The notes under the pieces are model-generated. The model saw only the letters and a list, made by a program, of their open reading frames with translations. It made no database searches and had not been told where the DNA came from. Of a stretch of 64,000 nt of DNA, positions 1 to 64,000 are shown piece by piece; position 1 is the stretch's first letter; every line of letters begins with the position of its first letter. Source of the stretch: a virus (Duplodnaviria > Caudoviricetes); the IMG/VR virus record IMGVR_UViG_3300028048_000065, positions 1 through 64,000 of that record; one strand, given 5' to 3'. Both the position numbers and the translations under genes were made by a program.

Positions 1-100
1 GAACAAGTCCACTCAACAATCTGAGGAAGAACAATCTCAAATTTAGGATTGCCATCTTCTTTGATTTTCATTTCGATGGTAGCGTCAATATAATTCACAA

Positions 101-514
101 TTAATTTCCTTTCCTGTATAAATTTTTATCGTCCTTGGGGTCAGCAGGTACATGAAAACCATTTACTGTCATCCATACACCATCTTTCTTTTCACGCACT
201 TGGCTTAAATCCATAGCTACACAACAGGCGTGAGCAAGAACAAGGTCTGGGTCAGAAGACTTTTTAACATTATTATTAAAAGAGGTGAAGAAATCATACA
301 TGGCAAGCTGAGGAGAATCCGCCGTAGACATGAAGTCTTTAAAGGCAGACTGAATATAGCTATAAAGAATGCTCTTATTGTAATGCTCGATAGGAGTTCC
401 GCTCATATTAGAAAGATATTCTGCTGTTGCGTTGAGATAGTAATCTCCAAAACGGTCTTCGGTCTCTGTGTAACGCTTAAGGCTAATGATAAAATCGTTT
501 GTCTGCTTGTTCAT
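101..514 (-). CDS. hypothetical protein
   Basis: ORF; start reassigned to ATG 514 downstream of an AGGAGG RBS. Confidence 0.6.
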   Translation of the reverse strand: MNKQTNDFIISLKRYTETEDRFGDYYLNATAEYLSNMSGTPIEHYNKSILYSYIQSAFKDFMSTADSPQLAMYDFFTSFNNNVKKSSDPDLVLAHACCVAMDLSQVREKKDGVWMTVNGFHVPADPKDDKNLYRKGN

Positions 515-527
515 TTTAGTCCTCCTT

Positions 528-878
528 TTAGTCAAATCCCTCAAAAGGAATTTCTTTCCAGTTATTATGCTGAATAATATTTCGCATATTTTGAACCCCA
601 ACTGGATTCATGCTGTGAATACGGATAGGATAATTGCGACCAGTTTCTTCGAGCCAATCAAGGAGTTTGATGTAGTCTCCACCAAATCTAACATAATCTC
701 CTGCATCGTGGTCAATGTCGATAATTTCGATATTATTACCGCTATAAGGACGAAGTTCCTCACGAACTTTCGCAAGATGTTCTTCCAGAAATTCAATACA
801 TTCTTTTGCTTCATCAACACTTTTTAACCAGACATACATATTTGGTGCTGGCCTCACATCATCAACCCAAAGTTTCAT
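528..878 (-). CDS. cyclic-phosphate processing receiver-domain protein (RNA-repair associated)
   Basis: KLWVDDVRPAP, IDIDHDAG and IHSMNPVG motifs typical of this family. Confidence 0.8.
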   Translation of the reverse strand: MKLWVDDVRPAPNMYVWLKSVDEAKECIEFLEEHLAKVREELRPYSGNNIEIIDIDHDAGDYVRFGGDYIKLLDWLEETGRNYPIRIHSMNPVGVQNMRNIIQHNNWKEIPFEGFD

Positions 879-1516
879 TAAAATTCACCCTTTCTAAGTT
901 CAGCTTCGATTGAGTGAAGACAAGCTTTTTTGTTTGCGTTAGAGTCTTCCCAAAACTTGATTGCCGAATCTTCAATGTAGTAATAAAGTTCGTCCCAAGC
1001 AGAATAATTTTTTCCGCTAAGCTCTGGTAGATTTTTATAAATAATAGTAACAGCTAAAATAGGTTTAAACCCATATTTGTCGCACCAAGTTTTAAAGTCT
1101 GAATTGTAGCAACGATATTCTTCGCCATTGTGCTTAAAATCTTTTAAAAGCTGTCCGAGTCTATCAATAGGAACTAAATCATCTGTGCTTGTATATTCAA
1201 GATAAATTCCGCTAATATCATAGCAAATAGAGGTGGAATAGCTTTGCCAAACGATATGCCCATAATTACGCACCCAAACAACATGACCGACATTAGGAAA
1301 TGCAAAGTTTAGAATCTGTGCGAAATAGTAGCAATAACCATTTTCAAACACATTGTAAAGAGAATCTTCTTCGGAATCTTCTGTTGCCTTATCGTGCATA
1401 CCGCCAATAAAAGAGAGAACCTTTTCTACTTCTTCCTGTTCTCCCTCTTTCCAACCACCAGAATTAGTAGCGAGTCGATTGGCATATTTTAAAGCATCGG
1501 AATACCAATTATTCAT
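878..1516 (-). CDS. hypothetical protein
   Basis: ORF coupled to the downstream gene. Confidence 0.6.
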   Translation of the reverse strand: MNNWYSDALKYANRLATNSGGWKEGEQEEVEKVLSFIGGMHDKATEDSEEDSLYNVFENGYCYYFAQILNFAFPNVGHVVWVRNYGHIVWQSYSTSICYDISGIYLEYTSTDDLVPIDRLGQLLKDFKHNGEEYRCYNSDFKTWCDKYGFKPILAVTIIYKNLPELSGKNYSAWDELYYYIEDSAIKFWEDSNANKKACLHSIEAELRKGEF

Positions 1517-1727
1517 TTTAATTCTCCTTTACAGCAATCTTCTTTTCATACCTAAGAGCAATCACCCAAGTGAGGATGCAAGCTACACAGTAACCGATAA
1601 AGGTAGAATTAAATCCGTTCTTAAAAAGAAAAGATACTGTGACAATCAAAGCGAAAACTCGAAGCATCAACCATCCAAATCTCATATCAAGCTTCATAAA
1701 AGTAACCTCCTTAGATTTTCTATGATA

Positions 1728-1756
1728 ATAATATCACAAACAAAAGAGGTTGTCAA
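1728..1756 (-). promoter_or_regulatory. sigmaA/sigma70-type promoter
   Basis: TTGACA-17nt-TATTAT with extended TG. Confidence 0.7.
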
Positions 1757-1782
1757 TAGAGTTTTATAAAAAAGTTTGTAAA

Positions 1783-2304
1783 TTACCAAGAAATTGTAAT
1801 GGAATTGGTGTAACTCGGACGGATTTTGACGTTAAAATGCTCACTTTTTAAATATCGAATCAAGCCGTCAATGTAAGTCACAAGAGCATCAGTATCAGAG
1901 AAATGAGTAAGTTCATCAGGTGAAAATTGATAATCAATTTCTCGAAAAAGAACTGTGTGTCCAGAAGGTGTAATAGCTTCTCCATAACTATTATAAATTG
2001 TTTTTGTTGGAAGAATAACATTTTTTTCTGTTAAATAGTTAATAATTACACCAGATTCTCCATTTTTGGCTACATCATGGATTGTTTTTAAAACAAAGCA
2101 ATAAAATTTAGACTGCTTCCATTTTTCAATATTAGCCTCATAGAAATATTTGTTGTAATCTCTTTTAGCTCGAATAGCATCAAGAGTAATTTTTTGAGTT
2201 TTGTTAGCCAAAGAATTTCCCATGGCTTTATTTTTATCTTCAAAATAATTATAAAGACAAATTGGAATGGCTATATAAGCTAAAATAACAAGAATTGGTA
2301 GCAT
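1783..2304 (-). CDS. hypothetical membrane-anchored protein
   Basis: N-terminal hydrophobic helix. Confidence 0.55.
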   Translation of the reverse strand: MLPILVILAYIAIPICLYNYFEDKNKAMGNSLANKTQKITLDAIRAKRDYNKYFYEANIEKWKQSKFYCFVLKTIHDVAKNGESGVIINYLTEKNVILPTKTIYNSYGEAITPSGHTVLFREIDYQFSPDELTHFSDTDALVTYIDGLIRYLKSEHFNVKIRPSYTNSITISW

Positions 2305-2659
2305 TTAATCAACACTCCTTTTCCATTCCTCTAAATCAACATCTCTAAATCTTTCGTTTAGCTTGGAAAAATAATTAAAATCGTCACACAAAGGATATGT
2401 TGCGTAATAGCCGATATTATGCAGCCACCATTCCACATACATAGAAAAATAAGAACGGTTTAGAATTTCTTCTGGATTGTCACTTTTGAAACAGCGTTGT
2501 GCTTCTTTATCAATGAAATACCTCATTTCTGAGGGCTTCCAAATATCGTAGCTAAATGGAATATGAATAATGTTGTCCATGTCTTTGTTCCTCTAATTCA
2601 TATAACCATAAAAAAGAGATGCAAAAAAGAAAATACTCACAAGAGCCAGAGCAATTTTC

Positions 2660-3010
2660 TTAATTAAATTCCTCATCATTTTCCTCCCAAGTCATCTCAA
2701 ACAAGTCTCCAAAAGTATATCCCATTTCCTTGAAAGGACGAATATAAGCCTTTTGTGTTTCTGTTAGCCTAACATGATTAAAATAAGCGTAATAAATCCT
2801 ATATTCATGGTCAAGCATAGAATATGTTAGATGTAACCACCCATGAGCAAGCAAAACATCATCAGGCGCATTTCCTCTTGCATTAGCATAAGAATAACCA
2901 AGCTTATCACAAATTTCGCTGGCAGAAGAAATATGGTCAAAGGTATGACATTCTACTAATTCACCATCAGGAGAAAGCCAACCTAATTTAAATTCTTTTG
3001 GTTTGTTCAT
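2660..3010 (-). CDS. hypothetical protein (GWLSPDG family; paralog of 3421-3756)
   Basis: shared GWL(S/A)P(D/N)G, GWL and TE(T/S)QK motifs. Confidence 0.6.
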   Translation of the reverse strand: MNKPKEFKLGWLSPDGELVECHTFDHISSASEICDKLGYSYANARGNAPDDVLLAHGWLHLTYSMLDHEYRIYYAYFNHVRLTETQKAYIRPFKEMGYTFGDLFEMTWEENDEEFN

Positions 3011-3431
3011 AAATATAATCTCCTACAAGAGTGTTAAAGTAATTTGCAATGTCAGCGGGAGAAGAGTTTGGTTTAAGCTCAAGAAATCCACCAAGAGCAT
3101 TTTGATATTCCTGTTCTTTTATAAAAAGATAAGAAATTCTATCAATTTCTCCAAGCGTATCTTCTTTTGGATAGATTTCAAATTCAAAATAAAAGTCACA
3201 TTCGTCAGGATTAGCCCTGTTATATAGATTGATTTTAAATTGAATAGAATTATCATAAGTGGGGAAAGATTCCCAAGGATATTTTGTACCCAAATGTACT
3301 GCAATAGCTGCACAAAAATTTACGAATTCAAAATTAAAGGGAAATGTATCTTCTCCTCCCCACCCTTCCGAAAGAGTTAGAAAGTCTAAAACTTTTCTTT
3401 GTAGATATGAATTATATTTCTTAGAGCTCAT
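2988..3431 (-). CDS. hypothetical protein
   Basis: ORF. Confidence 0.5.
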   Translation of the reverse strand: MSSKKYNSYLQRKVLDFLTLSEGWGGEDTFPFNFEFVNFCAAIAVHLGTKYPWESFPTYDNSIQFKINLYNRANPDECDFYFEFEIYPKEDTLGEIDRISYLFIKEQEYQNALGGFLELKPNSSPADIANYFNTLVGDYIYEQTKRI

Positions 3432-3756
3432 TTTCTTCCTCCCAAATGGCATAGAGATAGGCAAAAAACTCATAATGCTCCCTATCCTCGAAATAAGGAC
3501 GAAGAAAATTCTTTTGGCTTTCTGTAAAATGAGTGTCTTCTCTCATTCCAATATTAATGATTGGTCCACCATTGAGCGTGACACAACTAATTCTAAGCCA
3601 ACCTCTTTTAATGAGTTCTTCATCAGGCAAGAAAAATTCTTCCAAACCCAACATTGAACAGAGTTGTTCACTCATTTCATCCTGTCCTCTCCAAAACACA
3701 GGAGTAAAATCCCCATTAGGAGCAAGCCAACCAGACAGTTCTCTCTTATCGGACAT
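3421..3756 (-). CDS. hypothetical protein (GWLAPNG family; paralog of 2660-3010)
   Basis: shared motifs; GGAGG RBS. Confidence 0.6.
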   Translation of the reverse strand: MSDKRELSGWLAPNGDFTPVFWRGQDEMSEQLCSMLGLEEFFLPDEELIKRGWLRISCVTLNGGPIINIGMREDTHFTESQKNFLRPYFEDREHYEFFAYLYAIWEEENEL

Positions 3757-4001
3757 TAAGACTACCTCCGTTTAAAAGTTTAGGATTCTTTAAAGGGCAA
3801 TTCTTTTTAGAGCAAACAGGAAAATGCAAATTCATTTTTCCGTTAGGATACTTCGCTTCTGAATATGCCAAACAATGAAGCTCCCCATCGGGGAAAGGGT
3901 CGGCGTAAATACAAATGTTATTAGGAGCGGTCATAAACAAAACCTCTATTCTTTGGTTTGAGATTATCTTACCATAAAAATAGAGGTTTGTCAAGAGTTT
4001 A

Positions 4002-4421
4002 TTAATTATATTTCTCTATCCATTTCCAGCCATAAGTAAATATACCAAGAGTTTCATCATGTATGGGGAAGTAAACTTCTTGCACGGTATATGTGGTAGG
4101 AACAATAGCCCCTATACATTTAACTTTAACTGGGCGAGTAATCCATTTTTCGCTTGTCTCACTTACATCAACAACTTCTGTTGGCGTTGGACTGTAAGCT
4201 TTGTGTTGATTTACAGGAACATACACATAATATTGCCCATTACAATCTGATAAAGCAATTAAACATCTTTTAATTGAAGTAGAAAAACATACTCTTTTTT
4301 GTTTTTTATCTTCGTAACCCCAAACCGCCGCTTCTGGAATACGAGGAGTAAGAACTGTTAAATTGGGAATGGGAGACAAATGGAACAAATTGTGATAGAA
4401 TCTTCTTCGATTTTTAGTCAT
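4002..4421 (-). CDS. hypothetical phage protein
   Basis: ORF with HLS, LTPRIP and RVCFS motifs. Confidence 0.55.
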   Translation of the reverse strand: MTKNRRRFYHNLFHLSPIPNLTVLTPRIPEAAVWGYEDKKQKRVCFSTSIKRCLIALSDCNGQYYVYVPVNQHKAYSPTPTEVVDVSETSEKWITRPVKVKCIGAIVPTTYTVQEVYFPIHDETLGIFTYGWKWIEKYN

Positions 4422-4779
4422 TTTGAGAATTATTTTCTGTTAGTTTAACTTCATATAGACCATTTGGAAGTTCACGAATGTAATAAAAGTTGTTTTTTAT
4501 TTCATTATAACTCGCTGTATCATCAATGGAAATTGTATAAATAGTTTCTGGTGGGGCTTTCCAGTCTTTATAAGCTAAAAATGCTATAAATATTGACATC
4601 ATACACAATAAAGAACAAATAACAGCAGCAAGATATTCCTTATCAGAAATACCTGCGCACACAAGAACAAAAAGGCCTAAAGAAAGAAACGAAAAAATAA
4701 AAAGAAGCGATAGAGCAAAAACGTGATTGGATATTTCTGTGCCTAAAATAGTTACGCCCTGAATAGCAAAATCGTTCAT
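4414..4779 (-). CDS. hypothetical membrane protein (similar to 5527-5904)
   Basis: two TM helices followed by a Y-x-I-x-I-D-D-x-A-x-Y segment. Confidence 0.55.
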   Translation of the reverse strand: MNDFAIQGVTILGTEISNHVFALSLLFIFSFLSLGLFVLVCAGISDKEYLAAVICSLLCMMSIFIAFLAYKDWKAPPETIYTISIDDTASYNEIKNNFYYIRELPNGLYEVKLTENNSQND

Positions 4780-5525
4780 TAATCCAAATCTCCCCTTTTA
4801 ACTTCCATGTAAGACCAATTGTTAGGATTATTATCAATATCTCGCATAACCTTTGCGATAGTCTTGGTCATGCGTCTACGATAAGTGCTCCAAAATTCAC
4901 GCGAGAAAGATTTATGCTTTACACTTGGACTACAACGGAATGAATAGAATTTGTTGATTGTATTAAGACCTTCGAAACGCAAATAGACAGCAGCATCGTT
5001 TACAGCAAAAGAGACTTCCATCTTTACGCCATAATATTCAAGACAGAAATTGGTAGGAGACCTATCCAAACTCGCATTTTTAGCCCAATTGCAAAACATT
5101 CGAGAAAGATTTGCCAGCGACTTAATGTCTTTTTTTGCCGCATCAGTAAGAATATGTCTTAGTTTAGGAGTAGAATTGCGTTTAGGAGTATGGCCAAATT
5201 CATTGACGTTGTGGATAATAGTGGGGATTTGTGGGGAAGTAGACCATGGATTGTTGGTTGTATCTGTTAGGTGCTTATCAGTTTCGAGATTATTGGTAAT
5301 ATCATCAGAATGAGAGTCCATCGTCTCAAGATAAGAATTAACAGCCTTAAAAATTTTATATTCAAATTTAGCGAAGATTTGTCCTCCAATGGCCTGTTTG
5401 TCTTGACGTGAAATATTATGGTAACAATTTACAGCATCAATCAAATATTGACGCAAATCTATCAAATCACCACACGTTAGATTTGCAGGAATTTTTCGAA
5501 TGTTTTCATATAGATAATTTGTCAT
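4779..5525 (-). CDS. hypothetical protein
   Basis: ORF, coupled to neighbours. Confidence 0.55.
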   Translation of the reverse strand: MTNYLYENIRKIPANLTCGDLIDLRQYLIDAVNCYHNISRQDKQAIGGQIFAKFEYKIFKAVNSYLETMDSHSDDITNNLETDKHLTDTTNNPWSTSPQIPTIIHNVNEFGHTPKRNSTPKLRHILTDAAKKDIKSLANLSRMFCNWAKNASLDRSPTNFCLEYYGVKMEVSFAVNDAAVYLRFEGLNTINKFYSFRCSPSVKHKSFSREFWSTYRRRMTKTIAKVMRDIDNNPNNWSYMEVKRGDLD

Positions 5526-5526
5526 T

Positions 5527-5904
5527 TTAATTCTCCTTTAGAACAATAGTTGTGAGATTATCTTGCTCGGATTCAATAGTATAATTTTGGATAAGCGTTT
5601 TGTAATCTGCATTATCTTCAATGTACACTACATAAGAAATAGGTTCAGGGATAAAATTTTCTCGGTTTTTCTTATCGCCGTGGTAAATAGCTAAAAATGA
5701 AATCATACAGCATACAAAAATCGCGATTAAATATAGCGTTAAACACTTTTCTTTAAAACTAAACCAGAAGAAAGTTGCTATTAACGCAACACAAAAGCTT
5801 AATGCCAATAAAGCATACTCAAGGACACCAACAATAATTGGTGTGTTATATGCGGTGTAATTCGTGGTCAGCCAAATCACTCCATCGACACTTACAGGCA
5901 ACAT
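5527..5904 (-). CDS. hypothetical membrane protein
   Basis: two TM helices; resembles 4414-4779. Confidence 0.55.
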   Translation of the reverse strand: MLPVSVDGVIWLTTNYTAYNTPIIVGVLEYALLALSFCVALIATFFWFSFKEKCLTLYLIAIFVCCMISFLAIYHGDKKNRENFIPEPISYVVYIEDNADYKTLIQNYTIESEQDNLTTIVLKEN

Positions 5905-5937
5905 AATAAAAATCTCCTTTTATTTTTTTGGTTTGTT

Positions 5938-6498
5938 TTAGTTCTTATTTGCGTTAAAAGCTTGATGAATCTGCTCTGCATAGTGGAAGCTTGGCTCTCT
6001 AAATCCAATCAGTGTATTGGTTTGAATAAATCTGTCTTGGAGCTTAAGCGTTTGGAATTTATCCAAGCCAGTAATTTTATTGTTTTCCCAATCCCATTTG
6101 TGGACTTCAAAATCCTCTTCGCAAGTATCATCTACAATAAGAAAGTTAATGTTTTCTTCGTGATGAATATCAAGCCACGCTTGAATCTCATCTCCTCGTG
6201 TAGCTCCATAGTATCTTGAATAATCTGGGGTCTTTCCAAGAATTTTAATTCCCTGTCTAAGTCCGCCATTGATGAGACATTCCTTGTAATTGTCTTCCCA
6301 TCTCCAAGAAGATGAAACTACAATATGATAATTATACTTTTGACAAAACTCAGAAATCCATTGAACACATTGGAAATCATTTACCTTGTTATCACGGGGG
6401 AAGTTATAAGTACAAAGCATTCTGGAAGGGTCTGCTGGATGAGGACGCCATTGAGGAGTGTTTACTACTCCATCATAATCGAGAAAAAGAATATTTAT
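5938..6498 (-). CDS. HAD-family phosphatase (Swiss-Army-Knife RNA-repair-like HAD), probable ATA start
   Basis: frame extends upstream of the annotated ATG to INILFLDYDGVVN (HAD motif I); VVSSSWR and LIVDD motifs; GGAGG 7 nt before ATA 6498. Confidence 0.8.
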   Translation of the reverse strand: MNILFLDYDGVVNTPQWRPHPADPSRMLCTYNFPRDNKVNDFQCVQWISEFCQKYNYHIVVSSSWRWEDNYKECLINGGLRQGIKILGKTPDYSRYYGATRGDEIQAWLDIHHEENINFLIVDDTCEEDFEVHKWDWENNKITGLDKFQTLKLQDRFIQTNTLIGFREPSFHYAEQIHQAFNANKN

Positions 6499-6580
6499 AA
6501 AATAACCTCCCTTGATGGTTTACTACCGTTAGTATAACACGGTTTTACGCACCTGTCAAGGGAGATTAAAAAATTATTTA

Positions 6581-6877
6581 TTAACTTTTGTAAGAAATTT
6601 TTCTGTATTCTACTCCACAATATTCACATTTGCGGCGAGAAGAATTAACTGGTGCTCCACAAGAAGGACAATGAGTAGGATATTCCAATTTGTCTGTCAT
6701 AGGAGAATAATCGTAATCCAAAGAACTTGGTATGTCACCAATTTCAACTGCTCCATTTTCTGTCCAAACCATCATTGAGTTTCCTATTCCACCACTACGC
6801 CAAATATCTCCGATATGAGGGTTTTCAGAAGGGTCTTTACCTACAAAAAAGAAAGAATTTAATTTTGCTGATTCCAT
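6581..6877 (-). CDS. zinc-ribbon protein
   Basis: CPSCG and CEYCG. Confidence 0.6.
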   Translation of the reverse strand: MESAKLNSFFFVGKDPSENPHIGDIWRSGGIGNSMMVWTENGAVEIGDIPSSLDYDYSPMTDKLEYPTHCPSCGAPVNSSRRKCEYCGVEYRKISYKS

Positions 6878-7122
6878 TTTAGAATAGCTCCATTTATAGA
6901 ATCCTCAGAAATCATTTTATTGGGGAATTTGTGCAAGTGGTTCTTGCATTTATTATTCTGACATTGAACGGTGTAAAAAACAGGGACTTCAATTCTTTCA
7001 ATCTGCATTTTAAAAATCTTTGACTTTGAATTGCTTTGAACCTGTTTTAAAATTGCTCGTGTCACCAATGGAGACACTTTTGGAGTCTTACCGCAATATT
7101 TACAGGGCTGTAAGTTTAACAT
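6859..7122 (-). CDS. small Zn-binding (Lar-like) protein
   Basis: LQPCKYCG, second Cys pair, AILKWN. Confidence 0.5.
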   Translation of the reverse strand: MLNLQPCKYCGKTPKVSPLVTRAILKQVQSNSKSKIFKMQIERIEVPVFYTVQCQNNKCKNHLHKFPNKMISEDSINGAILKWNQQN

Positions 7123-7879
7123 CGGAAGAAGCCTCTTTATTAATCAAATTTGGAGCAATGCCAACTTTATTGCAAGCTTCGATATAAGAAAGCTCCTTAT
7201 CACATTGTGCTGCGGGAGAGGCTTGCTCAAAGGTTTCATATAAATCTTGTTCAGCAAAAGAATAAGAAGATGTTTGTGTTGCAGACTTAACAAAATATCG
7301 CGTCGAGGTTTCATTTTCGCCAATAACGTACTCAATTTTGAGAACTTTTCCCTTTTCAACGTAATAGTTGTAATAACGATATTCCCTAAAATGCTTCGCC
7401 TTATTATAAAGGTAGCTTTCAGTAGAATTTCTACAGTCTGGACAAATGTATGTTACAGGGTCTGTAATGTCAGCAGGAAGATTATTAGTTTTAACATCAA
7501 GTGTGATACATCCCTTTCCCCCACAACGAGGACAGAAAACCTTTTTTTCTGAATTATAAGCAACTCTTGAAAAATATACAGTATCTCCGATATTAAACTT
7601 AAAAGAGGGGTGTTCCGTTTTCTTTTTAGCTAATTCTTTATTGAGAGTTTCAATTAGCCCATCTTTAGCTAAAAGGTCACTGTTTTTATTTGTTAGTTCT
7701 CTACGCAAGCTGTCATAACTTGCTTTAAGGTCTTGATAAGCGTCAGATTCTTTCGCAATCTTGTCTTTATATTCCTCTTTAATTGCTCCAACTAAATGCT
7801 CAATAAGAGTATCAGTTTCAGCATCAATTTCAGGAAACTTTGCTTCATCAAAATACTCAGGCGGGTCCCAATATCCCAT
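7100..7879 (-). CDS. coiled-coil / DnaJ-type Zn-finger hypothetical protein
   Basis: CPRCGGKG and CPDC. Confidence 0.55.
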   Translation of the reverse strand: MGYWDPPEYFDEAKFPEIDAETDTLIEHLVGAIKEEYKDKIAKESDAYQDLKASYDSLRRELTNKNSDLLAKDGLIETLNKELAKKKTEHPSFKFNIGDTVYFSRVAYNSEKKVFCPRCGGKGCITLDVKTNNLPADITDPVTYICPDCRNSTESYLYNKAKHFREYRYYNYYVEKGKVLKIEYVIGENETSTRYFVKSATQTSSYSFAEQDLYETFEQASPAAQCDKELSYIEACNKVGIAPNLINKEASSDVKLTAL

Positions 7880-8030
7880 AATATACTCCTTTCTTAATAA
7901 CGAAATTCGTCAGCGAGGTCTTCAAGAATATCACACATATCTTTGCGTGTAAATTCAGAATCTTCCAGAAGTCCGTTAAGCATTGCACTAAGAAGTGCTT
8001 TCATCTGGTCATTAGTCATAAGAACCATAA

Positions 8031-8657
8031 TTATTCCTCCACTTTCTTTACACCGAACAAAATTTCGCCAAAGGCGCTACGAGGCGAATATGTCTTTGTA
8101 TCAAGACCATCAACTGAATGTACGATATTCTTAAGATTCTTTTCGCTGATATGAGCGTTTTCCATTGTAGAAGTAATATCTTGAAGATTTTTATAAAGCC
8201 TACGTTCTGCCAACTTTTCTCGATAAATCTTGAAGATATGACTACGCTGTGCGGCATTAAGCGGCTTGGTTTCAATGTAGTGCTGAATATCGCTAATTTC
8301 TCTGTCCATATTAGCAATAGAAAGAGAAAGTCCAGCAGCGTCTTCCATTACTCGACCAAGATAATCAGCAGCCTTGCGGATTTCCTCTGGGGCAGAGAAA
8401 TCAAAAGCCTTAATAGGAGCAGGTTCGGCAGGATTGATAATTTTATATGCCTTACCAGACTTTGTGGTAACGCGAGTAGGCTTAAAGGTATGCTTTGAAG
8501 CAATCAGTTTTGGAATGCCACCGTTATTAAGGATGTTTAGAGCACCCTTTTCAGTAGAAAATAAGGCAGACTGAGAAATTCCTTTACAGATATTATATCC
8601 CCCGTTTGAAGCTCGACAAACATAATCGTTGGTGTTAGGGTCAAAAAGAATATACAT
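8031..8657 (-). CDS. hypothetical protein
   Basis: ORF. Confidence 0.55.
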   Translation of the reverse strand: MYILFDPNTNDYVCRASNGGYNICKGISQSALFSTEKGALNILNNGGIPKLIASKHTFKPTRVTTKSGKAYKIINPAEPAPIKAFDFSAPEEIRKAADYLGRVMEDAAGLSLSIANMDREISDIQHYIETKPLNAAQRSHIFKIYREKLAERRLYKNLQDITSTMENAHISEKNLKNIVHSVDGLDTKTYSPRSAFGEILFGVKKVEE

Positions 8658-8848
8658 TAAAAATCTTCCTCGCTTTCGTAATCTGAAAAATAATCGTTGT
8701 CAAGTTCCTCTTCATCCCAAACATCAGGAGTAGAGGGAATACCAAAATTATCTTTTGGCTCGTTAAAGCGGTTATCCATTGTCATAGCCATGAAAATGTC
8801 TGCAAAAGGAGAGCCAAATCCAAGTAAACTCATTTTATTTTCCCCCCG

Positions 8849-9808
8849 TTAGATTTTATTGTCGCGGAGAAGTTGATAACACTCCGTAGCAGTATGGTTT
8901 TCAAGTGGATAGCGATGGTTTACATCACAAGAATTACGAGCAAATACATTTTCCACAAGGTCAACATAATACGAAGCGGAAGTCTGAGTTTCACCATCAA
9001 TTCCATCACAACCAAGATAATGTTCCTGATAGAATTCATCACTCAGGAAACGCTTAGGTTCAAGTTGCTCAATGGCAAGATTGTCAAAAGAAATTGTCTT
9101 GAACCAATTATGTTCTGCGATAAACGGAAGACTTGCGTAAAGTCGATTTTTACGGAATTCAACCATGTGGTCTACATCAGCCTTATATGCTACACCACGA
9201 CGAACTTCCTTATAGCCAAGAATCAGAATCTTAAGGTCTTTACAACCAAGAGCTGAAAGCTGTGCAAGAGTTACAACGCCATTAATCACATGAATAACAG
9301 CATTAGGAAAACTTTTAACAGCCGCAATAAATCCCTCTTCGTAAGGATTAGTAAGAGAAATACCAAGACCATAAATGAGCTTCTGATTATTAAGCTCGCG
9401 CAGAAGAGAAAGATTTTCCATGAAGTGCTTCTGATTAACAGTGATATTGGAAATCAAATGAAGATTTTTCATCTTATACAGAAGCGGCACAAGGTCGGGA
9501 TATTCCAGTACATTTCCGCCACCGAGAGCGCACTCTGTCCACTCAGGAAGTGTCTCAAGGAACTTAGAGTTAAGAGCGTCAGAGTGCTTGCCATTAGGAC
9601 CAGAATTTTCATGGCAAAACTCACAGTTCTTAGGACATTCTTTTGTGCCACAAGGATTGGTACAGCGATTTGTAATCTTAATGTCAATATTTTCTGGACG
9701 GTCAGCCTGAAAGAAAGTGAGATTATTTTCACGAATCTTTGTTCCGCTAACGAGGTCTAAATGGACATTATAATTTCCATTTTTGTAAGAAACCCAATTA
9801 TTTTCCAT
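8849..9808 (-). CDS. radical SAM protein
   Basis: CxxxCxxC (CPKNCEFC), ALGGG, ISFDNLA. Confidence 0.85.
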   Translation of the reverse strand: MENNWVSYKNGNYNVHLDLVSGTKIRENNLTFFQADRPENIDIKITNRCTNPCGTKECPKNCEFCHENSGPNGKHSDALNSKFLETLPEWTECALGGGNVLEYPDLVPLLYKMKNLHLISNITVNQKHFMENLSLLRELNNQKLIYGLGISLTNPYEEGFIAAVKSFPNAVIHVINGVVTLAQLSALGCKDLKILILGYKEVRRGVAYKADVDHMVEFRKNRLYASLPFIAEHNWFKTISFDNLAIEQLEPKRFLSDEFYQEHYLGCDGIDGETQTSASYYVDLVENVFARNSCDVNHRYPLENHTATECYQLLRDNKI

Positions 9809-10048
9809 AGTTAATGCTCCTTTGGATGGTCTTCCATATACTTCTTAATGCGGTCTCCATCAAACCGATGGTCACAGCCCTTACAAACATAACTGCCGTA
9901 ATGAGAGCACCAATGCTTTTCAGAACCATCAGGATTGATAGTAGGATTCAGGGTGTCATAGGCACAATAAATACGATTTTCCTCTGTCATTTTGTTCAAC
10001 CTCCTTAAGTTGTATACTTATAATAGCATACTCATATATAAATGTCAA

Positions 10049-10080
10049 GAGGTTTAGAGAAAAAATCTCTAAACCTCTTT
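10049..10080. terminator. putative intrinsic terminator hairpin
   Basis: AGAGGTTTAGAGA / TCTCTAAACCTCT inverted repeat. Confidence 0.55.
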
Positions 10081-10096
10081 TATCATAAAGAACTAC

Positions 10097-10597
10097 TTAG
10101 CATACTACTGGAATTACATCGAATTCGTCAAGAGACCAAAACTCAATGGTATAGTCACCATCGTGACCAAAAACGGACTTAATCATAGCTAAGATAACAT
10201 CCCAGTCTCCTCCTCCAAGACCACAGCCAATCTTATAAGGAAAAGCAATTCGGTGTTCAAAACCATAATACTTAATTCCCTTTTTGAGGTTTTCGAGGCA
10301 ACAATAAAAAGCTTCATAATCAGTCATACGACCTGAACCTGTTTTATTTTGCGCAAAACAATTTGCGATAATTTGATTTTTATCTGTGCAATAATCAAGT
10401 ACCTGCCCGAGAAGATATTGAGGTTGATAATTTTTACACCATCTGGAATAAGTGAACATAATGTCAGGGTATTTTTCACGAATACACTTTGCTACTCCTG
10501 CTCCCATTACGCCTTGGCAATTAACTTGATGTGCAATGATAGGAGCATCAGAATCAAGAACATTACCTGTAATATGTTTGATAGTAAAAGAATTCAC
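10097..10597 (-). CDS. macrodomain protein (Poa1p/TARG1-like ADP-ribosylhydrolase)
   Basis: HQVNCQGVMGAGVA and FPYKIGCGLGGGDW; GTG start overlapping the upstream stop. Confidence 0.85.
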   Translation of the reverse strand: MNSFTIKHITGNVLDSDAPIIAHQVNCQGVMGAGVAKCIREKYPDIMFTYSRWCKNYQPQYLLGQVLDYCTDKNQIIANCFAQNKTGSGRMTDYEAFYCCLENLKKGIKYYGFEHRIAFPYKIGCGLGGGDWDVILAMIKSVFGHDGDYTIEFWSLDEFDVIPVVC

Positions 10598-11196
10598 TTT
10601 TTGTTTTCCTCTTCGTACTTTCTCTTCCACGCTTCCGCAACTTCTTTTTCACTGTCATGGATAATGTGAGATTTATCCACAAGACCGCTATCAAGAATGT
10701 GATACCATTCGTGCGTTTCGTCTCCATCGCAAACCACCATATAACGACGCATTGTGAGAAAATCTTCAAGGCTTACATTGTAACTTTTAAGCCAACCCTC
10801 GATTTGGTAATCATCAGTTCCACCGTAAATAGGCTTAGGTTCGTCAAGGTCTACCCATTCCTTTTTGTCATAGTCGTATTCTTCGGTTTTCATATCAAAT
10901 TTAAATCCATTAAAATTTGGAATATACTTATGCCAAATTTTTTCAACTTCATCAGCTAAATGACCCTGTGAAGATGCAATAGCATAACGAGACTTAGATT
11001 CAAAAGTTGCAAGTAGAGAAAAAGGAGAACGATAAAATTCAAGATTGTTTTCGTACATTCTTGTTTCCTTATCATTCCAAAGATAGATACCCTTCATCAT
11101 TTCTTCGGGCGTATACTTGCCATCGAAATCAGTAATAATTAGGGAGTGACTGGAACTGGAATTTGTTTCGAAAGTATTGTCTCGAATCTGAATCAT
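10594..11196 (-). CDS. conserved phage protein (FETNSSS motif)
   Basis: MIQIRDNTFETNSSSSHS N-terminus. Confidence 0.65.
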   Translation of the reverse strand: MIQIRDNTFETNSSSSHSLIITDFDGKYTPEEMMKGIYLWNDKETRMYENNLEFYRSPFSLLATFESKSRYAIASSQGHLADEVEKIWHKYIPNFNGFKFDMKTEEYDYDKKEWVDLDEPKPIYGGTDDYQIEGWLKSYNVSLEDFLTMRRYMVVCDGDETHEWYHILDSGLVDKSHIIHDSEKEVAEAWKRKYEEENKK

Positions 11197-11474
11197 TTAA
11201 AATCACCTCAATTAAAGATAGAAAAGATTATCAGGAAGATAGCCCACAAAGGTTAAATCTTTAATGCCAAACTTCTTAATTTTATCAATATTAGTTTCGC
11301 TTACAAGAATTTTACCTGTGCCTTGTTCAGTATAAATATATTCTGCTTTACCGATTTCGTGTGTTGGATTGTAAGACACACAATTTTGTAGAGCGCTGGT
11401 ATATTCAAGAAAAGTTACTGCATAAATACGAGCACCAAGACGGTCAAATTTATTACTCATTAAGTTGTACACTT

Positions 11475-12059
11475 TTAGTTCCCCTTAAAGAAATATTCAT
11501 AATGTTCAGGGTCATACATTGGATGGATATGGTGAGTTTCGTTCCAATCTTCGTTTTCATCATATCCCCAAGTATAGCCATTGTTTTCTGCTGCTTCTGC
11601 CACATAACAACTTGCGTCGCCATCATCTTCACTGTCGCTGCCCGTGTAAATAACACTCTTAGGATTAAATAGAAAACGACAAAGTTTATCGTTATCTTTC
11701 AAAAGCTCGTGAACAAATGGGACAGCTTCTCCTGCATGGTCTACATCACCTCTAATATCAATACAATCCCACCTATCTTTGACAAGCCTTGGATAGCTTG
11801 CCTTGATTCCAAGCTTTTTAATTTTGTTTTTAAAATCCTTAATCTCAGCTAATTTCCCACATTCGCACATTACTTCAAAAATGTAGTTGGCTTTTTCTTC
11901 GGGAGTATCATAGGTAATTTGAGACCACTCAAAATCCTCATCCGCAGTAATATTAAGGTACTCAGGAATATTTTTAGGGTCAAATTTCTCTTTTGAAATA
12001 CAAAGAGAATGTGTTGATGAAGAATTTGTCTCAAACACATTATTACGAATCTGAATCAT
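11475..12059 (-). CDS. conserved phage protein (FETNSSS motif), paralog
   Basis: MIQIRNNVFETNSSSTHS N-terminus. Confidence 0.65.
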   Translation of the reverse strand: MIQIRNNVFETNSSSTHSLCISKEKFDPKNIPEYLNITADEDFEWSQITYDTPEEKANYIFEVMCECGKLAEIKDFKNKIKKLGIKASYPRLVKDRWDCIDIRGDVDHAGEAVPFVHELLKDNDKLCRFLFNPKSVIYTGSDSEDDGDASCYVAEAAENNGYTWGYDENEDWNETHHIHPMYDPEHYEYFFKGN

Positions 12060-12879
12060 TCTTTTGTCCTCCATTCTGGTGTAGTTGTTGCGTCATAAAT
12101 TACGCAACCCTCTTCGTTTTTTAGAAATTCTTTTGCGTTGTTAATGAGAGTATCGTACTGAATTCTGCCTCGATTAAATCCAAGCATAAGTTTTCCCTCA
12201 AGATATTCTTTCCATTCTGATACATCTTTCATTTTTAGATAAGAAGTTTCCCAAGCCAATCTTTTTAGATTAAAAAATTGAAAATCGTAAACAGGAAATT
12301 CAGGCGAAGAACAAGATGCCTTATGTAATCTCCAAAGAGTAGGCAAATTATAAATGTCTTTAAAATTTTTATTTACTTTTTCTTTAACATCTTCTGGAAA
12401 ATTTGAGGTAAGAACAAAAGGACAATCTACTTTATTGTATCTTACAATCTCGTCAACAATAGCAGTTTCAACCGAAAACATATATAAACTCCTTAAAAAA
12501 TAAATAACCTCTTGGTATGCTTTAATAGTAACATACCAAAAGGCATTTGTCAAGAGTTTTTTGAAATATTTTTAATCGTCAGAAAGAGTAATGGTTGGAA
12601 GAGAATTGATAATTTCATTTACAAGCTCTTTCGAAAAACCCTTTTCGGTATATTCAGGGTAATCATCAACATAAGAGAAAATATCGCAAAGGGTATATTC
12701 AAGCTTTTCAATCAAATCTTTCTTTGAAATATATTCCATAATATGCTCACTTTCCAGCTAACGCTTCGTCACGGAATTTGAAAATATATTCGGGAGGGTC
12801 ATACGCCTTAGTCCCATCAAAGTCAGTTATCTCACCAGTGGAGAGAGAAATTCGCCAACGACTATCAATTACAATAAGG

Positions 12880-13350
12880 TCAGGATTGTTTGTTACCTGC
12901 TGAATTTTCATCGGTCTTATCCTCCTTATCAAAGAAGTCATAAATTTGGAATTTGTTTTCTTCTTCTGCCTTACGAAGAATTTCTTCTCGTTCAATAAAA
13001 CGAGTTTTTAAAAAAGAGATAATAGATTCTTCTACACCTTCGTATACTTCTGGAAGAGCTTCTTTTGGGAAGTTGTAGTTTCTGATTGTTGCTTCAACTT
13101 CTTCAAGTTCTCGCATAAGAATATCTTTAATTTCAATTGTGACTTTAATTACATAAAGATTTGCGTTTTTATCTCTTAGCTTCTCTGGTACATGGTCACT
13201 TCCTCGGATAAGCATAAGAACAGGTTCTCCATCGTTATCTATTGTTGCAGAAACGCCAGCTTCTTTTGCGGCAATATCTGTTAGTTTTTTAATCCAAGCT
13301 TTATAATCTGCTTGTCCTTGAGGAGATAAAAGATAGGTTTTATCAAACAT
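12880..13350 (-). CDS. hypothetical protein
   Basis: ORF with RBS. Confidence 0.55.
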   Translation of the reverse strand: MFDKTYLLSPQGQADYKAWIKKLTDIAAKEAGVSATIDNDGEPVLMLIRGSDHVPEKLRDKNANLYVIKVTIEIKDILMRELEEVEATIRNYNFPKEALPEVYEGVEESIISFLKTRFIEREEILRKAEEENKFQIYDFFDKEDKTDENSAGNKQS

Positions 13351-13371
13351 TAAGTATTCTCCTTTTAGAGA

Positions 13372-13397
13372 AAAAGGGTAGGAAAACCTACCCTTTT
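13372..13397 (-). terminator. intrinsic terminator after the DUF2828 gene
   Basis: AAAAGGGTAGG-AAAA-CCTACCCTTTT hairpin with U-tract. Confidence 0.7.
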
Positions 13398-13400
13398 GAG

Positions 13401-15098
13401 TTATGCGCTGTATGCTGCCTCGAAGCAGTCATAACGAGGAACATTAAGCTGTTCAAGAAGAGCCTCCATAGGATTGGTCTTATCAGACAAAACCATCTTG
13501 AGGAGATTCGTGCTATAACCCGAAACCATGATACAACCGCGGTCATCAACCTTGAAAGGCAGGGCAAGACGATTGCTGCAATTTACTCTCCAAAAGGTAA
13601 TAATTGGCATTTTATACCCAGCATTCTTGAAGCGCTGATTAATCTCCTGCATAAAGGTCTTGTCAACAGGAGTACGATAACTGTACCAGCCATGACGATT
13701 TACCTTAGCATCGCACATGGAATCGAACTCGCCATCAGAGACAATGAGAATGCGCTCAGGCAGGTCAGACTGGGGAGAATGGTTGTCAATAGCGGTCTTA
13801 AGAATCAGGTCAAAGACCTTTTCCAGATTGGTATTAGAGCCATCCTGACACTCCCAAGTCTTACGAAGCTTGTTACAGAGGCTATCGTTATCATTAAAGC
13901 GTACAATATGAGGGTCAGCACTAAAGGTGATATACTTGTTTGCAAAAGCACCCTTGAGATGGTCTGCGCAATAAATGGCGAGAGACATAGCAACATCAAT
14001 GCAACGCATATTAGTGTTACCACCAATACCACTCTCCATAGAACCAGAGCAGTCACACACGACAAGCATACCCTTATCATCGGGAATCATATCAGGCAAA
14101 GCCTTCCACATACCCTCAAGAGTATCATCAGCCCTCTGAGGAAGTCCATACCAACGACCACTCAAATTCATGTACTTATTGACAATATCACAGGGATTCG
14201 CCACAGAAGCATTAATCTTAGCCTCACCAGTCTTGAGAGCAGCAAGAAAAGCCTGACGGCGCTCAGTATCATGGCGCAGGAATGCCTTGTTGTAGTTAAG
14301 ATTAGCCTTAGAGGGAACAGTTTCGTAGTCGATAGCAGCCCAATTATCCGAAGACATCTTGCGCTCAACAACATCAAGATACTTACGAAGAGCAGACAGA
14401 GCCTTACGATAGTTGCGTTCAGTCATGTTCAACTGCTTTGCAGTCCAAAGACCATTATCACGGGTCTGCTTAGAGTGAGAATTGGGCTTATCAAGCCACT
14501 TTCCAAGCAGAGAAATAGACTTATGCTGCTTCATGTTCTCCATGTCCTCAGCAAACTGCTTCTTAAGGAAATCGCGGACAGCCTTTTCAGAAGTGGGGTT
14601 GCCACGGAACTGATAAAGCATATCATAGCGAGAATACTCGCCAATCAGAGGAACGAGCTTTGCAGCAATGCTTGCACCGCCATTCTTTACAAGGTCACGA
14701 ATGACAATCTGAGTGAAGCGACGCTCGCCAGCACCGCAACGAATGTCCATCGTATAGCCAAGGAAACGCATAGCAAGATAAGGATTCTCATTGAAAGCCT
14801 TGCGCCAATCGGTGACAATCTGCTTCTCGTCCAGAGAACGGTAGCTTACCAACTTGGTAAACATATCAAGAAGAGCAGAAGAAGTAGTGGAATATGCCAC
14901 AGCACCATTGGTGGTATAGGTCATATTGTCGGGCAAAGACTTAGGAACAACCGCACGAACATAGAAGCCCTTGTTAGTCTTTTCCATCTTGTCGAAGAAC
15001 TTCTCCTTGTCCGACTTCTGACGCATAGGCTTTTCGGGCTTAGGAGACCAAGCCTTGTTAGAGTTCTTCTTGGAATTCTTGTTAATGTTATTATACAT
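13401..15098 (-). CDS. DUF2828-family protein (helical repeat + vWA; Ro60/TROVE-like architecture)
   Basis: TTNGAVAYSTT, DIRCGAGER, SLLGKW, IDYETVPSKA, vWA MIDAS DCSGSM, TNLEKVF, ILIVSDGEFD, SGYS; start moved to ATG 15098 (GGAG RBS); codon usage looks highly expressed. Confidence 0.85.
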   Translation of the reverse strand: MYNNINKNSKKNSNKAWSPKPEKPMRQKSDKEKFFDKMEKTNKGFYVRAVVPKSLPDNMTYTTNGAVAYSTTSSALLDMFTKLVSYRSLDEKQIVTDWRKAFNENPYLAMRFLGYTMDIRCGAGERRFTQIVIRDLVKNGGASIAAKLVPLIGEYSRYDMLYQFRGNPTSEKAVRDFLKKQFAEDMENMKQHKSISLLGKWLDKPNSHSKQTRDNGLWTAKQLNMTERNYRKALSALRKYLDVVERKMSSDNWAAIDYETVPSKANLNYNKAFLRHDTERRQAFLAALKTGEAKINASVANPCDIVNKYMNLSGRWYGLPQRADDTLEGMWKALPDMIPDDKGMLVVCDCSGSMESGIGGNTNMRCIDVAMSLAIYCADHLKGAFANKYITFSADPHIVRFNDNDSLCNKLRKTWECQDGSNTNLEKVFDLILKTAIDNHSPQSDLPERILIVSDGEFDSMCDAKVNRHGWYSYRTPVDKTFMQEINQRFKNAGYKMPIITFWRVNCSNRLALPFKVDDRGCIMVSGYSTNLLKMVLSDKTNPMEALLEQLNVPRYDCFEAAYSA

Positions 15099-15111
15099 AA
15101 TATTCTCCATT

Positions 15112-15152
15112 CTCGACCGCTTAATTTATTTTGAGTTTTGCTGAGTCGGTCG
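15112..15152 (-). promoter_or_regulatory. cargo-less ACAGCAA-stem element (E0) in the 5' UTR of the DUF2828 gene
   Basis: CGACCG-ACTCAGCAA...CGGTCGAG directly before the RBS; matches E1-E7. Confidence 0.75.
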
Positions 15153-15169
15153 CTTGTTTTGATATTAGG

Positions 15170-15198
15170 ATTATAGCACCTGACAGATAGTTTGTCAA
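15170..15198 (-). promoter_or_regulatory. sigmaA promoter of the DUF2828 gene
   Basis: TTGACA-17-TATAAT with TG. Confidence 0.8.
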
Positions 15199-15229
15199 GT
15201 GCTATAGAGAAATTTTTTCAAAAAAATTT

Positions 15230-15592
15230 TTACTTCTTTTTCTTAGCAGAAACGGTTTGAACACAAGTGTCACTTGTGGTTAGCTTCTCACGCTCTTCCT
15301 CAGAAATGCACCAAATAAAGGTTAGGTAATTCTGAATATCCTGAATCTTCTCAAGAACATCATCTCGATTACTAAAATTATTAGTTAGCACCATATCACG
15401 AAGAGCGATAATATGCTTAGTAGCATAATTCCAAGCGCACTGGGCAGAAGTACAAGACATAATCTTAGCACCCTCGTCAAAATTGTGAAGTGCATCATCA
15501 GGCTGAGAATAGCGAGCATTCTTTTCCTTAAGAGTTTTCACTCGTGTATTCTCAAGTTCGTCTACAAGACGGTTAAACTGTTCATGTGTCAT
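15230..15592 (-). CDS. DUF1599 / nucleotide-modification-associated domain-like protein
   Basis: KNARYS, ALHNF, EKIQDIQNY. Confidence 0.55.
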   Translation of the reverse strand: MTHEQFNRLVDELENTRVKTLKEKNARYSQPDDALHNFDEGAKIMSCTSAQCAWNYATKHIIALRDMVLTNNFSNRDDVLEKIQDIQNYLTFIWCISEEEREKLTTSDTCVQTVSAKKKK

Positions 15593-16269
15593 TTAAAAAT
15601 ACCTCAATTAAAAGTTAGTTTTTATTTATTATAGTTAATTATCGGTTGAAATATTTAAGGTCAGCTTTTTCACCATCAATAGTAACAGCGCAATAATTTT
15701 TCTTGCGACAACAAGGACAAACAAAATAAGTCATAAAAGAAGAATGAAAATTCCCGTCATAAGAAGTTGAGTCACTTTCAAAATGTTCGTCTGTATCATA
15801 ATCTGTTAGATTTAATTTAAGAATAGAATTGCAATTCCAACATTTTTCTCTTTTTACAGGAGCGTTATTTTCAACAATCCTCATTATGTTTCTCCTCAGA
15901 TAGATAATCATCAATAGTCATAAGATAGGGACAATCTTTTCTTTTCTCCAATTCACATTGACATTCGCTAATAGAGCAAACGCCGTAATATTTATTTCCA
16001 CAAAAAATACAATCGTAGGAATATTTGGGAATGGTGTCTACAATAATTTTCATACATCTACCTCTTAAAGTCCTTACAGCCAGCAAAACTTTCCTGTTCT
16101 CGATAATATTCGTTTTTAATAGGAGCAAAAAATAGATAAAAACGAAAAATTGTGGTTTTCGGTCAAAAAACCTGTTTTCAACCACAATATATTGTGGTCA
16201 GAAGATTTTGAAAACACAAGATATAGTAATTTTAACAGAATAAAATCGCAATTTTAATTACCTCTATCA

Positions 16270-16677
16270 TTACAATTTCTCCCAACCTTTCGGTGTAGTA
16301 TAATATACATTAATAATACCTCGCTCTTCCAGAGCCGTTTGACACGCTATACAAGGTCTCGCAAGTGCTAAAGAACCATCTTTATATTCCCTATAAGTGT
16401 AAATAGAGACTTTATTCCAATCCAAATCAAGAAATCTTGTTTTTAGCAGTAACATCGTTTCAGCATGAACCAATCCATTATTTTTGGGGTCAGAACTAAA
16501 ACGATATTTGTTATAGTATTTTTGAAGAGGGTTAGTTTTAAAAGTGTTATAGCCAACAGCTATCACTTTACCAGAATATACCATAACAGAACCAATTTTC
16601 TGTTTTGGATAGGTTGCTTGCTCAGATGCTTTTTTAGCTTTTGCAAAATAAGATTGTATAGTTTTTTCAGACGGCAT
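16270..16677 (-). CDS. zinc-dependent cytidine/dCMP deaminase family protein
   Basis: HAE and PCIAC motifs. Confidence 0.8.
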   Translation of the reverse strand: MPSEKTIQSYFAKAKKASEQATYPKQKIGSVMVYSGKVIAVGYNTFKTNPLQKYYNKYRFSSDPKNNGLVHAETMLLLKTRFLDLDWNKVSIYTYREYKDGSLALARPCIACQTALEERGIINVYYTTPKGWEKL

Positions 16678-16866
16678 AAAGACCTCGGTATTATAACATT
16701 TTTATTTCATCCTAACAATTAAAATGTTAGTATACTGCATCATACAGTTTCTTAATAAGTAGTTCAAAAAATAGCTTCTTTTCTTCCGCACTTGCATCAT
16801 AATATGCATTGCGAAAATCATTAGAGTCAATAGAACTTAGCACATATTCAAAAACATTGTTCATTT

Positions 16867-17277
16867 TTATTCTCCTTGTGGATATTCTCCCAGCATAAGA
16901 AGTTGAATGTCGCAAAATTTTGCCATTTTTTCGTTATATTTTTGAGCACATTTTGCCATAAATTCCCATTTTCCGATTTGCTTTTTGCCAATCATGCAAT
17001 CATAAAAGGGCTGATAATACTGTCCGAAATCTTCATCGTCAATAGCAATATAGTCATAATCGTTCCACTCATCAAGATGTAAAAGGTCTACCGTTACATT
17101 ACAATCAATTGAACTATGGAGAACAAAATTTTTAGAACTGTACCATAGATGTTCTCTCCCATCTTTTTGAGCGCCCCAAAATCCTTCTTTAAATCCATTT
17201 GCAAGAAGAAACTCAATCTGCTTATCTTGAGATAAGTTAATAAAATCGGGAGTGAGCTTATAACGATTGATTTTCAT
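16867..17277 (-). CDS. hypothetical protein
   Basis: ORF. Confidence 0.55.
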   Translation of the reverse strand: MKINRYKLTPDFINLSQDKQIEFLLANGFKEGFWGAQKDGREHLWYSSKNFVLHSSIDCNVTVDLLHLDEWNDYDYIAIDDEDFGQYYQPFYDCMIGKKQIGKWEFMAKCAQKYNEKMAKFCDIQLLMLGEYPQGE

Positions 17278-17628
17278 GTTTGTGCTCCTATTAATTAAAT
17301 CTCTTTAATATTTTTTGAAAAACGTTGCCCACAAAAAGGACAAAAATTATTATTGCGGGTCTCAGTCTTTTTTAGGGGGTGCTGACAAGTAGGGCAATAA
17401 TGAAAGTCCTGCAATTTATAATATAGAATATCTTTTGGAATATCTCTCTGTTTATTGTATCGAACAAGTTTTTCTTTCGGCTGAATACGAAGCTGATTAT
17501 GTTCCCAATCGAATCCCATAAAAATACTTTCAACCCCTGTTCCAGCACGAGGCCCTATTGACATTTCTTCCAAGGTAATAATTACATTGACTTCATCAGG
17601 GTTTACATACTTTGTCTCACAATAAGAA

Positions 17629-18027
17629 TCAACTATCTTTTTTAGTTCTGCTAAAGTCATGGTTCTTCTTTTCCTCACATTCCTCATAATAGAATTTGAT
17701 TGGATGCTCATTTTCAATTACATTCCCATAAATCAAGCCAATTTTATAAATATAATTTTCTTTGAGCTTTTTAGGGATTTCAAAAATATATCTGCGAAAT
17801 GTTTCAAGAGAATAAGCTCGTTTATAATGATTGCAAGACCTGCAACTTGGCATTAGGTTACTAATATCGTTACTCCGCTCTGCATTCCATCGTCTTTGAG
17901 GAATGAAATGGTCTATTTGCATATCTTTATACTCAATTTTACGTCCGCAATATGCACAGTGTCCATCATATTTATTATAGACTTGCTCTCGAATTTTCTT
18001 AGGAAAGGTCACGATTCTTCTCCGCAA
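17629..18027 (-). CDS. HNH endonuclease
   Basis: CAYCG, IDHFIP, NLMPSCRSCN. Confidence 0.85.
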   Translation of the reverse strand: MRRRIVTFPKKIREQVYNKYDGHCAYCGRKIEYKDMQIDHFIPQRRWNAERSNDISNLMPSCRSCNHYKRAYSLETFRRYIFEIPKKLKENYIYKIGLIYGNVIENEHPIKFYYEECEEKKNHDFSRTKKDS

Positions 18028-18278
18028 TCCAGCGACTTAAAGAAGCCGTGTAATTATTCATGTCATTAATATCATGCAGATGATAATAAGATTCAAAATA
18101 ATGCCAATGATAATAACAAGCAAAAATAAAATAAATACAACCATCAATATACCACAAAAGAGGATAGCCACTAAATGTGGACTGAATCAAAGTAAATAGC
18201 GCAGCTAAAACCCAAAAAGAAAACTGTTCATAATAAATGTCGGTCTTTTCCTCAAAAAAGTTCATGTTTTTTCTCCTC

Positions 18279-18653
18279 TTAACAAATATAAAAATATGTT
18301 ACATCAGCAAGGCTTTCTGTCGAATAATCTTCGCAATATGAAGTCCAGTCATTGATAACCCAAGCAAAGAAATGTTTAAGTCCTTTTACAGTTCCCCAAC
18401 CATTTGGGGATTCATATTGCTTATACTTTTCGGGATACTTTTCAAGCTCTGCCAAACCATTTGCAATGTGTGGAATAATATCCTTACAAAGTCCAAGACA
18501 ACCCTCAGCGCACCAATTCTTAAGTCCTGTAGACTTAATAATCATTTCTCGAACATTCCAAGTAATATTTGCATCGGTGTTATCACCATAAGGCTCGACA
18601 TATACATTATCTAAGCCCTCAACCTTTACTCGAAAACTAATATCATAACTCAT
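18279..18653 (-). CDS. conserved phage protein
   Basis: NITWNV and PNGWGT motifs. Confidence 0.55.
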   Translation of the reverse strand: MSYDISFRVKVEGLDNVYVEPYGDNTDANITWNVREMIIKSTGLKNWCAEGCLGLCKDIIPHIANGLAELEKYPEKYKQYESPNGWGTVKGLKHFFAWVINDWTSYCEDYSTESLADVTYFYIC

Positions 18654-19604
18654 TTTTATTCTCCTTCGTTTTTTTGGGGGACAATAACAACTTGTTGAAT
18701 TTTAAAGGAATTAAGCATATTATAATAAAGAAAATCTCTTTCTACTTTATAAAGGTCTATTGCAACAAAATAATTGAGCTGGTCTATATTAAAATCAGTC
18801 CGCAAAAGAACGGGAATTTTAACGTGACAAAAACAACCCTCTTCTACAATACCCTCAAAAATTATTCTTTTAGAAGAGTCAACAGTTCCAACGACTTTAT
18901 CTCCCGTTTCTGTCTCGATTACTACAGGAGCTCTGCAATTTTTATGTCCATTATAATATCTTATCATATTTTTAATTGCTTTTATAGTTGTATACCACCC
19001 AGCGGTAGTATAACTTACAAGAGGAAAATTAACTGTCGTAGTGTATTCGTAAACCATTTTAATTATCCTTTCCTAACGGGTTGTTTTCAGCGTCAATGGT
19101 TTTAATGTCGAAATCAGTTTTCTTACCAACTAATTCGGGATATTCGTTCTTCCAATCTCTTGAACGAACTGTAATTGAAACAGGAGTAGAGTCAAGAATC
19201 TCATAATCTTCCATGTAGGTTTTAAGAGAAATATCATAGTCATGGATATAAATTTCCTGAACCTGATAATAGTGATAATTTTCTACAATTTTAGTGTTTA
19301 TAATAGAAGACCAACTAATAGCAAGGATAAAAAGACCTAATCCAATTCTGGTTGCGATTTGACGGATAATGTTATCAATGGTAGATGCACAAACAAGGAG
19401 ACTTACAAAAGCTCCGACACACAAAAACACAGGCGCACTTGCAACAATAAAATTAGGTTGATAAGTAGTATAACTTACCAGATAAGAAGCGGCGATTTCC
19501 ATAACATCATACTCCTTTATTTTTATGTGCTTATTATAACAAAAGAAAAAAGGTTTGTCAAGACCTTTTAAGAAAAATCCTGACAAACCTTAAAGTTTAT
19601 TTTA

Positions 19605-20579
19605 TTACTCCTGAGAAAGTCGCTGACGAGTTGCAGGTCCACACTTACCATCAACTTCAAGCCCACGAGACTTCTGATAAGCCTTTAGAGTGTTGTAAGT
19701 ACCTGTACCAAAACTGCCATCAATATCACAAGTAAAACCAGCTTTACAAAGCTGTTGCTGCATCCAACTTACATCATCACCCTTGCACCAACGAACAAGT
19801 ACACGAGTGGGGAACTTGTGAGTATTTACTTCATACTCATTCTGCTGTCCCTTGCGCTCAAAAGTAATAATCGCATTGATAATACGGTTTTCGGATAGAG
19901 CATGAACTGTTTTGCCCTCATACTTCATAATCTCTGAGCCACCGCCATCCAGCTTAATGAGATTAGTAAAGCCCATTGGCTTAAACTTATAATAAGCTTC
20001 GGCATAAGGTGAAATCATATTACTGCGAGTGGACTTCCAATCCATAATATAAATATTGTTGTCATTAGGCTTAAGTCCCAGAAGAATATGATAAGTTGAG
20101 TAAAGTTCACTGCCAGTCCACCCCTGTGGCTTAACGTAATCTTTCCACATAACATTCTTGCCATCTTTAATGAGAGGAATACCTGCAATGGCGTATGTCA
20201 TAGTATCTCGCAGCTCGGTTAGGTCTTCCATATGCGGTTTGCCGTTTTCAATATAAAAAGTTGTAAGTGCATGACCACAAAACTGAGGAACACCGCCCTG
20301 TGCAACATAAGAATTGTAAAAATACTTTTCTCCCACAAACTTTCCGCGCAACTTATTATACTTTGCAAGTGGAGCTGAAGTGGCTTCAATGTCACAAACA
20401 AGATGATTTACAGGAAGGGTAAAATATTCTCCGCTTTCTTTAAATCCAGCAAAAAAGTTTGCGTTTACATAAGTCTTGTGATTTTTTACATTTTTCTTGG
20501 CACAATTTACCATCTTGATAGCAAATTCATCTACTGAGCCTGAAATAATTTTTACGCCGTTTTGAGTTGTTAGATTCAT
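19605..20579 (-). CDS. phosphodiester glycosidase (NAGPA-like) with C-terminal peptidoglycan-binding domain
   Basis: NANFF and LDGGGS; C-terminal GDDV..Q..L, DGSFG..T, DGKCGPAT. Confidence 0.75.
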   Translation of the reverse strand: MNLTTQNGVKIISGSVDEFAIKMVNCAKKNVKNHKTYVNANFFAGFKESGEYFTLPVNHLVCDIEATSAPLAKYNKLRGKFVGEKYFYNSYVAQGGVPQFCGHALTTFYIENGKPHMEDLTELRDTMTYAIAGIPLIKDGKNVMWKDYVKPQGWTGSELYSTYHILLGLKPNDNNIYIMDWKSTRSNMISPYAEAYYKFKPMGFTNLIKLDGGGSEIMKYEGKTVHALSENRIINAIITFERKGQQNEYEVNTHKFPTRVLVRWCKGDDVSWMQQQLCKAGFTCDIDGSFGTGTYNTLKAYQKSRGLEVDGKCGPATRQRLSQE

Positions 20580-20925
20580 TTTAATTTGTTGTCTCCTTAT
20601 GAAAAATATAAAAGATAGTCCTTAAAATTACGACAATTAAATAAGCAAAGAAAGCTATTTTCCAACCAAACCATGTTTCTTTTAAAATAAAACAGATTAG
20701 TTTTGTTGTTAAAGCAAAAATAAAATATTCTGCTCCGAAAATTAACCCGAAAGAAGCAATAACCGCTCCAATAGCACAAATAATCCAAATTGACGCTAAA
20801 AGAAAAGTGGCAATAATTGCAATTATATTAGAACATCCTATGTCAATGTTATTAACCATATCAGAAATTTTCTCTGCGGCTTGCCTGATTTTAGAAGTGA
20901 TTTTTGAAATTTTCATAATCCCTCC

Positions 20926-21501
20926 TTAAAAGGTTGGCCAAAAGTAATAATCAAGAAGCTGTTGTCTTTCTTGATTGAATTGATTAGCAGTTGTAAAATA
21001 ATTTTCTGCTACTTGAGCACCATGTTCCTTTTTAGCTTCCTTATTAAGAGAAAGCATTTTTAAATTTTCTATAGCTGTTTCCGTATGCTCTTTTGTTTTT
21101 TGAAGTTTAGCTATATCTTTACAAAAAGCAGATTCGTAAAAAATTTTTTCTCTTTTTGCTCTAATCTGTTCGGTTGTTTTTGCAATATAAATTCTTAGCT
21201 TTTGTTCTTCAACGACAGTAGCCAAATAATTAGAATACCCTGAACATTCGCAATGATATTGTCCAATAGTTTTAATAAGAGATGGGGGCATTTGAACTAA
21301 TGTTTCACCGTCTATCTTTTCCATTTCTTTCCCGCAAAATTTACATTTATGGGGAGGATTATCTTGAAACTCTTTTACTTGAGTTTCTTGGGATTGCTGC
21401 TCTTCTGAGGTATTTGTCTTATTTGTATTATCTGTATTATCTGTTTTATCTGTTTTATCTGTTTCTATTACAGACCAATCAATAGGTAGTTTCTTTTTCA
21501 T
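20926..21501 (-). CDS. hypothetical Zn-binding protein with 9-bp tandem repeat (TDK/TDN)
   Basis: CKFCG and CEC; repeat at about 21411-21465. Confidence 0.55.
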   Translation of the reverse strand: MKKKLPIDWSVIETDKTDKTDNTDNTNKTNTSEEQQSQETQVKEFQDNPPHKCKFCGKEMEKIDGETLVQMPPSLIKTIGQYHCECSGYSNYLATVVEEQKLRIYIAKTTEQIRAKREKIFYESAFCKDIAKLQKTKEHTETAIENLKMLSLNKEAKKEHGAQVAENYFTTANQFNQERQQLLDYYFWPTF

Positions 21502-22427
21502 TAGCGCTTACGATTAGTCCAAGAAGAAACATATTTCTTACATTCGTTCGTAGCATCTGCAAGAGCCTGACTACGAGTATAGCGAGGACTTACAATAGTC
21601 TGCCAAAAACGCATATAAGAACTCATGTCAATTCGCATAGACCCAAACGAACTAATTACTTCAATACCTGTAGTATCATTGGTAGCGTAAAAAGCTGTTT
21701 TAAAGCCTGTTGCTTTTTCCACACTTTCTGCAAGGTCTTTAGTCCATTGTTCACAAGCGGGAGTTAAAATAGGGTCAGTCATGATTTTTTTCCTCGTCTT
21801 TCTTGAGATATTCTTGAGAAGCATAATAAAGGTAAGTTTTTACAAAATTAAATTTCTCTTCTGCGTTTTCTGTGTTTTCATATAAATAAACATAACCATA
21901 AAGAATAGCATCGAGATAATTAGTTGTACAAAAGGTATATCCTTTTGTGTCAAGACATAATTCATAATTCCCTTCAAAACATAGTAGAGGATAATAATGA
22001 GGACGCTCTCCAATTAAAGACACAGACTCAATAATATATAACGCATCTGTGATTTTATGTGCTACACAAGAACATCCTTTAGTATAAACATTACGCTGAA
22101 AATAAGTTACAGCATCTTTTAATTCTTCCTGTGCTTCTTTTGCTTCGGCGTAAGTTTGATATACAAGATATTTCTGAGCTTTTGGAGTTTTAGTGTCCAA
22201 TAAGTCAGAATAAAACTTTTCTACTTCTTGATAATTTAATTCCAAAATTGAAACTCCTTTCTTTGATTTGTTTTAATTATAACACACAATATCTTGTATG
22301 TCAAGAAAAATTTTTGCGAGTTTGTAAGTGTATATATTTATATAGACTAAAAGAGCGGATAAATTTCCGCTCTCTTAGTCATTTGATTTTTATTTTATGA
22401 AAGGAGGAATCTACTAACATTAACTAA

Positions 22428-22934
22428 TTAAATCTTCTTGTAACGAGTTTCACGAATTTCCTGAACGGAAGGAACATTACTAATGTCAATGTGATTCTTA
22501 TCACAATAACGCTCAAGATTTGCACACAGAATTCGTGCATCCTTAAGAGCACCTGCGATGATTCGGTCAAAGTCACGGTGATACTTATATAGTGCCTTTT
22601 CACGAGAGAGCTTAATGCCATCGTCTTCATTAAAGGTATCGCCATCCTTAAAATTAACTCGTGCAGCACCCTTATAAGAAGGCTTCATAATAACAGGCTC
22701 ATGGAACTTGGTGTCTTCAAAGGCAACATACTTAGTAGAAAGTGTACTAAAGAGCTTAATAAGAACATTAAAAGCATCAATGTCAGTACGCTTAAGCTCT
22801 GCCTTAGTTACGCCAGCGTCCTCAAGAATTAGATACTGAAAACCATCTTCATAGCCATCGCAGTACTTATTATCACAATCAAACAGGAAAGGGTCATCCT
22901 GAGTAGAGGTCGTGGGCATATAGTTATCAATCAT
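22428..22934 (-). CDS. hypothetical protein
   Basis: ORF with RBS; GDTFNEDDG motif. Confidence 0.55.
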   Translation of the reverse strand: MIDNYMPTTSTQDDPFLFDCDNKYCDGYEDGFQYLILEDAGVTKAELKRTDIDAFNVLIKLFSTLSTKYVAFEDTKFHEPVIMKPSYKGAARVNFKDGDTFNEDDGIKLSREKALYKYHRDFDRIIAGALKDARILCANLERYCDKNHIDISNVPSVQEIRETRYKKI

Positions 22935-23349
22935 TTTTTGTTTCTCCTTAAATTTGTCTAATTAAAATGTTTAAATTGTTTACTGTTACTATATATAAAA
23001 CTACAGGTGTAGCTTATTTTTTATTGTTTGAAACCAAAGCTACACCTGTATGGTTAGTAGCAAATATGACGAAGAGAATTAAAAATCTCAAGTCCTGCAA
23101 TATACCGTGCTTCTCGTAGACAATCTTCCATAAGAGCGTCCATTGCAGCGTGTCCTAAACCACCGTTCAAACTTGCGTCCCGCTCACAATCGTTGTAGAT
23201 TTGCTGAGCTCTTGCTTCAAATTCTTCATGGGTCATTCTGTTTTGGTTCCTTTTGCTGGGGTAAAATGTGTCTTGCGAAAGGACACATGAGGTACACTTA
23301 AGTTATTCGGAAACAAGGGAGAAGAATTAACTTCTCCCTTGAGAAGCGG

Positions 23350-23422
23350 CAGAGGAGATGGGACTCTCACCCATAACCTGCGGTTTTAGAGACCGCCGCT
23401 CTGATAATTGCGCTACTCCTCG
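23350..23422 (-). tRNA. amber-decoding tRNA (anticodon CUA), probably Gln
   Basis: cloverleaf: GAGGAG/CTCCTC acceptor with 1-72 mismatch, G73, anticodon arm GCGGT-CT-CTA-AA-ACCGC, T arm ATGGG/CCCAT with atypical loop. Confidence 0.85.
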
Positions 23423-23445
23423 ATATTATTCCATCTTAGAAAGGA

Positions 23446-23577
23446 CTCGACGCTAAAGAAAGGAAACTCACCACAAAGCTAATAAAACAACACACAAATT
23501 TGATTGAAGGAATCAATGATTTAGTAAATAAAATAGTATTTTTATCTAATTATAACCTATGTTGCTGTAAGCGTCGA
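23446..23577 (-). ncRNA. ACAGCAA-stem element E1
   Basis: TCGACGCT-TACAGCAA...AGCGTCGAG. Confidence 0.75.
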
Positions 23578-23600
23578 TTTGAAAACGTATTTTTGACAAT

Positions 23601-23676
23601 TGGTAGAGCCCCTGTGACTCGAACACAGAATGGAGGATTATAAGTCCTCTCGTTTGACCTATTAACGTAGAGCTCC
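23601..23676 (-). tRNA. tRNA-Ile(UAU)
   Basis: cloverleaf, loop CT-TAT-AA, encoded CCA. Confidence 0.9.
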
Positions 23677-23681
23677 ATATT

Positions 23682-23744
23682 CTCGACCCTGTTTGAATTC
23701 TTAATTACCAGTTAAGTCCAAAAAAAGTTTGCTGTAAGGGTCGA
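23682..23744 (-). ncRNA. ACAGCAA-stem element E2 carrying a Thr(GGU)-type anticodon stem-loop
   Basis: TCGACCCT-TACAGCAA...CTTAA-CTGGTAA-TTAAG...AGGGTCGAG. Confidence 0.8.
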
Positions 23745-23791
23745 TAAAGAAAGGAAATTTTTATGATAAAAACTTATTAGGTTTTATCTTA

Positions 23792-24085
23792 TTAAACAAG
23801 AATCTGACTTGCAGTTTTCTTCTGCTCTCCCTCAAATTCATAATCAAGATGAGGATACATCTCAGGCTTTGTAATCTTGTTTTTACAAACAGGACACTGA
23901 TAAGTAAACTGTGGGGGATAAGTCATTAGCTGTGTAGGCTGTAGTTCCATCTCAGCCTTACACTTTGCACAATGAAGAGTCACCTTGAAAGTGCGAACTG
24001 CGTTTGTCTGTTGCTCATAAGTGTCAAGAACTGACTTATCAGCACCAATAATGGAAGGACCATTAGCAGTATTGATAATATCCAT
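23792..24085 (-). CDS. zinc-ribbon protein
   Basis: CAKC and CPVC. Confidence 0.6.
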   Translation of the reverse strand: MDIINTANGPSIIGADKSVLDTYEQQTNAVRTFKVTLHCAKCKAEMELQPTQLMTYPPQFTYQCPVCKNKITKPEMYPHLDYEFEGEQKKTASQILV

Positions 24086-24135
24086 TTAAAATGTTACTCC
24101 TTATTTTTGTTTTCAGGATTTATGCTATTTTTAGT

Positions 24136-24199
24136 CTCGACTCATTGTACAAATATAAACCTAAATTATATGTAGAAGAAAAATTGCTGTGAGAGTCGA
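24136..24199 (-). ncRNA. ACAGCAA-stem element E3 carrying a Leu(UAG)-type anticodon stem-loop
   Basis: TCGACTC-TCACAGCAA...TATAA-TTTAGGT-TTATA...GAGTCGAG. Confidence 0.8.
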
Positions 24200-24230
24200 T
24201 ATGGAGGAATCGAATGATTCATAATCATTG

Positions 24231-24306
24231 TGGCAGCCGATGAATGGGTCGAACATTCGTATGCGACGGTCAAAGCGTCGTGCCTTTACCACTTGGCTAA
24301 TCGGCT
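24231..24306 (-). tRNA. tRNA-Gln(UUG)
   Basis: CGACG-CT-TTG-AC-CGTCG, G73, CCA. Confidence 0.9.
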
Positions 24307-24445
24307 ATATTTAAAAAAACAAGAACTTCGGTTGGGACTTTCGATTCCTCACCCAACAACTCCAACATACCCTCCGAAGAGGTTGACCGACAGGAGGCAG
24401 TTTAATTTATTTATCGTGTTTTACTACCACGAAGTTCTTGGTTTT

Positions 24446-24516
24446 AGTGGAAGAGGGTAATCGAAACCCCACTTACGGAATCGGAGACCGTGGTTCTACC
24501 ATTAAACTACTTCCAC
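24446..24516 (-). tRNA. atypical tRNA, anticodon CCG (Arg) with U73, no encoded CCA
   Basis: GTGGAAG/CTTCCAC acceptor, D and T arms present, 31-39 mismatch. Confidence 0.6.
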
Positions 24517-24533
24517 ATTTATTTTATATACTA

Positions 24534-24562
24534 AGTATAGCACATATTTTGTAGTTTGTCAA
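24534..24562 (-). promoter_or_regulatory. sigmaA promoter upstream of the tRNA block ending in the CUA tRNA
   Basis: TTGACA-17-TATACT with TG. Confidence 0.75.
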
Positions 24563-24590
24563 GTCTTTTTTAGACTTTATTTTTCTCAAA

Positions 24591-24747
24591 CAAGAGAAGA
24601 AGTGCTCAACCATTGTGCAAAAAAGAAAGGAGGCGATTTCAAAATGAAACCCAAAAAAATGAACAGAAAGTTGAGAACAAACAAAGGAGAACTGTTAGTT
24701 ACAAACTATACCAATTGACAAAGCAATGGGAGCACGTTCTTCTCTTG
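24591..24747 (-). ncRNA. candidate sRNA with its own promoter (24759-24787)
   Basis: terminal inverted repeat; CU-rich anti-SD tracts. Confidence 0.5.
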
Positions 24748-24764
24748 ATTGTGACTTAATTATA

Positions 24765-25082
24765 TCACAGATTTTCAAGATTGTCAAGAGTTTTTTCAGA
24801 ATTATTTTTTGTGTTTTTAGAAACTCCATAAATCTCCTGAGTTACCTTGCGACGCTCAAGCTCATTCTTATAAGCCTTTTCACGAGCATCAACGTTCATG
24901 TCATTATATGCAGCAACATAAACTTCATTACCACACTCTTCACAGAACGCAATTTTTTCATCATAACTAAAATTAATTCCACGAATAGTAAGATTAACTT
25001 TAGCTACATCTGTATCATAGCCAACCATCTTATTACAATGAATACAAAAGACCGTTGGCTTAGAATTCTTAAAATCAAACAT
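24765..25082 (-). CDS. YgiT/MqsA-type zinc finger protein
   Basis: CIHC...IRG...CEECGNEVY. Confidence 0.6.
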   Translation of the reverse strand: MFDFKNSKPTVFCIHCNKMVGYDTDVAKVNLTIRGINFSYDEKIAFCEECGNEVYVAAYNDMNVDAREKAYKNELERRKVTQEIYGVSKNTKNNSEKTLDNLENL

Positions 25083-25139
25083 CAGAATAAAACTCCGTTT
25101 TTATTTATCTATTTTAACCCAAATTTGCAACTTTTTGGG

Positions 25140-25652
25140 TCAAATTTGACGGTTTTCGCGTGTATTTACCCAATATCCCGCCATGCTATATTTGGGGACA
25201 CCAGTAACCTCGGTTGCAATCATCTCAGGCCAAGGGAATTTATATTTCTTAGCTTCTGCTGTAGATTCAAATTCTACCTCAGCATAAGCCCAAGTATCAT
25301 CAACAATACTAATTTCAATAGGCTTTTGACCATCCATATAGACAGTAAAACGTTCTTTCTTGATAGCCTTTTTTCCTGTTTCCTTACTCATTTTAGCAAC
25401 AAACTTTCGAGCAGAAAAAAGCTTATCTTCAAACTCAAGCCTTTCAAGTCCATTACCAACTTTGTAAGTCAACTTGCCATTATTAGAGCCAGCTTTATAA
25501 CGAATACGAGTTTCGCTGATGATGTGATTATCAGAATCAACGATTATCTCAAGATAATACTGCCACAACTGCTCTCTAATAACGTTAGCTTTATCTGGAA
25601 AATTAAAATCTCCGCCCTTTAGAAGCCATTTACGTTCAATTTCTTTACTCAT
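25140..25652 (-). CDS. CYTH (triphosphate tunnel metalloenzyme) domain protein
   Basis: EIERKW, KLTYK, AEVEF, EVTG motifs. Confidence 0.85.
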   Translation of the reverse strand: MSKEIERKWLLKGGDFNFPDKANVIREQLWQYYLEIIVDSDNHIISETRIRYKAGSNNGKLTYKVGNGLERLEFEDKLFSARKFVAKMSKETGKKAIKKERFTVYMDGQKPIEISIVDDTWAYAEVEFESTAEAKKYKFPWPEMIATEVTGVPKYSMAGYWVNTRENRQI

Positions 25653-25722
25653 ATTTTACCTCATCAGGTTCATAGTTTTTGTTGAGGATATAATTATTGG
25701 GTCATTTCCTTTTCTATAAAGT

Positions 25723-25798
25723 TGGGGTCTGAGGCAAGAATCGAACTTGCGTAGCTCTGCTTATGAGACAGAGCAGGTAAACCAACAACCTCTCAGAC
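25723..25798 (-). tRNA. tRNA with CAU anticodon (Met or Ile2)
   Basis: loop CT-CAT-AA, TTCGA T arm, CCA; unusual C73. Confidence 0.8.
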
Positions 25799-25821
25799 AT
25801 ATTTCTATTTTATTTTTAAAA

Positions 25822-25951
25822 CTCGACACATTTTATACATTCTGTTGCTCTACCCGTTGAGCTATGTCCGCATATTGGTGCGGACAGCAGGATTCGAACC
25901 TACAACACACAGGCCCTTGCCAGTATTAAATTTTGTTGCTGTTAGTGTCGA
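25822..25951 (-). ncRNA. ACAGCAA-stem element E4 containing a circularly permuted tRNA mimic (YrlA-like)
   Basis: T arm GTAGG-TTCGAAT-CCTGC, acceptor TGTCCGC-ACCAATAT-GCGGACA, D arm GCTC-AACGGGTA-GAGC. Confidence 0.85.
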
Positions 25952-25983
25952 AGCAAAATGAGGAGGCTCATCACATCGAGCCG

Positions 25984-26060
25984 TGGTAGCTCGGGTGGAA
26001 TTCGAATCCACACTTGACGGATTTTGAATCCGCTCTCTCTGCCGATTGGAGTACCGAGCC
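25984..26060 (-). tRNA. tRNA-Leu(CAA) with short variable loop
   Basis: GCGGA-TT-CAA-AA-TCCGT, A73, CCA. Confidence 0.85.
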
Positions 26061-26462
26061 ATATTCAGTTTAGCAACTACTGACAGACCAGCTTTCCACA
26101 TATCTGCCCTCGGTTCGATTGGGGAGAGGTTTACAGGAATATTCCTACAAACTTGCACCCAATTATCTCGGTCATTTTCATTGCTAAACTTAATATTTGC
26201 TGTCTCTCCAAGCTGTCACCGCTAATATGGTTGTAGGTTCTGGACGGTCTGAACTTAGTTACGCCATACACACATCTTAACCTTGAGAGATAGTCCATCG
26301 GTTAAGCGAAGCTCTATCTTGATAAATTTGCAAGATACTATCATGCTTTCTGGTTCGAGGTGCTTATATCGGAGTCACTATAGCGCATTTTTTCATCCCC
26401 TTACACAATTTTCAAAGCAGCAACTCGTTTACTAATTGTTTATCGGTTTATCCGAACCTCGA

Positions 26463-26584
26463 TGGACCCTACAACTGGAATCGAACCAGAATACCTCCCC
26501 CGATGCGTCTGTTATCACTAAAGAGCTACTTTAGTGTTTGCTCAACAGTCAGTTAATAGGTGTGCTCCTTACACCAAGTAGGGA
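26463..26584 (-). ncRNA. tRNA-like RNA with ~60-nt insertion replacing the anticodon loop
   Basis: CCCTAC/GTAGGG acceptor, TGGTGTAAGGAGCAC D arm, CTGG-TTCGATT-CCAG T arm, CCA. Confidence 0.6.
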
Positions 26585-26705
26585 TATAAAAGGGAACCCA
26601 GCTTTATCTCGCCCTTAACGACCGTTCCCAATGCCGAACACCATACTCGTGCTTTTACTGCTTCTAATACTACGAATTTATTACGAGCAGCTATAATAAA
26701 TTCTG

Positions 26706-26792
26706 TGGCGGAGACAACAGGACTCGAACCTGTATTACCTTTCGGTAAGCTTGTTTAGCAAACAAGAGAGATGACCATTACTCCATGCCTCC
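26706..26792 (-). tRNA. tRNA-Ser(GCU)
   Basis: CTTGT-TT-GCT-AA-ACAAG, long variable arm, G73, CCA. Confidence 0.9.
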
Positions 26793-26807
26793 ATATAAGT
26801 GAGCAAA

Positions 26808-26931
26808 CTCGACACTTTTATTCAGGCCAGCCAGACTTAGACATTCCTTGCTCAAGGGTTATTCTAATAGGGAGTCGAACCCTACATGATGTTTTTTCAA
26901 GAACATTAAGTAAAATTGCTGTGAGTGTCGA
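26808..26931 (-). ncRNA. ACAGCAA-stem element E5 (Ser(UGA)-like loop plus T arm)
   Basis: TCGACACT-CACAGCAA...ATGTT-CTTGAAAA-AACAT...TAGGG-TTCGACT-CCCTA...AGTGTCGAG. Confidence 0.75.
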
Positions 26932-27078
26932 ATGGACATTAAACATTTACAAAAGAATCTGGTAGTCGGATTGAACTTCCTCTTCACCGACTGTTCGGAG
27001 GGTTAGTCACCTTAATCCTCTTGAAGAGTAGGATTCTCATACAGTCTAACCGTAGCATGAGTTATGCTTAATTACCTC

Positions 27079-27138
27079 AGTAACTAAGAAGTTGTTTAGA
27101 TAAGTTCGCTACGCTTACCTCGTGGAATATCCACGCAC
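27079..27138. repeat. 60-bp direct repeat, copy 1
   Basis: 59/60 identical to 27353-27412. Confidence 0.95.
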
Positions 27139-27352
27139 TCAGAGGTTGCTCATGAGCGATGTAACTCTTCTAATCGGAGCGAAGCTACCCCTTTCTTCAT
27201 ATTGAATAGAGTCAACCAAAGATGAACGCTCATTGGTAGCGCCTGTTGGTTTCGGAAATAGGTCCCGTCAGATTTTTCACATCACCGAGGTATCTGAAAC
27301 ATACCTTTGCCTTAACTTAAAGGATTAAGTTTGAGTGATTAATCACACCTAT

Positions 27353-27412
27353 AGTAACTAAGAAGTTGTTTAGGTAAGTTCGCTACGCTTACCTCGTGGA
27401 ATATCCACGCAC
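27353..27412. repeat. 60-bp direct repeat, copy 2
   Basis: 59/60 identical to 27079-27138. Confidence 0.95.
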
Positions 27413-27775
27413 GATTTTCCACCACTCGGGATTCTTATCACATTAGCACCCTGATAAGTTTCACCAACTATATATCGTGTTCTTCCCTTTTCATTTTCTG
27501 CTTCGAACGCCAATTGCTTGCGCTCTACTCCAAGACTTCGGACGGGAGTTGGGGCTTTAGCTTAACGGACTAAAGATGAGTTCAAATATATGGAACACCG
27601 ACAAGGCTTTAGCCATCCTTGCTGAATCGGGCAGTTAAATATAAGTTACATTCGCTATCTGCCAATTGAATGTAAATTATTGAATGGGTGATGTTTTGTT
27701 AGTCTATCACCAAGACTATGGGAGTTGGGTTGTTTTGAGACTCACCAACCATTCGTCTTCCTTGATTGTGTACTT

Positions 27776-27804
27776 AGTATAGCACATTTTGCTTTGTTTG
27801 TCAA
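27776..27804 (-). promoter_or_regulatory. sigmaA promoter upstream of the long non-coding region
   Basis: TTGACA-17-TATACT with TG. Confidence 0.75.
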
Positions 27805-27852
27805 GGGTTTTTAAAATATTTTTTAAAAATTTTTCAAAAACCTTAAAGCATC

Positions 27853-28141
27853 TAAAAACAAGATGTGGTATCTATGACCCAGTTTCATGGTGACTTATTA
27901 CAGTGGGAGCATCTAAAGGTTGTTACCCTTTACTTGAAGTCTCTCCCGACAACCCTTTTATCAAGGGCAGCGTCTAATCCGTATCATTCGGTTTTCCCGA
28001 CTCATTTCGGATTGCGGATTTCTTACCTACCGCCGTAATACCTACTGACCTGTCTATGCCAGCCCCGACCCGTCTTATCATTATACACAGACTATAAAAT
28101 CTGCTTTATTGAGTCAACTGCCGTTAGCCATCTTGTTTTTA
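27853..28141 (-). ncRNA. candidate ~290-nt structured ncRNA
   Basis: 13-bp terminal inverted repeat, promoter at 28152-28180 just upstream, raised GC, no ORF in the track. Confidence 0.55.
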
Positions 28142-28322
28142 GTGTAACTTAAGTATATCACAACATTTTGTGTTTGTCAAGGGGTTTTTAAACTTTTTTG
28201 AAAACTTTTTAAGAAATCTTTTTTTGTGACTTCTTAATTTATATATTAAGTATAGCACAGATTCCTAAGTTTGTCAAGAAGTTTAGAATAAAAATTTTCT
28301 TTTATTATGTATTGAAAATCAT

Positions 28323-28625
28323 TTAATCTTCAACCTCAATTCTAAGAATCTCTTTCTGGTTGGGCAACGTAATTGCTTCTAAACTAAGGTTTGTTTTAAC
28401 AAAATAATCTTGTGAAAATTCAATAGATAGATTGTTTAATGGTTGAACCATTTGAGTGATAAAACAATTCTTTCCATTTATTTTAGTTTTTATCTTTAGA
28501 GCAAAAGGCTTTCCAGAATCAAGGTCAAGACAAGACATATCAAAATAGCTTGTGCCGCAATACGGACATTTATTTAATTCAATATTAAATGGAGCCCCGC
28601 AGTTAATACAATTTCTACTTGACAT
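28323..28625 (-). CDS. zinc-ribbon protein
   Basis: CINCGAP and CPYCG. Confidence 0.6.
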   Translation of the reverse strand: MSSRNCINCGAPFNIELNKCPYCGTSYFDMSCLDLDSGKPFALKIKTKINGKNCFITQMVQPLNNLSIEFSQDYFVKTNLSLEAITLPNQKEILRIEVED

Positions 28626-28652
28626 GACAAATCCTTTTCTGCGTTAAATTTT

Positions 28653-28726
28653 CTCGACACTATATTATGTACGTTTATGAACCCAAATCATATGTATTTA
28701 ATATAAAAAGTTGCTGTGAGTGTCGA
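28653..28726 (-). ncRNA. ACAGCAA-stem element E6 carrying a Pro(UGG)-type anticodon stem-loop
   Basis: TCGACACT-CACAGCAA...TATGA-TTTGGGT-TCATA...AGTGTCGAG. Confidence 0.8.
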
Positions 28727-28861
28727 TAAGTAGTATGGTAAATGGTAGTCGGGTTTAGTATAAAGTTCACCGACCATTCGCTTAGCCTTCACTGTATCGT
28801 AGTTAAGGAGACCAAATATTACACGGGCAAAGTAAGTTTACACATTCTTGCCACTGGTGGC

Positions 28862-28937
28862 TGGCGGGAAATGTAAGGCTTGAACTTACGCCATCATGAT
28901 TAACAGTCATGCGCTCTACCAACTGAGCTAATCTCCC
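28862..28937 (-). tRNA. tRNA-Asn(GUU)
   Basis: CATGA-CT-GTT-AA-TCATG, G73, CCA. Confidence 0.95.
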
Positions 28938-29310
28938 ATTTCCTGTTTTATAATTTTCGTTGGAATTCTTCAACTTTCTTTTTAACTGTGGTCACAGAAG
29001 CGTGAGAACAATTATTATGTCTGAAAAGAAGATTGCCGTTTTTATCGAAAACCTCAAAATATCCAATCTTTTTATTATTTTTTACATAAAGACCAAGATA
29101 TTCAAAATCTTTTCCAGACCAAGGTTTCATATTAAACACTCCTTTTTGGTCGGCTTCTTGCTTAGATTATCACATCGTCTACTTAGGAGTCATAGTCCTG
29201 TTCATAAATCGCCATGTATACCTAACGATTCCGCAGTTTTCAGCAAGCATTGTTATTCTTTGTGGGGTAAGCCGATAATCGCCCACATCAGTTTGGAGCT
29301 ACCAAACAAT

Positions 29311-29387
29311 TGGTGCGCCAGAGGAGACTCGAACTCCTGACCTATTGCTTAAAAGGCAATTGCTGCTACCTACTGAGCTACTGGCGC
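29311..29387 (-). tRNA. tRNA-Lys(UUU)
   Basis: ATTGC-CT-TTT-AA-GCAAT, CCA. Confidence 0.95.
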
Positions 29388-29800
29388 ATATTATTTCGGT
29401 TTGGGAACGCTACTGGTTTTCAAGTGTTCCAACTCAAAATAGGAGCGTACTAACAAGAAACGCAGTAGGTTCTTCTACCTATTTAAATAGCAAGATTGAA
29501 TGTGATTGGCATACCACGTTTTAGGGAACTTTGAAACCACTCTTGCTAAATAAAACAAATTTTTTATTCTTCTTTTAATAAGAAGGTGTGTACCCAAAAC
29601 CGTTAAAATGGTACACTCGCTACCTTTTAATTTTATAGTTGGGAAGGTGTCTTTTAGCAACAACCCCAAGTAAGTGAGGCTGGTGAACTACAATTCCCCG
29701 TGAGTTATCTTACTTTCTCACAGTTACCGATTAACCAACTTTATGTATTTATTATACCATATTGATTTTGATTTGTCAATAGGTTAATAACTTTTTTATT

Positions 29801-29929
29801 CTCGACTCTTTAATAAATTCACGAAGCTGTCTTACCACTTGACTAATCCTCTCAGGGAAAGGATTATGGAATCGAACCATAGTTTGCTTCTTTGGTAAGA
29901 ATATTATAAAAAATTGCTGTAAGAGTCGA
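29801..29929 (-). ncRNA. ACAGCAA-stem element E7 containing a circularly permuted tRNA mimic (YrlA-like)
   Basis: GAAGC/GCTTC stem, T arm TATGG-TTCGATT-CCATA, looped acceptor ATCCT/AGGAT, D arm GTC-AAGTGGTAA-GAC. Confidence 0.85.
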
Positions 29930-30107
29930 TGAGATAAATCATGGAGCGCTCTTTCGAGCTTGTCTTTATATTACCACAAACATTTCTGTTTGTCAAGACC
30001 TTTTTAAACTTTTTTCAGAAATTTTGATTACTTTTTATTCATGCTACGAATATAGTCAATGACAAACATAACCCACATTCCAAGAATAAAAGGAATAATA
30101 ACATTCA

Positions 30108-30361
30108 TTATAGATACTTCTCTGGAATCTTAATACAGTTGTTGTCCCACTTTTTATAAGCGTCAAGATATGCTTCGTCCTTATCACCATTTAGAGAGTG
30201 GTGGAAAGAAGAGCCTTCCAGTTCTGCAAAGTCTTACAATACCACACAATATATACATCAAAGTTGGGTACAGTATCAGACTTATCCAAATGATTAATTA
30301 CATAATTACGGACAGCGTTCTTACTAAATTCAAAAAATTTTACATCAGTCATTTTCGTCAT
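30108..30361 (-). pseudogene. frameshifted DUF6275-like gene
   Basis: VYIVWYCKTLQNWKALLSTTL* then NGDKDEAYLDAYKKW in another frame. Confidence 0.65.
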
Positions 30362-30386
30362 ATATCCTTAAATAAATATAAAACAA

Positions 30387-30470
30387 TATAGGATAGGGTA
30401 ATCGAAACCCATCTATTCTCATAGACATTCTCTGCGCTGAGAATCTTAGACCTTCTAAGTTTATCCTATA
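30387..30470 (-). ncRNA. tRNA-like cloverleaf with enlarged anticodon loop
   Basis: TATAGGATA/TATCCTATA, CTTAG/CTAAG, ATTCTCA-16nt-TGAGAAT, GGGT-TTCGATT-ACCC. Confidence 0.6.
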
Positions 30471-30471
30471 A

Positions 30472-30546
30472 TGGTGATGGGTAGCAGAATCGAACTGCTG
30501 TTAAAAGGATGAAAACCTTTTGTCTTAACCACTTGACCAACCCACC
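30472..30546 (-). tRNA. tRNA-Glu(UUC)
   Basis: AAAGG-TT-TTC-AT-CCTTT, CCA. Confidence 0.95.
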
Positions 30547-30596
30547 ATATATTCTCCATCAGTTTAACGCCGATGGAGAGAGCGTAAAATCATAAT

Positions 30597-31064
30597 TTAC
30601 TTGCTTGTTGCAGTGGTAGTTACAGTTGGAGTAGGAACATCTGCACTACTATTCATACCAGTTTGAATATAACCAGAGGTTACATACTCCGTTGTCTTAG
30701 CCTTAGTATTACCCTTTAGAGCGCCACTAATAGCATAAACAGCAGCCTCAATCTCCTTGCGTAGAGCTGTCTCGTCATAAACAATTCCCATGTCAGCGAG
30801 CTTCTTCTCAGCATAGTCCATAGCTTCCTGCAACTTCTTCTGTCCATCCCAACCCATAGTAAGCCCCATCTGTTCAGCAGCCTTTACTGCAATCTCAGCA
30901 ATAGACTTATAAATCTCAATGGTTGCAAGAGCCTTGTCAATGGTTGCAAGAGCCTTATCAATCTTATCCTGACCATACTTATTACGCAAGGTAGGGATAA
31001 CGACTGCGGTACATAGAGCAACGCAAAGACCAATAACCATAATTACAATCTGAGTAACATCCAT
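30597..31064 (-). CDS. LL-H family phage holin-like protein
   Basis: N-terminal TM; AVKAAEQ, G.KK, IEAAV; internal 21-bp duplication (DKALATI x2). Confidence 0.75.
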   Translation of the reverse strand: MDVTQIVIMVIGLCVALCTAVVIPTLRNKYGQDKIDKALATIDKALATIEIYKSIAEIAVKAAEQMGLTMGWDGQKKLQEAMDYAEKKLADMGIVYDETALRKEIEAAVYAISGALKGNTKAKTTEYVTSGYIQTGMNSSADVPTPTVTTTATSK

Positions 31065-31067
31065 ATT

Positions 31068-32171
31068 TTATAATATCTCCTTTTTTTGTTTTGGAAATTT
31101 TAATATATAAAAGCTTTCAATAAAAGCAATTATTTCTTCTTTTGTGTGTTTTTCCGTATATCGCATTATTTTATGCTGAGGTAATTCCAAATATTTTTCC
31201 CAGCCTGTTGCTGTTTTTTCTATGTTATCTATACGATATACTGGGTAATTTTTCTTTGGCTTATGTTTTTTAGGAGGTTTTATGGGTTTCTTTAAATTTA
31301 ATTTTTCAACCCATTTTTTAATTGCAGTATCACTTACACCATAAAAACGTGCAATAGAAGAATAGGATTCAAAATTGTTTAAATGTTTTTCTAATTCTTC
31401 TTTAGGTGGACATTTAGAATTATAAGAATTTTCTTCTTTGTAGCATTTTAAACATAAAGACGCATTTTGAGAAATAATACTGCCGCATTTTTTACAACGG
31501 TTTTTATTTAAAAGTAATTCTTCTGAGAAAGGATTTTTTAAAATAGATAGATTTTTACCTGCATAAGTATCAGTAAGAGCATGACAATTTGGACAAATTA
31601 CCGCTAAGTTCTATAAACTATTATTTGTTCTATTTCCATTTATGTGATGAACTTGTAAAGGGATTTTTTGCCCTTGCCATTCAGTAAGTCCACAGTATTC
31701 ACATTTTTCAAAAGACTTTAATCCAAATTTAATTAAATATCTTTTTATCCCCGTTTTAATTACACTATTCTCACAAAAAATTTCTTCTTTAGAATATTCT
31801 TTATGAACTCTTTTTAAATTTTCTTTTTTATTCTAATACAGAATTTCTATACTTAATTGTCTTTTGTTTATCTCTGTTTGCAAAAAATCATAATTATCAT
31901 CAGAAATACAAAGATTTAATTTTAAAAGAACATCTCGAAAACTTGTCGATTCATCTAATATTTGTTGTAATTGAGCGTCAGTAAGAATAGACAAACAATT
32001 ACGAGACTCATGCTAACATCTTTTTGAATTTAAAACTTCTTCTTCACTTTTATAAACCTGTTTTCCGCATTTTATGCATTCTACCCAATATTTTTTAAAT
32101 CCGTTTTTAGAACGAACTCTACTCTACCCTAAAATTTTATAAATTCCAAATACTTTATCTTTTTCTAACAT
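31068..32171 (-). CDS. HNH homing endonuclease (4 in-frame TAG read as sense)
   Basis: 367-codon frame; CEYCG, PLQVHHING, NL, CPNCH; C-terminal HTH; missing from the ORF track because of TAGs. Confidence 0.85.
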
Positions 32172-32213
32172 TTTATTTTATTTTATTTACCTTTTTTGTT
32201 TTTATAATAATAA

Positions 32214-32364
32214 TGGAGCAAGATGCCAGATTTGAACTGGCACTTGAGCTTTGGTGCCAATAATAAGTTTTGCCCTTATATTAAAACAAAAATTTTTTGT
32301 CTTAGTTTTTCATTAAACTATATTGACGGAAGAGCCCCGTGCTAACCATTAACACTAATCCTGC
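32214..32364 (-). tRNA. tRNA-Gly(UCC) interrupted by a 75-nt tRNA-like insertion
   Basis: GCAGGAT/ATCTTGC, U73, CCA; removing 32253-32327 restores GGGCT-CT-TCC-AA-AGCTC. Confidence 0.85.
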
Positions 32365-32492
32365 ATATTAGGGATAGCACCACGCATGATACTATCCCGT
32401 GGTGTCTCCGAAGAGAAGTCACGCGCTAACCGAGCAAAGCTCCACCACATCACAACGAAAGGATTGTTGTAAGCAAAAATAAAAGTATGTTT

Positions 32493-32930
32493 TTATCCTA
32501 CCGCTTCAATGCGCGGTCCATCATCTGCCGTTTTCCAAACAACAAGGACTTCATCTGTCTCCTTGTCTACGGTCAAAAGATAAACAGCATCATAAGGAAG
32601 CCAATTTGTTGAGATATAACGATAAGTTTCTCCCGTATCATATTCCATCTCTTGAAAGATGTATGCTCCATCTGTACCACGAGCTACAATTTCTGCTCCA
32701 ACATATTTTGTAGGAGACTGGATAGTTTTATCCAAGCTATTTGTTAGAGAATAACCAATAGCAACTCCACAAACAATTACTACTGACAAAAGAGCAGTAA
32801 AAAATTTCAAAACATTTTTGGTGGAACTGTATTCTTTCGCCAAATTTATAGCAAAAGGGGGGATAAAAAATACCAGTAATCCCAAAACTGAAAAAAGAGT
32901 AATTACAAAAACAACTTTATCGAAATTCAT
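32493..32930 (-). CDS. hypothetical membrane protein
   Basis: two TM helices. Confidence 0.55.
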   Translation of the reverse strand: MNFDKVVFVITLFSVLGLLVFFIPPFAINLAKEYSSTKNVLKFFTALLSVVIVCGVAIGYSLTNSLDKTIQSPTKYVGAEIVARGTDGAYIFQEMEYDTGETYRYISTNWLPYDAVYLLTVDKETDEVLVVWKTADDGPRIEAVG

Positions 32931-33003
32931 TTTTTAAGAACCTCTCTTAACTTTATGTGCTTATTATAGCACACTCTTTTTTACTTGTCAAGAGTTTTAT
33001 AAA

Positions 33004-33492
33004 TTAAAGTTGAACTTTTTTCAAAGGCTTCATTTCAGCCTCAATAAGAGATAAAGGCACAAGGAATCCTCGGCTTGTAAAAAGCTTATTCTTCACTCTT
33101 TTCTCTTTTAAAATATCCATTCGGTCTATAACAAATTGCCTAAATTTTCTCATATTAAGAATATATAAAGTCTTAGTTTTTAAGAAATAATAGAACAAAA
33201 ATTGCGCATCAGACTTCATAAGACACCGTTCAGTTTGACGCTGTTCATTGCTGATAACTTCGAAAAATAAATTCCCAGTAACATAAGTATCTGTTTTAAT
33301 TTCGACAGTATAAGATGAACCGTCAATTTTATTTACAATGAGGTCAATATCCAAACTTTGATAGAATTTATCCCCAGAAACGTCTATTACTTCTGATACA
33401 TCTTCTCTATTCTCAAGCCATTTAGTTATAGCAATTTCCCGAAGCTAACCTACGGCATTAGAAGAATTAAATTCATAAACTTTATCACTCAT
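33004..33492 (-). CDS. PD-(D/E)xK nuclease-like protein (1 in-frame TAG)
   Basis: DID...VEIKTD; frame extends through TAG 33445-33447 to ATG 33492. Confidence 0.7.
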
Positions 33493-34069
33493 CTGTTTCT
33501 CTCCATTTTGAATCCTTAGAATGTGTGCGAATAGCCGCAAAATTATAGTATTCCTCTGCACGAATAAGCGTATTAATGAAACCAGAATTTAAAAAATCTT
33601 CCATCATCAAATTAACAAATTCAAGTGTCTGAGGGTGCATTTTAATACCATTAGCTTTCTTTTTAAGCCACCACTTATATTCATTTTCAGGAGAAAAATT
33701 CTTCCCATTATAAGCTCTACCTGCTCCAAGAAAATCACAAATCAATTCAAGGGCATACTTATAGGGCATTTGAACAGGCTTACAACCGAAATCAAAATTA
33801 TCCTGCCAAAATTCATAATGATGCTTATTTCTACCTTTGTGGTGCATCCATGCCTTAGACCATCCATTAACTTCTTTGCAATAGTCAATGGGACTGCGAA
33901 AACCCTGATAATATTTTACTGACTCCCAAAACTCTACAGGAGAAAATTTGCTAAGGTCGTGAACAAGTCCTTGCCATGGAATACCAGCTTTAAAACAATA
34001 ATAGCAAACCCACCAACGATGCTTCGTTACTGTCTTTAAATGCCCAAAAAATCTTTGAAAGAAATTCAT
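33485..34069 (-). CDS. DUF5662 family (HD-like) protein
   Basis: HDLSKFSPVEF, AWMHHKGRNKHH, ELICD. Confidence 0.8.
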   Translation of the reverse strand: MNFFQRFFGHLKTVTKHRWWVCYYCFKAGIPWQGLVHDLSKFSPVEFWESVKYYQGFRSPIDYCKEVNGWSKAWMHHKGRNKHHYEFWQDNFDFGCKPVQMPYKYALELICDFLGAGRAYNGKNFSPENEYKWWLKKKANGIKMHPQTLEFVNLMMEDFLNSGFINTLIRAEEYYNFAAIRTHSKDSKWRETDE

Positions 34070-34225
34070 TCTTCTGTCTCCCCTATAATATCAGGTGTAT
34101 TCATAAGTAATCCAACAGCTTTTGCACAAGCAATTTCATAATTGTCTATGAATTGATTATCACATTGATTAACGATAAAAGAATATGCGGCGATAAGCAC
34201 TTGAGCAGCACGTTCATTAGTCATG

Positions 34226-34882
34226 TTAATTACCTCTCATAATAAGTTTTCTTTGAGCAAACTCCAATTTCATTTTAGAATGCCAATAATTATTAAGGTC
34301 ATGGTAAGATTCTTTTAAATATTCCCATTCTTCCTTGCCTGTATTTCCATGCTTTGCTACTACAATATCGTTATAATAACTATTTGCTTCCGTAAAATCC
34401 ACAATAGAACCATATTGAGCACATTGAGTTCCAAACATATAAAGTCTTAAAGAATGCCAAACAGATTTCTTTCCGCCACGCCAATCAAAATCTTTTTCAA
34501 TAGTAAGCTTTTTCTTTCCTTTAACCCAAGCAATAGAAGCTCGCTCAGAAATAGCTGCATGAGCTCCATCTGGATTAAAAGTAAAAGGATAAGATTTTGT
34601 TTTTTTAACAATGAACTTAGGGGAAAGGGAAAGACATTCTAAAGCTTCAACAGAATTTCTTTTAAGCTTTGCAAGCCAGTCTGATTCATGTTCAATATTA
34701 TATGTATGGTTTCCAAATTCATATTGGTCTGGTTCTTTAGGAAAATTGTCTGGAACAATTGCAATATAATCCCAATCGGAAAATTCTGTCGCGGTTTGAT
34801 AAACCCTTGAACCCCACTCGTAAATATTGATTGAAGAGACAATTAGCTCGTTTTCAGTCACAAAATAAAACCTACATTTCAT
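34226..34882 (-). CDS. pol-beta superfamily nucleotidyltransferase
   Basis: WGSRVY...SDWDY; KSVWHSLR. Confidence 0.8.
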   Translation of the reverse strand: MKCRFYFVTENELIVSSINIYEWGSRVYQTATEFSDWDYIAIVPDNFPKEPDQYEFGNHTYNIEHESDWLAKLKRNSVEALECLSLSPKFIVKKTKSYPFTFNPDGAHAAISERASIAWVKGKKKLTIEKDFDWRGGKKSVWHSLRLYMFGTQCAQYGSIVDFTEANSYYNDIVVAKHGNTGKEEWEYLKESYHDLNNYWHSKMKLEFAQRKLIMRGN

Positions 34883-35655
34883 TTGGATTTTGTATCCTCA
34901 TTATAGCAAAAGAGCTTGAGTTTGTCAAGCCCTTTTTACTATTATTTTCTTGGTTTTTAGGAAATCTTGCACTGAGAACTTGTATCAATAGTATAAGGAA
35001 TCCCCGTTGTAGTAGGAGTTGTAATAGGAGCTGATACCACATCTCTACGATTAAGTACAGTTCCCTCATTTCCCTCTGTCTTACAAGGCACAACATCAGC
35101 AATACCAACGCCCCGAATCGTATTAGCACCACGAGAAACATAAGGAGAAACATAAGACGCAGAAATGGTACTATAACGAGCATATCTGCAAGAAACTGAG
35201 AGTGTTGCACATTCGGGAATGTTGCTATCTCTATTTTCGCTATTTACCTTGTCATAATATAGTGTAAACTTTTCTCTATACATACAAACATTATTATGTT
35301 CACAAGTTGTACAAGGACATACATCTTTATTGTTAAAATTAAGCATATTTAAATCTCCAATCTTGTAAAATGATAAATCGTATTTTTAGTTTCTACGGTT
35401 ACAGAATTTACTTTTTCCCCATCTCCGTCAACGTTAAAAGATTGTACACGAGTTGTAGTAATAGTGTGCCAATCAGGATAGTCTTCTGTGCCATAATTCG
35501 CACAGAAAAAGAAATGTTCTCCTGTCATAATCTCATGCAAAAATACACAAAGCTTGCCATCAAGAATAGTCCTATCCCAATGAGTAGGACGCTTAGGGTC
35601 TTTTACCTCAGCTACTACAATATAATAATCTTTTACCAAATTCATTTAATTTACC

Positions 35656-36519
35656 TCATTCATAGCAAATATAGGTTGTATTACCAAGTTCAGGATGATA
35701 ATAGGAATGATAAACTTTACCCTGTGGAAAGGTTGCCTGATACAGAACATTACGAGGAGCAACAACTTCTCGCTCAAGAACTCGTCTCGCGGCTTCGTAA
35801 CATTCGTCTGGAATAGTTACAGAATAATATTCATTGGTTGAATAAGGATATTGAACAATACCGCCATTCTTTCCCTCATTAATAACATCCTCAATAGAGG
35901 GGTCAATCATCTGCTTACCAATTCCACCCTGAAGTTGACGATTTAGAACAACACAACCGACATCCATCTTTTCTTCCATCGAAATAAAGGAAGAACCAGC
36001 TTCATGCCAGATACAAAAAGCAAGCATCTCATAATCCCAATCAGTGTAAGGATAAAGATAACGTCCAGAAGCAATGGTATTCTGAATTTCTTCTTTATAA
36101 TTATCAAGTTCTCCATAAAGAGGATTTTCAGCAGCGCCAAATTCCTCAAAACTCTGCATAAAATTATCTACTCGGTCAATTTCAGCATAAAGAGCACTTT
36201 TGGTCATATAACGTAGATATTTCTTTTCTACGGAGTTTGCAGAAGAAATATATCCTGAATAGTGATGAAGAATTTCAGTATACTCTTCAATGGCATCAGA
36301 ATAATAAAGAGCGGTTTCACTTACTGTCTTATCATGCTCTGCCTGTAGAAGCTCTGGAATGGTCTGTCGTTCAGTATCCATACCAAAAACAAAACCAAAA
36401 GCCAAAGCTGTGATAATTGCGAAAATGATATGGACCTTTCCAAACTGATATTTTACCCAGTCACTTTTCGTTGCGTACATATTGTACTTGGCAATCAGCT
36501 TCTTTGTAACGTTTCTCAT
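35656..36519 (-). CDS. cell wall hydrolase (SleB/Hydrolase_2-like), membrane-anchored
   Basis: LAFCIWHEAG, VGCVVLNR, IEDVI, QY. Confidence 0.75.
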   Translation of the reverse strand: MRNVTKKLIAKYNMYATKSDWVKYQFGKVHIIFAIITALAFGFVFGMDTERQTIPELLQAEHDKTVSETALYYSDAIEEYTEILHHYSGYISSANSVEKKYLRYMTKSALYAEIDRVDNFMQSFEEFGAAENPLYGELDNYKEEIQNTIASGRYLYPYTDWDYEMLAFCIWHEAGSSFISMEEKMDVGCVVLNRQLQGGIGKQMIDPSIEDVINEGKNGGIVQYPYSTNEYYSVTIPDECYEAARRVLEREVVAPRNVLYQATFPQGKVYHSYYHPELGNTTYICYE

Positions 36520-37034
36520 TTGTTGGAGTCCTTTCTAAAATTGTTTATAGAATTGTTTTTTTGTTTTTAAATCTGAATAATACCCGTCTTTCCTGCGAAA
36601 AAGTTCTTAGTCACTTCTCTTTTAATCTTCCTTTTAGGTTCTTTCTTTACTCCGTCATTGTAAGATTTAGGAGCGTTCTGACGAATAGTAATACCAAAAG
36701 GAAGATTGTTTTTATCCAACTGCATAGGCTCTTTTACCTTTTCATTGGTCAGAGTATTAAAGAAATGTCCTCGACTAATAATAATATAATCCAAATCTCC
36801 GTATTTGTCAAGGACTTTTTCATAAACAAGACTAACTTTTTGTTCTTTTGCTTTCTTAATCACTTCTCGAAGCATTGTCTCAGAATAGCAATAGTCTACA
36901 TAATTACCTTTAATTGAATTAACAATCTGTGTAGGAATTGGAAGAAAATCAGAAGGAAGGGAGAAAAATTCTGCATTGTGAGTAATCAAATTAACAGGCA
37001 TATATTTTACCTCAAATTAAAAGATTGTTTTTAT

Positions 37035-38282
37035 TTACTTAATTTCAACAAGATAGCGAACTGTAACTTGGTCGGGACGATAGAAAATAATCTCAGGATT
37101 TCGGAGCATTCCTTTTTCGGGAGAAGCATAAACACAATGACAAGGAGGATTTTTCTTCTGTAATACATCAAAATTAAAATGATAGCATTCAGAAGTATGC
37201 TCATAAACTATATAAGGATTACCATAAGCAACTTCAAAAATTGCCATAAATCCAGTTTTAGCACTTCCTCTTGCCCAATAAGACCCAGCGGTAGAAGTAT
37301 AACCAATACTCTTTCGAGCAAGAGTGGAAAAATAGAGCCCGTCGGAAAACATCGACCCTGTATATACTGCATTGGCAGGACGAATTTTCAAACCAGTTTT
37401 AAGAATATTGAAAAAGTTTTCACTTCGAGAACCATGCCACATAAGTTTGGTATTATCAATTTTATATTCAGAGCAAAACTTTTTAAAATGTTTGTCTGTT
37501 TCATGATTGTTAACTCGCCAAACTTTAACAAAACGGTCACTGTCTCGACCAAGCATCTTTTTTACAAGAGCCACATCTTCCGCAGTAGCATCTTCCATAG
37601 TAATACCCATTTCATCAAGAACAGAAACTTCATTATTATTGGTGTTACTATCAGCATTTTTCTTTTCAATCTTTACAGGCTTATAAACCTGACCTGCCAT
37701 AGCATCAAGAGTGCTCTGCTCTCGGTCAATAATAGATTTAAAAGAATCAAGGTCATTTTTATAAATAAGGTAATCACTTACATTACTCATTTTACGAGGA
37801 ATAACCATGAAGATTTCCAAAAGCTTTTTGTTGAACTGGTTATAATCCATATTCTCGTAATTAAGAGCAAGATTATCAATTAGGCTCTGAGCTTCATCAA
37901 TCATAGCCTGAGTAACAACGGAAGATTTAACCTTGTAAGCAGACTGAACAACCTTGTTCGCAAAATCATATAGACGCTTAATAATATCTCGAACAGACTT
38001 ATTTTCAATTACTGAAAATTTATCTTTTCCCTCTGTAGGCTCTTCCTCTTTAGAATTTTCAATTACATCTGTCATAAGATGTGTCTGAGAAACATAGCCC
38101 TTCTTAAGCTTAGAATTAATCTGCGAATCCCACTTGGACATGGGATAAATTTTGGTGCTTTCATGTCCACCTACTCGACCGTACTTTACAGTAAAAGTCC
38201 CATCAGAATTTGGTTCGCAATTATAGAATTTATTATGATTGTCAGATGTAACCATAATCAAATAAACAGGCGTCTTTTCCAT
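37035..38282 (-). CDS. PARP-like ADP-ribosyltransferase with WGR domain
   Basis: NKFY and YGRVG (WGR); LMWHGSR, GLYFS, KSIGY, terminal NPEII (H-Y-E triad). Confidence 0.85.
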   Translation of the reverse strand: MEKTPVYLIMVTSDNHNKFYNCEPNSDGTFTVKYGRVGGHESTKIYPMSKWDSQINSKLKKGYVSQTHLMTDVIENSKEEEPTEGKDKFSVIENKSVRDIIKRLYDFANKVVQSAYKVKSSVVTQAMIDEAQSLIDNLALNYENMDYNQFNKKLLEIFMVIPRKMSNVSDYLIYKNDLDSFKSIIDREQSTLDAMAGQVYKPVKIEKKNADSNTNNNEVSVLDEMGITMEDATAEDVALVKKMLGRDSDRFVKVWRVNNHETDKHFKKFCSEYKIDNTKLMWHGSRSENFFNILKTGLKIRPANAVYTGSMFSDGLYFSTLARKSIGYTSTAGSYWARGSAKTGFMAIFEVAYGNPYIVYEHTSECYHFNFDVLQKKNPPCHCVYASPEKGMLRNPEIIFYRPDQVTVRYLVEIK

Positions 38283-38374
38283 AAGGAAATCTCCTTTGAT
38301 AAACTTAAATGAGGTATGATAGAATAATACCATACCTCATTCGTTTTGTCAATAGGTTTTTATGATTTTTTTGC

Positions 38375-39055
38375 TTACTGATAGCAGAAAGTGATAAAGG
38401 GACGATACTCTTCTTCATCCATCTCATCAAAATAATTGTCAAATTCGTCAAGGATAGCTTCCTTAACAACATCCCAATCAAGATGCCCATGACCACAGCC
38501 AACACGAGGCATTGCCAAATAACGAATCTTATTCTCATAACACTCTTCTGCAATAGCGCGTACACAACTACGAATCGTTTCAAGTGTAGGACGCTGATAC
38601 TTCTTATTTGTAGTAAGCATTACAAAAATATTCTCAATGCAAATAGTATCTCCTGCCTTAAGCCATCCAGTTTCAAGGTCTTCACATTCATCCTCATACT
38701 TTTCAACTGCCTTTTCAAGCTTGTCGCGAAGTCCATAAAAAGCATCAATTTGTCGTGCAGTAGTGCTACCAAAGCTTAAATCCGCAGGAATGGCAAATGC
38801 AATATGATAATAAACAGGAAGACTTAGCATATCGACCTGACGCTCTTCGTAATTATCGTACATAGGAGAATATTCTTCTTCCTCATCTTCAATATCCCAT
38901 CCGCCACCTGAAGCCTCGCCATAATAAATTTTATCGGCTTTTTCACTATCAATATATTTGTCTGTAGATGTACCAGCAGAATAAAAACCATCGCCATCAT
39001 TAGAGTTGGTTTTAATATTAGGATTATAAAAATAATTGCCACTTGCTTCTCTCAT
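38375..39055 (-). CDS. macrodomain (TARG1/DarG-like) protein
   Basis: LAMPRVGCGHGHLDW. Confidence 0.7.
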   Translation of the reverse strand: MREASGNYFYNPNIKTNSNDGDGFYSAGTSTDKYIDSEKADKIYYGEASGGGWDIEDEEEEYSPMYDNYEERQVDMLSLPVYYHIAFAIPADLSFGSTTARQIDAFYGLRDKLEKAVEKYEDECEDLETGWLKAGDTICIENIFVMLTTNKKYQRPTLETIRSCVRAIAEECYENKIRYLAMPRVGCGHGHLDWDVVKEAILDEFDNYFDEMDEEEYRPFITFCYQ

Positions 39056-39352
39056 TTTATTTTACCTCTTCTTTTTAGATTTGTTCTTTTTATTTTCTTT
39101 AGCTTCTTCTTTTAATTCTTCTTTAGATATAGCTAATTCATCTAACTTCTTAGCACAAGGATGTTTATCCCAACTACGAATTACTGAGCCATCATATTGG
39201 CAGATAAATTTCTTCTGCTTTGCTCTACGTTTTAGCCAAGGAATTTTTTCATCATATACCCAATCTACTACCTGTCCAACACTTTTTGGGAAGAATGGAC
39301 ACTGGGGAGAACATCCTAAAATAGAAAACTGACTATTTTTATCTGCCATATT

Positions 39353-41017
39353 TTAACCTCTTTTAATATTTTGAGCTGATGGTTCTTTTACAAGGTACAT
39401 TTTATTCTTAGCACGAGTTAAAGAGATGTAGCTAAGATTTTTTTCTTGTTGTTGAAGTTCAGGACTGTTTCGAGGGTCAAAACAAACTTTTCCCTCATTT
39501 AAGACAAAAACATTATCTGCTTCAAGCCCTTTTGCTTTATGAACAGAACTTAAAGTAACACAATCAGAAGATGGAGAAGTATTTAAAAGTTTATCTAAAT
39601 ATTTTTGAAATTCTAAGGTAGAAGTATTTCCTGACCTGTTTTGATAATATTTGAGAATTTCAAGAACGAAATTAATATTATCAATTTTAGAATTACTGTC
39701 TGCTACAGTTTCAATTTGTTCTTTTAAAGAGAGATTTTCTTTGCATTCTTCATTAAGAACTTTAGAATTAACAATCTTAGAAACTCTTTCTTGATATTTA
39801 CGAATATCTTTTTCAAATCCCTCCCTTAACGCACGAGTGGAAGGGCATTTCTTTGCTCGTTTAGTTACGACCTTTTTTAAGTTTTCTACGAGCTCTTTAT
39901 CGGGAATACAAACAGGAATACCATGAGTAGCAAGGTCAAGGATTACAGGTGCTAACCAACGATTGTAACGAGAAACAATTTTATCTCCACCTTTTGCAAA
40001 CCTTGAAATATCTTCCTTATTAATTTTTAGAATTTCTCCTTTTGGAGCATCTGGACGAGGAAGAATGGGAATGCCAAATGTTCTATTCACATTAGTAAGA
40101 TGAGACGTAGGACAACGATAACAAATAGGTAAATCAAACGTTTCAATCGGAGCAAATGCTACATAATAATTAGCATAAGCTCTGGAATTTCCTCCCTGAT
40201 AAGCACAAATGGCCTGTTTTTCATCGCCAATTAAAACAAATCTTCCACCTTTTCTTTTTAGGAAAGGTAAAAAAGACTGTTGCAAAAGCGACAAATCCTG
40301 AGCTTCATCTACCACAATATTGAAAAACAAATCATAAAAAGGGACTTTCCATTCTTTATGCTTAAGTTTCCAATAAGTAATATAAAGCATACCACCAAAA
40401 TCAATTATAGAATTATTTTCAAAGGTTTCCCAATCTCGTTTGTTAATATATTGAATGGCTTTAGTTGCGCTTTCTTTAGAGGGAGCGTTATATCCATGTT
40501 CAAAATCTATAAACAATCCATGTCCTTTGATTAATCGAGCAATATCATCTGGATTATTCATGTCAGCCATTGTCATACGAGCAAGATTGTAAAGCGAAAC
40601 ATAGTTTTCTTTAAGGAAAAGCATTTCCATAAATTCGGCATGGTCATGCTTTTCCAAATATTCTTCAACAATCTTATAAATCTTAAGATTGTCAAGAGTT
40701 ACAGAAGAACTTGAACGCTTTCCAAATCCGCCAGAAGTTCCTTTTTCTTCCATATTGGAAAGCATGATACCATATCCAATAGAATGAGTAGTATAAATCT
40801 TCACTTTTGAATTTTTAATTCGCTTCTTAAATTCTTCTACGACAGAATTATTAAAAGCCAAATAAACACTTGGCTGAGTTACCTGTTCAAGTAAAAGACA
40901 AGCTGTGCTTGATTTTCCACTCCCCGCCAAAGCGTTTACCAACATATTATCATGCGGATGGTTCAGAAAAAAGTCTTGAATTTTTTCCTGATATTCACTT
41001 AATTTAAAATCAGCCAT
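39353..41017 (-). CDS. UvrD/Rep-like SF1 helicase
   Basis: ALAGSGKS, VDEAQD, GDEKQAI, CYRC, SVHKAKGLE, TRAK. Confidence 0.9.
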   Translation of the reverse strand: MADFKLSEYQEKIQDFFLNHPHDNMLVNALAGSGKSSTACLLLEQVTQPSVYLAFNNSVVEEFKKRIKNSKVKIYTTHSIGYGIMLSNMEEKGTSGGFGKRSSSSVTLDNLKIYKIVEEYLEKHDHAEFMEMLFLKENYVSLYNLARMTMADMNNPDDIARLIKGHGLFIDFEHGYNAPSKESATKAIQYINKRDWETFENNSIIDFGGMLYITYWKLKHKEWKVPFYDLFFNIVVDEAQDLSLLQQSFLPFLKRKGGRFVLIGDEKQAICAYQGGNSRAYANYYVAFAPIETFDLPICYRCPTSHLTNVNRTFGIPILPRPDAPKGEILKINKEDISRFAKGGDKIVSRYNRWLAPVILDLATHGIPVCIPDKELVENLKKVVTKRAKKCPSTRALREGFEKDIRKYQERVSKIVNSKVLNEECKENLSLKEQIETVADSNSKIDNINFVLEILKYYQNRSGNTSTLEFQKYLDKLLNTSPSSDCVTLSSVHKAKGLEADNVFVLNEGKVCFDPRNSPELQQQEKNLSYISLTRAKNKMYLVKEPSAQNIKRG

Positions 41018-42137
41018 TGGAAATCAACTCCAAATAATGTTGTTTTAGTTTTTGTGCTGCGAGAACTAAATCTATTCTATCATTACTTTCGTCAAAAGTC
41101 AAGCGAATTTCTCCGCGAATATAATCTTCTGGCACTTTCATGTATTCAAGGACTTTACTTGGCTCCATGCTGCCCGTATTACAAGCACTTCCCGTACCAA
41201 TACAAATTTCGTCCTGATTCATCATCATTTGCAAAACTTCACTTTCAACATCCTTAAAACAAATATTGATAGTAGAATTTACACTGTTAGCTGGAGAGAC
41301 GATGTAAACATAATCATTGGCAAAATTGTCTTTCATAAGCTCATCATAAAATGCCTTTTTTAAGGTCTTACAATAAGCCATTTTACTCTCTTGTATGGCA
41401 ATAGCTTCATCAACAGCTAATGCCAAAGCGTGACAAAACGGGACATTTTCAGTTCCACCACGAGTTCCCTTTTCTTGATGCCCATAGATTAAAGGCTTAA
41501 TTTTGTCAGGAGGAAATACTTCTTTGTTAAAATAAACTACTCCAATATTTTTAGGAGCGCCAATTTTATGTCCTGACATTGTTGCACAATCTACTCCCCA
41601 ACCTTTAAGGTTAAGTTTTACGTTGCCAACAGCCTGAGTAATATCAGTATGAAATGCCATGCCGAGTTCATGCGCATAATGACTATATTTATTAAGATTA
41701 AAAATTTCTCCCGTTTCAGAATTTACAAGTTGCCAACTTAAAAGAAAATTTCCAAAAGAACTAATTCGAGCATTAGACAAAATATCATTAGAGAGCGCAC
41801 CTAATATAGCCATATCGAGATAATCATCATCAATAATACATGATTTCGGATTTAAAAGAATACTATCATGCTCATAAGGAGAGCACAGGCATTTGTTTCT
41901 CTGATTTAAAATCCAACTATTCCCCTCAGAAGCGCCAGAAGTAAAATAAATTTCATCGGTATCTACACCTAAACAATGTGCAATTTTTGCACGACTTGCT
42001 TCAAGGATTCGTTTGGATTCCATACCAATATCATACATGGTGCTCGCATTTCCCCACAGGTCTTGTAGGTCTTCTACTAATACTTGATAAATGCGGGGAT
42101 TGATTGGATTAGTTGCTGCGTGGTCTAAATAAATCAC
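41010..42137 (-). CDS. iscS: cysteine desulfurase (IscS/NifS)
   Basis: IYLDHAAT, FTSGASE, SGHKIGAPK, GTGSAC. Confidence 0.9.
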   Translation of the reverse strand: MIYLDHAATNPINPRIYQVLVEDLQDLWGNASTMYDIGMESKRILEASRAKIAHCLGVDTDEIYFTSGASEGNSWILNQRNKCLCSPYEHDSILLNPKSCIIDDDYLDMAILGALSNDILSNARISSFGNFLLSWQLVNSETGEIFNLNKYSHYAHELGMAFHTDITQAVGNVKLNLKGWGVDCATMSGHKIGAPKNIGVVYFNKEVFPPDKIKPLIYGHQEKGTRGGTENVPFCHALALAVDEAIAIQESKMAYCKTLKKAFYDELMKDNFANDYVYIVSPANSVNSTINICFKDVESEVLQMMMNQDEICIGTGSACNTGSMEPSKVLEYMKVPEDYIRGEIRLTFDESNDRIDLVLAAQKLKQHYLELISNG

Positions 42138-43485
42138 AACTTAATCTCCTTTTCAGCCTCATAATAAATATAGGCTGCCATTACGCTTTTATCATAAGGA
42201 GTAATCCTTACATCAGTAATCTTAGCCCCAGCCTTAATTAACTTCTTTTCTGCATCATGGATACTATAAACAATGTCTTTATAATATGCAGAAACATAAT
42301 AAATATAAATCATTTTGTTACCTCAATCCCATAAATCAAAATAATATTTTTCAAAAAGTTCACAGAATTTGTGAAGTTCTTCTTTTCTCCATTTGTTCTG
42401 TTCACGAGTCTTTGCTTTACTATCTGCCATATGAGAATATCTTTCATCCGCAATTTCTTCAATTCCAGCATTGCGCAAATGAGTTGCCATCTCTTTAAGA
42501 ATACCTTTCCAATCATCTATGTTATTAATATTAATCTCCCAAGGATGAGAACAAGTATTCTCTGCATATTCGTCAAACATATCAGCAACGACATGAGCAA
42601 ACCAACTGTCCATGTCATACCAATCCGAACAGCAATATCCTTTAGTTACTCTCTGTTTAGCCCATTTCAACTGACGAGGCAGCATCTTTAAATTTTTCCA
42701 ATAAAGAAAAGACTTGTAATGAAAAAATTTATCGAAAACATTATATTTATTCACTTCATCAAAACCTTTCCATTATATTTATTGCAAAGATAATAACCTA
42801 CACCTTCTGTTTCATCACGAGTATGAAAAAATTCAGCCAAAGAGGGGCAGGTAGTAATAGACCCAGCAGGAAAATAATCATACTTATCATAATTGACTTC
42901 CATGTATGCGTTACAATCTTCTTCTTGAGCATAAAATTCATTTACTGGGATAATATTACCTGTTCCATCAATTATAAATTCATCTGCTTGCATAGAAGAA
43001 ATGTAAAAATTAAAAGGGCGATTACCATTGAGAGCGGGAATAGTAATTTCAAAATCACTATTTGAATCAAATGTGCCACATGGAATAAAATAAAACACCT
43101 TAGCGTAACTGTTTTGCTTTACTTCTTCAAGAATCTTATTTACATCAAGCATTTTTGTTTTCCTCTGTTTCTTCAATTTTCTTAAAAATATAAAACTCAG
43201 ACCAAGAACCCACGTCAATAATAATTTCGCTCATATCTTCATTGAAATTCATTCGAGTATAATAACTCTTAAATGTAGATTTCTTTGCCTTTTCTTCATC
43301 GTAATGTTCGCCATATTTCTCTTTTAACTGGATGATTTTTACATCATTCATAGCATCAATATGACGCTTAATAACTTTCCAACCTTCAGAAAAATCGGAA
43401 TCAATACCAAAAGCTGTACCAATGGTTTCACAGTCTTTTAGCCAAAACTTCTTTCCTTTGCTATTTTTAAAAAATACTTGATATT

Positions 43486-43740
43486 TCATCTTAAACTCTC
43501 CACATCAAATTCACCGTTAACGCATTTACCGTAACAATCATATTCAAAGGTATATTCATCATTAGAAAGAATGATACCAGTAATTACTTTTTGAAATTTA
43601 TGTGTAAACTTGTTTAACAGATTTTGTTCAATCACTTTAATTTCGCAAATCTGGTCATAAGCATCATAAGCTAAATCATGGACAATTACTTTCTAACTAT
43701 CCATTAAAATCAAGGTTTTATAAGGCAACTTTCTACCCAT
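43486..43740 (-). CDS. hypothetical protein (1 in-frame TAG)
   Basis: AGGAG RBS and ATG 43740, TAG at 43693-43695, ends in ATGA overlap with the next gene. Confidence 0.65.
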
Positions 43741-43817
43741 ATTTTTCTCCTTTATATAAAGAAACACCTATGGCTTCTCATTTTCTAATCTGAGTATACC
43801 ACAGGTGTTATTATTTG

Positions 43818-44537
43818 TCAAGTATTATTTTTAAGATTCTTTTTTAAAATTTCCTGAACTATATCTTTTGTAGGATAGCGTCCGCAACATTTATTTCCCT
43901 CTGGACAATACATAAGCGCTTCACAATTTGGAACAAGATAAGATTTAAGCTCAGGTAAAACCTTTAATACTTCGTCTCGACATTGACGTGCAAATTCCTG
44001 AGAAAAGTCTTCCGCACGGGAACATAAACGAATATTACAAAGATGGATAAGAGCCTCTAAATCAAAACCAATTACAAAGGCTGTATGAGTAGACATAGGT
44101 AAAACATAACGAGCTGATTGATTAGCAATTTCTGTTTTATTAGTTTTCTTTTGTACATACTCTTGAATTTCTTTGTATAGTTCTGCTGTAGCACTCATAT
44201 GTAAATCATATTTCTCCATAAGAACAGGATTATCTTTAATTGTAGCAGGAACTTCATAAGCAAAACCGCTTTCATTTATGTAGCGAAAACTACCACAATT
44301 CTTAAAAACTCCCTCTTCGGCTCGAATGATTTGGTCCATACAAGCTCTTGGAACGTCTGTTACATAAAACTTAAAAAAATCTCCGCGACTCCCTGAATAA
44401 TGACCTGATGCTTGACAATGTTTCCCAATTTTTTCAAGATTAGCTTCCATACCAGAAGCATAGCACACTTGAGCTACTTGCCCCCAATTATAATAAAGCA
44501 ATTTAATTTGCGTAGGATTTAAAAGTTCAACTTTCAA
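43818..44537 (-). CDS. thyX: FAD-dependent thymidylate synthase
   Basis: A..CY, GHYS, VPRAC..QIIR, SFRY, ARYVLP, RLC..A; motif is divergent. Confidence 0.75.
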   Translation of the reverse strand: MKVELLNPTQIKLLYYNWGQVAQVCYASGMEANLEKIGKHCQASGHYSGSRGDFFKFYVTDVPRACMDQIIRAEEGVFKNCGSFRYINESGFAYEVPATIKDNPVLMEKYDLHMSATAELYKEIQEYVQKKTNKTEIANQSARYVLPMSTHTAFVIGFDLEALIHLCNIRLCSRAEDFSQEFARQCRDEVLKVLPELKSYLVPNCEALMYCPEGNKCCGRYPTKDIVQEILKKNLKNNT

Positions 44538-45142
44538 GCTCTTGTTTCTCCTTTCTTGTATTTCATTAAAAGATATTCAAATGTTTGTGGAGTATAATTC
44601 ATATAAGGCATCATACAACCAACATTAATCATTTGAGCTCTGTTTTGATAAGGATTATCAGACTGAGCTAATTTCTCTTTTGCCATTTTTGCAAAATCTT
44701 CCACCAAGCTTTGCTCAGAAGTTACATGAGTATGCCCATGTAAATGAAAAGTTTGTGGATAACAAGAACCATAATAACTTAGAATTGCATAATGAGAAAG
44801 GACTAAACGATAATCTTTTCCATCTACTTTTTCATTAAGCTCTTTATATGAAGTAATCTCAGCTAAAGCCTTTTGAACTCCTGTAGAATATTGCCTTGGG
44901 TCATGATTGCCTAAAATTAAATGAATATTGCCATTTAATTTATGAATAATACGAAGCCATTCATCAGAACCAGCTTTCCAAATGAAATCCCCCAATAAGT
45001 ATACATGGTCTCCATTAGAAACTTGATTGTTCCAGCGAGAAATAAGGTCAGCTTCCATTTCTTCTGTTGTATCGTATGGGCGAGAGTCGAACTTAATTAC
45101 GTTCGTATGAGATAGGTGTAAATCAGAAATGTAATAATTCAT
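44534..45142 (-). CDS. calcineurin-like metallophosphoesterase
   Basis: SDLH, LGD, GNHD, HGHTH. Confidence 0.9.
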   Translation of the reverse strand: MNYYISDLHLSHTNVIKFDSRPYDTTEEMEADLISRWNNQVSNGDHVYLLGDFIWKAGSDEWLRIIHKLNGNIHLILGNHDPRQYSTGVQKALAEITSYKELNEKVDGKDYRLVLSHYAILSYYGSCYPQTFHLHGHTHVTSEQSLVEDFAKMAKEKLAQSDNPYQNRAQMINVGCMMPYMNYTPQTFEYLLMKYKKGETRA

Positions 45143-45812
45143 AGTGACTCACCAAATTTCTCCTTCTCAAGTTCATCTTCCCATCCATGAATAAACAAAA
45201 CATTACCATCAAAATCTGAAACCATATATTTATAATAGGGACAATAATCACAATAATCTGTATATACCCACTTTTTTAAATGAAGAAAGCCGTAACGTAT
45301 TGTTTCAATAGTATCTTCTTTTCCGATTTGCCTTAGATATTCTCGACAACATTTATGAGCTTCTTTTTCATTAGAGCAGGAAAGTTCAAAAGAACAAACA
45401 TGACGATGATTAAAGCCACAAAAATTTTCTTTCCTTTTTTCGTGAAATTCTTCATAAAATTCTTCTGCTAATTCTCTAAACTTTTTCCTATACTTGTCAT
45501 AGATAGGTTTTTCTTCATCAATTAAATGTTGAAGAGCAACATCTTCATGATGTGTATACTCAAGTTCTTTCATCTCGTCCCTCACTATACTTGAATTTTG
45601 CCCACTTGTGCTTTGCCATACATTCATTTTCATACTGACAATCAGCTTCACAACCATATACCATATATTGATTAGCACAATAATCGCAAGGCTGATAGCC
45701 ACAAGAAATTATCTCTGCCACATCTTTTGAATAGCCAATATGTTCCATTTTTTCATGAACAAGACAAGCTAACTTGTCGGGGAATTCTTTATCGCAATAA
45801 GTACAATAATAT

Positions 45813-46253
45813 TTAACGTACATTCTTTTTACCGTAAGCCTTTTCTTTCTGGTCTTCCAGAATTTCATTAAGTCCATCAAGATTTGGAGCTTGTGGACAA
45901 GGTTCGTTGCTAAATGTTGTAAGCATATTAATTAGCTTAACATGACGATAATCCATTGGCTTATAATTAGGGTCTTTGTACTTTGAACAAATAAACCTCC
46001 TACAAACATCAGGTCTTACCTCATAAATCATACACTTTTTATCTTCAGAAAGAAATGGGCAAATATCCATAAAATTAGAAGATAAAAGAGGAGTATAATT
46101 GTGTGGTTTAATCTCTGGATGCTTCTTGAGATACTTTTTAATGCGAAGAATCTGATTTGGATTTACAGGCAAAATTGCACTACAGCATCTTCCACATTGC
46201 GAACATTCTCTATCTTTAGTGTTATCAATAGGGGCTGCCATAAACTGATTCAT
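45813..46253 (-). CDS. YkgJ-family cysteine cluster (CxxCxxCC) protein
   Basis: CSQCGRCC, CPFL, CMIYEVRPDVCR. Confidence 0.85.
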   Translation of the reverse strand: MNQFMAAPIDNTKDRECSQCGRCCSAILPVNPNQILRIKKYLKKHPEIKPHNYTPLLSSNFMDICPFLSEDKKCMIYEVRPDVCRRFICSKYKDPNYKPMDYRHVKLINMLTTFSNEPCPQAPNLDGLNEILEDQKEKAYGKKNVR

Positions 46254-46672
46254 GAAGCAATCTCCTCTCTAACACGCATAAGAATTTTTCCGAGCTTGTT
46301 TTGACCTACCCCATTACAAACTCCCCATGTAGTATCATGCCACCAATTTCCCTCTTCAAGATAAGCGTCACCAGTATCAAGAAGAAGTTTGGCGAGATTT
46401 TTGTTCTGAGTAAATTTTGCACTAACAATTTCATACATTGTTTGCTCTTTAATATCTTCCCAATCTTTGCGCAACTTACAATTCCTACCAGCAAGTTTTG
46501 CTTGAGCTGGATTCATGGAAACATATTTTTTACGGTCTTCATCTCTAATTTCTTTCTGCGCTTGAAAAGCCGCTTCTGAATTTTGATAGGTTAAGCCATT
46601 ATAACTTACAGGAGCATTATAAAAATTAGAGAGAAAAGCATAAGCATCAAAAAACTGTTTGATAGATTCCAT
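46250..46672 (-). CDS. NADAR (YbiA-like) protein
   Basis: FLSNFY, SEAAFQAQK, AKFTQN, WG, GQNKLGKILM. Confidence 0.9.
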   Translation of the reverse strand: MESIKQFFDAYAFLSNFYNAPVSYNGLTYQNSEAAFQAQKEIRDEDRKKYVSMNPAQAKLAGRNCKLRKDWEDIKEQTMYEIVSAKFTQNKNLAKLLLDTGDAYLEEGNWWHDTTWGVCNGVGQNKLGKILMRVREEIAS

Positions 46673-46673
46673 T

Positions 46674-48626
46674 TTAAAGTCCTGCTTTCTTAATAAATTC
46701 GTCTTCTGACATAATAGGAATATTAAGCTTCTTAGCCTTTTCAGCCTTACTTGAACCACTATCTCCATCATTTGTAAGCAAGAAAGAAGTCTTTGCCGAT
46801 ACTGAACCAGAAAGCTTTCCTCCACGGTTAGTAATAATTTGCTCCAATTCTGAGCGTTTATAATTATTAAAGCTGCCCGTAACAACAAAAGTCTTACCTG
46901 AAATAAAATCATCTGCACTAACCTTGGGAGCTTCTTCAACAATAAAACTAAACTCCTTATCAAGACCAGCCCAAAGAGGATTAGGATTAACCCAAGCATC
47001 ATTCATAGCATCTGCCATTGCTTTACCAAAATCATCAAGAGTGCTAAAATCAAATCCATGTTCCCACGCATCTTTGAAGAAACCATAGTTACCATTAAAT
47101 GCCTTAGAAATAGTCTTACCAGCAGTCTTTCCAATAAGAGGAATACCAAGGGAAGTGATAAAATTACTCAGCTTAATCTCACGAGATAGCTCGATAGCTT
47201 CATAAAGCTTCTTATAACTCTTTTCACCAAAACCATCAAGCTTAATGATTTCATCCTTGTGGTCGGACAAATGATAAATGTCCGCAAAAGTCTTAATAAA
47301 GCCGAGGTCAATAAACTTAGAAAGGATTGCTTCACTCAAGCCATCAATATTTGCACAAGGCTTGGAAACAAAATGCACAAACTGAGCAAGCTGTTTAGCA
47401 GCACAAGAAAAATTGTCACACCATATAGTTTCAGCCCCTGATGAAGAAATTTCTCTGCGTAATTTACCGCCACAACAGGGACAGGTTTCAGGAATAATAA
47501 GATTATTACTTTCAGTAAAGTTCTTTACTATGTTAGGAATAACTTCATTCATTCTGGATACCGCTATTTCGTCTCCAATACCGAGTTTAAGGTTTTTAAT
47601 AAAGGTAATATTGTTTAAAGTAGCTCGTGAAGTAATAGCTCCCCCTAAGTCTACAGGCTTAAAAATGGCTGTTGGAAAAACTACTCCTGTTTTCCCTACA
47701 TTCCATTGTACATCCTCTAAAACAGTTTTAATCTGTTCCATTTTTCTTTTCCATGCAAATTGCGAGTTCAAATGATGGGATGTTGCTCCCAAAGATTCTC
47801 CAAAACTTACGTCATCATAAGAAACAACTAAACCATCAACAGGAATCTTAGCTTCCGAAGCTTTTTTATAATACATATTTTCAAAAAGTGACGGAAGTTC
47901 ATCTAAAGAAATTTTGCCATAAAATTTATGTGGAACTACTTCAAACCCCAAGTCACTTAAAATGTTTAAATTGTTTTCAAAAGAATTAGTTAAGGTCTCT
48001 CCTTTAACATATTTCCAAGCAATAAAACTTAAATTACGGTCTTTTGTTACTTGAGTATCGAGTTGTCTAATACCACCAGCAGCATAGTTGCGAGGATGAG
48101 AAAAATCATCTGAACAATTAGCCTGATTAAAAGCGTCCCATTTAACAATAATTTCTCCATCTACTACTATTTCGTCTTGTTCAGAAATTGTTAATGGAAC
48201 ATTAGAAACCATTTTTATATTTTCTGTTACATCTTCTCCAATAAAGCCATCTCCCCTTGTTTCTGCTCTTACTAATTTTCCTTTTTTATATAAAAGGCTA
48301 CAAGTAAGACCATCACATTTAAGCATAAAAACAACAGGTTGTTCCCCAATAAATTTCTTTATTTCTTCATTATCTGTGCTTTTAGCTAAACTTAGCATAG
48401 GATGGTTATGTTTAACTTTTTTTAAAGAAGATTGAATAGTAGCTCCAACCTTTTGAGTTGGAGAACCATTGAATTTTAATCCCGTTTCAGCTTCCAACGC
48501 TTTCAACTCATCAAAAAGTGCGTCGTATTCAGCATCTTCAACTAAAGAAATGTTATTATTATAATAAGAATTTCGATAAAAATTAATCTTTTCTATTAAT
48601 TCTAAAATTCTTTCTGACAATTTCAT
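46674..48626 (-). CDS. ligA: NAD-dependent DNA ligase
   Basis: YD.L..EL, HPMLSL, KCDG, TRGDG, PRNYAAG, Zn finger, HhH, BRCT; own GGAG RBS before ATG 48626. Confidence 0.9.
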   Translation of the reverse strand: MKLSERILELIEKINFYRNSYYNNNISLVEDAEYDALFDELKALEAETGLKFNGSPTQKVGATIQSSLKKVKHNHPMLSLAKSTDNEEIKKFIGEQPVVFMLKCDGLTCSLLYKKGKLVRAETRGDGFIGEDVTENIKMVSNVPLTISEQDEIVVDGEIIVKWDAFNQANCSDDFSHPRNYAAGGIRQLDTQVTKDRNLSFIAWKYVKGETLTNSFENNLNILSDLGFEVVPHKFYGKISLDELPSLFENMYYKKASEAKIPVDGLVVSYDDVSFGESLGATSHHLNSQFAWKRKMEQIKTVLEDVQWNVGKTGVVFPTAIFKPVDLGGAITSRATLNNITFIKNLKLGIGDEIAVSRMNEVIPNIVKNFTESNNLIIPETCPCCGGKLRREISSSGAETIWCDNFSCAAKQLAQFVHFVSKPCANIDGLSEAILSKFIDLGFIKTFADIYHLSDHKDEIIKLDGFGEKSYKKLYEAIELSREIKLSNFITSLGIPLIGKTAGKTISKAFNGNYGFFKDAWEHGFDFSTLDDFGKAMADAMNDAWVNPNPLWAGLDKEFSFIVEEAPKVSADDFISGKTFVVTGSFNNYKRSELEQIITNRGGKLSGSVSAKTSFLLTNDGDSGSSKAEKAKKLNIPIMSEDEFIKKAGL

Positions 48627-49736
48627 TTTATTACTCCATTTAATATAACGATTATATTTTCTATTAAGATAGATAGTAGCATCTTCATAAAGCCAATCAA
48701 GAAAAATTTTGCACTCTTGCATTTTGCTGAGTCTTAAATCCCATATTTGAGTTCGCGTTTCTTGATAAAGTGTAAAATTTACTTTTAACTTATCATATAA
48801 ATAATCTTTTATCGCATTTAAGAAATTATAATTACCTGTAAAATAACAACTTATTGAACGTCTCTTGCCACAACTTAACCCTCCATCTCCATCAAAATAA
48901 CCACGAATAAAATGTTTAATTAAATTCTCTTCTAAATAAGAGGGGAAAGTAATTTTAAAACTTTTATTTTGACACAGACCTTTTTCTAATAATTTTTGAG
49001 TCATTGCTACACTCTATATTACAAATGAAGGATAATATTTATCAGTCAATTTTTGGTAAATAAAAAATAAAGGTTTTTCATTTTTTGTAATTTGTCTAAA
49101 TTTTTCCAAATGTTCTACATCTTCAGGCTTTAACGTAATAGTTAAAGTATTTCTATCTTCACTTATACTGCCATCTGCAAAGACAAACCCTAAAAAGTAT
49201 GCCTTTTCCTAAGTATCAACATCATCAAAAAAGCTCAAATCAAAAGAATAAAGACGATGCCTATCTTCAAAAAGTTTTACATTTTCTTCTTTTAAAATTT
49301 CATACATGGTATTTGGAGTGGTTTTGTGTTTACGGCAAATTTCAATTAAATTTAATTTTTTATTGATATAATCTTCTTTTAATTCTTCTCTATTTATTTT
49401 TTCTTTATTAGTTGCTCTTTCCCACCCATATTTTCTTGCTAAACCGTGAAGTGCTGTTTGAGGTGCTTTATATTTTAAAACCAATTCATCTAAAGTTAAT
49501 ATTCCTTTTAAATAATCTTGCTTAAAATCATCTAAATGAGAATATAAAAAAGTATATTGATTGTTTCCTTTTGGCTCATTTAATCTATGAGAACTCAAAA
49601 AACGAGCCATTGTTGATTGAGAAACATTAAATCTTCGCCCAAGTTCTGTTATATTTACCCGCTAATTAAATAACTATTCAATCTTTTCTTTATTTTCTTC
49701 AAGCTAATCCTTCAAATATTTTTTACTCATTGTCAT
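48627..49736 (-). CDS. LAGLIDADG homing endonuclease, in frame with ligA (5 TAG)
   Basis: DT*EKAYFLGFVFADG and HFIRGYFDGDG; no stop before ligA. Confidence 0.85.
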
Positions 49737-50190
49737 GTACTCCGTTCAACTTATTAACAGCGTCAACAAGTTCATTAATTTTATTTAAAACTTTTTTATA
49801 TAAATGCTCATAATTATAAGCAGGAGATTCACAAATTCTTTTAAAGTAAGCAAGAGTATTTTCTGGAAGCTTTTCGATTGTTTTATCTGTTTTAGTTGCA
49901 CTAATAATTTCACTATTGTCATTAATTTTATAAATTCCAATTTGCGAAAACGTTCTTCCAATTAGGTATGCTGGACATCTAAAAATGAGTCCCGCTTTTT
50001 CTCCGTCTGTCCTCACTCCAATTAGAACTTTCGTGGTGACTTCAACAGTTTTTTTAGTTAAATTCGAAACGAAGCTGTTATCGACTTCCTCAATTTCTGT
50101 AATATAACCAGTCCAACCATTTCTTGCGACTACAATATTTCCAATATTGATTTTGTCTAAAGTAATCTTCTCCATTATGCGTGTCTCCAA
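49723..50190 (-). CDS. hypothetical protein
   Basis: ORF. Confidence 0.5.
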   Translation of the reverse strand: METRIMEKITLDKINIGNIVVARNGWTGYITEIEEVDNSFVSNLTKKTVEVTTKVLIGVRTDGEKAGLIFRCPAYLIGRTFSQIGIYKINDNSEIISATKTDKTIEKLPENTLAYFKRICESPAYNYEHLYKKVLNKINELVDAVNKLNGVHDNE

Positions 50191-50361
50191 TCATCTTTTG
50201 CGTCTAAAATTTTTTTATATTCATCGTCCGAAACATCCCCAAATAAAAGATGGATTTTATTTGCTTGTTCACCACAACATCTTGTGTCTCTAAAATCCTC
50301 TGACCACAATATATTGTGGTATGACGGTCGTTTTTTGGCCGAAAACCACAATTTTTCGTTT

Positions 50362-51171
50362 TTATCCATTTTCTGTCCCCAAATCATGTAAAAGACTTTG
50401 TTTAATAAAATCAAATTCTACTTGATGCAAAATATCTTCTACTTCTTTATCTACCTTTTTAGTCTGTTCCCACTCTACTAAAGTATCATCCACTAACTTT
50501 TTTGTCGTATTAAGAGTTTCTTCTGCAATCTTGGAAACTTCTTCGAGAGGGAAACCTATGCGCTTATATTCGATAAGCTTTTCTCGGTCTTCTGCAATTA
50601 AAATAGATTCATATTTCTCGCCTGAAATATATCTCCTAATAAATTGTGCCAGTCTCATTAAATGATGATAATCTTTTAAAGCGTACCCATACTGTTCAAT
50701 TTCGGCTGCGCTATGTGGCATGGACTTATACATATTTTTATACTTTGTTAGCATATTACCATACATTGCTTTGATAGCTCTGCATTCGTCATAATGAGCA
50801 ATTTTTTCTCGATTCTTAACAATTGCTCCAAGCCATTCTCCCGTATAATCAGGATTTAAATAATAATATTTTGTAAAAAGAGTCTCAAGAAAATTGACGT
50901 TCTGTTTTTTATAACAATCAAACATATTACGAATGTCTTTAACTTCCGTATGTGAATCGTCAGCGTTAATAATTGTATCTGTTACCCATTGTTTAGAACG
51001 AACAATATCTACAAAATGAGGAAGCACAATTGCCTTCGTATCGAGGTCACTACTGGAATCATCTAATCCATAATTGTTTGAGCCCGACACAAACACCCCA
51101 ACAACTTCAAAACCCTTTTCAGTTAATGTGTTAAAATCTGTTTCAAGTCTTTCTTCAATTCGTGTATTAAT
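50362..51171 (-). CDS. pol-beta superfamily nucleotidyltransferase, probable ATT start
   Basis: SGSNNYGLD..SSDLD; frame open to ATT 51171, 9 nt after GGAGG. Confidence 0.75.
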   Translation of the reverse strand: MNTRIEERLETDFNTLTEKGFEVVGVFVSGSNNYGLDDSSSDLDTKAIVLPHFVDIVRSKQWVTDTIINADDSHTEVKDIRNMFDCYKKQNVNFLETLFTKYYYLNPDYTGEWLGAIVKNREKIAHYDECRAIKAMYGNMLTKYKNMYKSMPHSAAEIEQYGYALKDYHHLMRLAQFIRRYISGEKYESILIAEDREKLIEYKRIGFPLEEVSKIAEETLNTTKKLVDDTLVEWEQTKKVDKEVEDILHQVEFDFIKQSLLHDLGTENG

Positions 51172-51303
51172 AAATCAGGACCTCCGTTTTTATATTCTTA
51201 CTGAGATTATACCATGTCTTATCTCTTTTGTCAAGAAAAATTTATAAAACAAAAAAGAATAAAAAAGGAGGAACACAATATATTATTGCGTTCCTCCTTA
51301 AAA

Positions 51304-51510
51304 TCAAACTTCAACTTTTTTGTATTTTCCGCAGTTACATTCCCCTGCAAAATTTTGTTCTCGGAAAGATTTGCAAATACAAACCATATCATCAGTTTGT
51401 GTTAAGCCACATGGACAATATTGCTTTCCATATTTAGCTCTCATTTCAGCTAATTGTCTATTAGTTTCCTCTACTAAATCAGCATCATCATTTAAAACAA
51501 TTTTTAACAT
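51304..51510 (-). CDS. ferredoxin-thioredoxin reductase catalytic-chain-like protein
   Basis: YCPC, CICK, CNCG. Confidence 0.7.
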   Translation of the reverse strand: MLKIVLNDDADLVEETNRQLAEMRAKYGKQYCPCGLTQTDDMVCICKSFREQNFAGECNCGKYKKVEV

Positions 51511-52007
51511 TAGGAAATCCTTTCTGCGTATTGGTTATCTGAAGCTAAAGTAATTTGAAGAACCTCATCAAAACGAGATGGAGTATTAGGTTTATATCGT
51601 CCATACTTTAAGATTACATTAGGATATTGTTTTAATTGCTCAATTTCTTTTTCTATTTCTTCTTTATAATATCCAGTATAAATTACAAAGTCATCATAAC
51701 AGTTATTTTCTCTGAAATATTTTAAAAGAGATAAAATCTCATTAAATTGCATGAAGGGTTCAAGTCCTCCTATGACAATTGCCTTTGTAATTTCATTCTC
51801 AATATAAGCCTTGTAAACAGAAGAAATTAAAAATTCTTTCGTGGGTTGTCTTACAATAGGTTCATTCTGACATACAGAAATGGGAATATTTGCCTCATGA
51901 CAACATTTCCAATCGCATTGACAAGTGATTAGGAAGATAGAGGGCTTCGCATAATTTACAAAGTCCTCCATAATTACACCTTTAAGATGAATAATATTTT
52001 CATTCAT
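51510..52007 (-). CDS. nrdG: anaerobic ribonucleotide reductase activase
   Basis: CQCDWKCC, GGLEP, YTGY, SDNQ; next to nrdD. Confidence 0.8.
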   Translation of the reverse strand: MNENIIHLKGVIMEDFVNYAKPSIFLITCQCDWKCCHEANIPISVCQNEPIVRQPTKEFLISSVYKAYIENEITKAIVIGGLEPFMQFNEILSLLKYFRENNCYDDFVIYTGYYKEEIEKEIEQLKQYPNVILKYGRYKPNTPSRFDEVLQITLASDNQYAERIS

Positions 52008-52768
52008 GGATAAATCACCTCAAAATTTAAATTGTTTTTCTTAGCGCATTCTCTTTTTCTCACATCTAAATCTGTCCAAACATAAATAGCAGTCTAATAA
52101 AATTTAGAGGTTTTAGCCTTTTCTTTCCACTTATTTAATTTTTCTTGGCAATCTTTTTCTTCTGGATTAAAAGGTTTTTTACCATGCGTCCAATGTCCTT
52201 GAAACTCTATAAATTTATCTTCTGAAACAATATAAAAATCACAAGCATACGGGTATCTTTCGTCTAAATCATAATTGCGTTTTACATCGTCTCTCCGATA
52301 TTTTTCACATAACTGGTTATACATTTCATCTTCTGGCTTTGAACTGTTAAAAGTCTAATTTTTTCTTCTTGTTTCCCAAGCTTTTGCAATCGACTATTCC
52401 CAATATTCAGGAGGGGCTTCAGCCCTATGTTTCTTTGCTGACTCAGACATTTTATGAGAATACTCTTCTTTTTCCTCTTCTGTCCACTACTCTCTTGTAT
52501 AAAGCCTTTTTTGTGTTTTTGCTTCTTTTTCTTCTTCTGTTAATTCAGAATGATATTTTTTTAAAGTTCTTGAAATTTTAATTCCTGTTGTTTTATGATA
52601 CGATTCACGAGATACATTTGCCCAACGTTTTTTGTTTCCTTCTGAATTCTTTTTGTTTTGTTCATCTTGATTATACCACCGACGATGCCACCCCTGTTCT
52701 AACCACAGGGGCAGTTCGTCTTCTTGGACAAATTTATTAATTACACCATTGTTAATTTTACGTTTCAT
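52004..52768 (-). CDS. putative free-standing PD-(D/E)xK (Vsr-like) homing endonuclease (4 TAG)
   Basis: SSKPED, CDFYI, FIEFQGHWTH; ATGA overlaps at both ends only when TAG is read through. Confidence 0.75.
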
Positions 52769-54684
52769 TGGTTTAAATTCATCCAATCGCGCATTTCCCA
52801 TTCTTTTTTGCGCTCTTTAGTATAAGATTTAACAGGAGTAAAAAATCCTACAATACGACTATATTCAGTTTCTTTAGGACAGCCACATTCGGGACATACC
52901 TCTCCATAGAAAGCATGATTGTGCTTGCAAGCAGAAATTTTTCCAGTAAAAGCAAAATATTTAACTCCTTGTTTAGCCACATACTTAAGCATATTCCATG
53001 CCTTATCAAAACTATCAAAAGGAGCATCTACATTAATGTGCAAAATATCTCCACCAGAACAATATTCACTAAAAGCAGAAGCAATTTTTACACGCTCTTG
53101 AATAGAGGTTTTAATACCCAAACCTATCCATTGATTCGCAAGCAAAGGCAAATCTTTGTTTACTTTGTCAGGATAGAGCATTGCATCTGCCTGAGAAAAT
53201 TTAACTGCCGCAGATTCCCGTGGAATTGCTTCAAGATTAATTTTATAATCTTTATCCTTTTCAAATTCGGATTTAATGGAATGGATGGTCTCAAAAATTT
53301 TCTTGCCAAAATCATAAGCCTCTTGCTTATAAATAACATTACCAAATTCATCTGTGTCAGTATATCCAAAAGTGGCCATTGTTTCATAAATTCCCATAAT
53401 GCCAATACTGGAATAACTATGGTCAAAATCTACCAGCCCATGAGAAAAATTGGGAAGCAACCCCTTCTCCACATTGCGTCTAATAATTCCACGCTGACAA
53501 TCAAGCACTTTTAAATCAAGACTAAGGATTTTACGAAGTCCCTTCAGATAATCTTTTTCATTATCATACATATAACTTAAGCGAGCAAGATTAACAGTGG
53601 AAACCTTAATTGACCCAACTTTAAGTGCAGCTCCACCAATACTATTAAAATAGCCAAGTTCTGAAACATCATTCCTCAAACGACAACAAGAACTTAAACT
53701 TGTAACATTAGAATCTACAAACCAATTAGAATCATTCCATTCTCTGTTTTGTTCGCAAGCGAATTTAGCAAATTCTTCATCAACAAATTCTCCGTCAGGA
53801 GTGGTTAATAAACTAATAGTGCTTACAGGATAAGTCATCATATTTGAATGACGAATTTTACTCATCATTTTAAGAAAACGTTTTTGGAATTCAATAATTT
53901 CTTCTTCAGCATCTATCATAAAAGTTCCATCAGGGAATTCACCCCCACCAAAAATGGCTTCAAAATAAGGATGGTCAAAGAAATTTACGTTAGTGAACGC
54001 AGACTGAATCCCACCTCTCAGGTATGGCTGGTTAAGAGAGTAAATTAGCCTTTGAATTTGCTGGTCAGCGTAGGTGTTTGGGTCTTTTAAATAATAACCA
54101 TCTTTACAATCCTTATCCCAAAAATACCACATATAGGGAATAAGATTCGGATAAGCTACGGCTCCAGAAGTTCTATTACAAGCATAACTACAATGCTCTT
54201 TTACCATATCAATAAAACTTTCAAGATGCTTTGGGGGTTCTGCATTAAAATTATCAATAAAGAACAACCCTTTTTCAGCCACATCTTTTAAATCATAAGC
54301 AAAACAATAAGAAGTGAAAGTTGAAGAATGCGCATCATGTAAATAGAGAGATTTATTCCATTCGGCTTCAAGCCAGTCATTAGCTGCGCGATAGCCATAT
54401 TTCTTTTTAACTTCATAGTAAAGCTTATTGTAGGCAAGGAGCTTTTGATGAGGCTTGCTCATTTCGTTAATAAGTGATACAATATCTTTGTGGCCAACAT
54501 TGGCATTGGGGTCAACTGAGGCATTAGCTACATTGTCACTATCAACAAAATTATCAATAAAATCAGTAAAACTTAATTTACCTTCATCTAACCCCTATAG
54601 CTTTAAAAAATCTTCTCCATATTTTTCTACGAGTCTGTTAAACTGCCTCTCAAAATCTTTGTTAAGTTTAATGTTAATATTCAT
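52765..54684 (-). CDS. nrdD: anaerobic ribonucleoside-triphosphate reductase (1 TAG at codon 30)
   Basis: LYLHD, YCF, SSCCRL, CPECG, YSRIVGF glycyl-radical loop. Confidence 0.9.
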
Positions 54685-54706
54685 AAAACTTAAAACTCCT
54701 TCCCCT

Positions 54707-54910
54707 TTAATTATTATTAATCCATTGATTTGCCTTTTCAAAAGTTAAAATTTCTCCGCCAACTTCCAAAAGTGGCACAGAAGAAAATCCCTTTTCAAGA
54801 AAAGCATTAACATCAAAATCAGTTTTTAACTCAAATTCAATATTCTTCTGAGTTAATTTCTTTTCCAAAACTTTACATCTTGGACACCCTGTAGAATAAA
54901 GTGTTACCAT
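54707..54910 (-). CDS. glutaredoxin/NrdH-like redoxin
   Basis: CPRC and VP motifs. Confidence 0.85.
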   Translation of the reverse strand: MVTLYSTGCPRCKVLEKKLTQKNIEFELKTDFDVNAFLEKGFSSVPLLEVGGEILTFEKANQWINNN

Positions 54911-54917
54911 ATATTCT

Positions 54918-55463
54918 TTAAAACTCCTTTACGTCCATTTGTCCTTTTGTAATTCTAACTAATCTATTAAATAACTTCATAGTTGCATAAATATCTGCGT
55001 CAGCAGTATGCGCATTTTCAAGATTAATACCAAAATATTCACAAAGAGTTCCTAACTTATGATTCGGCACTTCGGGCTTTGGAATATACTTCCTTGCTAT
55101 AGGTAAAGTATCTACATAATACCCATGAAGTTCAGGCAGGTTATAACGTTTAAATTCTGCCTTAATACTGCCAATATCGTAGGGTAAGTTATGCCGTATA
55201 AGTATAGCATTCTCAAAATATGGAGCAATCTTAGGCCACTCTTCCTCAAAAGTTGGCCAATCTTTTACCATCTCATCTGTAAATCCATTTACCTTAGATG
55301 CGCCCTCTGAAATGTGATATTTTGGATTGCATTTGATTATATCTCTTTTAACAATTTTATTGTTTTCACATAAGATATAGCCCAAACTTATAATATAAGG
55401 GGGTTTAATCCCTACTGTTTCCGTATCATAAAAAAGTAATTTATTATAATTGGGAGTAGCCAT
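54918..55463 (-). CDS. DEDDh 3'-5' exonuclease (DnaQ-like)
   Basis: YDTET, HN..YD, VDTL, HTADAD. Confidence 0.9.
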   Translation of the reverse strand: MATPNYNKLLFYDTETVGIKPPYIISLGYILCENNKIVKRDIIKCNPKYHISEGASKVNGFTDEMVKDWPTFEEEWPKIAPYFENAILIRHNLPYDIGSIKAEFKRYNLPELHGYYVDTLPIARKYIPKPEVPNHKLGTLCEYFGINLENAHTADADIYATMKLFNRLVRITKGQMDVKEF

Positions 55464-55669
55464 TACTGGTCCTCCCTATTATTCTAATCTTCACTCTCTT
55501 CAAAAACGAAGCTCATCTCACCCTTACAAACAGGACAAATCATGTGAGCATCCTTGAAAAAAACTGCTCCATCTTCCTCATATCGAGGAGTTTCAAAATC
55601 AGGCAAATTCTCAGCGAGGTCAACACCTACACGAGTGCCACACTTGTCACACTTAAAATTAAAAGTCAT
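55463..55669 (-). CDS. small zinc-ribbon protein (TAG read-through to a TAATG overlap)
   Basis: CDKC and CPVC; extension past TAG 55484 ends at TAA overlapping the next ATG. Confidence 0.65.
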
Positions 55670-55717
55670 TTATTTTTACCTCAAAATAAAAACTGAATTT
55701 TATTATCGTCTATACGA

Positions 55718-56206
55718 TTAGAATTTGCCAGAATCTCCAAAGCCCTCTGCTCCACGAGAAGTCTCATCAAGATTGTCAGTCTCTTCAAACTCTGTCAGGA
55801 TTACTGGTGCAAGCATAAACTGTGCAATTCGCTGCCCATGCTCAATAATCTGAGTCTCCGAAGAATCGTTATGGAGAGCTACAATGATTTCGCCACGGTA
55901 GTTTGAATCAATACATCCTACGGCGTTAGCAGGACGCAATCCCTGTTTCGTTGCAATACCACTGCGAGCATAAATAGCACCCCAATAACCATTAGGAATT
56001 GCCATTGCTAAACCTGTTCCAACCTTTACAGTGGTATGAGGAAGAATCTTCAAACCATTACGCCCTTCTGTGCTACCCCAAGGAATAAAAGTATCATTGG
56101 GAATGTCAGCATACAGGTCAAAAGCAGCGTCCTCTGCATGAGCCTTTGTCGGAATCTTTGCTGTCTCGGTCAACTTCTTAATCTTTACATTAACCATTGT
56201 AATCAC
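55718..56206 (-). CDS. dut: dUTPase
   Basis: AAFDL, ARSG, GCIDSNYRGE, RIAQ, RGAEGFGDSG. Confidence 0.95.
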   Translation of the reverse strand: MITMVNVKIKKLTETAKIPTKAHAEDAAFDLYADIPNDTFIPWGSTEGRNGLKILPHTTVKVGTGLAMAIPNGYWGAIYARSGIATKQGLRPANAVGCIDSNYRGEIIVALHNDSSETQIIEHGQRIAQFMLAPVILTEFEETDNLDETSRGAEGFGDSGKF

Positions 56207-57576
56207 TCTTCTTTCTTTAAATTGTTTTGTCTTTCTTTTGCTTGTCTAATAGCCTTTTCATGCTGATTCTTTAGTTTAAGAATCTCTGCGTGACGATAAG
56301 GAAAACCACGACGAATAAGATATTGAGTCTCTTTCTCATTTACCATGTTCCTTACATCACTTGCAATACACTTAGGCACATTTTCACTAATCCATACCAT
56401 CTTAAGCTTATTAATATAATTTTCAGGATAATTTTTAAGCTGGTCTTTAAGCTCTTCCATCATCTGATAATACCAATTCATAGCCGCAGTAGTACGAGTA
56501 TTAATATAATTTACAGTCTCAAGATAAAAACCCTTTACAATATCTTTGAAAGCATCGGGGACTTTAGAATAGAAATCATCATACTTGTCATAAGCCAGCG
56601 CTTCAATTACTGCATTAGGAGACACTTGCTTACTAATCACACGATGCATTAAAACGTAATCGTTTACTTTCACTTTCACGCGAAAATCATTATCGTTCTC
56701 ATCTCGCATACGGATAACCCAGCCCTCTTTTTCATTAGAAGAAAAGTTATCAACCTGAGCAAGAAGCGAATCCAGATTTTCAGAATCGTAATACTCTACC
56801 ATCTTACTATCATAAAGAGTAGCAATACTACGAACAGTATCAAAATCCATCTCAGTTCCATCAACACAAGAACGAGCAGAAATTAGATACATTCCCTCTT
56901 GTTCCTTAGTATAATGAACAACAATAGCATTTTTAGTAGAAATGAACTCAAAAATAAAAGTATAATCAGGATAATCCTTAATCATTTGCTTTTGAGAATC
57001 AGTCAAAAGACCAAATCCCTCTTTTAGTCTCCAAGATTCATTCAGACTAATAGCCTGAGAACCCGACCCAAAAATTGTTCCAGAACCATCAGAATTAGTA
57101 ATATATCGGAATTGCTGATAACTACCGTCCATTTTATTGGTAATCCAAATTTTTTGAGCAGAAGTATACTTTTCTCGAATAGCCTTTTCAGACCAATCAA
57201 AAGCATCTTCCCCCATATTCTTGAATTTATTTAGAGAACAAAGTACAAGTTCTTCTTTCTTTACATCAAAGACACAAGAACGACACTCTCGATAAAGTCC
57301 ATCATATAGATAGAAAAAGGTTTCCTCAGAATATCCCATATCACTAAGGTCAATAAAACCCTTGTAATGGAAAAGCACATATTCATTATCAATGGTCATA
57401 TCAAGAGGCTCAAATACATCAAGCAAATCCAAAAGACTTACAATATAAGCTTTTTCTGATTGTTCAGAAAGGTATTCAAGCCAATGCTTAAAATTCCAAT
57501 CTTGAATAGGATTGTGATTATAAGCATATAGAGCTTTTACTTCTTTAATATATCCAAGCAGAGGATGCTTCCACAT
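56203..57576 (-). CDS. T4 Rnl1-like RNA ligase
   Basis: KFKN, KMDGS, FEF, EGWV, RVKVK...Y. Confidence 0.85.
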   Translation of the reverse strand: MWKHPLLGYIKEVKALYAYNHNPIQDWNFKHWLEYLSEQSEKAYIVSLLDLLDVFEPLDMTIDNEYVLFHYKGFIDLSDMGYSEETFFYLYDGLYRECRSCVFDVKKEELVLCSLNKFKNMGEDAFDWSEKAIREKYTSAQKIWITNKMDGSYQQFRYITNSDGSGTIFGSGSQAISLNESWRLKEGFGLLTDSQKQMIKDYPDYTFIFEFISTKNAIVVHYTKEQEGMYLISARSCVDGTEMDFDTVRSIATLYDSKMVEYYDSENLDSLLAQVDNFSSNEKEGWVIRMRDENDNDFRVKVKVNDYVLMHRVISKQVSPNAVIEALAYDKYDDFYSKVPDAFKDIVKGFYLETVNYINTRTTAAMNWYYQMMEELKDQLKNYPENYINKLKMVWISENVPKCIASDVRNMVNEKETQYLIRRGFPYRHAEILKLKNQHEKAIRQAKERQNNLKKEE

Positions 57577-58532
57577 TACTGTGTACCACTTGCAATCCTA
57601 TCACATTTATTAAATAAGAAAAGATTATCAAGCTTTTCCTTTCCCATAATTTTCTCCCACTTTTTCTGAGCCTTTTCGGTCTCAATAAAGAAGGGCAACA
57701 TATGAAAGTTTACATAGAATAAGCACTCAAGACACTTATCATAATCTTCGAAACCAACCCATGCAAGAAGATGCATTAACTCATAACAACCCTTATTATG
57801 GTGGCTATAATAGCGACATTCACCACTACCATCAGGTTTTTCTTCCTGCGTCAACATCTTCCCATAATCATGGATTTCTGCTGCGCGAATAAGGATTTCA
57901 TTATCGGTTCGTTTTGCGACTTCTTCTGCACACTTTTGACAATGCACATCAAGAGTATACTTATGATGAGAATTGCACTGGTCAAATCCTCTCATAAAAT
58001 CTTGAATAACATCTTTATCAACTATTGTTCTTATTAATTCATCTTTAGCATAACTAAAATATCCGCTATTCCAATCAATTAAATTAATTTCATCAAACCC
58101 TTCTTCATAAAAAGGAATCTCAAATTTTCCAATCTGCTTATCAATAACATACTCAGGGACTTTTCGCTCACGCTTACGATTAAGCATCTTGCATACAGGT
58201 TCAGGAGTAGTCATAACCATAGCAATTTTACGCACATCTGAATTTTTACGAACAAGGTCAAGTAGAGGAATACGAGACTTTACATTAATACTGGTAGCAT
58301 CTACAATGACATTCATTTTCCCAATACAGTTGTTAATTCTACGACGAACTTCCTTAAAGACTTCATCATTATGAGTCTGGTCATTAATATCACCATACAA
58401 ATCAACGCGAATCTGGTCAGAGGAAACAATAATAGTTTTCTGTCCATTTCGTTCGTATACATTTTTAATGTTGTTTGCAAAAGTGGATTTACCACTTGCG
58501 ACAGGTCCAACCATAATTACAAGATTAGTCAT
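57576..58532 (-). CDS. polynucleotide kinase (AAA_33) with HD phosphohydrolase
   Basis: GPVASGKST, SSD.IR, VDAT; H..., IHDYGK, HM. Confidence 0.85.
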   Translation of the reverse strand: MTNLVIMVGPVASGKSTFANNIKNVYERNGQKTIIVSSDQIRVDLYGDINDQTHNDEVFKEVRRRINNCIGKMNVIVDATSINVKSRIPLLDLVRKNSDVRKIAMVMTTPEPVCKMLNRKRERKVPEYVIDKQIGKFEIPFYEEGFDEINLIDWNSGYFSYAKDELIRTIVDKDVIQDFMRGFDQCNSHHKYTLDVHCQKCAEEVAKRTDNEILIRAAEIHDYGKMLTQEEKPDGSGECRYYSHHNKGCYELMHLLAWVGFEDYDKCLECLFYVNFHMLPFFIETEKAQKKWEKIMGKEKLDNLFLFNKCDRIASGTQ

Positions 58533-58878
58533 TGTTAATCCTCCACTCTAAACGCATTAATTCCACCCATAGCTAAAGCCTTAAGAATTTCCTCTCGCTC
58601 TTCTCTTGTAGCAAAACGTTCAGCAATTAATTCCTTTTCATTTTCTGGGTCTACCGATACTTTCCAAACTTCATCAGTATCAAACATCACCATTAAAGGT
58701 TTATTACCATCTACAGGCACAACATAAATTTTATCATCAAAAGATAATGTCGCAACTTTTTCGCAATCAGGATTTAGCCTTTTTACTTCTTCGCTTAAAA
58801 GTTGCAGACAATCATCTGCTAATTTTTGTTCTTCTGAGGGGACAAAAACATATTTATCCCCAACAACAGTTTTTTCCA

Positions 58879-59334
58879 TTACTCAATACCTTTTAAAACT
58901 TCATTGACATGAGCCAAAAATGCTTCATTCTGAAGTTCAGTCTCAGTCTTAGGACGAGTCTGGTTGGGTTCAGGAATGAGGTCAATAGCATAGAACAACC
59001 ACTTCACAGGAGTGGTATCCTCTACAAACTGGCAAAGACCACTCAACCCATCATTCTTCTCAGCTTCCTTTTTGCGAATATCATCAAATTCTACTGTAAA
59101 AACAGTATCTTTATTAGCTTCTACAAAATCTCTATATTCCTGACGAAGAATTTTCCAATCCTTATAATGAGTGATTCGGTTATAGTTCAACTTAACCTTT
59201 TCACCTTCCCAAACATCTCTGCTAAAATGATGTTCGGTAAAATCCATGCGTTCAACAATAGTCTCAGCGGATTCTCTCTTGAGACCTTTCTTTTGAAGAT
59301 TCTTTACAGTTTGTCTACGTTGTTCACGATTCAT
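58879..59334 (-). CDS. hypothetical protein
   Basis: MNREQRR N-terminus common in phage proteins. Confidence 0.55.
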   Translation of the reverse strand: MNREQRRQTVKNLQKKGLKRESAETIVERMDFTEHHFSRDVWEGEKVKLNYNRITHYKDWKILRQEYRDFVEANKDTVFTVEFDDIRKKEAEKNDGLSGLCQFVEDTTPVKWLFYAIDLIPEPNQTRPKTETELQNEAFLAHVNEVLKGIE

Positions 59335-60140
59335 AATAATTATTCCTTAATTTTTAAAAATTTCTGTTATTGTATTCCTATATGTTTTCATTTCGGTAGA
59401 AGAATCAAGTACATCTCCTATTTCATCACTTGGCTCTACAAATTTTCTAATAAGCTCAAGCAGTTCTCCGAAACTATCTGCATAGAGATAAAATGTTTCT
59501 CCATCATAAAATGGATTTACATAATAATGGCGCTTAGTCTCTTCATCATACCAATAACGACAGCCAGACCAAGTAAAAGTAAATGCATCAATACGATAAG
59601 CCGAAGGACATTTAATAATTTCTCCTCCCTCAAGCTCACACCAAAAGTCAAGGTTTTTATCTATATAATAGGAAAATTTCTCAGATTTTCCCATATGAAA
59701 ACTTTCATTGAAACCAACTTCTTTAAAAGTAGCTGGGATATTCGACTTATTCATACTTTCCCTCATAATATTTCTTTTCAATCATCTGCATAATACAGCC
59801 TTTATAACATCCTCGATGGAATGTTCTTATATAGCCTTTATGCCAAATCCATTTCCACCAAGGTAGTTTTCCTTTACAATGAAAATCATGCTCTCCATCT
59901 TCATCAAGCCACATCCAATGAGGGCAAGGAACTTCATTTAGGAAAATAGGAAGATACATTACTTTGACTTTAGGATTTTTAATTTTAGCCTTAACCATTT
60001 CAATGAAACAGTTAGAATAAAAATATTTATTAGAATTAGAAGACATATAAAAGCCACCTTTTATCCTATCTTACTTTTTATCTTAGTGTCTGTATTCTAA
60101 CACAAAAGCTCTTGATTGTCAAGAGCTTTTTGCGTTTTTA

Positions 60141-62654
60141 TTAAGAATTTTCTTCTGAACTTTCTGCTTCTTCAGATTCTTCAGAAACATTTACAGCATT
60201 TGCCATAATCTCTTTCATCCTTGCCCTAATTGCTTCATCTTTTGCTTTCTTCTCTTTATTGTATTCTGCTCGAAGCCAATAAAAATCTTTCTGAAGCATC
60301 TCTGGCAAAAATGTTCTCTTATAGGCTACTGAATCAGTTCCTATCGCACTTCTTAAAGTTCCCGTATTTGCAACCAAAATACATTTTTTCTTAGCACGAG
60401 TAATTAAAGTATATACAAGCTCTTTTGAAGCCATGTTTGGAGGACAACCCCAATTTAACACTCCAATTACCACATCTGCGGAACTTCCTTGGAGTCTATG
60501 GACTGTACTTGCATATCCCAAAATAATATAGTTGCCAACTTCTTTTAATGGAATAATAATCGGACAATCTCCCAAAGTAAAATCGACAATCATGTTATCA
60601 TCATCAATTTTCTTTACAATTCCTGTCCAACCATTAAACATTGCAGATTGAGCCCCACTTGTATTAAAAACACGATAATTATTTTTAATACACATAACTT
60701 TATCATTCTCTTGAATCACATAACTAAAATCTTTGTCAACCTTTTTATGCTGTTTCTTTACAACATAATTTCTTTTAAACGGGTCTATCGGATTAACAAG
60801 TTCTTGTATGTCTTGATTCAAATTAAATACACAAGTATCTCCTCTCTCTTTAACAGGAGAAATTACCTGAATTTTTTCAATATCTCTTCCCACTAAAGGA
60901 GAGTTATAATATTCTTCAAAGTATTGCAATATCTTATCTCTATCATCATCACTATCAGGACTGACATCTATTATCATGTCTTTCTTTTCTCCGACAGTTT
61001 CAATACTTTCTTGTGCATAGTTTTCATAAAGTTGATAACCATTACGCACTTGATAAGCTATCGTTAATATACCAGAAGACTTTGCTTGACGATGAACTTG
61101 TTGTAATTTTACTACTGGAATAAGATTACTATTCATCATATCATAAGCAAGATTTAAAAGACCCACAGAGCTTAACTGCCCAAAGTCACCTAACATAATT
61201 AACTTAGAGCCATTAGGAATTGCTTTAAGCAAATCTAAGAAGATTTCACCGCCAACAAGAGAAATTTCATCAAGAACAATGATGTTCTCTTCAAGTGGAT
61301 TTTCTTCATTTCTAACAAATCCATCTCCACTGTATTCGAGTAAACGATGAATTGTTTTTCCTGAAACTCCTGTAACTTCTTGCAGTCTCGCAGCAGCTTT
61401 TCCTGAAAGAGCACATTGAGCAAAAGTATAATTGTTTAAAACAGTAAGTATACCATTTACAAGGCTTGATTTACCACTACCTGCAAGACCAGTTATCATA
61501 CAGACTTGTTTTTCACAACCTAATTTTATACCATCAATTTGCTCTTGAGTAAATTCAAATCCTTGGTCTTCCTCTGCTTTTTTGATTTTTTCATCAAAGT
61601 TTTCAATGACAAAATCACTATGAGCATTGAGAAGTCTCTTTAAATGATAAGCAATATCTCTTTCAAGATTATAGAATTTAGTCAAATAAACCCTACGGTC
61701 TGCTTTTCTCTCACTATTTTCAAGAACTATTATCCCTTCATCTTGAAGCTCTTTTATAGCTTTGGCAATATTGTTTCGTGGAATAGAACTATCTGCATCT
61801 TCTGGAACATCATAATTTTCTACAATCTCTTGTGGAGACCCCAATGTTTCAAAAATATTTGCATTTAATTCTTGCGCAGAAATATACGAATGTCCTTCAT
61901 CACCCTCTTTATTTAAAAACCAAGTAATAAAAGATTTAATTCTTCGTACATCTGTTTTATTAAATCCTGCTTTTTGAGCTACTGCATCAGCAGTTAAAAA
62001 TCCTACGCCATCAATATCTTTAATTAATGAATAAGGATTTTCTTTTACTTTGGAAACTATAACTGATGGATTTTTGTACTTTTGAACTAATTTAGTAATA
62101 AAATTAGAAGAAAGTCCTATTCCATCTAACTCGAGATAAACTTGACCCACATCTTTCTTTTGCTCATAACGCTCAAGAATACAGTTGGCAATATAGTCTC
62201 CCACGCCATGAATTTTTGTGAGCTCTTTTGGATTACCTTTTTCCAATGTTTGAATTGGATTAGGGAAAATTTTAAAGAACTCTTCAATTTGATTATCTGT
62301 CAAAAAAGTTTTAAGAAAAGCTCTTTGATTAGTAGCTTTTGTCATATCAAACTCTTCATTAAAATAAATCAAATCATATTGTGTTCCATACTGAGGATGT
62401 TCAACCTCTTTTGCAATGATAATATAATTTGCTCTGGGAGATATATTACAAGGATATGTCCCCTTTACTGTAATTGTACCAAAATTATCATTTGTAGGTT
62501 CTCCATCATCTACGGACACTATAATCCAAGATACTATCCCGAAGGTGGGCTCAGTTATACTCTAAAACCCACCTTTAGGGAAAATTACATTATTTAATGT
62601 AGCATGAATCTTGATGATTTTGTCTTGCTCTGTTATTTTAGACTGCTACATCAT
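60141..62654 (-). CDS. recD2: RecD2-like SF1B helicase (2 TAG near N-terminus)
   Basis: GLAGSGKS, LDEIS, GDFGQL, HRQ, STVHRLQGS, YTLITRAK; frame ATG ATG TAG CAG... after a GAGGTG RBS. Confidence 0.9.
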
Positions 62655-64000
62655 TAGCTGAGTCCACCTCGATTCTATCTGTTTTAAGGTCTAAGTTGCC
62701 TTTTTCGTCAATATCAACAATTAACTGGACAGAATGATTGTAAACACTATCTTTATATTTTTTGGCTACCCACTGTTCACCTCTACGGAAACCTGTTACC
62801 ATAATTTTATTACCGCGAGAGAACCAAGATTTTTCAAGTGTTTTCTTTGTCCCATCAGCTTCAATTTGAGAAATTTGTTTGTCCCAATAAGAAAACGCTC
62901 CTGCATAGAATTTAACATCACAAACTCCGTCAGGTGTTAACAATGTTACAGTATGTTTTGTTCTGTCTTTGTCAAGAACTGTACCGCAAATACGATTTAA
63001 AACAAATCGAGGCTTTTGTTGATTGCGATAATAATATACATCTGCAATTACTGGCTCTTCTGGCATATCGTTAAACTTAACAACGTCGTATTCTTTACGA
63101 TTAACATTTTCAAGTTCATGAGGTCCATAATAAAAGCACATAGAATCCATTTCCCATTTAGAAACTGTTCCCGTGGCTTTTTCTTTCCAAAGATTATCAA
63201 AACGGTCTTTATTAACAGCATCAAGCATTTCTTGACTTGTTAGAACATTTTCTCTAAAGTCTTTAGTTAATTTATTAAATTCTCTGTCTAAACTGCCTTT
63301 CTTTACTGCATATAAGCCATTGTCTGTTAGCTCGTAATCTTTAGTAATTTGCATTTCAGACATAAAATTTTCTTCAAAATAAGGTTCAGCAAATTTTCTC
63401 TCTAAATAATAATAGGCTGTATTTGGAGATTTCTTTTCTTGCTTGTAGAAAAATTGTTTTTGACAAACATATTTACAAAAACGATACAAGCGAAGTTCAA
63501 ATTTTTTCTGACCTTCAGTAAGTAGGCCAAGACGATTAAGGTCCTCAATGTTTGCCATTTTAAGACTTGTAATAGGACTTGAAATTTGGCGGATAAAATC
63601 TGCCATAATTTCAGTTCTTGGTTTCTTTTCAAGGTCGTCAAAACAACCTGCTTTTATAAGTTGAATCATTGCCGCATCACCAAACTTGTTTTCAAGAGCT
63701 TCTTCTTTAAAAGATTGCATCTTATTATAAAAATCTTGCATGGATGCATAAGGTTGATGGCTAATGATTCCATTTGCCACTTTTGCTCCAATTCCCTGAA
63801 TAGGCTTAAGTCCATAAATAATTTCGTTAAGTTCTACGTTCGGACGGAAGCCAAATTTTACTCTGTTAATATCAGGGAGAGCTACTTTTGTCCGTTCTTT
63901 TTGAATATTACTAATTGCTTTTGCAATTTTACCATAGTTTACATTACCATCTTCTCCGCCTGAATCGGAAATCAAATTTGCTGAATTCCAATAAAGGACA
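62638..64000 (-). CDS. dnaE: DNA polymerase III alpha subunit, C-terminal part (runs off the window)
   Basis: PDIN, IIYGLKPIQGIG, LIKAGCFD, OB fold. Confidence 0.85.
   Translation of the reverse strand, partial: VLYWNSANLISDSGGEDGNVNYGKIAKAISNIQKERTKVALPDINRVKFGFRPNVELNEIIYGLKPIQGIGAKVANGIISHQPYASMQDFYNKMQSFKEEALENKFGDAAMIQLIKAGCFDDLEKKPRTEIMADFIRQISSPITSLKMANIEDLNRLGLLTEGQKKFELRLYRFCKYVCQKQFFYKQEKKSPNTAYYYLERKFAEPYFEENFMSEMQITKDYELTDNGLYAVKKGSLDREFNKLTKDFRENVLTSQEMLDAVNKDRFDNLWKEKATGTVSKWEMDSMCFYYGPHELENVNRKEYDVVKFNDMPEEPVIADVYYYRNQQKPRFVLNRICGTVLDKDRTKHTVTLLTPDGVCDVKFYAGAFSYWDKQISQIEADGTKKTLEKSWFSRGNKIMVTGFRRGEQWVAKKYKDSVYNHSVQLIVDIDEKGNLDLKTDRIEVDSANDVAV

Follow-up and report, generated by a model that had tools for sequence, protein, structure and literature searches.

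A tRNA-Gly(UCC) gene of a large rumen phage is split directly after its anticodon by a 75-nt insert that is itself shaped like a tRNA, and this arrangement of one tRNA nested in another is a real feature of the genome that goes beyond chance. The window, i.e., the whole stretch of 64,000 nt that we analyzed, is the first 64 kb of a linear IMG/VR virus record of 149,498 bp that is an estimated 69% complete. Judged by its sequence and predicted fold, the insert is a member of a widespread but barely described family of tRNA-shaped inserts in phage tRNA genes. The evidence that members of this family are functional is strong, yet comparative throughout, and the splicing route that we put forward for them is a proposal.

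The split tRNA-Gly gene and its nested fold

All tRNA genes of the window lie on the minus strand, within positions 23348 to 32364. The split tRNA-Gly(UCC) gene was called neither by ARAGORN with default settings nor by the Rfam run. With introns allowed, ARAGORN reported a tRNA-Gly(tcc) with a 75-nt intron at c[32214,32364]. The 5' exon (32328 to 32364, minus strand) holds the 5' strand of the acceptor stem, the D arm, the GGGCT strand of the anticodon stem, the loop nucleotides CU, and the anticodon UCC. The 3' exon (32214 to 32252, minus strand) continues with A37, A38, the AGCTC strand of the anticodon stem, the variable loop, the T arm, the 3' strand of the acceptor stem, U73, and an encoded CCA. 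The insertion point lies between nucleotides 36 and 37. When the exons (32364 to 32328 plus 32252 to 32214) were joined, ARAGORN recognized a canonical 76-nt tRNA-Gly(UCC) with the loop CUUCCAA, U73, and the encoded CCA. The first-pass annotation, made from the sequence alone, had claimed that removal of the insert restores a canonical CT-TCC-AA loop; the call on the joined exons bears this out, and an empty site in a close relative (see below) agrees with it.

The insert (32253 to 32327, minus strand; inner bases +1 to C75) folds into a cloverleaf of its own, with all the arms that had been listed for it in the first-pass annotation. The 5' strand of the inner acceptor stem, GTCAATA (32321 to 32327), starts at the 5' junction, which is also the predicted RNase P site. 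It is followed, after a TA linker, by the inner D arm GTTT-AATGAA-AAAC (32305 to 32318). An A/U hairpin of 9 bp with a 3-nt loop (32283 to 32303), devoid of an anticodon loop, takes the place of the anticodon arm. The inner T arm ATAAG-GGCAAAA-CTTAT (32263 to 32279) stacks on the acceptor stem to form a 12-bp minihelix, and the 3' strand of the acceptor stem, TATTGGC, with the tail ACC (32253 to 32262) ends the insert. The next base, the A at 32252, completes an inner ACCA, yet it is also A37 of the outer tRNA.

The minimum free energy (MFE) fold of the 151-nt gene is a cloverleaf within a cloverleaf (z = -3.06; 0 of 200 shuffles were as good), and the insert folded by itself is likewise a cloverleaf (z = -2.78). 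Against the Rfam tRNA model RF00005, the insert scored 26.6 bits, which is below the gathering score of 29 (E = 0.0038 in a search of 901 bp on both strands with 4227 families). Its T loop, GGCAAAA, lacks the usual U54-U55, and ARAGORN found no tRNA when run on the insert alone. With the 9-bp A/U hairpin and its 3-nt loop as the third arm, the insert cannot decode. It is present in a single copy in the 149-kb record, and scans of IMG/VR with exact and degenerate patterns found no other copies of it.

Empty and differently filled sites in relatives

We found four close relatives (L002 to L005) through a neighboring DUF5662 protein with 95 to 98% amino acid identity. The first-pass annotation had suggested a comparison with uninterrupted alleles, and L003 supplied one: it carries the same tRNA-Gly without the insert (L003:11707-11782; 92% identical over all 76 nt), with the empty site falling exactly at CTTCC|AA. 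In L004, the outer tRNA is the same, but the identical position is filled by another tRNA-shaped insert, of 92 nt; in L005 and L002, the slot is occupied by a different, uninterrupted tRNA-Gly. The slot is preceded in L002 to L005 by the same conserved 118-nt structured RNA. In the window, this RNA (32365 to 32482, minus strand) lies directly upstream of the tRNA-Gly and has an MFE of -41.9 kcal/mol (z = -4.4). It consists of a 6-bp stem around three small hairpins, reminiscent of a miniature cloverleaf, and then a 12-bp hairpin; it is nearly invariant in L002 to L005, with its few changes confined to a hairpin loop, and had no match in Rfam.

On the other side of the gene, 42 nt downstream, we observed an open reading frame for a free-standing HNH endonuclease (31068 to 32171, minus strand; 367 amino acids, four in-frame TAG codons read as Gln; Pfam HNH_3 and HNH) that is missing at that spot in L002 to L005. 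It is a possible homing partner of the insert. The tRNA arrays of kin contain paralogues of it, but these do not adjoin inserts with any consistency, and the Gly insert found in metagenome contigs has none beside it.

We also scanned metagenomes for contigs in which the Gly 5' exon precedes an insert with a 7-nt stem strand and TAGTTTAA at its start. The scan found 19 contigs, which together with L004 gave 13 distinct insert-bearing Gly alleles beyond the window copy. Their inserts are of types A (L004-like), A', B, and B', the last without the middle hairpin. The D arm of the window insert recurs identically in the L213-type Gly insert and nearly identically in the L004 and L113 inserts. The middle module is swapped or missing in types B and B' and in L113, which indicates that the A/U hairpin is dispensable. 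The CC that the first-pass annotation had described as duplicated is indeed present at both junctions, but it is not a target-site duplication: one copy belongs to the anticodon and the other to the inner CCA, and none of the 13 other alleles has it. As this duplication is missing elsewhere and the acceptor stems differ between lineages, we rejected the insertion of a MITE-like element or another transposon.

Covariation was analyzed on the 14 Gly alleles at this site (the window copy and the 13 others), which include at least four insert types. RNAalifold recovered the outer cloverleaf together with the inner acceptor and T stems. In the nested structure, 99.8% of the cells were paired, compared with 88.2% in shuffled alignments (0 of 500 reached the observed value) and less than 47% when the pairing partners were slid. 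All seven pairs of the inner acceptor stem had changed on both sides, with pairing kept in 100% of the cells. In the outer anticodon stem, two pairs covaried, and the outer acceptor and D stems were invariant. Compensatory changes are also seen in the window copy itself, in both the inner and the outer tRNA: the inner T stem differs from that of its kin by two double changes that keep the pairing (ATAAG/CTTAT versus GCAAG/CTTGC), and the anticodon stem has one compensatory change relative to L003. The invariance of the outer acceptor and D stems, combined with the covariation of the anticodon stem, implies that the exons are under selection. The pattern suggests that the exons act like a working tRNA and that the insert is kept for its shape and not for its sequence.

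A family of nested tRNAs with a common junction rule

In a broader scan, 36 related loci were searched for a hairpin of 5 bp and 7 nt stacked on a 7-bp stem, both lying within a 7-nt loop that a 5-bp stem closes. The tail could measure 0 to 5 nt, the position in the loop was free, and a candidate counted only if its spliced product was called a tRNA. By design, the scan sets the 5' junction at the inner +1, and every case had a single solution. This yielded 53 nested tRNAs with 36 distinct inserts from about 15 lineages, distributed over Gly, Glu, Gln, Lys, Leu, Ile, and Thr tRNAs (seven anticodons), with insertion sites between 32/33 and 36/37. Removal of the insert gave a 7-nt loop with U33, a purine at position 37, and an anticodon that matches intron-less homologues in 53 out of 53 cases.

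The 3' junctions of the 36 distinct inserts follow NCCA in 29, TTCA in 1, ACA in 4 (all of one lineage), a lone discriminator in 1, and ACC in 1, the last being the window insert. Across the family, the inner discriminator is variable and the CCA is kept, and the 12-bp acceptor/T minihelix is common to every insert. The inner elements of two relatives exceed the Rfam tRNA threshold (42.7 and 41.6 bits). The window insert shares the location: it interrupts the anticodon loop of a tRNA that is canonical in all other respects, and a 7-nt loop is left when it is removed. It also shares the 5' junction, which is base +1 of a 7-bp acceptor stem stacked on a T stem of 5 bp whose loop has 7 nt. Its 3' junction does not follow NCCA; the tail is ACC.

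ARAGORN with introns allowed placed several of the relatives' introns wrongly, and it named Lys, Glu, Gln, Ile, and Gly genes as Pro, SeC, Glu, Cys, or Trp. When the junctions were redefined from the inner element, all spliced products were canonical tRNAs. For instance, the spliced Gln(UUG) is 98.7% identical to its intron-less homologue over 75 nt, and a gene called Pro by ARAGORN is Lys(UUU), with 88 to 93% identity to intron-less homologues. These intron-less alleles bear out the redefined junctions independently. On these comparative grounds, the junctions are set by the inner tRNA mimic and not by the outer tRNA. Since standard tools miss or misname split genes, the tRNA sets of recoded phages are undercounted and misread, and the rule that the insert runs from the inner +1 to NCCA offers a simple annotation aid for split phage tRNAs.

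Two other kinds of tRNA-like gene came up in the same genomes. One is about 120 nt long and is found in the window (26463 to 26583, minus strand), in three related records (L002:9058-9177, L004:17300-17419, and L194:13339-13457), and in several metagenome loci. It has an acceptor stem, a D arm, a T arm, and a UCCA end around a central 8-bp hairpin, with no recognizable 7-nt anticodon loop; ARAGORN names it variously Ser, Lys, Ile, or Val with "introns," and it does not follow the nested-tRNA rule. The other is a class II tRNA-like gene (L113:2925-3229, plus strand; also in L188) with a 219-nt insert in its anticodon loop. This insert is far larger than the tRNA-shaped ones and may be a different type of intron.

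In a full-text literature search, the only printed mention of tRNA-shaped phage introns that we found concerns Lak megaphages (Devoto et al. 2019, Nat Microbiol, PMC6784885; Fig. 4 and Table S6). That study described "enigmatic" introns in Lak tRNAs, including tRNA-Gly(TCC), and remarked that one of them "itself may encode a tRNA," with no Rfam hit; it proposed neither a mechanism nor a junction rule. Like the family described here, the Lak introns are anticodon-loop inserts of large gut phages that recode TAG, and they contain a tRNA-like module of acceptor stem and T arm. They differ in having a hairpin leader of ~26 nt and ending in CA, whereas the junctions of the window family are the ends of the mimic itself (+1 and usually NCCA), and the sequences are unrelated.

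Phage enzymes and a proposed splicing route

The first-pass annotation had named a phage Rnl1/Pnk pair, and the phage does encode an Rnl1-type RNA ligase adjoining a polynucleotide kinase. The ligase (56203 to 57576, minus strand; 457 amino acids), a candidate sealing enzyme, matches PF09511 with 51.5 bits against a cut-off of 28.3 and has intact motifs I, IV, and V (KMDG, EGWV, and KVKV). A PDB sequence search with this protein gave no match, which marks it as a divergent Rnl1. Rnl1 was found in 9 of 10 kin records, including all complete ones; since kin that lack a given intron have it as well, its occurrence favors none of the explanations considered here over another. The adjoining gene (57576 to 58532, minus strand) encodes a candidate end-healing enzyme in which a P-loop polynucleotide kinase is fused to an HD phosphohydrolase (Pfam AAA_33; NCBIfam bacterial Pnkp kinase part and HDIG), and both the P-loop and the HD motif could be seen in its sequence. 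Outside the window, the phage encodes a beta-CASP ribonuclease (G000 C1:103795-105255, corresponding to L206:724-2184; minus strand) in which metallo-beta-lactamase, Beta-Casp, and RMMBL domains were recognized. In NCBIfam, Cas14 (type VII) and aCPSF1 match it best, though with scores well short of the respective cut-offs, and 5 of 5 complete kin genomes have it with about 56% identity. RtcB and a CCA-adding enzyme were not found in the phage record, which is 69% complete.

RNase P, RNase Z, and the CCA-adding enzyme recognize a tRNA by its acceptor/T minihelix with the elbow and CCA. Cleavage by RNase P gives an upstream fragment with a 3'-OH, cleavage by RNase Z-type enzymes gives a downstream fragment with a 5'-phosphate, and these are the two kinds of end that ATP-dependent Rnl1 ligases join. 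We propose that the insert is a protein-dependent intron that is cut out by RNase P and a 3' tRNA-end endonuclease and whose exons are sealed by Rnl1, a reading to which we give an even chance of being right. Such an intron, which has no ribozyme, would imitate the upper half of a tRNA precursor, with a 7-bp acceptor stem stacked on the 5-bp T stem, the T loop and D arm, and an (N)CCA end. Host RNase P would cut at the inner +1 and leave the 5' exon with a 3'-OH. A 3'-end endonuclease, either a host enzyme of the RNase Z/BN type or the phage beta-CASP ribonuclease, would then cut at the inner 3' end and leave the 3' exon with a 5'-phosphate. The phage Rnl1-type ligase would seal the resulting nick in the anticodon loop, and the kinase/HD enzyme would be on hand should the ends require healing. 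Both the occurrence of splicing and its enzymatic steps are what we infer from these comparisons.

Excision by tRNA-end enzymes followed by Rnl1/Pnk joining had already been put forward in the first-pass annotation. The excision part fits the comparative data on the 53 nested tRNAs, in which the 5' junction is always at +1 and the 3' junction is usually at the inner 3' end; the part given to Pnk fits less well, as the ends left by RNase P and RNase Z do not need it. Several observations count against our preferred reading: the 3' rule is broken by one base in the window (ACC|A) and in L004-type inserts (ACA|AA), the window insert is below the Rfam threshold and has a T loop without U54-U55, and the ~26-nt leader of the Lak introns sets a caveat on a model of RNase P and RNase Z alone. 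Among 22 sequencing runs, 6 are recorded as RNA. Contigs of three rumen metatranscriptomes and of the DNA run that is the likely source were compared with positions 31800 to 32800; they left 32208 to 32343 uncovered and showed no joint across the insert, and one RNA run contained a strain with the other, uninterrupted type of tRNA-Gly.

The same intron might instead be cut by a dedicated endonuclease, of phage or host, that reads the tRNA-like shape and leaves 2',3'-cyclic phosphate and 5'-OH ends, which the kinase/HD enzyme would heal before Rnl1 seals them. This is the route of tRNA splicing in fungi and plants and of tRNA repair in phage T4. It would give a task to the healing enzyme, which is superfluous for RNase P/Z ends and whose gene directly adjoins that of the ligase, and it would accommodate a 3' junction whose distance from the inner stem is not fixed (tails of 1, 3, and 4 nt). 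The 5' leader of the Lak introns, which lies beyond what RNase P removes, also speaks for it: since RNase P alone cannot free a 5' exon that is followed by a leader of ~26 nt, introns of this kind may be cut by another nuclease, either in place of RNase P or besides it. Nevertheless, kinase and ligase pairs are common repair modules of phages, with introns or not, and no candidate for the dedicated endonuclease was identified. Furthermore, the 5' junction coincides with the inner +1 in 53 of 53 nested tRNAs, and the CCA is conserved next to a variable discriminator; both are what recognition by RNase P predicts. We consider a dedicated endonuclease unlikely.

The 3' junction of the window copy

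At the Gly site, the order in the relatives is inner stem, NCCA, AA, outer stem; in the window, ACCA and a single A stand between the inner and the outer stem. All nine alleles of types A', B, and B' have NCCA (TTCA in one of them) and AA ahead of the outer stem. The L004-type lineage lacks one C (ACA|AA) and has a 3-nt tail; it is represented by four distinct variants at six loci on five contigs (L004 is identical to L214/L223). The first-pass annotation had worried that cleavage directly after the discriminator would leave two extra C residues. This problem has gone, as the 3' junction of the relatives falls after the inner CCA and not after the discriminator.

The window copy poses a different problem. 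The A of its inner CCA doubles as A37 of the outer tRNA, so a correct 7-nt loop needs a cut after C75. Such a cut would join GGGCUCUUCC to AAAGCUC and give the 7-nt loop CUUCCAA, whereas a cut after the CCA, as in the relatives, would join GGGCUCUUCC to AAGCUC and give the 6-nt loop CUUCCA. Being one A short, the window copy may thus yield a faulty product unless it is cut after C75, and a nuclease that measures from the inner stem would produce 6-nt loops from the window copy and from L004-type alleles alike. That the L004-type lineage persists and diversifies suggests that 3-nt tails are tolerated.

We also considered that the family is spliced while the window copy is defective, having lost an A and thereby gained a 6-nt loop; it could be a recent casualty, or the missing A could be an error of the assembly. 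The single A of the window against the extra A in nine of nine type A', B, and B' alleles is what this would predict, and the window insert has been found once only, in this record. Its exons are otherwise intact, though, and include the compensatory change in the anticodon stem relative to L003, the L004-type lineage has persisted and diversified with a 3-nt tail as well, and errors in A3/A4 homopolymers are rare in short-read assemblies. A defective window copy is improbable in our view.

Quite improbable, too, is that the insert is not an intron at all, i.e., that the tRNA gene was inactivated when a selfish mobile element of tRNA origin entered its anticodon loop or that the inner RNA is the product and the outer tRNA serves as a scaffold for its processing. 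The presence of the insert differs between near-identical phages, HNH endonuclease genes are scattered in the tRNA arrays, and RNase P with a 3' nuclease would free a stable tRNA-like RNA, all of which could be expected from such an element or product. The exons, however, have stayed intact and show covariation among alleles whose inserts have diverged completely, and removal of the insert gives a proper 7-nt loop with U33, purine 37, and a matching anticodon in 53 of 53 cases. Moreover, the relatives have no target-site duplication and no terminal repeats past the acceptor stem, and the middle of the inner RNA is not conserved.

As stated in the first-pass annotation, the insert is too small for a group I intron and shows no obvious bulge-helix-bulge. 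At 75 nt and with no Rfam ribozyme match at E<=10 in 31900 to 32800, it is neither a group I intron nor a self-cleaving ribozyme, and in the MFE and consensus folds both junctions lie in one internal loop of 5+5 nt around a 7-bp helix. A bulge-helix-bulge, in contrast, has two 3-nt bulges that hold the splice sites, with a 4-bp helix between them.

Relation to known tRNA processing

Group I introns of bacterial and phage tRNAs, such as that of the cyanobacterial tRNA-Leu(UAA), resemble the inserts in their anticodon-loop site, in their variable presence among alleles, and in the frequent company of homing endonuclease genes. They are self-splicing, measure at least about 200 nt, and have a conserved core, whereas the window insert has 75 nt and the fold of a tRNA. 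The protein-spliced tRNA introns of archaea and eukaryotes are closer to our proposal, which likewise has proteins cut and ligate at the anticodon loop, and the phage gene pair is comparable to Trl1, which unites Rnl1-like ligase and Pnk-like kinase modules. Those introns rely on a bulge-helix-bulge and on a splicing endonuclease with RtcB or Trl1; the window insert has no such motif, and tRNA mimicry would take its place. To our knowledge, bacteria lack the splicing endonuclease.

In T4 tRNA restriction-repair (PrrC, Pnkp, and Rnl1), a phage Rnl1-type ligase and a kinase-phosphatase partner also reseal an anticodon loop. The break there is inflicted by the host on a host tRNA, whereas the phage studied here would carry out a programmed processing of its own precursor. 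A tRNA-shaped module also directs RNase P and RNase Z in MALAT1 mascRNA, in the t-elements of plant mitochondria, and in the multimeric tRNA precursors of T4. The flanks are not rejoined in those cases; in the nested gene, the flanks are tRNA halves, and ligation is needed.

We know of no demonstrated case of a protein-dependent tRNA intron in bacteria or in bacterial viruses. If true, a route of RNase P, a 3' tRNA nuclease, and Rnl1 would be a new splicing pathway, and phage Rnl1/Pnk pairs would gain a programmed job besides the repair of nuclease damage. The broader proposition is that large gut and rumen phages have a third kind of tRNA splicing, besides self-splicing ribozymes and the archaeal/eukaryal splicing endonuclease, in which mobile, pre-tRNA-like introns are cut at +1 and CCA by RNase P and a 3' nuclease and the exons are rejoined by Rnl1; we hold its chances to be slightly short of even. 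In that event, the role of Rnl1/Pnk would be a housekeeping one, and the intron might shield phage tRNAs from anticodon nucleases, or silence them, until the ligase is made.

Other features of the tRNA array and the genome

Apart from the split gene, the tRNA array includes a suppressor tRNA(CUA) at 23348 to 23422. Several open reading frames (31068 to 32171, minus strand; 24726 to 25685, plus strand; 52004 to 52801, minus strand; and others) are long only if TAG is a sense codon, which together with this tRNA fits a recoding of TAG in part of the genome. A 71-nt tRNA with the anticodon CCG (24446 to 24516, minus strand) has U73, G1-C72, and G3-C70, which are Gly-like and not Arg-like features; they are compatible with CGG being read as Gly in the phage, as may be the case.

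Two further RNA elements lie in the array. One (27980 to 28128, minus strand) matches RAGATH-33 RNA (RF03102) with 118.6 bits against a gathering score of 120.4. The other, between tRNA genes (25820 to 25923, minus strand), is a weak match to the Y RNA-like YrlA (37.1 bits; E = 3e-5), and together with a DUF2828/DUF7788 protein encoded at 13401 to 15110 (minus strand) it fits Ro-like ribonucleoproteins.

Elsewhere in the window, an open reading frame for an NAD-dependent DNA ligase (46674 to 49736, minus strand; 1020 amino acids, five TAG codons read as Gln) contains a LAGLIDADG domain at residues 274 to 346, ahead of the adenylation domain, which possibly represents an intein or a fused homing endonuclease. 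The protein encoded at 37035 to 38333 (minus strand) has a PARP catalytic domain and also a weak WGR match below the Pfam cut-off.
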